38,935 bases of DNA from a virus (lineage: Duplodnaviria; Caudoviricetes): IMG/VR virus record IMGVR_UViG_3300020580_000031, positions 1-38,935 of that record; one strand, written 5' to 3'. Position numbers and translations under genes: made by a program. The notes beneath the pieces were generated by a model. That model saw only the letters and a list, made by a program, of their open reading frames with translations. It had not been told where the DNA came from and made no database searches. Positions within the stretch are counted from its first letter, which is position 1. Each line of letters begins with the position of its first letter. This document shows positions 1 to 38,935 of this stretch, one piece after another.

Positions 1-714
1 GCCATCACCGGCAAACTCACCGCCCAGCTCGTCGCGGCGCCGCTGAGTTTCACCCCGGGCAACCCCACCGGGACGATCAGCACCACCGACGTCATGGCCG
101 GATTCGGGTCCACCGTCACCTACACCACCGGCAGCAGCGGCCGCTGTCTCATCATCGTCAACGGCGAATCGAACACCGCCACCAATGTCACGCTCGTCGA
201 CGTCGGCGGCTACTACGGTGTCGCCGCGAATCTCACCATCGCCGCCGGGTCAAACGGCGGCACCATCAGCGCCATCGCGTCCTGGTCGTCACCGTCCGCT
301 GGGGTCCTCGACGTCTCCACACTGCCCGCCGGGTTCCCCGCCAGCGGCACTGTGTACGTGGCCGCGTCGGGGTCCACCACCGCCGTCGTCACCTACACCG
401 GCGTAGCCGGCGGAAACCAGCTCACCGGCTGCGCCTACGTGTCCGGCTCCGCCAGCGGAACCGTCGCCACTGGCGGAGCGGTCACCACCGTCCCGCCCAA
501 CGGTGTCCCCGTCACCGGCACCCGCTACGGGCCCACGTCCGACTACCAGCCACGCGGGTCAGGGATCAGCAACCAGACCGAATGGGGCATGAACGACATC
601 CTGTACCTCACCGCCGGCCTGGACTACTGGTTCGACAACGCGTTCAGCACGGGCAGCGGCGCTGATCAGGCGAACCTCCGCAACGTGTGCTACAGCCTCG
701 CGGAACTGTCATGA
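1..714 (+). CDS. Minor tail / tail fibre-like protein, 5'-truncated
   Basis: Frame is open from base 1; Gly/Thr/Ser/Val-rich beta-type composition; lies upstream of tail and lysis genes; stop overlaps the next ATG (ATGA at 711-714). Confidence 0.6.
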   Translation, partial: AITGKLTAQLVAAPLSFTPGNPTGTISTTDVMAGFGSTVTYTTGSSGRCLIIVNGESNTATNVTLVDVGGYYGVAANLTIAAGSNGGTISAIASWSSPSAGVLDVSTLPAGFPASGTVYVAASGSTTAVVTYTGVAGGNQLTGCAYVSGSASGTVATGGAVTTVPPNGVPVTGTRYGPTSDYQPRGSGISNQTEWGMNDILYLTAGLDYWFDNAFSTGSGADQANLRNVCYSLAELS

Positions 715-905
715 CCGGCGCGGCGATGCCCACGTTCGCCGGTGATGAGGCCCTCGTCACCAACCTGACCGGTGTCACGCCGATCATCTGCGGCACCGGT
801 TCCTGGACCCCATCGGGGGCCGCTGGCACCCCACCAGCGGTGAGCAGCACCCTGACGGGGTTCACCGCGTCGGCGAACTACAACGCCTACGGGCGCGTCT
901 TCTGA
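711..905 (+). CDS. Short ORF, probably the N-terminal part of the following tail protein (same frame, separated by one TGA)
   Basis: ATGA-coupled start at 711; in frame with 915..3719; only TGA-CGG-GCC-GCC lies between them. Confidence 0.55.
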   Translation: MTGAAMPTFAGDEALVTNLTGVTPIICGTGSWTPSGAAGTPPAVSSTLTGFTASANYNAYGRVF

Positions 906-914
906 CGGGCCGCC

Positions 915-3719
915 GTGTCACTCACCCTCACCAGCGTCCTCACCGGAGGATCCCGCGCCACCCTCACCGGCGGGACCATCTCCAACCTGTCCCTTTCACC
1001 CAGCCAGGGATGCCCATGGTCCGGTGACACCCAGGCGCAGGCCGACACGATCCTCACCGCCGCCGTCGCCCGCGCCGTCAACGGCACCCACCTCGCGCTG
1101 ACGAAGAAATTCTGGGGCACCTCGAACTTCGACACCACCAAGAACGACCTGGCGAACTACGCCGCGTTCGGCACCAAGGTCATCCTGTGCCTGCAGCCGG
1201 CGTTCAACCCGACCAGCAGCGGCGACCTGAGCTCGCTGGGCACGTTCCTGAACTACTGCAAGAACACCCTGTACCTCGACGCGATCGTCGTCTTGTGGCA
1301 GGAAGCGGGGTCCGCGGCGAACAACATGACGCCGCAGCAGTACCTCGACATGCACAAGTATTACGGCCCCACTGTCCGCGCCTACTACCAGCTGTGGGCG
1401 GACCTGTCGTACTCCACCCCAAGCCTCGCCGAGCATCCGTTCACCGACTATGCCAACGCCCTCATCAGCGGAGTCCCCGGCGACTCCGCCTACCCGCCTG
1501 ACGGGCTGGCGATCGACTACTACGCCACCGAATACCTGCGTTCCACCCCGAACCTGATCACTGACGCGTCCGCGATCGCCGACGCCGCGAGCCTGCCGTT
1601 TGGCGTGTTCGAATACGGCGCGCCGATCACTTCCTACACGCAGGCGCAGATCACCACCTACATGAACTACGTGTCGTCGTTCGCGCAGGCGCGGGCGGCG
1701 GCGGGGAAATCCACGTTCGGTGTCGCCTGGTACCAGGGCTGCTCCCCCACCAGCGGTTCCCTCACCTCACCGATCCTCACCAGTTCGGACTACCGGGCGC
1801 CGCTGTACGGCGCCACCTACGACGCCGTCACCCAGAACACCTGGCAGACGGCGTCGTGGACACCTGTCACCACCGACCAGTACCTCCTCGGGGTCAACGC
1901 CACCGCGGTAGCGGCCACACCACCGCCGGTGCCGGTCGTGACCGGCAACGGCCTCACCTGGCAGCTGATCGCGTCGAAACCATACGGGACGGGCGGCCCC
2001 AGGCAGTCGAAACTGTTCCTGTTCGCCGCCGCGGGCACCGGCGGCACCGCTGGCGTGACCACCATCACGTTCGGCCCCGTGCCTGTCGTGACCTCCGCCG
2101 GGTGGGCACTCGACCAGGTCGCCGGCGCCGACCCAGGGCTGTCCACCGGCACCCTCCCCCAGACCGCGGCGGTGACGTCGGGGACCGCCACCGCGCAGAC
2201 AGGCACCCTGTCAACCGTCCAGACCGGTGACGTAAGCTACGGGTTCTTCGGCGCGCAGGGCACCAGCGCGACGGGGCTGACCGCCGGGGCGGGCATGACC
2301 GCCCTGGGATCGGCGGCCGCCACACAGTACGCGTACGTCCTCACCGAATACGGGTCAGCGTCGCCGTCGGCGTCGTGGCCCGCCTACGACGGCGGCACCG
2401 CGTGGGGCGCGGGAATCGCCATCGAAATCCCCGCCCTTGGTGTCAGCGGCCCCACCGGGGGTGTGTCCCCCGACGTGTACCTGGACACCTACCAGGACAT
2501 CTACGGCGGCTCCTCCATCATCCCGCCACCCCCGCCACCGCCGCCGCCGCCACCGTCGCAGGTGTACCCGTCGCTGGTGCCGGTCACCCCATGGCGGTTC
2601 CTGTGGGGGGCGCCGCAGCCCGCCGGCGGCTGGGCCGGGGAGTTCGTCCAGGCTCAGTCCAGGGTCCTGACGATGCGCGCCGGGCCCACCACCTACCACC
2701 AATGCGACATCGACATGCTCGGCACCGACCTCACCCCCAACGAGATCACCGAACTCGAAACCGACTTCCAGGTCATGTACGGCGACGTGCTGCTGTTCGC
2801 CGGGCGTCTCGCGCCCACCCAGGACACCCTCGACAACACCGGCCACCGTGTCACCCTCACCGCCCTGGACTACAAGGAAATCCTGCGCCGCCGCGCCCTT
2901 GTCGCCGCCGCGAACTACACCTCGGTCGACCCGGCGCTGATGGCGTGGAACCTGGTGCAGCTCGCGCAGGCCCGCGCCGGCGGGAACCTCGGCATCACCC
3001 GCGGCGCCGGGCAGTCCTCCGGTGGCACGCAGACATTCAACGCCGCCGCCGGTGACTACGCTGGCGCGGACATCGACACCATCGCGCAGATGGTCACCGG
3101 CGCCGGGGACACCGGGCTGCCGCCGTTCGCGTCGGGGTTCGACTGGGATATCACCCCTTACGCTCCCGACGACCTGCGCCTCGACCTGTTCTACCCGCCG
3201 GGTGTCAACAAGGGTGTCGTGTTCACCCCCGGCGACGCCCAAGTGAGCTCCATCACCCGCGTGGTGGACCCCTCCACCTACGGCGACGAGGTGTACGTCA
3301 CGGGGAACTCCGGGTCGAGTCTCACCCCGCAGCTGATCACCGTCCCCAACGTGGGTGTCCTGCCGCAGGGACTGTGGGACCTCGTCATCGGCACGTCCAT
3401 CACCACCTCCGGCGCGCTCGCCGCCGCGGCGCAGTGGTTCCTCAACGACGCGCAGGTCGTCACCCCCACCTACACCGTCGTCCTCTACCCCGGCGCGTGG
3501 CGGGGGCCGTCGCATATCTGGCTGCGGGACACCGTCACCATCCAGATCAGCTCAGGCCGCTTGCAGGTCAACGTCCAGCTGCAGGTGTCCGAGATGGAGT
3601 TCGACGTGTCCGCCGACGGCCGTGAGACACTCACCCTCACCATCGGCCGGGTGCCGTGGCGCATCTACCAGCAGATCCCGAAGATGCTCCGCCGCCTGCG
3701 CCGCCTCGAAACCCAGTAA
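915..3719 (+). CDS. Large tail protein: N-terminal clan GH-A-like glycoside hydrolase domain, Gly/Thr-rich middle, poly-Pro linker, C-terminal siphovirus minor tail (Gp37-like) domain
   Basis: VVLWQE, DGLAIDYY and PFGVFEYG motifs resemble GH26-type TIM barrels; poly-Pro near 2522-2555; the C-terminus (LLFAGRL..VTLTALDYKEILRRR..LRDTVTIQI..ETLTLTIG) is typical of actinophage minor tail proteins. Confidence 0.7.
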   Translation: MSLTLTSVLTGGSRATLTGGTISNLSLSPSQGCPWSGDTQAQADTILTAAVARAVNGTHLALTKKFWGTSNFDTTKNDLANYAAFGTKVILCLQPAFNPTSSGDLSSLGTFLNYCKNTLYLDAIVVLWQEAGSAANNMTPQQYLDMHKYYGPTVRAYYQLWADLSYSTPSLAEHPFTDYANALISGVPGDSAYPPDGLAIDYYATEYLRSTPNLITDASAIADAASLPFGVFEYGAPITSYTQAQITTYMNYVSSFAQARAAAGKSTFGVAWYQGCSPTSGSLTSPILTSSDYRAPLYGATYDAVTQNTWQTASWTPVTTDQYLLGVNATAVAATPPPVPVVTGNGLTWQLIASKPYGTGGPRQSKLFLFAAAGTGGTAGVTTITFGPVPVVTSAGWALDQVAGADPGLSTGTLPQTAAVTSGTATAQTGTLSTVQTGDVSYGFFGAQGTSATGLTAGAGMTALGSAAATQYAYVLTEYGSASPSASWPAYDGGTAWGAGIAIEIPALGVSGPTGGVSPDVYLDTYQDIYGGSSIIPPPPPPPPPPPSQVYPSLVPVTPWRFLWGAPQPAGGWAGEFVQAQSRVLTMRAGPTTYHQCDIDMLGTDLTPNEITELETDFQVMYGDVLLFAGRLAPTQDTLDNTGHRVTLTALDYKEILRRRALVAAANYTSVDPALMAWNLVQLAQARAGGNLGITRGAGQSSGGTQTFNAAAGDYAGADIDTIAQMVTGAGDTGLPPFASGFDWDITPYAPDDLRLDLFYPPGVNKGVVFTPGDAQVSSITRVVDPSTYGDEVYVTGNSGSSLTPQLITVPNVGVLPQGLWDLVIGTSITTSGALAAAAQWFLNDAQVVTPTYTVVLYPGAWRGPSHIWLRDTVTIQISSGRLQVNVQLQVSEMEFDVSADGRETLTLTIGRVPWRIYQQIPKMLRRLRRLETQ

Positions 3720-3733
3720 GGAAGCGATCACAT

Positions 3734-3979
3734 ATGGCGATCAGCCTCGCCGCCGCGACCGCGGTGCTGCTGCCCGACAGCACATGGCATTCGATCCAGC
3801 CCGGCACAAGCCTCGGCGCGATCCTCGACCCCCAGTTCACCGACCCCGTCACCGATGAGACCCTCACCTCGGGTGAGCCATGGGTTCAGTTCACCGACAC
3901 CGCTGGGCAGGTGTACGCGCTGCCGATGCGGAACGTCGGCGCGACTCAGCTCACGGCACCTGTCACGCCCCCGGCGTAG
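3734..3979 (+). CDS. Hypothetical protein
   Basis: AAGGAAG RBS, ATG at 3734, fills the gap between tail gene and lysin. Confidence 0.65.
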   Translation: MAISLAAATAVLLPDSTWHSIQPGTSLGAILDPQFTDPVTDETLTSGEPWVQFTDTAGQVYALPMRNVGATQLTAPVTPPA

Positions 3980-4020
3980 TATCCAGCTACAGGCCACTCC
4001 GTGGCCACAGGGGAGGTCGC

Positions 4021-4854
4021 ATGGGTGAGATCCGCCTCTACCATCCACTTGACGGCGTCCAGTCAGCGCAGCTGCTCGACGTGTCGAACTATCAGGGACA
4101 TCTCGATTGGAGCGCCGCCGCCAAGGCGGGGATCTGCGGCGGGATCTACCGCGTCACCCAGGGCCTCGGCGGCACCGGAACCAACAGCCCCGACCCCGAC
4201 GATTTCTACAACCACGACGCGATCCGCGACGCCGGCCTCCACCGGGGCGCCTACCACTTCCTCGACCCCGAACTTGACGGCGCCGCGCAGGCCCGCTACA
4301 TGGTGGACACCCTCGCCGGCCTTGGGCTCGTCGACACGGACATGCTGTTCTGCGACAACGAAACCCTCGGGTCCGGTGGTTATCCGCAGGCGGCGGCGTG
4401 CGCGCGGGCGTTCATGGCTGAACTCGCCACCCTGCGCCCCCACAACCCCCACGGCGTGTACACGTTCATCAATTTCGCCCGCGACGGCGGCTGCGCTGGC
4501 CTCGGCGGCTACGCCCTGTGGCTCGCCTACCCGTCCGCGACCGCCCCCACCCCACCGCCGCCGTGGGTGGAATGGGACTTCTGGCAGTGGGGGCTGCGGA
4601 ACGGCGACGACGCGGACGCGTTCAACGGCACCGTCGCGCAGCTCGACGCGTGGATCGCCAGCTTCCAGGCGGCCGCCGCGGGGCCGCCCTACACGCACCT
4701 CACCAGGCGCCACGACACGATCGGGTCGCTCTCCGCGAGCCGCAACGAAAGCGCCCCGGAGTGGCTGGCCGAGCAGGAGAAACTCGGCGGCGACGTCCCC
4801 GGTCTCACCTCCGGGAAGCTCCGCGCCGGGATCCGCTGGAAGTCCGTCCAATGA
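4021..4854 (+). CDS. Endolysin, GH25 muramidase with a C-terminal LysM-like segment
   Basis: GGGGAGG RBS; LDVSNYQG, GAYHF, CDNE (DxE), LWLAY and FWQW motifs of GH25; C-terminal YTHLTRRHDTIGSLS is LysM-like. Confidence 0.88.
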   Translation: MGEIRLYHPLDGVQSAQLLDVSNYQGHLDWSAAAKAGICGGIYRVTQGLGGTGTNSPDPDDFYNHDAIRDAGLHRGAYHFLDPELDGAAQARYMVDTLAGLGLVDTDMLFCDNETLGSGGYPQAAACARAFMAELATLRPHNPHGVYTFINFARDGGCAGLGGYALWLAYPSATAPTPPPPWVEWDFWQWGLRNGDDADAFNGTVAQLDAWIASFQAAAAGPPYTHLTRRHDTIGSLSASRNESAPEWLAEQEKLGGDVPGLTSGKLRAGIRWKSVQ

Positions 4855-4873
4855 GCAAACCCCCGCAACTCTG

Positions 4874-5395
4874 ATGACGGCCCCACCGGTTCACCCCCAA
4901 CTGGGCGACTACGGCTGCTGCCCCATCGGCGGTCCCACCGGCCCGCTCGTCAGCTTCCTCGAGTGGCTGAATGGGGACGGTTTCACACGCTGGGATCACG
5001 CGTTCGTGGTCACCTCGGTTCACCCGCTGCGGGTGGTGGAGGCTGAGCCTGGTGGCGCCCGGGAAGTCGCCGTGCCCGGCGCCCCGGTGGTGTGGTCCAC
5101 CGGGCGTCTCGGCCTGGAACTCACCACCGCGCAGCGGGAAGAGATCGCTGCCGTGGCGCTGGGCTTCGCCCTGAGCAAGACTCCGTACTCATGGGCTGAT
5201 TACCTCGCGCTCGCGCTGCGGCGTCTCCACATCCCGTTCCCCGGGCTGCGGTCCTACATCGCCAGCACACATCATGAAATCTGCTCGGCGCTGGTGGCGG
5301 CCTGTTACGACGCCGCGGGGATACACCTGTTCCCTGGAGAATGGGACGGCTACGTCACCCCGGCGATGCTCGCCGAGCGCGCCGGCTACCACTAG
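4874..5395 (+). CDS. Permuted papain-like NlpC/P60 amidase (YiiX/YebB-like)
   Basis: His motif first (DHAFVV..VVEAEPGG), then TPY, then Cys motif (ICSALVAACY) and VTPAML: the permuted order. Confidence 0.78.
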   Translation: MTAPPVHPQLGDYGCCPIGGPTGPLVSFLEWLNGDGFTRWDHAFVVTSVHPLRVVEAEPGGAREVAVPGAPVVWSTGRLGLELTTAQREEIAAVALGFALSKTPYSWADYLALALRRLHIPFPGLRSYIASTHHEICSALVAACYDAAGIHLFPGEWDGYVTPAMLAERAGYH

Positions 5396-5413
5396 GACCG
5401 GAAGGAACCCGAT

Positions 5414-5650
5414 ATGGGCAGCGTCACCATCTGGCAGCGCATCAAGGACCTGTTCGGCGGCGCGGACAGCGCCGTCACCAAGGCCGTCGAGCACGCCCAC
5501 GCCCTCGTCTCCGAAGCCGTCGACAGGGCCCGCGCGGAGGTGACCCACGACCTGGAGAACCTCTCCCCCGCGGAGATCGCCGCGGCGGAGAAGGCGTTCA
5601 CCGTCGTGGAGCGGGAACTCGCGGTGCTGTTCACCACCGGCGTGGGCTGA
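5414..5650 (+). CDS. Hypothetical helical protein
   Basis: GAAGGAA RBS; stop overlaps the next ATG. Confidence 0.65.
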   Translation: MGSVTIWQRIKDLFGGADSAVTKAVEHAHALVSEAVDRARAEVTHDLENLSPAEIAAAEKAFTVVERELAVLFTTGVG

Positions 5651-5865
5651 TGCGCCGCGGCCACTCCGGCTCAGGTCAGCGGCTGATGGCGGGCTCAGCC
5701 GGTGACGTCCAGGCCACTAACCGGGCCGGCGTGTGGGTGCCAGCGATCCCGGTGCCGTTCTACGGCGTCCGCAAGCACTGCCACTGCGGGCGCCGCTTCT
5801 GGACGATGGCTGGGTACCGGGGCCACTACGCCCTCGCGCACATCCTCGACCTGGACGACACGTGA
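5650..5865 (+). CDS. Small protein with a C2H2-like zinc finger
   Basis: CHCGRRFWTMAGYRGHYALAH motif; TGATG coupling. Confidence 0.55.
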   Translation: MRRGHSGSGQRLMAGSAGDVQATNRAGVWVPAIPVPFYGVRKHCHCGRRFWTMAGYRGHYALAHILDLDDT

Positions 5866-5948
5866 CGCCGCATACCGCGCGGGTGGCGGCCGAACTGGCC
5901 CGGGCCTTGACGGAGCGCCAAACCTGAACCACGGCCCCCAGGGTTATC

Positions 5949-6500
5949 GTGGATCACATGGCCCTCGACAGTCTCACGCAACTGGCGCAGTTCAAGACCG
6001 GCGGTTTCGCTCCCGGCTACCCCGAGGAGTCCACGCCGACGTTCTACTCCCCGGTCGACGACGTTCACGGTGCACTCGTCGCGCTGGTGAAATCCGCGAA
6101 CCGCAGCCTCGTTTGCGCGATGTACGGCTACGACGACGATGATCTCGCGGCGGCGCTGCTGGAGAAACTCGACGACGAGAACGTGTTCGTGCAACTCACT
6201 CTCGACTCGTCGCAGGCGTCGGGGAAGCATGAGGCGGCGCTGCTCGCGAAAGACGTCCTGCCGTCGAACTCTGTCGCGGTGGGCCGCAGCGAACGGGGCG
6301 CCATCATGCACATGAAAATGGTCCTTGTCGATGGGGTGGATGTCGTCACCGGCTCAACGAACTGGTCCACCAGCGGCGAGACATTGCAGGACAACCAGAT
6401 GACCGTGATCCGTGATCCTCATGTCGCCGCCGAGGCCCGCGCCCGGATCGACATGATCCACGCACACATGCTCAACGCCGGAGTGAAGACGTCACCTTAA
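5949..6500 (+). CDS. Phospholipase D-family protein (single HKD motif, Nuc-like)
   Basis: HMKMVLVD (HxKxxxxD) followed by TGSTNWS and DNQ; upstream AMYGY strand. Confidence 0.85.
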
Positions 6501-6511
6501 GGCTACGCATT

Positions 6512-7135
6512 ATGGGAGTCCTCGAGGCTGGGGGCCTAGTCTCGCAGCTTCACGCGGCCGCGCCGCTCGTCGAGGTGGTCGCGGTGGTGCTGTTCAGCAG
6601 TGTCACCGCCCCGCTGATCCTCGCCGCCCGCACCGAGCGGATGCACCGTGAGGACCGCAAGGCCGACTACGCGCGGCAGGACAAGGTCGCCGCTGACGCC
6701 GCTGAGGCGTCGGACAAGGCACGTGAAGCCGCGGCCGCGGTGGCGGAACAGGCGGCTGAGGCGGCGCGGCTGCTGCTGGAATCACAGGAGCAGGTCGCCG
6801 CCCACGCGGAAGACGCGCGGGTGCAGGCCGAGGAAGCGGCGCGGCTGCTGCTGGAGAACAACGAGCTCGTGGAACGCACCTCGGCGGGGATCAGCGGCAA
6901 ACTGGGTGTGATCCACGACCTGGTGAACTCCAGCATGACCGCGGCGATGCAGGCGGAACTCGACGCCACACGCCGGGAGCTGGCGATGATGCGGGAAGTG
7001 GTGGAACTCAACCGGCAGGCGGGCCGTGAGCCCACGGTGGAGGCCCTGGCGGCGATCGAGGCCACCAGCGCCAGGATCATGGAGTTGTCAGCGGCCCTGC
7101 GGGACCGGGGGCAGACGCGGCGGCCAGGAACGTGA
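6512..7135 (+). CDS. Membrane-anchored coiled-coil protein (lysis-cassette associated)
   Basis: N-terminal hydrophobic helix and Ala/Glu-rich heptads with a repeated AEAARLLLE. Confidence 0.65.
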   Translation: MGVLEAGGLVSQLHAAAPLVEVVAVVLFSSVTAPLILAARTERMHREDRKADYARQDKVAADAAEASDKAREAAAAVAEQAAEAARLLLESQEQVAAHAEDARVQAEEAARLLLENNELVERTSAGISGKLGVIHDLVNSSMTAAMQAELDATRRELAMMREVVELNRQAGREPTVEALAAIEATSARIMELSAALRDRGQTRRPGT

Positions 7136-7162
7136 CCTCGCGCGCCGCGGCCCGATCTGGGG

Positions 7163-7600
7163 GTGAACCGCCAGCCGCACCCTAAGATCACTTACGTGAT
7201 CATCGTGGCGCTCGCTCACCAGCCGCCCGGGCTGATCACCCTGGGGGGGGTGCTGGAGTTCTTCGCGATCCTCGCCGGCCTGGTCACCGTCACGGGTGTC
7301 GTCGCGGGGTCGTGGCGGGTGGCGCGGCACACACAGGTCGTCGCCGACCAGGCCGCGCTTATCAACACGCAGAAGGAACGCATCGATGAGCAGAACGGGC
7401 GGATCGAGGCGCTCCAGCAGGAAGGTGAGCAGGACAAGCAGATGATCCGTGACCTGCAGGGCCGCGTCAGTGTCCTGCAGGACCTCGCCACGGGGAAGTC
7501 GGCGATCGAGGCTATGGCGGAGACAATCACCCAGATAGCCGAGACTCTCAGCACAATTCAGGCCAGGATGGATTCCATGGCTGGGAAGCCGCCGGGGTGA
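7163..7600 (+). CDS. Membrane protein with coiled coil (holin-like / lysis accessory)
   Basis: TM segment FFAILAGLVTVTGVVAG followed by a coiled coil; in the lysis region. Confidence 0.6.
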   Translation: MNRQPHPKITYVIIVALAHQPPGLITLGGVLEFFAILAGLVTVTGVVAGSWRVARHTQVVADQAALINTQKERIDEQNGRIEALQQEGEQDKQMIRDLQGRVSVLQDLATGKSAIEAMAETITQIAETLSTIQARMDSMAGKPPG

Positions 7601-7971
7601 ACGCGGGCAACGCTGACGCGAGCCTGAAAGCCGCCGTGCAGCAATGGCACCGTCTGCGGTGGATCACCGTGGGCGTCCTGGCGGCTCTTTTCACGCTAGG
7701 GCTGCTGGCCGCCGCCGCCGTCCTGATCGCGCAGCAGCACCGTCTTTCCATTGACGATCAGAGACTGACCGCGTCGTGTCAGTTCTACGGCAGCCTGGCT
7801 GGGTTCCCCCTGACCCAGGTCCCCGGGACGTCGAAGCCGTCGAAACTGGGAGTGGGGATCCTCGCTGGCGGCCGTGTGGCGTTCACCGGGCAGGATTGCC
7901 CGGGGACGCTGCCGCCGCCATCGCCGCTGCTGGTGAAGTGGGCGGCGATCTACCACGACCCGCTCCGCTGA
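7597..7971 (+). CDS. Single-TM membrane protein with two Cys in the extracytoplasmic part
   Basis: GTGA overlap; TM WITVGVLAALFTLGLLAAAAVLI. Confidence 0.6.
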   Translation: MNAGNADASLKAAVQQWHRLRWITVGVLAALFTLGLLAAAAVLIAQQHRLSIDDQRLTASCQFYGSLAGFPLTQVPGTSKPSKLGVGILAGGRVAFTGQDCPGTLPPPSPLLVKWAAIYHDPLR

Positions 7972-8067
7972 GCGGCCTGGTGTGGTGTAGCGTCACGCGT
8001 GGTGCCCCTGAAGCCAATCCCGAGGAGGCCGCGTGGGCCCGGAACTCAGCCCCGCTGAGGGAACCAG

Positions 8068-8562
8068 TTGAGCGGCCGCCTGGACGCGGCCGCTCTCATC
8101 GCCGCTGGCTTCGCCGCTGACGGCTCCGCGCCGCCTACGGCGGTGGCGCAGTTCTACCAGGAGCTCCGCGCCCTGGTCGTGCCGCGGTTCACCGCGTCGC
8201 TCACCATCAACGGCCCCCACGGGCCGATCATGTCGGTCACCACTGAAGGAGAAAGCATGGCCACCAGCGCGCAGATGACGGTCGACAACACCAACGCGGT
8301 CATCACCCTGCTGCCCGAGGACGACCACGGCGATGTGACGCCGGACCAGGTCACGTGGACGTTCAGCGACAACGGCGCTGTCGTCACCCCGACCGTCAGC
8401 GCCGACACCCACACCGTCACCCTCGTGCCGGTCGCGGAAGGCACCGTGACGATCACTGGCACCGACCCGTCGTCACCGACGCTTTCGCCGACGGTGTTCA
8501 CCCTCGACGTCACCGCCGGGGCCACCAGCCAGCTCGTCGGCAACATCACCGTCACCCCCTGA
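8068..8562 (+). CDS. Ig-like beta-sandwich protein (second start likely at ATG 8257)
   Basis: Thr/Val-rich beta pattern with VTWT..D and VAEGTVTITGT; strong AAGGAG RBS before 8257; TTG 8068 is coupled to an upstream mini-ORF. Confidence 0.6.
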   Translation: MSGRLDAAALIAAGFAADGSAPPTAVAQFYQELRALVVPRFTASLTINGPHGPIMSVTTEGESMATSAQMTVDNTNAVITLLPEDDHGDVTPDQVTWTFSDNGAVVTPTVSADTHTVTLVPVAEGTVTITGTDPSSPTLSPTVFTLDVTAGATSQLVGNITVTP

Positions 8563-8575
8563 CCGGGAGTTCCAG

Positions 8576-9703
8576 CTGACCGGCCCGGTTCCCCGTGTAG
8601 GCGCCACCTCGAAAGAGGGCGTCTACACGGGGACCACCGATGTTCTCGCCACCGCCGACATCCTCGACGGCTACGTCGGCGCGCCGCTGGCCCGCTCCGC
8701 GCAGAAGATCTACTTCAAGCCAGCCCAGTACCCCACCACACCAGCCGCCGACGTCGCTGAACTCATCGGAGCGGGCTGCACACTGTGGCTGTGTTACCAG
8801 CCCACGTTCCCCGGCACCCCCGCCGACGCCAGCTCCCTCGCCGTCTCCGTTGAAGCGTTCCTGAACGCGGGCGCCAGGGTGCGGGTGGTGCTGTGGCAGG
8901 AAGTCCAGACCATCACCGGCATGTCCGCGGCCACGTGCAAAGCCGGGTTCGCCTACTACTACCCGGCTCTCCACGCCCTCGGTGTCGACGTCGTCTACGA
9001 CGCGTCCGGCGGCGCGGGCGAAGCCGCGTGGGCTTCCTGGTTCCCCAGCGGATCCTGCGACGTCGTCGCCGCGGACCTGTACTGCACCGCGTACGACTCC
9101 GGCACCACCCTCGCCACCCTCGCGTCCCTCGCCGCCCAGTCCAGCCCACCGCTGCCCGTCGGGATCGGCGAACTCGGCAACTCCGCCTCCGGTGGCACAC
9201 CCACCACGGCGCAGCTGACCGCCTACCTCAGCTACGTCACCACGTTCCTCACGGGCCGCCTCGCCGCTGGGCTGCCCGTGTCGGACGTCATGTGGTACAA
9301 CGGCGACCCCTCCGCCGCGCCGCCGCACCCGAACACCATCACCGGGCCCACCGACCCCCGCGCGGCTCTGCTGAAAACCCTGTGGCAGGAAGTCATGGGC
9401 GCTCAGCCAGGCAACACGCTCATGACCGCGGCGCAGACCGCCACCGTCACCCTCGCGCCAAAGGACGACCACGGAGACGTGACAGGCGACACGATCAGCT
9501 GGGCGTTCACCGGGCCCGTCACCACCACCATCGCCCCCGGCGGCCGGACGGCCACCGTGAAACCCGCCAGCGCGGCGGCGGCCGTCGCGGCCGTCACCGC
9601 GTCGGACACGAGTTCGCCGAAGGTGAAGCCCTTCACCGCGCAGCTCGCCGTCGGCGCCACACCTGGCAGCCGCCTCGCCGCGGCCATTACCGTTAACCCA
9701 TGA
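8576..9703 (+). CDS. GH-A-like glycoside hydrolase plus C-terminal Ig-like domain; probable CTG start
   Basis: Frame is open upstream of the listed 8879 start and stays similar to the 915 GH domain (GCTLWLCYQPTF vs GTKVILCLQPAF); GGGAG at 8565-8569 precedes an in-frame CTG at 8576; VVLWQE, DVVAADLY and GIGELG motifs. Confidence 0.7.
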   Translation: MTGPVPRVGATSKEGVYTGTTDVLATADILDGYVGAPLARSAQKIYFKPAQYPTTPAADVAELIGAGCTLWLCYQPTFPGTPADASSLAVSVEAFLNAGARVRVVLWQEVQTITGMSAATCKAGFAYYYPALHALGVDVVYDASGGAGEAAWASWFPSGSCDVVAADLYCTAYDSGTTLATLASLAAQSSPPLPVGIGELGNSASGGTPTTAQLTAYLSYVTTFLTGRLAAGLPVSDVMWYNGDPSAAPPHPNTITGPTDPRAALLKTLWQEVMGAQPGNTLMTAAQTATVTLAPKDDHGDVTGDTISWAFTGPVTTTIAPGGRTATVKPASAAAAVAAVTASDTSSPKVKPFTAQLAVGATPGSRLAAAITVNP

Positions 9704-10140
9704 ACGACCACACCACGCCGGAAACCATGACGCAGGTGGCGCCCTACCCGCGCGAACTCGCCAGCATCGTGGACCGCCTCTCCTACCGGGACGGGTGGAC
9801 GTTCCGTCTCGCCGACACCGACCGGGGGCAAGGCTCACGGGGATTGACGCTCGTCATCACCACCCGTGTGCCGGACAGCTACCACCCCGGACACACCATC
9901 CTCGTGGCGCATTACATGCTCGTGCCACCCGCCGCGTACAACGAGCGGTCATGGAAGTGGTGGCTGTTCGACCAGATCGGCCTTGTCGAACGCCATGAAC
10001 GCGCGGAGTTCTTCCGCATAGACGGGCAGCCGGTCACCCCACCCGCCCATGGTCCCGGGAACGATCCGTACCTGCTGCTCGACTACGGCACCGACCTGGA
10101 CCGGCGCACCCAGGCGACAGGCGCTGTCAATCCAGAGTGA
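9700..10140 (+). CDS. Hypothetical protein
   Basis: ATGA overlap; globular composition with VERHERAEFF motif. Confidence 0.7.
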   Translation: MNDHTTPETMTQVAPYPRELASIVDRLSYRDGWTFRLADTDRGQGSRGLTLVITTRVPDSYHPGHTILVAHYMLVPPAAYNERSWKWWLFDQIGLVERHERAEFFRIDGQPVTPPAHGPGNDPYLLLDYGTDLDRRTQATGAVNPE

Positions 10141-10271
10141 GCAGGCGTACCGTCACGGGCATGAACCTCTCCAACAGCAACAGCTTCGCCGCGACCCTCG
10201 ACACCATCCGCCCCGGTTCTGAACTGCCGTGGCTGTTCCGGCTGCTGACGCCTGACCAGACACGCCGCTGA
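10137..10271 (+). CDS. Small hypothetical protein (44 aa)
   Basis: GTGA overlap; translated by hand as MSRRTVTGMN...LTPDQTRR; fills the gap. Confidence 0.4.
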   Translation: MSRRTVTGMNLSNSNSFAATLDTIRPGSELPWLFRLLTPDQTRR

Positions 10272-10283
10272 GGAGGCCGCTCC

Positions 10284-10358
10284 ATGTACGTCGGGGGTGG
10301 GCTGATCGTCTTGATCCTGGTGATCATCCTGATCGTGTGGCTGATCCGCGGGGCCTGA
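10284..10358 (+). CDS. 24-aa single-TM micropeptide MYVGGGLIVLILVIILIVWLIRGA
   Basis: GAGGAGG RBS; fully hydrophobic helix; resembles small DUF3309-like bacterial membrane peptides. Confidence 0.65.
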   Translation: MYVGGGLIVLILVIILIVWLIRGA

Positions 10359-10365
10359 CCGCCGG

Positions 10366-10809
10366 TCAGGTGAACGACGCCAGCCGCAGCGCGTCACGGA
10401 CCAGGTGAGCGTGGTCGAACGCGACCCGCATTCCCCCATACGCGATTTCACGCGCCGGATGCCACCTGACGTCGGCCGCGTCATCGCCGGCCGTCGCGGT
10501 CGGCAGTTCCCCGGCGACGAGTTTCAGGTACGCCCAGCTGACCCATCGTCCCCGAGGATCACGGCCTGGGTACCCGTACACTCCGACGAGCCGCAGAAGC
10601 CCGGCGGTGAGCCCCGTTTCTTCGCGGAGCTCGCGGATCGCGGTGGCGCGCAGGTCTTCCCCCACGTCGGCCTGGCCGCCGGGCAGCGCCCACTGTCCCT
10701 GGTAGGGCTGGTAGCGGCGCTTCACGAGCAGTACCCACGGCTGGCCCTGGATCTCCCCCAGCACGATGATCTCAGCGGCCAGGTGAGCGAGTTCCGGTTC
10801 GGCTTCCAC
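10366..10809 (-). CDS. NUDIX hydrolase
   Basis: Nudix box GGQADVGEDLRATAIRELREETGL; RDPR and AFDH motifs. Confidence 0.92.
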   Translation of the reverse strand: MEAEPELAHLAAEIIVLGEIQGQPWVLLVKRRYQPYQGQWALPGGQADVGEDLRATAIRELREETGLTAGLLRLVGVYGYPGRDPRGRWVSWAYLKLVAGELPTATAGDDAADVRWHPAREIAYGGMRVAFDHAHLVRDALRLASFT

Positions 10810-10820
10810 GGATGTGTCTC

Positions 10821-11405
10821 CTAGCGGCCGAGGGCGAGCAGGATGACGCTGCCCAGCGCGGCAAGGGCGGCGAGGGGCTGGACCACCACATACTCGCTGC
10901 CGCGCCGCAGATGATGGTGGACGCGGCCCTGGTTCCGGCGGCGCTTCCGGCGGGTCTTACCGCCTGTCGTCACCCGGAGGAACCGGGGCAGCAACGCGAA
11001 ATGGACCATTGACCAGGGCCACAGCAGCGGGCAGCCTTCCTTCGTCAGCATGTCCATGACCGTGTGGTTGACGAATCCGAGGATGAGCGCCCAGGCGATC
11101 CACATGGGCCAGTGCGCCGCCTGGACGGCGAGCGCCGCGCCGCCGGCGAACAAGGCGATCCCGAGGAGGCTGTGGGTGATTTTCCGGTGGCCGCCGCAGG
11201 ACTTCCTGATCCCCCAGGAGACGATGCCGGTGACGTAGCCGAGGGACCGGGACGCTTCGCTGCGTTTGGAGTCGATGTCGTTGCAGACCGCGGCGAGGCC
11301 GCAGATCGCCGCGCCGCCGAACGCGGCCGCTGGGCGCAGGTGAAGGTAGGCGCTGGTGGCGAGCCACCCCGCGGCGCCGCACAAGCTGTGCGTATGACCC
11401 ATCAC
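10821..11405 (-). CDS. Membrane metal-dependent hydrolase (YdjM/DUF457-like)
   Basis: GHTH, DID, GHRKITHSL, HTVMDMLT..G.PLLWP motifs and TM helices. Confidence 0.85.
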   Translation of the reverse strand: MMGHTHSLCGAAGWLATSAYLHLRPAAAFGGAAICGLAAVCNDIDSKRSEASRSLGYVTGIVSWGIRKSCGGHRKITHSLLGIALFAGGAALAVQAAHWPMWIAWALILGFVNHTVMDMLTKEGCPLLWPWSMVHFALLPRFLRVTTGGKTRRKRRRNQGRVHHHLRRGSEYVVVQPLAALAALGSVILLALGR

Positions 11406-11447
11406 CTTGGGTGCCTCCGGGTGTGGTGGTTGGCGGTCACCGCGAGC

Positions 11448-11684
11448 TTATGTAGAAACGTCCCCGTGGTCAACCACGGGCTGAGCCCGCCCCGCGTGGT
11501 AAGCATCCCAGTCCAGCGGCGACGTCAGCGAAACCCAGTGAGGCCGGTTCCCGGCGGCTTTCGCCGCGGTGAACGCCTCCCGGGCTGCTTCCTTGTTCCG
11601 GAAGGGGCCCGTGACGCCGAGGACACAGTCGCCTCCCTCATACTCCTCGCAGCCGTCGGTGAGCTCCACCACGACGCCCGGCAT
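11448..11684 (-). CDS. Hypothetical protein
   Basis: Coupled to the upstream stop (TGATG) within the leftward operon. Confidence 0.55.
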   Translation of the reverse strand: MPGVVVELTDGCEEYEGGDCVLGVTGPFRNKEAAREAFTAAKAAGNRPHWVSLTSPLDWDAYHAGRAQPVVDHGDVST

Positions 11685-12172
11685 CAGCTGCCGCCTGACG
11701 TGCCCGCCGGGCCTGGTGGCGGCTGATCCGGCTCGTCAGGGCCATGTGTGGGCTGATAACAGCGAGCGCGTTCGTCAGCGCGGATCAGCGGCTCCACGGC
11801 CGTGAGGACCGCGCGGGCGACCCGGGCGACGCCGCGGCCGATGACTTTCAGGTCGCCGCTGACCGCGGCTTGCTCAGCGATGCCCGCGGCGAACGGGCGG
11901 GCCGCTGCCCCGGCGGCGTCCCAGATGGCCTGGGTGGCCGTGGGTGCCCCGGGGTCGCGCTGTGGCGTGCCGGTGTGTACTTCGACACCGTCAAGGAGCG
12001 GCACCACATTCAGGAGCCGTTCGTCGCCGTAATGCTCGACGTGGCCTTTAAGTTCGCGGCCGGCCTGGGCGTCGATTACGATGCGGCGGATCCCGGAGCC
12101 ATCACCCAGGCCAAGAGCGTCGGCGACGGCCCGGCCGAACACCTCACCCATGATCACCCTTGGCTGGTTCAC
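11684..12172 (-). CDS. Hypothetical protein
   Basis: GTG at 12172 overlaps the trigger factor stop (GTGA); begins MNQPRVIMGEVF. Confidence 0.6.
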   Translation of the reverse strand: MNQPRVIMGEVFGRAVADALGLGDGSGIRRIVIDAQAGRELKGHVEHYGDERLLNVVPLLDGVEVHTGTPQRDPGAPTATQAIWDAAGAAARPFAAGIAEQAAVSGDLKVIGRGVARVARAVLTAVEPLIRADERARCYQPTHGPDEPDQPPPGPAGTSGGS

Positions 12173-13509
12173 TGGGCCTCCCTGAGCGCGGTGACGTCGA
12201 CGGGGACGCCGGCGGTGTCGTGGACGGTGACCTGAGACGCGAGCCACGCCAGGGCTTTGCCCCGGAGCACCTCCACGGCGAACGCCGCCTCCTGGTGATA
12301 CGCGGTGACTTCGGACAGGAAATCGCCGGGGTCGACACCCGCTTCGGTGGCTTTCGCCGAGACGAACGCCGCGACTTCCTCCCCGTCGGTGGTGAGCCCA
12401 GCGACCTCGGCGACCTGGTCGAGAAGCAGCCCGGTCCGCACCGACTTCTCCGCCTCCGCCATTACCTCACCGCCGAGGTCAGCGGCGCCGGGCAGCCGCG
12501 CTCCGGCGATGTCGCTGGACACCCCACCGGTTCCGGGCTGGCGCCGCAGGAGACGTTCCCGCTGTTCCACCGCCGTCGTGACGGCCGACTCAGGCAACGG
12601 GAAATCGGTCACGGCGAGGACCGCGTCGACAGCGCGCTGGCTGGCCTGCTCAGCCTGGCGGGCGCGTTTCGCCGCGGCCAGGTCCCGGGTGATGGTTTCG
12701 CGCCACGCGGTGAGGGTGTCGTGTTCGCTGGCGTCCGCGGCGAACTTGTCGCCGAGTTCGGGGAGGACCTTGACGGCGACCCGGCCGACGGTGACTTTGA
12801 TGTCGGCTTCCCGCCCGGCGTGGGAGCCGCCGAGGAGCTTGTCCCGGACCATGGTCACGTCGCCGGCGCTGAGGCCGGTGAGGGCGGTGTCGAGGGACGC
12901 GAACAGGGTTCCGGCGCCCACCATGTAGGACACCTGCGTCACCTGCGCGTCGCTGACGAGCTCGCCGCCGGCTGACGCGGACATGCTCAGCGTCACGTAG
13001 TCGCTGGCGCTGGCGGGGCGGTGGACGGGTTCGAGCCACGCGAACCGTTCCCGCATCTCCGCCAGGAACTCATCCACCTCCCCGCCGGTGACCTCAGCGG
13101 TGTCGACTGTGACTTCCAGGCCGCTGAAATCGGGGAGGGTGATCTCGGGGCGGACATCAACGTCGGCGGTGAACACCACATGGGCTTCATCGACGACGGT
13201 GGTGACGTCAAGGTCCGGGTCACCAAGAACACGTAGGCCGGCGTCTTTCACCGCCGCCCGGTACAGGTCCGGCAGCACCTGCCGCAGCGCCTGCTGGATC
13301 ACCGTCTTCCGGCCGACACGGCGGTCGATCAGCCTCGGGGGGGCGTGCCCCGGGCGGAACCCGGGGACCATGACCTGTTTCGCGGCGTCCCGGTACGCGG
13401 CCGCCAGTGGTTCCCGCAGATAGCTGAACGGCACGTCCACGGTCAGTCGGACACGGGTCGCGGACAGTGGCTCCACGCCGGTGGACAACGTGGCCAGTGT
13501 GGCCGTCAT
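12169..13509 (-). CDS. tig: Trigger factor homologue (ribosome-associated chaperone / PPIase), 446 aa
   Basis: VEPLSATRVRLTVDVPF, VPGFRPGHAP (GFRxGxxP signature), FTADVDVRPEITLPDFSGLEVTVD, VKVLPELGDKFAADASEHDTL and EVLRGKAL match actinobacterial trigger factor; AAGGA RBS and ATGA overlap at 13506-13509. Confidence 0.93.
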   Translation of the reverse strand: MTATLATLSTGVEPLSATRVRLTVDVPFSYLREPLAAAYRDAAKQVMVPGFRPGHAPPRLIDRRVGRKTVIQQALRQVLPDLYRAAVKDAGLRVLGDPDLDVTTVVDEAHVVFTADVDVRPEITLPDFSGLEVTVDTAEVTGGEVDEFLAEMRERFAWLEPVHRPASASDYVTLSMSASAGGELVSDAQVTQVSYMVGAGTLFASLDTALTGLSAGDVTMVRDKLLGGSHAGREADIKVTVGRVAVKVLPELGDKFAADASEHDTLTAWRETITRDLAAAKRARQAEQASQRAVDAVLAVTDFPLPESAVTTAVEQRERLLRRQPGTGGVSSDIAGARLPGAADLGGEVMAEAEKSVRTGLLLDQVAEVAGLTTDGEEVAAFVSAKATEAGVDPGDFLSEVTAYHQEAAFAVEVLRGKALAWLASQVTVHDTAGVPVDVTALREAQ

Positions 13510-13811
13510 CGGAGTCCTTTCTGGCCGAAGAACACACGGGCGCCCAGGCGGAGCCGTTTCCCGGTGCCGTGGCATCGGCCGCAGTGGCCGAACGCGTACG
13601 TCCACACCTTCGAATGCAGCCGGTTGCTCCCACCGCAGCGGCCGCAGCGGAGGAACGGCCGCCGGCGGACGTCGAACAGGTAATAGGCGCCCAGTGCCCC
13701 GTCGGCCAGGACCGCCCACCCGATGGCGGCCAGGCTGTGGCTGGCGGCCGCGAGGACGAAAAGGATCAGGGCGGCCAGCGCGAGACTCCGGCCAGGGCTG
13801 CGGTCACTCAC
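13506..13811 (-). CDS. Small membrane protein with a DnaJ-type CxxCxG zinc ribbon
   Basis: N-terminal TM region then CGRCGG..CGRCHGTGKRLRLG; this type is common next to FtsK/TraB genes on actinomycete mobile elements. Confidence 0.7.
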   Translation of the reverse strand: MSDRSPGRSLALAALILFVLAAASHSLAAIGWAVLADGALGAYYLFDVRRRPFLRCGRCGGSNRLHSKVWTYAFGHCGRCHGTGKRLRLGARVFFGQKGLR

Positions 13812-14637
13812 CGGCGGCCTCCGCATCAGCCGGGCTAAGCAGCAGCGGGCGCAAGCGCCACTGCATGGGCTGCCCGCCTAGACGGACTATGGAGCCATCG
13901 GCTTCGAGTTCCTCAATCTTGTCGTACAACCACGGCCGCGACCGGCCAACCTCCAGCGCTATGGGCGCGAGATCGGATGCTTTGAACACCCACCCAGCCG
14001 GATGCCGCGCGAGCCACTCCCGGAAGCGCGCAGTCGAAAGCTCCGGTGAGAACGGGAATGTCACCGGAGCTGCGGGAACCTCGACGCCACCCTCGGGCAC
14101 CTCAGCCGTAACGTCCGGGGGAACCGGAAGGCCAGGCGCGATTGGGGGCGCCAAAGGGGGCTCACGGTGATAACGCCGCCGCTTGCGCGGTTCTGGCATA
14201 GGACGCAGCTGAACCTTAGCCCAGCCTTCCCGCCGGGCTATCTCCGCGAACTCCTGCTTCGACTCAGCCCACGCGGCGCGGCCCCTTTCCATGCGGCTAT
14301 TGGCGCGTTCCTCCTGGTCGCGGGTGCCCCACACGTTCAAGGGGGGCTGCAATCGGTCGATTAGCCACTCCTCCGTGAGGTGCATCTGGCGCTCGCTGTA
14401 ACACCGGAACAGGGAGACCCGAACGAAAGCGCCTCTCGTCGGGGACTGCTGATGCTCACCGAGACGGCGCAGGAGGTTCGTCGTCTGGCCCACATAGAGC
14501 AAGACGTCACGGTCATCCCACAGGCAGTAGACGCAAAAGCCCTGACTGGGAAAGCAGCCGAACGTCTCCGCACCCAGTCCCGCCAGCAGTTGGGCCGCAG
14601 GCGATCTACCGCGCCGGAGCCTGCCCCACATCGTCAC
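13804..14637 (-). CDS. GIY-YIG nuclease fused to a TraB-type C-terminal winged HTH
   Basis: CVYCLW..LLYVGQT.NLLRRLGEH..EEWLIDRLQPPLN is a GIY-YIG domain; C-terminal GRSRPWLYDKIEELEADG matches TraB GRSRPWLYDVLAEFERDG. Confidence 0.85.
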   Translation of the reverse strand: MTMWGRLRRGRSPAAQLLAGLGAETFGCFPSQGFCVYCLWDDRDVLLYVGQTTNLLRRLGEHQQSPTRGAFVRVSLFRCYSERQMHLTEEWLIDRLQPPLNVWGTRDQEERANSRMERGRAAWAESKQEFAEIARREGWAKVQLRPMPEPRKRRRYHREPPLAPPIAPGLPVPPDVTAEVPEGGVEVPAAPVTFPFSPELSTARFREWLARHPAGWVFKASDLAPIALEVGRSRPWLYDKIEELEADGSIVRLGGQPMQWRLRPLLLSPADAEAAGE

Positions 14638-14655
14638 TCAACCCTTTCCAAGGCT

Positions 14656-14748
14656 GTCGGATGGTCGATGATCACGTCAGACTGTCCCTGGAAAACGTCG
14701 GACGATCAACGTCAGGCACCCTCAGCGGGCGTCGGATGATCACGTCAG
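14656..14748. repeat. Three ~18-bp direct repeats GTCGGAYGATCA(A)CGTCAG, ~33-bp period; candidate clt / TraB recognition locus
   Basis: Copies at 14664-14680, 14697-14715 and 14731-14748, plus extra GTCRG pentamers; downstream of traB. Confidence 0.7.
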
Positions 14749-14835
14749 GGGCGTGTGACCAGCGGCTCTCTCCCGCGCTGACACCCCCAGCCCCCACGCG
14801 GCTGCCCGCCCGGGCCCACGCCCGCCCGCGGATGA

Positions 14836-15099
14836 TCATGACCTGTGCCTGCCCGGGCGCCCGCGGGAGCCCACGTACGCGCCGCCGAACGCCACCACGT
14901 ACAAGCCGGCGAGTTCGGCGTAGTGGCGGGGTGTCATGGGGGACCAGAGGTTGGCGGTGGCGAGGAACACCACCGCCAGTCCGATGGTCAGCGCCCACGA
15001 GTGGCGCCGCAGCCACGGCACCACGACGGCCCGGTGAGGCGCCAGGACCGTGGACGCCTTCAAGGGGATGATCTCGGTCTTCTCCGGGTCAGGCCGCAC
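14836..15099 (-). CDS. Small two-TM membrane protein (Spd-like)
   Basis: GGAG RBS and GTG 15099 overlapping the traB end; two hydrophobic helices. Confidence 0.65.
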   Translation of the reverse strand: MRPDPEKTEIIPLKASTVLAPHRAVVVPWLRRHSWALTIGLAVVFLATANLWSPMTPRHYAELAGLYVVAFGGAYVGSRGRPGRHRS

Positions 15100-17017
15100 T
15101 CTGGATCTCCCATGTCCACGGGCTGGTGCCCCGCTGCCGCAGGACCCCGTCACGTTCGAACTCGGCGAGGACGTCATACAGCCACGGCCTCGACCGGCCG
15201 GTCCGTTCACGCACCGCGGAGAGCTCGGGGATGCCGAAGGTGGTCTGGCCTTTCAGCCGCCACTCGTTCAGCTGGCGGCGGACCACGTCGCGGGCGGTGG
15301 CGGCGTCCATCGGCTCACTGGCCGGCGCGTCGCCGCCGAACTTCCACGCGCCGAACGGTGTGTCTTCGTCCACTTCGATGTCGGCCACGGGTTCATCATC
15401 TCCTTCGGCCACCTCGGGTGGTTCGACCACGTGGAGGGTGGCCGGGTGTGTGGTGGCCGGTGCTGTGGCCACAGTAGCCGGCCGGGGGTTTTCAGCCGGG
15501 AACACTGGAGCGGCCGCCAGATCAGCCAGCGCGGCCGCTGTCACATGGTCGAGTGGACGGTCGGTGGCTGGCCACTCGGCGGCGTGGGCGGCGATCAGGT
15601 GGCTGTCGTCACCCCAGAAGAACGCCCGCCACGGCATGATCCGCCGGTCGTCCGGGATCGACGGGGCGTCGATGTAGGCCATCCCCGGCTGGCTCGAACC
15701 CCAGTGCTCCGGGCTGCAGCCGGCGTCGGCCTGGCGGGCGGACAGGCCGAAGCTGGCGTCCTGGTCGTCGAGGACACCGAAGCAGGTCTTGGCGAGCTGC
15801 CCGCGGGCGAGAGTGGGCATCTGCGTCCAGTCGGACCGCTGCAGCGACAGCACCCACCGGATCCCCGCCGACCGCCCAGCTTTGACGTCACTCAGCCACG
15901 CCTCGAGGTCGTCGTCGTCGAGGAGCGCGATGATGTCGGGGCATTCCTCCAGCCAGATCGTCAGATGTGTCAGGCCGCAGCCTTCCCGCCACGACGGCAG
16001 GTGCTGGGTGGCGAGGTAGTCAGTGCGGGCCCGCACCAGCGGATGCAGGGCCCGCAGCCGGGCCCGCGCCTCCTCCGGGGTGGTTTCCAGGCAATGCAGG
16101 GCGGGCCGCAGCGGACCGAGGAACTGCTCACCCTTGGTGATGTCGAACGCCAGCACCGCCGCGTCATAGCGGGTGACCGTCTCCGCGATCTCACACCACC
16201 CCATCGACATGGTCTTGCCAACGCCGGTGGCGCCCATCACCTGGTTGTGGTGGTTGACCACCCGGTAGTCCATGGGCTCGGAGTCCTGCCACAAACCGAG
16301 CCGCACCGGTTCCGCGATCGACGCCCCCGGCCGCGACGGCCCCGGCCACGGCACCGGGGTTTTCAGCACGCGGGGGTCGGAGAACACGACGTGGGAGCGG
16401 CCGGCGTGGTCCTCATGCGGGCTGACGGTGATCGACTTCGGGGGCAGGCCCATCGCCGATTCCAGGTTCGGGGCGCGTTTGATCAGGTCCGCGGTGACCC
16501 CACCGGGTGGGTGCTGGACGACGGCGTGAGTCTTGCGGCCGGCCAGCTTGACCGACAGGACCTTGGCGCCTTCGAGGCTGGCGGGTTTCGCGGCGCGGCC
16601 GAACAGGTGATGCACACCGGCTTCGTCGCCGCCCTCATGGATGTGAACCCACATCGACCACCCGAACGCGACGACCATGCCGCCGATGAACCACACCCCC
16701 ACCACCACCCGGGTCAGCCCAGCCGCCTCCGCGGTGGCGAGCCACCCGAACGCGAGCAGGACCGTGACCGCGGCGAGGTAACGGCCGAGGCCTTCGCGGT
16801 GACGGGTCAGATGCGCCGCCAAGACGGACAGGACGAGGCCGCCGGACCCGACACACGCGGCGGCTTCCCACTGCGGCCACGCCAGCCGCAGCAGCAGGCC
16901 GCCGGTGAGGGTCGCGATCCACGCCAGCCACGGTGGCGCCACGACGACGACACGGGACAGTTCCCCGGCGGCGACACGCTCCAGGGTGTGGTTCTCATGG
17001 TCGCGGCTCCGCGCCAT
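15089..17017 (-). CDS. traB: TraB-type FtsK/SpoIIIE conjugative DNA translocase
   Basis: N-terminal TM helices, Walker A GATGVGKT, Walker B IWLEE, GRSAGIRWVLSLQR, C-terminal wHTH (GRSRPWLY): the architecture of Streptomyces plasmid TraB. Confidence 0.9.
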   Translation of the reverse strand: MARSRDHENHTLERVAAGELSRVVVVAPPWLAWIATLTGGLLLRLAWPQWEAAACVGSGGLVLSVLAAHLTRHREGLGRYLAAVTVLLAFGWLATAEAAGLTRVVVGVWFIGGMVVAFGWSMWVHIHEGGDEAGVHHLFGRAAKPASLEGAKVLSVKLAGRKTHAVVQHPPGGVTADLIKRAPNLESAMGLPPKSITVSPHEDHAGRSHVVFSDPRVLKTPVPWPGPSRPGASIAEPVRLGLWQDSEPMDYRVVNHHNQVMGATGVGKTMSMGWCEIAETVTRYDAAVLAFDITKGEQFLGPLRPALHCLETTPEEARARLRALHPLVRARTDYLATQHLPSWREGCGLTHLTIWLEECPDIIALLDDDDLEAWLSDVKAGRSAGIRWVLSLQRSDWTQMPTLARGQLAKTCFGVLDDQDASFGLSARQADAGCSPEHWGSSQPGMAYIDAPSIPDDRRIMPWRAFFWGDDSHLIAAHAAEWPATDRPLDHVTAAALADLAAAPVFPAENPRPATVATAPATTHPATLHVVEPPEVAEGDDEPVADIEVDEDTPFGAWKFGGDAPASEPMDAATARDVVRRQLNEWRLKGQTTFGIPELSAVRERTGRSRPWLYDVLAEFERDGVLRQRGTSPWTWEIQSAA

Positions 17018-17099
17018 CGGGGAACCCTCCGGTGATATGGGACGGCGGGAGCTGACCAGCGCCCCCGGTTTGCTTCGTTTACCGCCCGGCGTAGTTCGC

Positions 17100-17498
17100 T
17101 TACTTCGCCTTCGCGGCTGGTTTCTCGGTGAACTGCCACGTGTCGCGGGTCTTGCGGTCGGGGTTGATCACCTCGGCGTAGGTGCGGGTGTAGTCCGCCC
17201 AGAACCGGGCGGCGTTGTCACCCACCGACCGGGCGTCTTCCGCCGCTGCCCGCAGTTTGCGGACGACCCGGCGTGCCGCCATCCGCGCCTGGAAGCGGTC
17301 CATCATGCTGCCTTTCGCCTTCCCCAGGACGACCTGCAGCTCATGCGCGGTCACGTCGAGTTCGAGGGCGAAGTGATACGCGATCGCGCGCACCGACGCG
17401 GCGTAGGCGGCGACGTCGGTGGTGCCGCGCAACTCCATGTTCGACAGCGCCGCGAGGGTTTTCGCCTGCGCGCTGCCCGCGGTGATTTTCGCTGGCAT
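17100..17498 (-). CDS. TraA-like plasmid transfer protein
   Basis: Helical protein directly upstream of traB with ARMAARRVVRKLRAAAE and a terminal WQF, resembling Streptomyces plasmid TraA. Confidence 0.6.
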   Translation of the reverse strand: MPAKITAGSAQAKTLAALSNMELRGTTDVAAYAASVRAIAYHFALELDVTAHELQVVLGKAKGSMMDRFQARMAARRVVRKLRAAAEDARSVGDNAARFWADYTRTYAEVINPDRKTRDTWQFTEKPAAKAK

Positions 17499-18208
17499 CA
17501 GTGGTCCTCCTCGTTGAGGTGCCCGTTGGCCCGCGCCGCCGTGAGGATGGTCTCCGCCCGGTACGGGGTCAGGTCAAGCTCGGCGGCCAGGCCGCGCCGT
17601 GACAGGGCCTCACCGGCGGCGAGACGTTCCGCGACGGCCCTGACGGTGCCTGGGTCGGCGGGCTTGGTGCGCCGCCCGCGGGTACGCTTCCCGGCTGGGG
17701 CCGCGCTGGTCTCGGAGGGCGCCGGCGCGGCCCCAGCCGGCTTCACCACCGTGGTTTCACGCGCGTCATCCCGTGACCTGGGCTTACGCGCCGCCGTGGT
17801 GCTCTTGGCACCCGAGGTGGCCTTCACCAGGCCCAGCAGCACCCCCAGGGACACCGTCGCGGCGAGCGGCGGCACCGCCGCGGTGACCTGGTCGCCGAGG
17901 GGAGCGGTGAACCCGACATGGCCGACGTTGCCCCCGATGGAAGCGGCCAGGCCCGCCGCGGTGACCAGCCAGCAGCGTGCCTTGACCGCGGTGGCAGCGC
18001 CGTCGACGGCGGCGATGAACAGCCGCACCTCCCCGACGACGACGAACGTGTCGATCATCACGGGGAAACCCCACGCCCACGCGCCGTCGCGGTGGCTGAA
18101 CGCCCACGCCAGCAAACCGTGGAACGACTGCGCGAAACTGTCAGCGGTCGCGATGACGGTGAGGACGGCGATCACCCACGGCGCGGCGCGGCGCGCGAAT
18201 GGCAGCAT
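17498..18208 (-). CDS. DUF2637 / SpdA-like membrane protein with C-terminal HTH
   Basis: SFAQSFHGL, AWGFPVMID, ASIGGNVGH and AVPPLA motifs; C-terminal LSRRGLAAELDL. Confidence 0.8.
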   Translation of the reverse strand: MLPFARRAAPWVIAVLTVIATADSFAQSFHGLLAWAFSHRDGAWAWGFPVMIDTFVVVGEVRLFIAAVDGAATAVKARCWLVTAAGLAASIGGNVGHVGFTAPLGDQVTAAVPPLAATVSLGVLLGLVKATSGAKSTTAARKPRSRDDARETTVVKPAGAAPAPSETSAAPAGKRTRGRRTKPADPGTVRAVAERLAAGEALSRRGLAAELDLTPYRAETILTAARANGHLNEEDH

Positions 18209-18355
18209 GTTTGCTCCCTGCGGGCTGTGGGTACACGAGCGGAACTGTCAGGGTAACGCTGACGTCGTGGTGACCGCGCGCAACCGCCCGTGTTCCAGGG
18301 TGGCGTGAGACTCCTGGGGCGGGTGAACACTCACGGGCGTGTGCGAACATGATGC

Positions 18356-18532
18356 GTGGCCACACTCGCCCGCCATGTGCGTGTACCCGACGACCGGTGG
18401 GACGCGTTCCTCGCCGAAGCACGCCGGCGTGGCACGACCGGCAGCGCGGTCCTCAACCATGCCATCGAGGCCTACCTCAGCGAATCCGCGGGCCCGTCCG
18501 CGAACTCGCCGGACGAGCCGGCGACTTCCTAG
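18356..18532 (+). CDS. Ribbon-helix-helix (CopG/Arc-like) repressor, 58 aa, missing from the ORF track
   Basis: MATLARHVRVPDDRWDAFLAEARRRGTTGSAVLNHAIEAYL has the RHH strand-helix-helix pattern; divergent from the tra operon. Confidence 0.8.
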   Translation: MATLARHVRVPDDRWDAFLAEARRRGTTGSAVLNHAIEAYLSESAGPSANSPDEPATS

Positions 18533-18558
18533 AAACTAGAAAGATAGGGAATACGCCG

Positions 18559-18789
18559 GTGAGCGGAGTCCAGTGCTCCCGCCACAACGTGGAGCTCTAC
18601 GAGGACACCCACGGCGGGCAGCCCATGCGGCGCCTGCTCTGCCCCGAGCCGGGCTGCCAGACGGTCCTCTCTCACGACACCCTCGCGGCGGTCCGCGACC
18701 AGGCGTGGTGCCAGGAGAACGGCATGACCGCGCCCGGCTGGCAGACCATCACACCAGGAGGCCAGGGCCCGGCGCCTGGCTTCGGGTAA
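18559..18789 (+). CDS. Small Cys/His protein
   Basis: CSRH..CPEPGC motifs; AGGGA RBS. Confidence 0.5.
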   Translation: MSGVQCSRHNVELYEDTHGGQPMRRLLCPEPGCQTVLSHDTLAAVRDQAWCQENGMTAPGWQTITPGGQGPAPGFG

Positions 18790-19310
18790 TGAGCTTGGTC
18801 GGCCAACTTCCCGGAGAGCTGGGCTCAGGGCAGGGGACGGCCAGCGAACCGGCCGTCCTCACCTTCCCGTCGTCTTAGGGACATGGTTTAGGTGTGACGC
18901 CCCAGCGCGCTACTGCTGGGGAAGGGCGCCTTGTGATCACGGTCTAGTTGGTGGTTCACCAGCGGGCCCTGCCTGCGCTGGCCTGATCGTGTCTCGCCGA
19001 TACGATGCCTCGGTCTTCCGGGCTGTCGCGGGAGCTCGTCATTCCCGCGTGCGGTGGCACACCGGCTCTGATACGGCTCCAGCGGGGCCGTAACCCGGGA
19101 ACGGCCCGGGCGACTAGCCGGGCAGTCAGACCAGAGCGGGAGATGTAGAAACCCGGCTTGTAGAAAAGCCGGCCTCACGTGTATTCTCAGCACTGGTTGT
19201 CGAGACCACACGCAGCATCGCACGAGCCCGGTGTCCGCCGCAAGGCGTCCCGGGCTCTTGTGTTCCGGAAACTGCTGTTGTGTTCCCGGTCGGAACACTT
19301 TGGGAGACCG
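18790..19310. ncRNA. Hairpin-dense non-coding interval; candidate structured RNA(s) or single-strand origin
   Basis: At least eight inverted repeats and no convincing ORF; not matched to any RNA family I recognise. Confidence 0.35.
19158..19187 (+). promoter_or_regulatory. Putative sigma-70-type promoter overlapping a TGTAGAAA motif
   Basis: TTGTAG-18 bp-TATTCT; a second motif copy lies at 19143-19152. Confidence 0.5.
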
Positions 19311-19628
19311 ATGAGCAGGCACACCAGGCGGTGGCACGGCCACACCTCGGAGCAGGTCGCTGACCACGCCTGGGCTAACCTGACCTGCCCCAAGTGCGGT
19401 TCAGAGCCGAAGTCGGCGTGTGTGCCGCTGCCGGAGCCGCCGCGGACCGTGTGCAAGGAACGCTGGGTCGCCGCGGTCATCGAGCTGAAGAACGCGGCCA
19501 GGGCCAGCCGGCCGTCGCGGGAAGCCGCGGAGGCGTCGGCGCGGCTTGATCTGGCCACGGAACGCGGCTGCTTCATGAGCGACGTGCCGGCCGCTGACGT
19601 GGCTGAACGGCTTCGCGCGTCCCGCTGA
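19311..19628 (+). CDS. Zinc-finger-like protein
   Basis: GGGAG RBS; CPKCGSEPKSAC..C motif. Confidence 0.6.
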   Translation: MSRHTRRWHGHTSEQVADHAWANLTCPKCGSEPKSACVPLPEPPRTVCKERWVAAVIELKNAARASRPSREAAEASARLDLATERGCFMSDVPAADVAERLRASR

Positions 19629-19646
19629 AACCAGGCCCAGACGAGG

Positions 19647-19690
19647 GCCAGCCCCGGGCGAGGGTCGGTGCCCGGGGCTGGCGTGTTTCG
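19647..19690 (+). terminator. Intrinsic terminator-like hairpin
   Basis: 13-bp perfect stem GCCAGCCCCGGGC/GCCCGGGGCTGGC followed by GTGTTTC. Confidence 0.55.
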
Positions 19691-19816
19691 GGGAAGTAAC
19701 GGGCAAGCGTCAGCGGGCCTGCTATTTTCCCGAGAGTTAAGGCGCACGCGGCCCCGCGTTCCCCTGCCAAAGGTTTCCCCGGGCCACGGGCGCGTGATCC
19801 CAACGGAAGGATACGC

Positions 19817-20545
19817 GTGCTGAAACGCTACGCGCGGGCGTCCGCCCTGATCGTCACGGCGATCTCAGCGGCCGCGATTCTCGCCACACCAGCCGCCTCG
19901 GCCGCGACTTTGCGGAATCCCGAAGGCGGCCCTGTCATCTCTGGGAACATCACGTGGACCGCTGCCCCGGCGGGCCGCTGGTATGTGGTGCGGAGGGGTG
20001 ATGACCTGTTCGGTATCGCCCGCCGCCTGGATGGTTCGGGTGGATGGTGGCCTCAGCTGTGGGCCCAGAACAGGAAGATCATCCCTGACGCGCTCGCCAT
20101 CCCCGTCGGGGCGCGGTTGTGGATCGGGCCGAAATGGCGGCACATGCCGGGGGTGCCGGAGCGGTTCGAGCCGAAGCCGGCACCGCCAGCACCTGCGCCC
20201 GCCGCGGCTCCCGCGGCTGTGTCTGTCGCGCCCGCTCCCGCCGCGCCAGCCCCGGCCGCTCCGCCGGCGCTGGACAGCAACGGTGGCGTCGTCTCATACG
20301 CCGGGCTCGAGCAACTGTGGATCGGTGCTGGCGGCCCGGCTGGTGTCGCGGCGGAGGCGGCGACCATCGCCGAGTGTGAGAGCGGCGGGGACCCGGCCGC
20401 GTACAACCCGTCCGGTGCGTCGGGTCTCTGGGAGATCCTGGGGACACCGTTCCCCGGGAACCCGTTCGACCCGGGCACCAACGCTGCGATGGCGGTGGCG
20501 AAGTACAACGGCGCGGGAGGCAACTTCTCGCCGTGGGTCTGCTGA
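19817..20545 (+). CDS. Secreted LysM plus lytic transglycosylase (SLT/Rpf-like) protein
   Basis: Signal peptide, YVVRRGDDLFGIA..LWAQN LysM, Pro/Ala linker, IAECESGG..ASGLWEI..FDPGTNAAMA..FSPW lysozyme-like domain. Confidence 0.88.
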   Translation: MLKRYARASALIVTAISAAAILATPAASAATLRNPEGGPVISGNITWTAAPAGRWYVVRRGDDLFGIARRLDGSGGWWPQLWAQNRKIIPDALAIPVGARLWIGPKWRHMPGVPERFEPKPAPPAPAPAAAPAAVSVAPAPAAPAPAAPPALDSNGGVVSYAGLEQLWIGAGGPAGVAAEAATIAECESGGDPAAYNPSGASGLWEILGTPFPGNPFDPGTNAAMAVAKYNGAGGNFSPWVC

Positions 20546-20614
20546 CACGCGGTCTCACCTGGGCTGCTGGTGTGCCCCAGAGCCTGGGTTAGTGTCGTAA
20601 TCCCCCCGTTACAA

Positions 20615-20662
20615 GGTGGCCCGGGCGTCTCGGCTTTCTCCCCAAAGCTGGCCCGGGCCACC
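20615..20662. terminator. Stem-loop after the transglycosylase gene
   Basis: 12-bp perfect inverted repeat GGTGGCCCGGGC/GCCCGGGCCACC. Confidence 0.5.
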
Positions 20663-20687
20663 GGCATGTCTGACGTCAAAATCCCCC

Positions 20688-20716
20688 TTGTCCTTTTCTA
20701 CTTTTCTACATAAGAT
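20688..20716 (+). promoter_or_regulatory. Sigma-70-type promoter with tandem TTTTCTAC repeats as spacer
   Basis: TTGTCC-TTTTCTACTTTTCTACA (17 bp)-TAAGAT; spacer identical to the one at 38261-38277. Confidence 0.8.
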
Positions 20717-20747
20717 AGGGGTACTAACCACCACACCCGGAGGACCC

Positions 20748-21323
20748 ATGAGCGTCCCAGCCCACGTCCCGCACCCTGAGCCGCCGCCGAAGCTCGCCGC
20801 GTCCGGCCGCCTCGGCCGTCTCGTCACCGTCAACGGGAAACGCGCCGGGATCTTCAGCCCCCTGGTGATCGTGTTCGCCCCCGGCACCCACAGCAGGGAC
20901 AAGCAGCGCGCCGCGGAGGAGTTCATCCGCACCGTCACCGGCCGGCACCCCTACACCTGGCACGACCCGTCGGGTGCTGTCGTCGTGGGTGGTTCCACGC
21001 AGGCCACCACCGGTGTCTGGGATGAGCCGGGGCGGACGCTGATGACGGAGGTGGAGGCCCGCCAGGTCCTCGACGGCCGTGACGTCACCGGCCGGAAGCT
21101 GCACAACAACAAGACCCGCGCCGAGCTGCGGCTCCTCCTGGCCGCTGAGCGCCCCGGGTGGAACGGGCTGGGCCCGGACGCGTCGAAGGGTGACCTGACC
21201 GGCGCGATCCTCGACGGCCGGTTCCCGCCGCATCTGGTGGAGCAGGCGTATCACGTGCGGGACCACATGCCGGACCGGCAGTCCACGGCGTGCCCCTACT
21301 GCGAGATGGAGCCAGCGCGGTGA
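20748..21323 (+). CDS. Hypothetical early protein with C-terminal H..CPYC
   Basis: GGAGGA RBS directly after the promoter. Confidence 0.7.
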   Translation: MSVPAHVPHPEPPPKLAASGRLGRLVTVNGKRAGIFSPLVIVFAPGTHSRDKQRAAEEFIRTVTGRHPYTWHDPSGAVVVGGSTQATTGVWDEPGRTLMTEVEARQVLDGRDVTGRKLHNNKTRAELRLLLAAERPGWNGLGPDASKGDLTGAILDGRFPPHLVEQAYHVRDHMPDRQSTACPYCEMEPAR

Positions 21324-21607
21324 CTTCTTTCCAGACGACGGAGCCAGTGCGTGAGCTGGCGATGAACATCACTGGCCGCGCGTGGGGTGACCTGATCCAC
21401 CAGGTCCAGCGTGGCGACATCAGCTACGACCTGCCCTATCAGCGTGGCCCGGTGTGGAAACCCGAGCAGCGGATGATGCTGATCTACTCGATCGGCAAGC
21501 CCCGGAAGCCAACCACGCCTAAGAGCGCCGCGTGGGTAGTGGCGGTCTGCGCCATGTGGATCGTGGTGCTCGTCATCGCCGCTCACAAACTGGGAGGGCC
21601 GTTCTGA
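21320..21607 (+). CDS. Truncated DUF262 (ParB-like) N-terminus fused to a TM tail
   Basis: LPYQRGPVWKPEQRMMLIYSI is the DUF262 start, but the DGQQR motif is absent and a hydrophobic helix follows. Confidence 0.55.
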   Translation: MTSFQTTEPVRELAMNITGRAWGDLIHQVQRGDISYDLPYQRGPVWKPEQRMMLIYSIGKPRKPTTPKSAAWVVAVCAMWIVVLVIAAHKLGGPF

Positions 21608-21888
21608 TGTGGAAGCTAACGCTTGAGATCGAGTTCGATGTCGGCACGCTGGAAGAACTCGGGCTGGGTGGCCTGCGGCAGAGCTGGGTGGACGCCAGCC
21701 ACGAGGGCCGTGAGTACAGCCTCACCTGCGGCGCTGGGCTTGGCAACACGCTGCTGGAAGGCAGCGTCAGCGACGGCGACCGGGCCGTGTACGCGCGGTC
21801 AACGGTCAACGACCTCGCGCAGAAGCTGTTCGCCGCCCTCAGTGAGGACTTCGACGCGCAGCAGCCAGCGGAGGTGGCTGAGCCGTGA
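21607..21888 (+). CDS. Hypothetical protein
   Basis: TGATG coupling, GGAGG RBS. Confidence 0.6.
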   Translation: MWKLTLEIEFDVGTLEELGLGGLRQSWVDASHEGREYSLTCGAGLGNTLLEGSVSDGDRAVYARSTVNDLAQKLFAALSEDFDAQQPAEVAEP

Positions 21889-22145
21889 GCGGGCAGCCGG
21901 AGATTGTGGTGGACGAGCGTGGCCGCACGAGCCTCGCCCGGGTCCGCACCCACGCCTACGACCGGTACCTCGTTGAGGAGTTCCCCGATGGCACCCTCGT
22001 CCTGACACCGGCGGTGACCGTCAGCGCGCTGGAGATGGCGGCCCTTCAGGACCCGCGTGTGCGTGAGGCGGTGGCCGCTGACGCGGCGGGAGACGACAGC
22101 CAGCTGCGGACCCGTCATCGCCGTGGCTCCGGTGATGACTCATGA
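21885..22145 (+). CDS. AbrB/MazE-like swapped-hairpin protein
   Basis: VVDERGRTSL..DGTLVLTPA pattern. Confidence 0.6.
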   Translation: MSGQPEIVVDERGRTSLARVRTHAYDRYLVEEFPDGTLVLTPAVTVSALEMAALQDPRVREAVAADAAGDDSQLRTRHRRGSGDDS

Positions 22146-22261
22146 GCGACCAGCCGGAGATCCTGTCTCTCGATGATGAGCAGGTCGCGGTGCTCTTCGC
22201 CCGGGAAGCGAACCGCCACGTGGCGATCCAGGCACCACCGGGTACACGGCCGACGAGATAA
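22142..22261 (+). CDS. Small hypothetical protein (39 aa)
   Basis: ATGA overlap; MSDQPEILSL... Confidence 0.4.
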   Translation: MSDQPEILSLDDEQVAVLFAREANRHVAIQAPPGTRPTR

Positions 22262-22284
22262 CTGAGACGTTCAGGGAGGCAGCG

Positions 22285-22515
22285 ATGGGCTGGCGAAGTG
22301 ATGAAAAGGAAGCCAAACGACTCGCCGGTGAGGCGGTGAAGGCGCACCGGAAAGGCGCCAGCAAGGTCACGGTGAACGATCTGCTGCGTCAGTCGAAACT
22401 CATTGGTGAACGCGCGGCCCGCGGGAAAGCGGGCGAGGACCGCCAGATGCGGGAAGCCAGCCGGGGCGGCAAGGTCACGGGGTTCCTGTTCGGCACGAAC
22501 AAAAGCAAATGGTGA
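22285..22515 (+). CDS. Small basic hypothetical protein
   Basis: GGGAGG RBS. Confidence 0.6.
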   Translation: MGWRSDEKEAKRLAGEAVKAHRKGASKVTVNDLLRQSKLIGERAARGKAGEDRQMREASRGGKVTGFLFGTNKSKW

Positions 22516-22531
22516 CGTGAGGGAGGCAGTG

Positions 22532-22996
22532 GTGGGTAAGCGTGTCAGGTATGAGGTGCTCTGCGGTGGGCGGCTGCTGAAAGAGATCGAGCAGCTGAAC
22601 GCCACCCTCGGCATGCACCCCGAAGCGGACGGCCCCGCCGGTGGCGACTTCATCGACGGCCAGCACCGGTGGATCATCGACCAGTCCTACGTCGCTGACG
22701 ACGTCGCCCAGGCGCTCATCGCGTCCTGGGAAGGTATCGCGCTCATCGCGGCGAACGTCGAGGGTGGCGTCACCGCCGAGCATCTGGGGGCGTCGGTCAC
22801 GCATCTGATGGACGCCGACGCGTGCGGGATGGCCAGTGTGCCGGCGTCCGCCCGGGTGCGTGTTGAGGTGGGTGGGCGGACGTGGCCGCTGCGGCAGGTG
22901 TCCGCCGGGTTCAGGGGCGGATGCCCGGTGCTGCTGCTCCGGGTGCTCCCCACCGCTGACGAACCATTCGGTGGCCCTGAACCGGGAGGAGGCTGA
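22532..22996 (+). CDS. Hypothetical protein
   Basis: GGGAGG RBS then GTG; exact start uncertain. Confidence 0.55.
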   Translation: MGKRVRYEVLCGGRLLKEIEQLNATLGMHPEADGPAGGDFIDGQHRWIIDQSYVADDVAQALIASWEGIALIAANVEGGVTAEHLGASVTHLMDADACGMASVPASARVRVEVGGRTWPLRQVSAGFRGGCPVLLLRVLPTADEPFGGPEPGGG

Positions 22997-22997
22997 C

Positions 22998-23396
22998 ATG
23001 GTGGACGACCTGACGTACGTGTGTTCGTGGGAGGCGTGGTGGTGTGACCGCAACCGCCCCCAGTACCTCGCGATACAGGGCGGCCCGGAAGACGACCGGT
23101 GGGATGTCGTGTTCGAGGAGACCCGGTTCAACGATGAGCCTGGTCTGCGGCTGGAGGTCTTCGACTCAGCTTTCCACGTGTTCGGGGAACTGCCACCCAA
23201 GTTCTGGGAACGGCTCGCCGCCGGCCCCACGACGCTGGAGGCGCTGCGGGTGATCCTGGTGGCCCTCGGATTCGCTGACGAGACGCAGCATGACCGGCCC
23301 ACGATGGGTGGTCCGATGGTGCTGACGGCGGCGCAGATCCGCCGGATGCCCGGCGACCGCCGCTTCGTCCCCCTCGACGAACCAACGGTGGGCTGA
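22998..23396 (+). CDS. Hypothetical protein
   Basis: GGAGG RBS, ATG at 22998. Confidence 0.6.
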   Translation: MVDDLTYVCSWEAWWCDRNRPQYLAIQGGPEDDRWDVVFEETRFNDEPGLRLEVFDSAFHVFGELPPKFWERLAAGPTTLEALRVILVALGFADETQHDRPTMGGPMVLTAAQIRRMPGDRRFVPLDEPTVG

Positions 23397-23399
23397 GCG

Positions 23400-24026
23400 A
23401 TGCGTTACGAGTTCAGGCCGCTGGGTGACTGGGTTGGGGGCTCCACGGCGCAGTGGGCGCGGAGCCCTTCCCGCTTCAAGGCCTCCTACGACGGCACCCT
23501 CGACCTGCTGTTCGCCGAGGCTGAAAAACTCGGCGCGAAGCACCTGGTGCTTCAGGTGGACCTGCAGGAGCGGGACATCCGCGTGGATGGGCTGCCGCGG
23601 GCGAACGCCCGCTACGGCTCCCACCCGGGTGTGGTGGTGTCGTTTGAGTCCCGGTACGGGCCGCTCCGCTACGCCACCGACGAGTTCACCGACTGGCGGG
23701 CGAACCTCCGCGCGATCGCGCTCGCGTTGGAGGCCCTCCGCGCGGTCGACCGTTACGGGGTGACGAAACGGGGTGAGCAATATCAGGGCTGGCGGGCGAT
23801 TGAAGCGCCCCGCGGGTCAGTGTTCGCGGATGCTGACGCGGCGGAGAAGTGGATGCGCGGCTACGCCGACGTCCAGCTGCGTTTGGCCGCCACGCCGCTT
23901 ACCGGGCTGGGTGGGCTGTACCGGATGATGGCCCGCCGCATGCACCCCGACATGGGCGGGCCCCGGGCGGACTGGGACCGCCTCGATGAGGCCCGCCGGA
24001 TGCTGAAGGAAGCGGGCAGGCTGTGA
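23400..24026 (+). CDS. Phage protein with a C-terminal J-domain-like segment
   Basis: YRMMARRMHPDMGG..DRLDEAR (HPD motif); N-terminal PGVVVSF..NLRAIALALEALRAVDRYGV is typical of this phage family. Confidence 0.8.
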   Translation: MRYEFRPLGDWVGGSTAQWARSPSRFKASYDGTLDLLFAEAEKLGAKHLVLQVDLQERDIRVDGLPRANARYGSHPGVVVSFESRYGPLRYATDEFTDWRANLRAIALALEALRAVDRYGVTKRGEQYQGWRAIEAPRGSVFADADAAEKWMRGYADVQLRLAATPLTGLGGLYRMMARRMHPDMGGPRADWDRLDEARRMLKEAGRL

Positions 24027-24283
24027 ACGCGCCCGTGCCTGACCGCCGGATGTTCTACGGCCTGACCGATGCCCAGTTCGTGCCGCTGGCCCTGGTGGGG
24101 ATCGGGTTGGCGTTCCTGTCGATCCTCGGTCTGTTCGCGGGCCGCCAGTGGTGGTGGGCCTCAGCGGCCACGGGTGGGGCGTCGCTGGTGCTGCTGGTGG
24201 TCACCGTGGTGGTGGACGCGCGGCTGGCCCGGCGGAACCGGGAACGCGGGCCGTCGGTCCGCTGTGAGGAGGGCGACCGGTGA
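24023..24283 (+). CDS. Two-TM membrane protein
   Basis: GTGA overlap; two hydrophobic helices. Confidence 0.65.
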   Translation: MNAPVPDRRMFYGLTDAQFVPLALVGIGLAFLSILGLFAGRQWWWASAATGGASLVLLVVTVVVDARLARRNRERGPSVRCEEGDR

Positions 24284-24573
24284 CACATCCATTCACCCCC
24301 GACTGGACCCTCGCGCCGGCGGCGACGCTGCGCGAGTGGATGGAAGACAACAACCTGAGTGTCCCGGTGCTGGCCGTGGCCGCGATGGGCCGCGCTGGCC
24401 GCGGCGAAGCCGCCGTGCTGATCCAGGAAGTGCTTGACCGCGAGCCACTGACCGAGCGTCACGCGCTGGTGCTCCAGCGGGGCACGGGCGTGCCGGGGAA
24501 ATTCTGGCTAGCACTCGAGCATGGTTATAGGAGCGGCCTGGCTGCTGGCCTGAAGGATATTACGGAGATATGA
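24280..24573 (+). CDS. HigA-like HTH protein
   Basis: PDWTLAPAATLREWM..LTERHALVL..TGVPGKFWLALE pattern. Confidence 0.75.
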   Translation: MTHPFTPDWTLAPAATLREWMEDNNLSVPVLAVAAMGRAGRGEAAVLIQEVLDREPLTERHALVLQRGTGVPGKFWLALEHGYRSGLAAGLKDITEI

Positions 24574-25169
24574 GTCCTGCACGCCAACCGCTGGCTGAGC
24601 GGTTCTGGGAAAAGGTCACAAAGGACGGGCCTGTTCCCGAGCACTGTCCCGAGCTAGGGGCTTGCTGGGTTTGGACTAACGCGACAAATAGGGGAGGATA
24701 CGGCAAGATCGGGTCAGGTGAAGGCGGAGACGCTGAGCGCACTCTTCTCGCCTCACGAGTGGCTTGGCAGCTGCTCAAAGGCCCGATCCCGGAGGGCCTG
24801 TGCGTGCTGCACCGCTGCGACAACCCGCCCTGTTGCAACCCAGATCGCCTCTTCCTAGGTACTCACCGTGACAATACGCTCGACATGGTTGCCAAGGGAC
24901 GTCAGGTGCATGCTGACCGACGTGGTGCGAGGAATCCCCGATACGGCGCTGTCGTGAGCGAAACAACGCGCAGTCTCTTCGCGGCCGCGGCCGCGAAGAC
25001 GATATGGCTACGCGACCCTAGCGGCACGCCAATCCAGATCACCAACCTGGCGAAGTTCTGCCGCGACAACAGCCTTAATACGGGTGCTCTGTGGAGTGTG
25101 CGTGTCGGCCGCAAGAGGAGCCACAAGGGATACACCGCCTATAACCCGCCGGCTGAGGATGAGCCATGA
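24570..25169 (+). CDS. HNH homing endonuclease
   Basis: RFWEKV, CWVWT, GYG, VLHRCDNPPCCNPDRLFLGTHRDNTLDMVAKGR; visibly more AT-rich than its neighbours. Confidence 0.9.
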   Translation: MSPARQPLAERFWEKVTKDGPVPEHCPELGACWVWTNATNRGGYGKIGSGEGGDAERTLLASRVAWQLLKGPIPEGLCVLHRCDNPPCCNPDRLFLGTHRDNTLDMVAKGRQVHADRRGARNPRYGAVVSETTRSLFAAAAAKTIWLRDPSGTPIQITNLAKFCRDNSLNTGALWSVRVGRKRSHKGYTAYNPPAEDEP

Positions 25170-25219
25170 GTGATCCATCGCAGCCCTGGAGATTCCGGGT
25201 CCGGGCCCGCGTGAACCAG

Positions 25220-25268
25220 TTGACATCTTTTCTACATAGCCCCCGCCCGGTATGCTGAATGTAGAAAC
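25220..25268 (+). promoter_or_regulatory. Regulatory region with an inverted pair of the TTTCTACAT motif
   Basis: TTGACA at 25220, TTTTCTACAT 25228-25237, TATGCT 25251, ATGTAGAAAC 25259-25268; the -35/-10 spacing is non-canonical. Confidence 0.55.
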
Positions 25269-25294
25269 CGATCAATCCCCTGGAGGCCAGATTC

Positions 25295-25612
25295 ATGCGT
25301 GCCAGCGCGAGACTCCGCGACGGCGGCGCCCCCCTCCGCGCCGCCATGGCCGGGCATGGCTGGGGATACGCGGCCCTCGCCGCCCACACCAGGACCATCG
25401 ACCCGCAGGGGCTGGGTGTGTCGTGGCAGACAGTCGCGTCGATCGCGACACAGCAGCCACGGTGGCGCCGCGACGGCACCCGCCCCCGCACCGGGCAGCT
25501 CATCGAAGACGCCCTGGGAGTGCCGCGGGGCACCTTGTTCGACTATGTCGATGACCTCGCGGCGACACTCGCTGAGCGGGAAACCCGCCAGCCCGAATGG
25601 GAGGCGTTGTGA
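25295..25612 (+). CDS. Cro/XRE-like HTH DNA-binding protein
   Basis: LRAAM..YAALAA..GVSWQTVASI..IEDALGVPRGTLF; GGAGG RBS. Confidence 0.75.
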   Translation: MRASARLRDGGAPLRAAMAGHGWGYAALAAHTRTIDPQGLGVSWQTVASIATQQPRWRRDGTRPRTGQLIEDALGVPRGTLFDYVDDLAATLAERETRQPEWEAL

Positions 25613-25989
25613 TCAGCGCCAAGACCACGGCCACGCTGAGTCACTTCCAGGCGGTGGCGGAGGAAACCCTGGCCCGCTGCGACCGGGTCCTCGTGCCGGT
25701 GAACGGACCCCGACAGTGGGCCGTGTGCTTCGTGCTGGCGGCCGGCGACGGTGCGTGTGTCGATGCGGGAGGACGGTGTGGAGATGTTCTGGGGTCTGGC
25801 GTGCGGCGACCACGCCACCGAACCAGTCCACGTGAGGCTCACGTGAGCGACTCGGAGCTGTACTACACCACTGAGACGCCGCGTCTCATCGGGGATAAGT
25901 GTGATTGCTGCGAGGTCGACGACTACGACGGCGACGGTCACCAGCCCTGCCGGAACTGCCACCACAACCCCGAGGAGCACCGGCCATGA
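25609..25989 (+). CDS. Cys-rich hypothetical protein (possibly two genes)
   Basis: GTGA overlap; C-terminal C..CRNCHH..H; possible internal start near 25843. Confidence 0.45.
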   Translation: MISAKTTATLSHFQAVAEETLARCDRVLVPVNGPRQWAVCFVLAAGDGACVDAGGRCGDVLGSGVRRPRHRTSPREAHVSDSELYYTTETPRLIGDKCDCCEVDDYDGDGHQPCRNCHHNPEEHRP

Positions 25990-26414
25990 GCACCACAGGC
26001 ATCGACCCGAACGCCCCGTGGACGCCAGGGCCAGCCCGTTCCGCCGCCCCGCCAGCCGTGGCGCCACACCCGGAGACGATCACATGGTGCCGGTTCTACA
26101 TCCGCACCCCAGCCGGTGAGGGCCTGTTCCACTACCAGCCGTTGACCATCACCGCCCCAGACGGCCAATCACGGCTCCCCACACCTCACCCCCCAGCCGT
26201 GGGCGACCTGATCACCCTGTTCGACCAGATCACCCAGCAGGGCGGCGGTTTCCGGGTCGTGGACCGCTGCTGGCACCACGCCAGTTACCTGTCCATGAAC
26301 TGGCCAGTCATGGCGGCGCTGCCCGTCCACGGCCCCAGCCTCGACGTCATCGTCGAACCAGCCGACGGCCTGTTCGCTGACGAGGCACCCACGGAGAGCG
26401 AGCCAGCGCCGTGA
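25986..26414 (+). CDS. Hypothetical protein
   Basis: ATGA overlap; PPAVGDLI..FRVVDRCW. Confidence 0.65.
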   Translation: MSTTGIDPNAPWTPGPARSAAPPAVAPHPETITWCRFYIRTPAGEGLFHYQPLTITAPDGQSRLPTPHPPAVGDLITLFDQITQQGGGFRVVDRCWHHASYLSMNWPVMAALPVHGPSLDVIVEPADGLFADEAPTESEPAP

Positions 26415-26692
26415 AACAGTCGTGGCGGCGGCGTGTGCTGGCCTATCGGGTGAACCGGCTCCTCGGCCGCGGCCCGGGCCCGCTCGGCGCCGACGCGCCC
26501 CCCGGCTGCTACTGCGCGAGAATGCCCCCAAACCAGCTATGCCACTGGTGCATAACCGATCACATCAAACTGGCCACGCCGCCGTGCCGGCGCCGCAGGT
26601 TCCCGCTGCGTCACCGGTGGGAGCGGTACGTCATGGGCGACGGCCGCCCCGCGAGGACCTGCGGCCGCTGCCGCGCCTGGGAGGCGTTGTGA
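26411..26692 (+). CDS. Cys-rich hypothetical protein
   Basis: GTGA overlaps at both ends. Confidence 0.55.
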   Translation: MKQSWRRRVLAYRVNRLLGRGPGPLGADAPPGCYCARMPPNQLCHWCITDHIKLATPPCRRRRFPLRHRWERYVMGDGRPARTCGRCRAWEAL

Positions 26693-27051
26693 ACGCGGCC
26701 GCCCGCCAGGACACCGGCTCGGTCACCCGGACGTGGCCAGGCGGCCCGGGCAATCTCGAGGCGAACGCCCGCATAGACGAGCTTGAGGGGCGGCTGGGCC
26801 GCGCGCAGCAGGAACACGACGACCTGGTGGCCGCTGCCGAGCTCCTCGCCAGGCAATGGGCGGAACTCGCGGCGGCGCTGCGGGACAAGTCCCGGGCGAT
26901 CACCGCGGCGGCGGACCGCCGCACCGCGCGGACTGGGCTGCCGTCGCCGAAGCAGATGCTGGCGGCGGACCGGCTGAAAGCCCGCGCGGACACGTGGTCC
27001 GAGGCGGTCCGGGACCTGCGGGACGCCATCACACAAACCCGGGACGCGTAG
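26689..27051 (+). CDS. Coiled-coil hypothetical protein
   Basis: GTGA overlap and GGGAGG RBS. Confidence 0.6.
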   Translation: MNAAARQDTGSVTRTWPGGPGNLEANARIDELEGRLGRAQQEHDDLVAAAELLARQWAELAAALRDKSRAITAAADRRTARTGLPSPKQMLAADRLKARADTWSEAVRDLRDAITQTRDA

Positions 27052-27103
27052 CCCGCCCTGTCGGTGGCCGCGTGTTCGATAGGTGAATGAGACGGAGGGT
27101 CAC

Positions 27104-28156
27104 ATGAGTCAGCCAGCACCGGAAGCGGAATCGAACGGCCATGGGGAGGTGACCGCGGTCAGCCGCGAATGGGCGGCGAAACTCATGGCGGAGTTCCCCG
27201 AGGACAAGGTCTTCGGGAAGCCCGCTATCAGCTGCTATGACTGTTCACATTCCCCGTCGAAGGCGTGCGGGAAGACCGACAACCGCGGGCTGAAGCACGA
27301 GAAGATCCGCTGCCCGGACTGCAAGGCGTGGATCACCGCGGCGCACACCCACCTCGACTACGTCGGCCACGCTGACGTCACCGAACGCCTCTTGCAGGTT
27401 GACCCCTACTGGACATGGCGGCCCGCGTACACCAACCCGGACAAGGACGTCCTCCTCGCCGCGATCGCCTCGGGTAACCCTTCGATCGTCCAGGCGGTCA
27501 TCGCTAACGCGCCGCCGCTGCTGGACCGCTCCGGCGGCATGTGGATCGAGCTCACCGTCCACGACGACGCCGGCTACGAGGTGACCCGTCTCGGTTACGG
27601 CGACGCCGACGGGAAAGGCGCGACCGGCGCGGCGATGAAAGAAACCATTGGCGACGGGCTGCGGAACGCGGCGCTGCGTTTCGGTGTGGCGCGGTCACTT
27701 TGGTCGAAGCAGGAACGCGGCGCCGAGGAGGACACCAGCGGCCCGGACGGGGAGACAGCCAAGCCGGCGGCGCGGACCCGGGCGAAGGCGAAGTCTGGCA
27801 AGGACGACAGCGCGAAGGGCAACGCGGGCGCTGGCGATGAGGGGCCGAGGAACCTCGCCAGCCTCGCCTACTCGATCGCTGGGAACAAGGACAAGACCGA
27901 GAATGATCTCCGCCACGCCGTGTATGAGATCGCGTCACGGAACCGGTGGCTGTCGGAGAAGGTCACGTCACCGTTCGACGGTGTGCTGCTGCCGCTGCAC
28001 GCGGTCATCGCCCAGGCGAAGCAGAAGGTCCTCGACCGCACACCCCCGCCGGGCCCACCACGTGACATTCCGGGCTCGGGCGGGCCACCAGCGGCGGTGT
28101 TCAGCCCACCCCCAGGCCCGGTTCCCGCTCCCACACAGGGCGGTGAGACACGTTGA
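27104..28156 (+). CDS. Rad52/Rad22-like single-strand annealing protein with Zn-binding insert
   Basis: HLDYVGHADVTERLLQVDPYWTW, TRLGYGDA, KETIGDGLRNAALRFGVARSLW. Confidence 0.75.
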   Translation: MSQPAPEAESNGHGEVTAVSREWAAKLMAEFPEDKVFGKPAISCYDCSHSPSKACGKTDNRGLKHEKIRCPDCKAWITAAHTHLDYVGHADVTERLLQVDPYWTWRPAYTNPDKDVLLAAIASGNPSIVQAVIANAPPLLDRSGGMWIELTVHDDAGYEVTRLGYGDADGKGATGAAMKETIGDGLRNAALRFGVARSLWSKQERGAEEDTSGPDGETAKPAARTRAKAKSGKDDSAKGNAGAGDEGPRNLASLAYSIAGNKDKTENDLRHAVYEIASRNRWLSEKVTSPFDGVLLPLHAVIAQAKQKVLDRTPPPGPPRDIPGSGGPPAAVFSPPPGPVPAPTQGGETR

Positions 28157-28584
28157 GGGCCCGTGTGAGCTCGTGGGTGAGCCGTCTCCTCCTCACCCTC
28201 ATCGTGGTCCTCTCGGCGCGGCTGACATGGCTGTGGGTAGGCGGGAACCCCGTCACCGCGCTGCTGTGGATATTCAGCGCCGTCCTCGCCGCCGGCCTGG
28301 CCGCCCTGGCCGCGTGGGCGCTGCTGTCTGAAACCGGCTCATTCACACCTGGCGCGTCGATCACGGCCCCGGCGACGGCTTCCACCCGGGCCGTCACCAT
28401 CCCCCCGCACCTGGCTATCGGTGAGGCCCTGTCCGCTGAGGTCACCGCCCGGTTCGACGCCGTCATCCCAGCGGCCGTCGCTGAACGGGAAGCGTCAGCC
28501 GCGGACCGGCGCAAAGCGCAGCATGAGGCGCGGCTCGCCGCCCGCCGCGCTAAGTACGCCGCCCGGAAGGGAGCCGCGAAGTGA
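28153..28584 (+). CDS. Membrane protein
   Basis: TTGA overlap; two TM helices and a basic tail. Confidence 0.6.
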   Translation: MRARVSSWVSRLLLTLIVVLSARLTWLWVGGNPVTALLWIFSAVLAAGLAALAAWALLSETGSFTPGASITAPATASTRAVTIPPHLAIGEALSAEVTARFDAVIPAAVAEREASAADRRKAQHEARLAARRAKYAARKGAAK

Positions 28585-28880
28585 CCGGCCAGGTGGTCAT
28601 GGTGTGCCTCGGTGAACGAGCCGGGCGGCCGGGACATCCCGGCCCCGAGGGCCAGTACCTCGCGTCCTACGACCCGGAAGGCAACGACGGCTGGGGACAC
28701 GCCAACTGGACCCGCGACCTGGGTAAGGCGATGGTGTTCGACGGCGCGGCCGCCGCTCACGCCTGCTGGGCCCAGGTGTCCCAGACCCGGCCGCTGCGCC
28801 CCGACGGCTGCCCTAACCGGCCACTGACCACGTTCACCGTCGAGATGCGCGCCGTAGCGGGGGTGAACACCGATGGCTGA
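28581..28880 (+). CDS. Hypothetical protein
   Basis: GTGA overlap; RPDG.PNRPLT.FTVE motif. Confidence 0.65.
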   Translation: MTGQVVMVCLGERAGRPGHPGPEGQYLASYDPEGNDGWGHANWTRDLGKAMVFDGAAAAHACWAQVSQTRPLRPDGCPNRPLTTFTVEMRAVAGVNTDG

Positions 28881-29874
28881 TTACCTCAGCTCCGTCATCG
28901 ACGCGGCACGCGGCTGGGACCTCGCGCGGCCCCGCACCCAGCAAACCCAGGTCGGCTGGTCCGGTGTCGCCGGGTGCCGCGCGTACCTCGGCTACCAGAT
29001 CGCTGGGGAATGGCCCACCGACCAGCCCGACGAATGGCGTTCAATCGTCGGCAGCGCCCTCCACCAATGGCTCCAGATGGTCCGGGGTGAGGCATTCACG
29101 GCCGCAGGGGTGAGTTTCAGCCATTTCAGCCACGAACACACGATTGACTACCGCGGTATCCCCGGCCACGCCGACGAGATCCTGTGGAACGCCGGGGAAG
29201 TCATCGACTGGAAATTCCCGACCCTCGCGTCCGCCGCCCAATGGGAGGACGAGAAGGTGCGCGATGAGCGGTTCGCGCAGCCCCAGGGGTACGCCGCTGG
29301 TGTCGTCGGCGGCGACCGCTGGCGCGCGGAAGCACCCGACCCCGACGGTGGTCTCGTCCGGGTCCTCCTGGCCCCCGTCGACGGCACGTTCGACGACTGG
29401 CGCATGTATGAGCGGCCGTTCGACCGGGCTTTCGCTGACCACTGGGCGGACCGCTACGAGCACATAGCCGCCATGCAGGCCGCAGGGGAGCCACTGCCGA
29501 AGGACAAGCCCTACGTCTTCTGCAAACGGTTCTGCGAGATGTTCTCCCTGTGCAGGGGTGAGGACACCGGTGAAGGCCTCCCGGACCTGTCCGCTGATCC
29601 GGAGCTCGCCACGATGATCGCCGCCTACGGTGAGGCCACCGAGAAAATGCGGGAAGCCGAAGCGGTCAAAGACCGCCTCTACCGGGAACTGCACGGCTAC
29701 CGGGGTGTCATCCCCGGATGGAAAATCACCACCAGCCGCCCCGGCCGCGGCTCCTACGTAGACGACACGGAGGCCATTCACGCGATGTTCGCCGAATGGG
29801 GCCTCGAAGTCCCCCAGCGCCTCAAAGAAGGCTCAGCTGGATCACTGTCGGTCAGCCGGGTGAAGTCACCGTGA
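28873..29874 (+). CDS. Cas4/RecB-like PD-(D/E)xK exonuclease
   Basis: GCRAY, GSALH, GHAD, VIDWK, QPQGY and C-terminal CKRFCEMFSLC. Confidence 0.8.
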   Translation: MADYLSSVIDAARGWDLARPRTQQTQVGWSGVAGCRAYLGYQIAGEWPTDQPDEWRSIVGSALHQWLQMVRGEAFTAAGVSFSHFSHEHTIDYRGIPGHADEILWNAGEVIDWKFPTLASAAQWEDEKVRDERFAQPQGYAAGVVGGDRWRAEAPDPDGGLVRVLLAPVDGTFDDWRMYERPFDRAFADHWADRYEHIAAMQAAGEPLPKDKPYVFCKRFCEMFSLCRGEDTGEGLPDLSADPELATMIAAYGEATEKMREAEAVKDRLYRELHGYRGVIPGWKITTSRPGRGSYVDDTEAIHAMFAEWGLEVPQRLKEGSAGSLSVSRVKSP

Positions 29875-30092
29875 CCACCACGGAGAACGCGGCTACACGT
29901 GTCTACGACCCCGGCTCAGGGCTGAACCTTCAGCCGCATCACGAACCACCCGGGAAGCAGTGCGCCGCGCGGGACAGCAGCTTCTACTGCACCGTCAAGG
30001 CGGGCCCCCATGGCTGGCACGTCGCCTGGGGCCGCGAACCACGGAAGCCGCTGCACATCTGGCTGAACGCTGATGTCTGGCTGGATACGTGA
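29871..30092 (+). CDS. Small Cys/His protein
   Basis: GTGA overlap; C..CT..GPH.WH. Confidence 0.55.
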   Translation: MTTTENAATRVYDPGSGLNLQPHHEPPGKQCAARDSSFYCTVKAGPHGWHVAWGREPRKPLHIWLNADVWLDT

Positions 30093-30354
30093 GCGACTGG
30101 TGAGACGCCGCGAGCGCTGGCCCAGCGGGCACCGGCGCGGCATGTCGCGCGACACCGGCCATCCCGTCCGCTACTACCAGATCACCCGCGCCGCCGACGG
30201 TGAGCTTCAGCTGATCCTGTCGTTCCGCGACGGCTCGACGCGGGAGATCGTCATGAGCGAAGCCGAAGCCCAGCGGTTCGCTCATGACCTCGCGACCGGG
30301 CACGCCCTCTCGGGAGCAGTCGGCGCCGCGTACGGCCCCCGGGGCGCAACGTGA
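30073..30354 (+). CDS. Hypothetical protein
   Basis: Fills the gap and is coupled to the next gene; start uncertain. Confidence 0.5.
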   Translation: MSGWIRERLVRRRERWPSGHRRGMSRDTGHPVRYYQITRAADGELQLILSFRDGSTREIVMSEAEAQRFAHDLATGHALSGAVGAAYGPRGAT

Positions 30355-30701
30355 ACAGCCGGGCCCGGCGCCGCAGGAACCTGATGCGGGAGGATCCGTT
30401 CTGCTTCTGGTGCCGGCGGCCGCTGAAGACGTACGAGCCCACGCCGCTGCCACCGTTGCCGCCGGACTACCCCACGATCGACCACCTGTTCTCCCGCGTC
30501 CACTATCCGATCCGTCCCCGGCAAGGCAGCTGGGTGCTGTCGTGCCCGCTGTGCAACAGCGAACGCGGGAAGGCCGAAGAAAGGCAGCTGACGATCGGGG
30601 AACTCCGCTGGCGATCCCGCCAGCACCGCGACCGGAGGCTGATCCGGTCTACCGACGTCAACTGGCGCACGCAGCCACCACACCGCCAGAGCGTCAGGTG
30701 A
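30351..30701 (+). CDS. HNH endonuclease (zinc-binding type)
   Basis: CFWC..PTIDHL..VLSCPLCNSERG. Confidence 0.8.
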   Translation: MNSRARRRRNLMREDPFCFWCRRPLKTYEPTPLPPLPPDYPTIDHLFSRVHYPIRPRQGSWVLSCPLCNSERGKAEERQLTIGELRWRSRQHRDRRLIRSTDVNWRTQPPHRQSVR

Positions 30702-31156
30702 GCGAGTGGCCGGGCCCCTATCCGAAGCCACCACCCCGTCAGCCACGCACACCGAAAGGACTCAAGCGCCGCAAGGGGCTGCGGAACAAGACACCCCGCA
30801 AACTCCGCGTCGACATCGGCGGGCTCCTCCCACAGCACGACTGGGAAACGCTCAACGCCCTGGTGCTGGCCCGCCCGCTCGGGGGCCGCTGCGAGTGGTG
30901 CGGGAAGGACCAGGCGCAGGATTTCCACCACCGGCTCACCACCGCCCACGGCGGCCCCGACGTAGCGTCCAACGGAGCCAGCGTCAGCCGGATCTGCCAC
31001 GGCTACATCCACGACCATCCTGCCGAGGCGCGTGGGCGGGGGTTTCTCGTCCCCTCCGGCGGCGACTTCCGCAAACGGGCCATGATCCTGTGGGACGGCC
31101 AGCTCGCCCTGATCGATGATGAGGGCGGCTACTCCTGGGTGTCGGGGCAGGAGTGA
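30698..31156 (+). CDS. HNH-family protein
   Basis: RCEWCG..DFHHR..GG.D.ASNG..CHGYIHDHPAEARGRGFLV. Confidence 0.8.
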   Translation: MSEWPGPYPKPPPRQPRTPKGLKRRKGLRNKTPRKLRVDIGGLLPQHDWETLNALVLARPLGGRCEWCGKDQAQDFHHRLTTAHGGPDVASNGASVSRICHGYIHDHPAEARGRGFLVPSGGDFRKRAMILWDGQLALIDDEGGYSWVSGQE

Positions 31157-31217
31157 AAGTTGGGGTTAGGACCGCCACGGACCGCTAGTGCGGAGTAGGG
31201 TCTAGGGAATCCGAGCC

Positions 31218-31265
31218 TGAAAAACACCGGAGGGCCAGCCCCTTAGCGGGTCGGCTGGCCCTCCG
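31218..31265 (-). terminator. Minus-strand intrinsic terminator upstream of the replication genes
   Basis: 13-bp stem CGGAGGGCCAGCC/GGCTGGCCCTCCG followed on the minus strand by GTGTTTTT. Confidence 0.55.
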
Positions 31266-31290
31266 CAAGCTCCACGCCTGGAGGCTTGAT

Positions 31291-31644
31291 GTGCCTACGA
31301 TAGCCGATCCCGCGTCGCGGCGTCCCGGGATGCGCATCCCCACGCGAGCCGAGGTGGAGCGGGCGGTCCTCGCCAGCGACCTCCCCGCCCCCGGCAAGAC
31401 CCTCATCCTGGCGCTGGCGGTGTGGTCCGACGCGGCGGCTGCCGCGGTCCCCACCGATCAAAGCCGCAGCCTCAACGAGATTTGCCGCGCCACGTCCCTA
31501 TCCAGAAGCACCGTCTGCCGGCACCTGACCCAGCTGGAAGACGCCGGGTGGATAACCCGCAAACGGCCGCCGCTGTCCGTCGCCTGCCAGGGCGTCAAAA
31601 CGGGCTACTGGCTGCGTGTGCCCAACGCGGTCCCCGAGTCCTGA
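31291..31644 (+). CDS. Stand-alone winged-HTH protein, paralogue of the initiator N-terminus
   Basis: SLNEICRATSLSRSTVCRHLTQLEDAGWI; aligns end to end with the start of the next ORF. Confidence 0.8.
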   Translation: MPTIADPASRRPGMRIPTRAEVERAVLASDLPAPGKTLILALAVWSDAAAAAVPTDQSRSLNEICRATSLSRSTVCRHLTQLEDAGWITRKRPPLSVACQGVKTGYWLRVPNAVPES

Positions 31645-31645
31645 T

Positions 31646-32548
31646 GTGGCGGCGAAAGAACCGCGGCCAACGCGTTCCGAAGTGGAGCGCGCCGTGACGG
31701 CGAGTTCGCTGCCGGCGCCGAGCCGCCATATCGTGTTGACACTTCTGCTGTGGTCGGATAACGCCACGGCGACCATTTTGCGCCAGCACCGCAAGAGCCT
31801 GAGCGAGATCGCGCAGGCGACCGGGCTGAGCCGGCGGGCCGTCACGGAGCACCTCGATCTGCTCGACCAGGCGGGGTGGGTGGAGCGCAACCGGCCCTCG
31901 CTGGAGGAGGCCCGGGCTGGCACGAAGACCGGATATCGCCTGCTCATCCCTAGGGAACCTAGTGCCCTACCCCCACCCGCCCTAGGGCACGACGTTCCCC
32001 AGGGCCCGCCTGCGGAAACAGGCAACCTAGGGCACCAGGTTCCCCAGGAGACCCCAAATCTAGGGCAGGAGGTGCCCTACCCTAGGGCGCCTGGTTCCCA
32101 GAAAAGAAGTACCTCTGTAGAGGTACATGTAGTTGGTGGTTCTGTTAAAACGCCGGCGGTCGCCGAAGCCGCCCCCACCAAGGGCGCCGTCGCTGAGGCC
32201 CGACAGGATGTCGAGCGGCTCTGCCGCCACCTCGCCGACCGGATCGTAGGGAACGGCTCGCGGCGGCCCACGATCACAAAGGGCTGGCGTGACACGGCCC
32301 GCCTGATGCTCGACAAGGACGGCCTCAGCGAGAGCCAAATAGCGTGGGCGATCGACTGGTGCCAGGCGAACGAGTTCTGGCGGTCCAACATCATGTCGAT
32401 GACCAAGCTGCGCAAGCATTACGACAGGCTGCGCCTTCAAGCAGACGGGGAACGCACCGCCTCTAACGGCCATAGACCCTCCACCACTGATGCGGCCGTC
32501 GACCAGGCGCTTAGCCTCGCGGACCACTACCACCAGAAAGGGGAATGA
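31646..32548 (+). CDS. Replication initiator (lambda O-like layout: wHTH, iteron-coding linker, C-terminal domain)
   Basis: N-terminal HTH; ARLMLDKDG..AIDWCQANEFWRSNIMSMTKLRKHYDRL C-terminal domain of actinophage initiators; internal iterons; start may be 31616. Confidence 0.85.
   Translation: MAAKEPRPTRSEVERAVTASSLPAPSRHIVLTLLLWSDNATATILRQHRKSLSEIAQATGLSRRAVTEHLDLLDQAGWVERNRPSLEEARAGTKTGYRLLIPREPSALPPPALGHDVPQGPPAETGNLGHQVPQETPNLGQEVPYPRAPGSQKRSTSVEVHVVGGSVKTPAVAEAAPTKGAVAEARQDVERLCRHLADRIVGNGSRRPTITKGWRDTARLMLDKDGLSESQIAWAIDWCQANEFWRSNIMSMTKLRKHYDRLRLQADGERTASNGHRPSTTDAAVDQALSLADHYHQKGE
31951..32150. repeat. Replication origin: five 19-bp palindromic iterons plus an AT-richer tract
   Basis: TAGGGCAC-N3-GTKCCCYA variants at 31951, 31983, 32028, 32061 and 32083, then GAAAAGAAGTACCTCTGTAGAGGTACATGTAG...TTAAAA. 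Confidence 0.8.
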
Positions 32549-32549
32549 T

Positions 32550-32915
32550 GTGAACAAGGGTGAGACAGCGGAACTGCTCGCGATGGTGGCGGCGTTCGAC
32601 CGCCGCACGGTCGGCGCCGCGGATGTCGAGGCGTGGCATTCCATCCTCGGCCTCTACCGCGCTGGCGACACGGTGGCGGCGCTGAAGCAGTTCAAGCACG
32701 ACGAACCTGGCATCTGGGTCGAGCCGGGTCACCTGGCGCAGATCATCGACGAGTGGCAGCGGCAGTGGCTGTGGCGCGTCGGCGCCGGGAAACCGATGCC
32801 CATCGGCGGCCGGGAGGCGGATGAGGACCTGGTGATCGTCACCGAGCATGGGCCGGTGCCGCTGCTCGAGCACAAACGCCAGCAGGCCGCCCGCCAGCTT
32901 GAGGCCGGCGAGTGA
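32550..32915 (+). CDS. Helicase loader/inhibitor-like protein
   Basis: ETAELLAMVAAFDRRTVGAADVEAWHSIL; lies between initiator and helicase. Confidence 0.65.
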   Translation: MNKGETAELLAMVAAFDRRTVGAADVEAWHSILGLYRAGDTVAALKQFKHDEPGIWVEPGHLAQIIDEWQRQWLWRVGAGKPMPIGGREADEDLVIVTEHGPVPLLEHKRQQAARQLEAGE

Positions 32916-34201
32916 CCACCACGTCCGCGCCGCCGCAGGATCTTCAGGCGGAGCGGTACACCCTGGCTGGCATGTTCGCCGGGCCGCGTGGGGTGGAGGC
33001 GGCGGCGGGGATCCTCACCGCCGGTGATTTCCTGCGCCCGGCCCATCAGGTGATCTTTCAGGCGATGGTGTCGATGTACGCCGCGGGGACGCAGGTGACG
33101 GTGGTCACGCTGAAGGACTGGATCACCCGTGATGGCGACGCGAAGGTGTTCGGCGGTGAGGCGCGCTGCGGGGAGTACCTGCTGGAGCTGTACGCGCTGC
33201 CAGCGTTCGGGGTGGAATCTCACGCCCGCCTGGTGCTGGACCGGGCGGTGCGCCGCCGGGTCGCGGAGGCGGCGACGCGGATGCTGCAGCGCGTCGCGGG
33301 CAACGGCCACGACCCGATCGGTGACTTCGTCGCGGGCTGCCAGGACGACATCGACCGCGCCGCCGCGACCGCGTCGGCGCTTGATGGTGACGCTGACGAG
33401 GCGATGACCGCCGAGCGGTTCGTCGCGTCCCCCCGCGCGCAGCCGGTGCCGGTGATCCCGGGCCTGCTGAACCGGGAGGACCGCGTCGTCGTCGTTGGCC
33501 GCCCGGGCAGCGGCAAGACGTATCTGGCGTATCAGATCGCGGCGGCGTGCGCGGCGGGGGTGCATCCGTTCGCGTGGACCCCGATGCGGCCACTGCGGGC
33601 GATGATCATCGACTTGGAGAATCCGCGCTACCTGGTGCGGTCGAAGATGAACAAGCTCCTCGCCGTCGCCAAACGCCACGAGGGCTACGATCCGGACGCG
33701 CTGCGGGTGTTCTCCCACCCGGCGGGCCTGGACCTGTCGAAACCAGGTAACGCGCATCTGCTGGCGTCGCGGATCCGGCAGGCGCGGCCGGAGGTGATCT
33801 GCGCGGGCCCGATCTACAAGATGCACGCCGACATCGGGGAACGCGCCGACCACACGGCGGTGACGGATTTCTGGGACCGCATCCGTGACCGCTACGGGTG
33901 CGCGCTATGGCTGGAAACACATCCGCCGCTGGTGATCGGGTCGGCGAGGAACGTGCCGATGCGGCCGGGTGGTTCGGGGCGGTGGTCGAACTGGCCCGAG
34001 TTTGGGCTGTCGCTGCTCCCGGCGGGGAAAGGCGAGCCGGAGGGGGCGCTGCTGATCGACACGTTCCGCGGCGACCGTGAGGAGGGCCGCACCTGGCCGA
34101 GGAAGCTCCACCGCAACGTCATGTCAGCGCAAGGCTGGCCGTGGGTGCCCGTCTACCCGGACGGCACCCTGAGCGACCCACTGGAGGAAGATCATGCCTA
34201 A
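32912..34201 (+). CDS. DnaB-like replicative helicase (DnaB N-terminus plus RecA-type ATPase)
   Basis: PPQDLQAE..DFLRPAHQVIF N-terminal domain; Walker A GRPGSGKT; IIDLEN; LWLETH. Confidence 0.9.
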   Translation: MTTTSAPPQDLQAERYTLAGMFAGPRGVEAAAGILTAGDFLRPAHQVIFQAMVSMYAAGTQVTVVTLKDWITRDGDAKVFGGEARCGEYLLELYALPAFGVESHARLVLDRAVRRRVAEAATRMLQRVAGNGHDPIGDFVAGCQDDIDRAAATASALDGDADEAMTAERFVASPRAQPVPVIPGLLNREDRVVVVGRPGSGKTYLAYQIAAACAAGVHPFAWTPMRPLRAMIIDLENPRYLVRSKMNKLLAVAKRHEGYDPDALRVFSHPAGLDLSKPGNAHLLASRIRQARPEVICAGPIYKMHADIGERADHTAVTDFWDRIRDRYGCALWLETHPPLVIGSARNVPMRPGGSGRWSNWPEFGLSLLPAGKGEPEGALLIDTFRGDREEGRTWPRKLHRNVMSAQGWPWVPVYPDGTLSDPLEEDHA

Positions 34202-34670
34202 CCACCACAAGCACGGCAGCCGCTGCTCACACCCGTCCGCGGACGTGATCCTGCATGGCTGCGCTGAGAACATCCGCCATGTCGGCTGGCACGCCACGGG
34301 TGTCCTCGCGAACCCGCCGTTCACCTACACGACGGGCCTGACCGAAACCCACGGGCACCCGGAACTGGTGATCGCTGGCGTGGATTCCGGGATGGCGCAC
34401 CCGATCCTGGTCACCGCCGTCAAGATGATCGAGGATGGCGGCCGGTTCACCCCGGGTGACCGCCCGGAGGAGCTGATCACCGGCTACCCGATGCTCGTCG
34501 CGGAGGTTCCGGCGGCGTACCGGGAGCCGTTCAGCTTCGGTGTGTCCACCGCCCATTACGGGCGGGAGGTGCCGCACCTGCAGCTGATGTGGCCCGACCC
34601 CGAAGGCCGGTTCCCGGGTAAGGCCGGCTGTGACGAAGACATGGCCGGGGCTCAGTTGATGGCCCAGTGA
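34194..34670 (+). CDS. DUF4262-like protein
   Basis: GW..V..PPFTYTTGL..GHPELVIAG..LQLMWPDPEGRFP. Confidence 0.8.
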   Translation: MPNHHKHGSRCSHPSADVILHGCAENIRHVGWHATGVLANPPFTYTTGLTETHGHPELVIAGVDSGMAHPILVTAVKMIEDGGRFTPGDRPEELITGYPMLVAEVPAAYREPFSFGVSTAHYGREVPHLQLMWPDPEGRFPGKAGCDEDMAGAQLMAQ

Positions 34671-35203
34671 GTTCGGGCGCTGTGGGGCGGGTGCCCGTGG
34701 CTTACGCGGGCGTCCGGTTCCGGTCAACGCTGGAAGCCGACTGGGCGGTGACGCTCGACGGGCTGAATGTCATCTGGCAGTACGAGCCCGAGGCGGTGCG
34801 GCTGCCGTCGGGGACGCTGTACCGCCCGGACTTTTACTTGCCGAAGATCGCTACCTGGCTGGAAGTCAAGGGGCCGTCGGTGGGCGGTCTGGACAAAACC
34901 CGCGAACTCGCCGAGGCAGTGTCGCACTTCCCGGACTGCCCGGCGCGTGGCCGTGGTGATTGCGAATGCACGGGCGAATACGAACTGGTGGTTGTTGGCT
35001 TGGCGCCGACGCTCGGTCGCCTCACCTGGGAACTGGTCGGTGACGACACGGGGACGTTCCAGCGTTGTTTTAACTGCGGGTCCTGGTGGTGGTGCGGATC
35101 GGTGTCGCTTGGTTGCCGGGCACACCGCCGCTTCCGCGGTGGGGACGACGACCTGGGTGATGACACCGTTCCGGAGTTCAGGCGAAGCGGCGGCCGCAGG
35201 TGA
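34667..35203 (+). CDS. PD-(D/E)xK nuclease-like protein
   Basis: YAGVRFRSTLEADWA..WQYEPE..YRPDFYLP..WLEVKG. Confidence 0.8.
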   Translation: MSSGAVGRVPVAYAGVRFRSTLEADWAVTLDGLNVIWQYEPEAVRLPSGTLYRPDFYLPKIATWLEVKGPSVGGLDKTRELAEAVSHFPDCPARGRGDCECTGEYELVVVGLAPTLGRLTWELVGDDTGTFQRCFNCGSWWWCGSVSLGCRAHRRFRGGDDDLGDDTVPEFRRSGGRR

Positions 35204-35730
35204 GTCCGGGGTTCCGGTTCACGGTGGCGGGCCGTCCGGCGCCGCAGGGCTCCAAGGACGTCATCCCGCTCAAGACCGCCGGTGAGTTCAATGGCCGGTT
35301 CAGCCTGGTGGAGAAGTCGAAGTACCTGAAGGCGTGGCGGGAAGCGGTCGAGGCGGCGGCGCGGGTGGCGTCGTTTGGGCAGCCGGCTTTGGATGGGCCC
35401 CTGTGGGCGTCGATGGTGTTCACTTTGGCGCGGCCAGCGGCGCATTTCCGGACGGGTGTCCACGCGGATCGGCTGCGGGATGACGCGCCGGAGTGGCCGG
35501 AGGATGTCCCCGATTTGAGCAAGCTCGTCCGCGCGACCGAGGACGCTTTGGTGACCGCTGGGGCGATCCGGGATGACGCGCGGATCGTGCGGTTCGCGGA
35601 CGTGGCGAAGACGTACCCGGGTGGGCCGCATCGGTGGGCGCTGGCCCGCCCGGGCGCGGTGATCGAAGTGGGATGTGTGGTGAGACCCGGCCAGCTGGCT
35701 TTGCCGGTGACCGGGGCGGCGGATGTGTAG
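35200..35730 (+). CDS. rusA: RusA-like Holliday junction resolvase
   Basis: GRPAPQGSK, WREAV, PDLSKLVRATEDAL..IRDDARIV. Confidence 0.88.
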   Translation: MSPGFRFTVAGRPAPQGSKDVIPLKTAGEFNGRFSLVEKSKYLKAWREAVEAAARVASFGQPALDGPLWASMVFTLARPAAHFRTGVHADRLRDDAPEWPEDVPDLSKLVRATEDALVTAGAIRDDARIVRFADVAKTYPGGPHRWALARPGAVIEVGCVVRPGQLALPVTGAADV

Positions 35731-35759
35731 CATGACCGAGCGGAAGGGATGTAGAAACC

Positions 35760-36146
35760 ATGGCTGCTGACAAGGGTGACCTCGTGACGCTGGCGGGCAC
35801 CATGCCGCCCAGTAACACGAACGCGCTGCGGACGTACGCGAAGGATCTGATGGCGGATCCGACGAAGTGCCGCCTGATCGTCGCGATGATCGACGTGGTG
35901 AAGACCGTCACCGACCACGACAAGGGCGTCGCGTACCCGGTGGTGCGGCTCCGCCATGTGGAGCTCGTCACGTCCGACAACATCGCGGTGGCGAGTGAGA
36001 TCCTCGGCGGGGAACTCGCGGCGCGGACGGGCGCGGAGCAGCTGCCGTTCGAGCATGGCCAGGTCGCCGACGACTTCGCCGAGGGGCGCCCCGAGGACAT
36101 GGACGAGGTCGGCGGCGACGCCCCGCCGCGGCTGGGCATCGTCTGA
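35760..36146 (+). CDS. Hypothetical protein
   Basis: ARTGAEQLPF motif seen in actinophage proteins; a TGTAGAAAC motif directly precedes the ATG. Confidence 0.7.
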   Translation: MAADKGDLVTLAGTMPPSNTNALRTYAKDLMADPTKCRLIVAMIDVVKTVTDHDKGVAYPVVRLRHVELVTSDNIAVASEILGGELAARTGAEQLPFEHGQVADDFAEGRPEDMDEVGGDAPPRLGIV

Positions 36147-36430
36147 TGGGTGCTTTCATGTCGCCGGTCGCTGGGCGCCCCGCAGAGACCGCCGTGGCCC
36201 ACTACACGGGGATGAGCGCGTCCGACGGTGAGAACTGGCGTGTTCACGCGGATGAGGTCCGCGACGTCAACGGCGACCTGGCCGTGGCGCGTGCTGACCG
36301 CCCGTCGGCGACGCTGCGCCGTGTTGGGTGGCTTGACCAGAAGGGGCGGGTGTGGACACGCACACCGGCTTCGTCCGGGTTCGACGGCGGCTCCCTGACG
36401 CCGCTGCTGATCGACGTTCGGGAGGACTGA
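36146..36430 (+). CDS. Hypothetical protein
   Basis: TGATG coupling. Confidence 0.55.
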   Translation: MGAFMSPVAGRPAETAVAHYTGMSASDGENWRVHADEVRDVNGDLAVARADRPSATLRRVGWLDQKGRVWTRTPASSGFDGGSLTPLLIDVRED

Positions 36431-36433
36431 GAC

Positions 36434-36613
36434 GTGGCGCAGTCACGGGAACTGGCGCAGGAAACCGCGGCGATGCAGACGATGGAACGGGTCCTGTCGG
36501 CCCTGCCGGAGCCAGCGCGGCGACGGGTGATCGCGTGGACGATCGACGTGTACTCGGCGGGTGGGCAGGCGGCCGAGAACGGGCAGGCCCCGGTTGCTGG
36601 TGAGGACGCGTGA
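36434..36613 (+). CDS. Small helical protein (59 aa), missing from the ORF track
   Basis: GGAGGA RBS; MAQSRELAQETAAMQTMERVLSALPEPARRRVIAW...; GTGA overlap with the next gene. Confidence 0.65.
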   Translation: MAQSRELAQETAAMQTMERVLSALPEPARRRVIAWTIDVYSAGGQAAENGQAPVAGEDA

Positions 36614-37560
36614 GCGGGCAGCGTGCGCCTGGCGCGTACGGCCGCCGGCCACCGTCGCGGAAGCCAGCGGTTCAGCTGGCCCCCCTGCTGACTGGTGTGG
36701 TCCCAGCGCATCCGGTGGCCGCGGATTACCTCGCCGCGCTGGATGGTGGCTGGCAGATGCTCGGCAACGACACCGTGGGTGATTGCGCCGCGGTTTCGTG
36801 GGCCAATAACCGGAGACTGGTCACGGCTGCCCTGACCGGCACGGCCCGCTACCCGGATCTGGCCATGGTCTACAGCGTCTACGCTTCGCAAAACCCAGGG
36901 TTCGACCCCAACGGTGATCCGGCGGTAGACGGCCCAGGCAGTCCCGCGGACGGCGGGATGGACCTGCAGACGCTGCTGGAGTACCTGACGAAGACCGGCG
37001 GCCCCGACGGTGTCAAGGCGGTCGGGTTCGCGCAGGTCAACCCTGCCCGCACCGCTGAGGTCAAGGCGGCGATCGCCCTGTTCGGGTCGCTGCTGACGGG
37101 GATCACCGTCCTCGATGTCAACGAGCAGGAGTTCGCCGCGGGCCAGCCGTGGTCATGGGATCCGTCGGCGCAGGCCGCTGGCGGCCACGCGGTCCTCACC
37201 GGCGGCTACGGGCCGCCCGGCCCCGGCCCGCTGGGGGGCGATGAGCGGTTCGTGACCTGGGCCGCTGAGACGAGTTTCGATGACTCGTTCTGGGCCAGTG
37301 CGGTTGAGGAAGCGTGGGTGGTGATCTGGCCGGAGATGCTTGGGTCGCTGGAGTTCATGCAGGGTGTGGACATGGCCCAGTTCGCCTCCGACTACCAGGT
37401 GATCACGGGCCGCCCGTTCCCGTACGTGGTGCCGCCCAGCCCCGCCCCGGTGCCTGGGCCCTCTCCGGCGCCCGCTCAGGGTCTGCTGGGGGAGCTGGCG
37501 TCGCTGGTCCGCACCGACGCTCAGGCGGCCATCTCCTGGCTTGATTCGCATGGTCTCTGA
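36610..37560 (+). CDS. Papain-like (C1-type) cysteine peptidase
   Basis: MLGNDTVGDC (Cys), GGHAVLTGGY (His), FVTW, VEEAWV. Confidence 0.75.
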   Translation: MSGQRAPGAYGRRPPSRKPAVQLAPLLTGVVPAHPVAADYLAALDGGWQMLGNDTVGDCAAVSWANNRRLVTAALTGTARYPDLAMVYSVYASQNPGFDPNGDPAVDGPGSPADGGMDLQTLLEYLTKTGGPDGVKAVGFAQVNPARTAEVKAAIALFGSLLTGITVLDVNEQEFAAGQPWSWDPSAQAAGGHAVLTGGYGPPGPGPLGGDERFVTWAAETSFDDSFWASAVEEAWVVIWPEMLGSLEFMQGVDMAQFASDYQVITGRPFPYVVPPSPAPVPGPSPAPAQGLLGELASLVRTDAQAAISWLDSHGL

Positions 37561-37912
37561 GGACGCCCGGTTCGGCGAGTGGGCGATCGTGGAGCTGATG
37601 GGCCGCCGCCGTGTCGGCGGGCGCGTGTCGTCGGACCAGGGTTCCCTAGCCGAGTCAACGTATCTGCGGGTGGACGTGCATGGCCTGACTGGCCCGCCGG
37701 TGATGACACAGTTCCTGCCGTGGCCGCAGGCGTTCTACTGCCTCACCATCACCGATGAGGAAACCGCGCGGGCTGTCGGCGCGATGTCGGGTGGGTCGGC
37801 TCCGGTGGCCCGGTGGGAACTTGAACGGCCGGCGCCGCGTGGCACCCCAACGTATGGCCCACCGGATGGTGAGGTATGGGTTGATGGCCCCGAAGAGGTG
37901 AACGTCCCGTGA
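37550..37912 (+). CDS. Phage hypothetical protein
   Basis: WAIVELMGRRRVGGRV..LRVDV..TQF..AFY..DEETARA. Confidence 0.65.
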   Translation: MVSEDARFGEWAIVELMGRRRVGGRVSSDQGSLAESTYLRVDVHGLTGPPVMTQFLPWPQAFYCLTITDEETARAVGAMSGGSAPVARWELERPAPRGTPTYGPPDGEVWVDGPEEVNVP

Positions 37913-38076
37913 AACTCAGCGAGCCGGTGGTTTCGGTGGTCTCCGATCTTCGTGAGGTGCCGTTCGGGGAGCTGCCCGCCCTGGACGAGGCGACCCTCGG
38001 TGAGACGCTGCGCCGGGTGATCCCGGATAGCGCGCCGGTCACTGTGCCGGTGGCGGCGTTCCAGTCGGCCCTTTGA
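37909..38076 (+). CDS. FxSxx-COOH (FxsA-like) cyclophane RiPP precursor peptide, 55 aa, missing from the ORF track
   Basis: MKLSEPVVSVVSDLREVPFGELPALDEATLGETLRRVIPDSAPVTVPVAAFQSAL*: DL..V...EL..L....L...LRRV leader and terminal AFQSAL; GAGGTG RBS and GTGA overlap. Confidence 0.85.
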   Translation: MKLSEPVVSVVSDLREVPFGELPALDEATLGETLRRVIPDSAPVTVPVAAFQSAL

Positions 38077-38089
38077 GGATGGAGACGCC

Positions 38090-38248
38090 GTGAAGGCTTC
38101 TGACCTGTTCCGCTGGCTGCTGATCGTCGTCGCGCTGATCCTGGCTGGGGTGGCGTGGCTGTCCGCTGTTCATGTGATCCACGGGGCGCCGGTGTGGGTG
38201 CTGCCATCAGCGGTGCTGGCGATCATCGTGGCCGTCGCGATTCCGTGA
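38090..38248 (+). CDS. 52-aa two-TM membrane protein
   Basis: GGAG RBS; MKASDLFRWLLIVVALILAGVAWL..VWVLPSAVLAIIVAVAIP. Confidence 0.65.
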   Translation: MKASDLFRWLLIVVALILAGVAWLSAVHVIHGAPVWVLPSAVLAIIVAVAIP

Positions 38249-38254
38249 CCACGA

Positions 38255-38283
38255 TTGCTCTTTTCTACTTTTCTACATACACT
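38255..38283 (+). promoter_or_regulatory. Sigma-70-type promoter, twin of the one at 20688
   Basis: TTGCTC-TTTTCTACTTTTCTACA-TACACT. Confidence 0.8.
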
Positions 38284-38322
38284 GGGGGGGGACAACCACC
38301 ACCACCCGGAAGGAAAGCCCAC

Positions 38323-38935
38323 ATGGCTCCTGACGCGCCAGCCATTCCCCTCACCGCCCGGTTCGCCGGGCTCGACAAAATCGCGAAGATCCTCTCCGAA
38401 CAGCAGGGCCGCAAGCTCGACGTGGTCGCGAACGCCGCCGCGATGCGGTTCGAAGGCACCCAGCTGATCGTCAACGGTGTCGAAGCTGAGATCACCGACG
38501 ACGGGGTTCAGACGGTCGACGGGATCTACCAGCCGACCGAGGTGTTCGACGAGGGCCTGGCTGAGAAGCTGGGTGTGCCCCGCGCCTACGTCCGCCGGAT
38601 GCGGAACGAGGCACCGGACCTGTACGACGCCAACGCCAACGGCTGGCTCCACGGCCACGAGGTGCCCGTCCCGGACGCGTCCGGGAACACGATGGACGTC
38701 AAGGTCATCCGCGAGCCGGACACCCGGAAGTTCATGCTGCGGCTGTTCCGCGGCGACGACGGCGTGGGTGTGGGCCGGGCGATGCTGTCCGACTCTTACC
38801 GGACCACGATGGACCATCTCGACGTCCTCACCGCCGCTTTGCAGGGTGTTCAGGACTCCGGTGCCGACGCCCACGTCACCACCTGTGACCTGTCGGAGCG
38901 GCGGATGACGGTCACGCTGGAGGCTCCGGGGGTGC
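38323..38935 (+). CDS. DUF932/DUF945-like protein, 3'-truncated
   Basis: GAAGGAAA RBS; open to the window end; RKLDVV..FDEGLAEKLGVPRAYVRRMR..YDANANGWL..GRAMLSDSY..CDLSERRM. Confidence 0.75.
   Translation, partial: MAPDAPAIPLTARFAGLDKIAKILSEQQGRKLDVVANAAAMRFEGTQLIVNGVEAEITDDGVQTVDGIYQPTEVFDEGLAEKLGVPRAYVRRMRNEAPDLYDANANGWLHGHEVPVPDASGNTMDVKVIREPDTRKFMLRLFRGDDGVGVGRAMLSDSYRTTMDHLDVLTAALQGVQDSGADAHVTTCDLSERRMTVTLEAPGV

Follow-up and report, generated by a model that had tools for sequence, protein, structure and literature searches.

Orphan FxsA-type RiPP precursor genes in actinophages, with a possible role as host-matured anti-defence peptides

The stretch of DNA analysed here (the window) comprises all 38,935 nucleotides of IMG/VR virus record IMGVR_UViG_3300020580_000031 (Duplodnaviria; Caudoviricetes). 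It comes from a soil actinophage with 69% GC and an estimated completeness of 32% by CheckV, and carries a minor tail gene, a GH25 endolysin, a cro-like repressor, annealing and exonuclease genes, a DnaB-like helicase and a RusA. In a co-directional gene run after dnaB and rusA lies a 55-aa ORF that a preliminary description, made from the sequence alone, had read as a translationally coupled FxSxx-COOH precursor gene (Table 1). That the ORF is real is supported by its GC contents at the three codon positions (0.77/0.46/0.82, a coding pattern), and the coupling by the overlap of its GTG start codon with the upstream TGA and by the Shine-Dalgarno-like sequence before it. A scan of 35000-38935 for promoters of the sigma-70 consensus only found none. 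Positions 34000-38935 are covered without differences by one Logan contig, which may be the window's own source.

Table 1. Features at and around the fxsA-like gene of the window.
Feature	Position	Strand	Basis
fxsA-like gene, 55-aa FxSxx-COOH precursor, FxsBH-linked subtype	37909..38076	+	ORF, TIGR04268, subtype models
Leader part covered by family model (DLREVPF...LRRVIP)	37945..38043	+	TIGR04268 match and alignment
C-terminal VPVAAFQSAL and stop	38044..38076	+	Translation; F-Q-S is the motif presumed to be cross-linked
Shine-Dalgarno-like GAGGTGA, 7 nt upstream of GTG	37895..37901	+	Sequence
Upstream phage ORF, phrog_29525, function not assigned; stop overlaps fxsA start (GTGA)	37541..37912	+	ORF, PHROG
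Next ORF downstream, hydrophobic, 52 aa; no family match, not an Fxs gene	38090..38248	+	ORF, family searches
Replication genes, from a DnaB-like helicase to a RusA-like resolvase; co-directional with fxsA	32912..35730	+	Pfam/PHROG

Both the family assignment and the AAFQSAL C-terminus given in the preliminary description are confirmed: the peptide matches the FxSxx-COOH model TIGR04268 at 42.2 bits (curated cut-off 28, E 6.5e-11, residues 13-55), and FQSAL followed by the stop forms an F-x-S-x-x end at the true C-terminus of the protein. The cross-link would presumably join Phe to Ser within F-Q-S. Compared with 60 codon shuffles of the window, the bare motif F-x-S-x-x-stop is no more frequent than expected by chance (1 in the window, mean 1.4 in the shuffles); the longer motif AAF[NQ]S[AS][ILV]-stop does exceed chance (1 versus 0), as does the TIGR04268 match. 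The leader agrees with the majority of bacterial cluster copies at its D, L, R, V, P, L, R and P positions and has a single L-to-F change, at a position occupied by L in 98% of those copies. The peptide does not belong to the SjiA subfamily (NF040585, 14.5 bits against a cut-off of 75), and has no Pfam or PHROG match.

The partners expected of such a gene were not found. In the window, the radical SAM model PF04055 gave 0 matches at E<=1, the FxsB model TIGR04269 0 and the FxsT model NF040586 0, and the three CxxxCxxC strings in its six frames are all without a radical SAM match, in keeping with the earlier observation that no maturase is visible in 39 kb. The phage setting noted at the same time is equally upheld, by PHROG matches of the neighbours (phrog_29525, for example) and the viral record itself; no neighbour of fxsA in the window matches any Fxs model. 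A complete fxs RiPP cluster is not present, the ORF directly downstream being the 52-aa hydrophobic one rather than fxsB, and fxsC and fxsT being absent from the locus. Since the window is only 32% complete, its orphan status applies to 39 kb out of a genome estimated at ~120 kb. No integrase was found in a scan of 58 ORFs, and the window has no tRNA genes.

Several other genes of the window deserve mention. A trigger factor homologue at 12169-13719 (-) (Pfam Trigger_N and Trigger_C, phrog_26774) is 38-47% identical to bacterial copies, and no relative of it was found in viral contigs. A three-gene module at 15089-18208 (-), consisting of a 642-aa membrane protein (phrog_24831), phrog_38590 and phrog_733, bears a resemblance to the TraB/FtsK transfer modules of actinomycete plasmids; a Pfam search gave no confirming match. 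Further cargo includes a PLD-family protein at 5949-6500 (+), a Nudix hydrolase with a YdjM membrane protein at 10366-11405 (-) and a LysM plus transglycosylase protein at 19817-20545 (+). The phrog_19005 protein at 36610-37560 (+), in the replication region, looks to us papain-like (GDC...H motif), and adjoins the endolysin in prophage L067. It was considered as a cognate leader protease, being near fxsA in that prophage too, and rejected: it occurs in only 2/24 viral carriers, lies ~50 kb from fxsA in G019, and has no solved relative.

In actinomycetes, the family is known from fxsA-fxsBH-fxsC-fxsT loci (TIGR04268, NF040585, TIGR04269, TIGR04267, NF040588, TIGR04276, NF040586), with which the window peptide shares its leader pattern and its F-x-S-x-x end. 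The window gene differs from these in being phage-encoded and in having no fxsB, fxsC or fxsT beside it. The closest bacterial copies, at 51-57% identity, are in uncultured Streptosporangiaceae-type MAGs, and directly precede a fused FxsBH (TIGR04269 plus TIGR04267), followed by FxsC, a TIR protein, and FxsT, a ParA-TIR-NB-ARC-TPR protein. Of 38 genome loci examined, 34 contain an FxsB-type CxxxCxxC ORF; two of the other four are frameshifted clusters (L025 and L031), one ends ~490 bases past the gene (L044), and one is a prophage (L040). Metagenome relatives are directly before fxsB in 60 of 79 loci (80 kept of 87, minus the window itself), 14 are not, and 5 loci end too soon. Three of the 14 repeat viral loci already counted and one looks like a bacterial duplicate; among the remaining 10, 8 have a PHROG match among the neighbours tested.

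The window peptide belongs to the FxsA subtype found immediately upstream of a fused FxsBH in bacteria: it scores 53 bits on models of FxsBH-type (long) FxsA and 32 on the short-FxsB-type model. The 130 above-cut-off FxsB matches in 151 genomes were split into 40 "long" (521 bits and more) and 90 "short", a few of the latter having long open frames; 3 FxsB and 8 FxsC rows below cut-off were dropped. Above-cut-off fxsC genes lie within 6 kb of 37/40 long FxsB genes (two of the others are at contig ends) and within 10 kb of 0/90 short ones. Counted from the side of fxsC, 44/54 fxsC genes are near a long fxsB, and long fxsB is present in 37 of the 39 fxsC-bearing genomes. Two observations speak against a strict split: certain fxsC genes below cut-off lie near short fxsB, and Kitasatospora short-type loci have FxsT relatives.

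FxsB is above cut-off in 79/151 genomes of the candidate host family. The phage trigger factor scores best against four of the Streptosporangiaceae-type MAGs (44-47%), compared with 38-42% for named Streptosporangium, Microbispora, Kitasatospora, Streptomyces and Micromonospora genomes, suggesting that the host may be an uncultured Streptosporangiaceae-type soil actinomycete; the call is weak because the comparison covered only 24 pre-selected genomes. Relatives of DnaB, found in 1/151 genomes at 36% identity, are not informative on the host.

The bacterial loci have peculiarities of their own. Neither FxsC nor FxsT has a serious match to a PADLOC system, FxsT being matched only via its ParA part. 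Pairs of the two occur without a nearby fxsA or fxsB (L273, L276). At L271, about 5970-11840 (G158:C8), an fxsA-like gene precedes fxsC and fxsT, and fxsBH is missing from the 15 kb of the locus; to judge from its gene order, the peptide here travels with the putative immune pair in a bacterium, the one such case. The genome has fxsBH elsewhere, so that maturation in trans may also occur in bacteria. At L026, an AAC(3)-like acetyltransferase gene (12609-13433, below cut-off) separates fxsBH from fxsC, and an alpha/beta hydrolase gene (18852-19778) is convergent on fxsT, as in several other loci; possible roles for these are tailoring and leader removal.

Orphan fxsA genes are not confined to the window. 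IMG/VR was scanned three times, yielding 21 further loci, every one with an FxsA-like ORF ending in the motif; across these 22 records TIGR04268 matches at E<=0.01 in 20/22 and above cut-off in 8/22. Two more were found with a short-type pattern (1 true of 15 matches) and a leader-only pattern (1 true of 10), for 23 viral records besides the window (24 in total, with two near-duplicate pairs, L011/L021 and L017/L020). FxsB was found in 0/24 and FxsT in 0/24 of these carriers, and in 0/11 of those at least 90% complete. One possibility is that the window gene is not an orphan after all, its fxsB being on the remainder of the phage genome: the window is a partial record, and the same protein is recorded on contigs of 123,390 and 61,606 bases. 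We consider this very unlikely, given the lack of FxsB in the 23 other carriers, including the 11 most complete, and the position of bacterial copies of the subtype directly before fxsB, where the window copy is not.

Among the viral records, fxsA contexts range from coupled to free-standing. Tandem copies occur, three in L003 and two each in L004 and L017/L020, and fxsA is in or beside phage tRNA arrays in L003 (9807-10375, 10 tRNAs), L017/L020 (7432-8027, 36 tRNAs) and L018 (7860-8027, 4 tRNAs). A tRNA array is not a typical position for a lysogen moron. The suggestion that phages carry only the FxsBH subtype, as 26/26 copies score, was abandoned: the queries were of that subtype, and L139, a viral record 95% complete without FxsB, has at about 2000 (-) a true short-FxsB-type precursor ending VAGFQSSI. 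Searches of 50,697 GenBank phages with the window peptide and three more queries gave chance matches only; one, in phage Frankenweenie, was discarded as antisense to annotated genes. A plasmid search gave one match, at E 0.4.

These copies are under purifying selection. In comparisons of 36 orphan copies, each with its nearest cluster copy and its nearest other orphan, pN is below pS in 72/72 (values uncorrected, over at most 44 codons, with pS near saturation for distant pairs). Orphan L156 and cluster copy L172 are identical at 39/44 positions (pS 0.43, pN 0.05), and the window and L154 at 28/43 (pS 0.48, pN 0.22). Conservation at leader positions not covered by the search patterns is about as frequent in orphans as in clusters (D 0.74/0.80, L 0.91/0.98, R 0.89/0.93, P 0.74/0.84, for 35 orphan/95 cluster copies). 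The core F is present in 35/35 orphans and the S in 33/35, the other two having A, which is also seen in bacterial copies; the commonest orphan C-termini are the host's own. The search patterns partly build in an intact core; the only core-blind search turned up one true copy, with its core intact, in 10 matches.

Capture has happened more than once. A 130-row tree needs 21 label changes between orphan and cluster copies, of which its starred branches force only 2 (48 columns, 81/127 forks open). An AU test on 13/35 orphans and 26/95 cluster copies rejects a single orphan clade at p 1.6e-44, a value biased toward rejection because the subset was picked after nearest neighbours had been seen. 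Orphan L156 adjoins an ORF with a zincin-like SHEVLE motif (602-1294, -) that has no PHROG match.

Prophages permit comparison of phage copies with those of their actual hosts. Microbispora/Streptosporangium-type lysogens G038, G054 and G179 hold both an fxs locus and fxsA-bearing prophages, two in G038, after lysis genes, and one each in G179 and G054. For these four copies the own host's FxsBH-type FxsA ranks 6, 9, 11 and 1 of 104, with a margin of 125 versus 88 in G054; kinship of the host genomes accounts for part of this likeness. Every one of the 40 genomes with an FxsA match also belongs to the 79 with FxsB (compared by eye). Five FxsA matches are far from fxsB: two are these prophages, and of the other three, one has transposases around it, one is next to a TPR remnant and one is close to the end of a contig.

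Could such a gene be a stray piece of host DNA, carried neutrally? It is short, and bacteria also hold stray fxsA duplicates near transposases (L264). The insertion in the window is clean, however: the start codon overlaps the upstream ORF, a ribosome site is present and host DNA does not flank the gene; together with pN below pS throughout, repeated capture and tandem arrays, this makes a neutral passenger most improbable. The retention of leader and core, the pN/pS values, the lack of a single clade and the host likeness in four prophages argue instead for a selected, repeatedly captured host peptide.

Each of the four prophage copies is set apart next to lysis genes, and two run on the opposite strand, an arrangement that suits expression in a lysogen. 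A prophage precursor might thus strengthen or prime the host's defence against competing phages, or its matured peptide might be a signal of the prophage itself. Several viral copies that are not coupled to their neighbours would fit such a lysogen-side role, as would the existence of anti-phage RiPPs in actinomycetes (the lanthiphages of bioRxiv 10.1101/2024.06.26.600839, as far as covered here). The window copy, by contrast, is coupled into a replication-region run with no integrase among the ORFs scanned, and other copies are in or beside the tRNA arrays of large phages, so that we regard this role as unlikely.

FxsB is reported to form cyclophanes (PMC10114670) and Phe-motif synthases paracyclophanes (PMC11499958); the HExxH domain fused to the relative ChlBH is described as an alpha-ketoglutarate hydroxylase (PMC12636437), superseding the peptidase label of Kaur et al. 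2020 (PMC7159879). Solved structures in the PDB exist for FxsBH relatives (9gm3/9gmc, 22nu/22ob); a search there for the precursor chain found none. The sections covered of a preprint on TIR-ParA apoptosis systems (Li, Burroughs, Aravind, bioRxiv 10.64898/2026.10.19.760177) predict that FxsC and FxsT destroy NAD+ in infected cells, call both functionally uncharacterized, and list FxsAB linkage as only one variant. Together with the covered sections on peptide-processing systems in Kaur et al. 2020 (PMC7159879), they define the peptide's host locus (active TIR FxsC, ParA-TIR FxsT, FxsAB) and propose that the peptide is an antiviral or alarm signal; phage copies are not mentioned in these sections.

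The reading that we prefer, with a probability of about 0.4, is that of a host-armed anti-defence peptide. The phage would supply an intact FxsA precursor, with no maturase in the DNA at hand, which the host's FxsBH would likely cyclise in trans. The matured peptide would be an antitoxin-like "all clear", topping up a peptide that restrains the system, and the predicted FxsC-FxsT suicide system (TIR NADase/ParA-STAND-TPR) would then likely stay off during infection. A captured RiPP precursor, made into a cyclophane by a host radical SAM enzyme, would in this way hold a TIR-STAND suicide system shut, and the FxsA product would be a safety catch of NLR-like immunity, not an antibiotic. Because leader and core are kept host-like, so that the same product would be made, the phage appears to want more of the host product, not less, and a host-identical product is most easily explained if it restrains the system. 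The coupling of fxsA into the replication-region run, rather than in a place set apart, also suits an antitoxin. Against it, both comparative papers guess the opposite sign in the parts covered. The lack of a serious PADLOC match for FxsC and FxsT and the lysogen-suited position of the four prophage copies also count against it. The peptide need not be an obligatory antitoxin, since FxsC-FxsT pairs exist without nearby fxsA or fxsB and FxsAB linkage is one variant among those of the preprint.

If mature host FxsA is instead an activator or alarm, excess phage precursor might act as a competitive decoy, saturating FxsBH or sitting unmodified on the sensor, so that the alarm is not made or not read. 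The evidence of selection, host matching and partner absence would fit this equally, it agrees with the published guess of an alarm or antiviral peptide (in the sections covered of bioRxiv 10.64898/2026.10.19.760177), and the F of the window copy is at a leader position nearly invariant as L in clusters. A perfect substrate, however, feeds the pathway unless in large excess, and no core-dead copies were seen, a point weakened by patterns that favoured intact cores. Of the substrate mimic proposed in the preliminary description, the link to a host Fxs system stands, through subtype, selection and host matching; pure titration fares less well, being somewhat less likely than an antitoxin because the phage copies retain the core of the host peptide, from which the same product would result. 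We consider the decoy unlikely, if the least so of the alternatives; with the antitoxin reading it makes an anti-defence role of some kind somewhat more probable than the converse. A further possibility is that the Fxs locus is not anti-phage at all, and that the peptide occupies another host partner, for instance in FxsBH-dependent development or signalling. The immune role of FxsC and FxsT is, after all, a prediction for two proteins that the preprint calls uncharacterized in the sections covered; the TIR and ParA-TIR-NB-ARC-TPR architectures of the two and the repeated capture of the peptide by unrelated phages make this quite unlikely.

The window fxsA is an orphan phage copy of part of a host locus whose defensive role is a published prediction, and has parallels in this. 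In the parts of the sources covered, AdfN against DarTG1 (PMC11825919) and the pseudo-ToxI of PhiTE against ToxIN (PMC3475682) are likewise phage orphan copies of a small part of a host defence, and the tandem fxsA genes recall the expansion of the pseudo-ToxI antitoxin mimics in repeats (PMC3475682). In these same sources, AdfN is an enzyme and pseudo-ToxI an RNA, both with demonstrated activity against the defences, whereas FxsA is a RiPP precursor whose maturation would depend on a radical SAM enzyme of the host, and here both the defence and the counter-defence are putative. The lanthiphage lanthipeptides of Actinobacteria (bioRxiv 10.1101/2024.06.26.600839, in part) provide an earlier example of a RiPP with an intracellular role in phage defence; they differ in their chemistry and in being host-encoded as whole clusters, and phages there escape by mutation of a GNAT gene rather than with a precursor copy. 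No report of phage-borne FxsA was found in a literature search in which subscription papers were mostly out of scope; supplements of the two comparative papers may list phage cases. By these comparisons, the orphan FxsA of phages would be a new form of phage mimicry of host defence parts: the gene is real, selected and recurrent, with a putative function.

The chemistry of FxsB-type enzymes has been published, the role of their peptides has not, and the neighbouring TIR and STAND-TPR genes are predicted immune genes only. Host-matched, selected, precursor-only copies in unrelated phages are independent evidence for the fxs locus as a battleground between phage and host. If the antitoxin reading is true, it would add a new mode of counter-defence, in which a phage peptide is matured by the host, and would give a natural function to a RiPP class as widespread as its enzyme's presence in more than half of the candidate-family genomes indicates.
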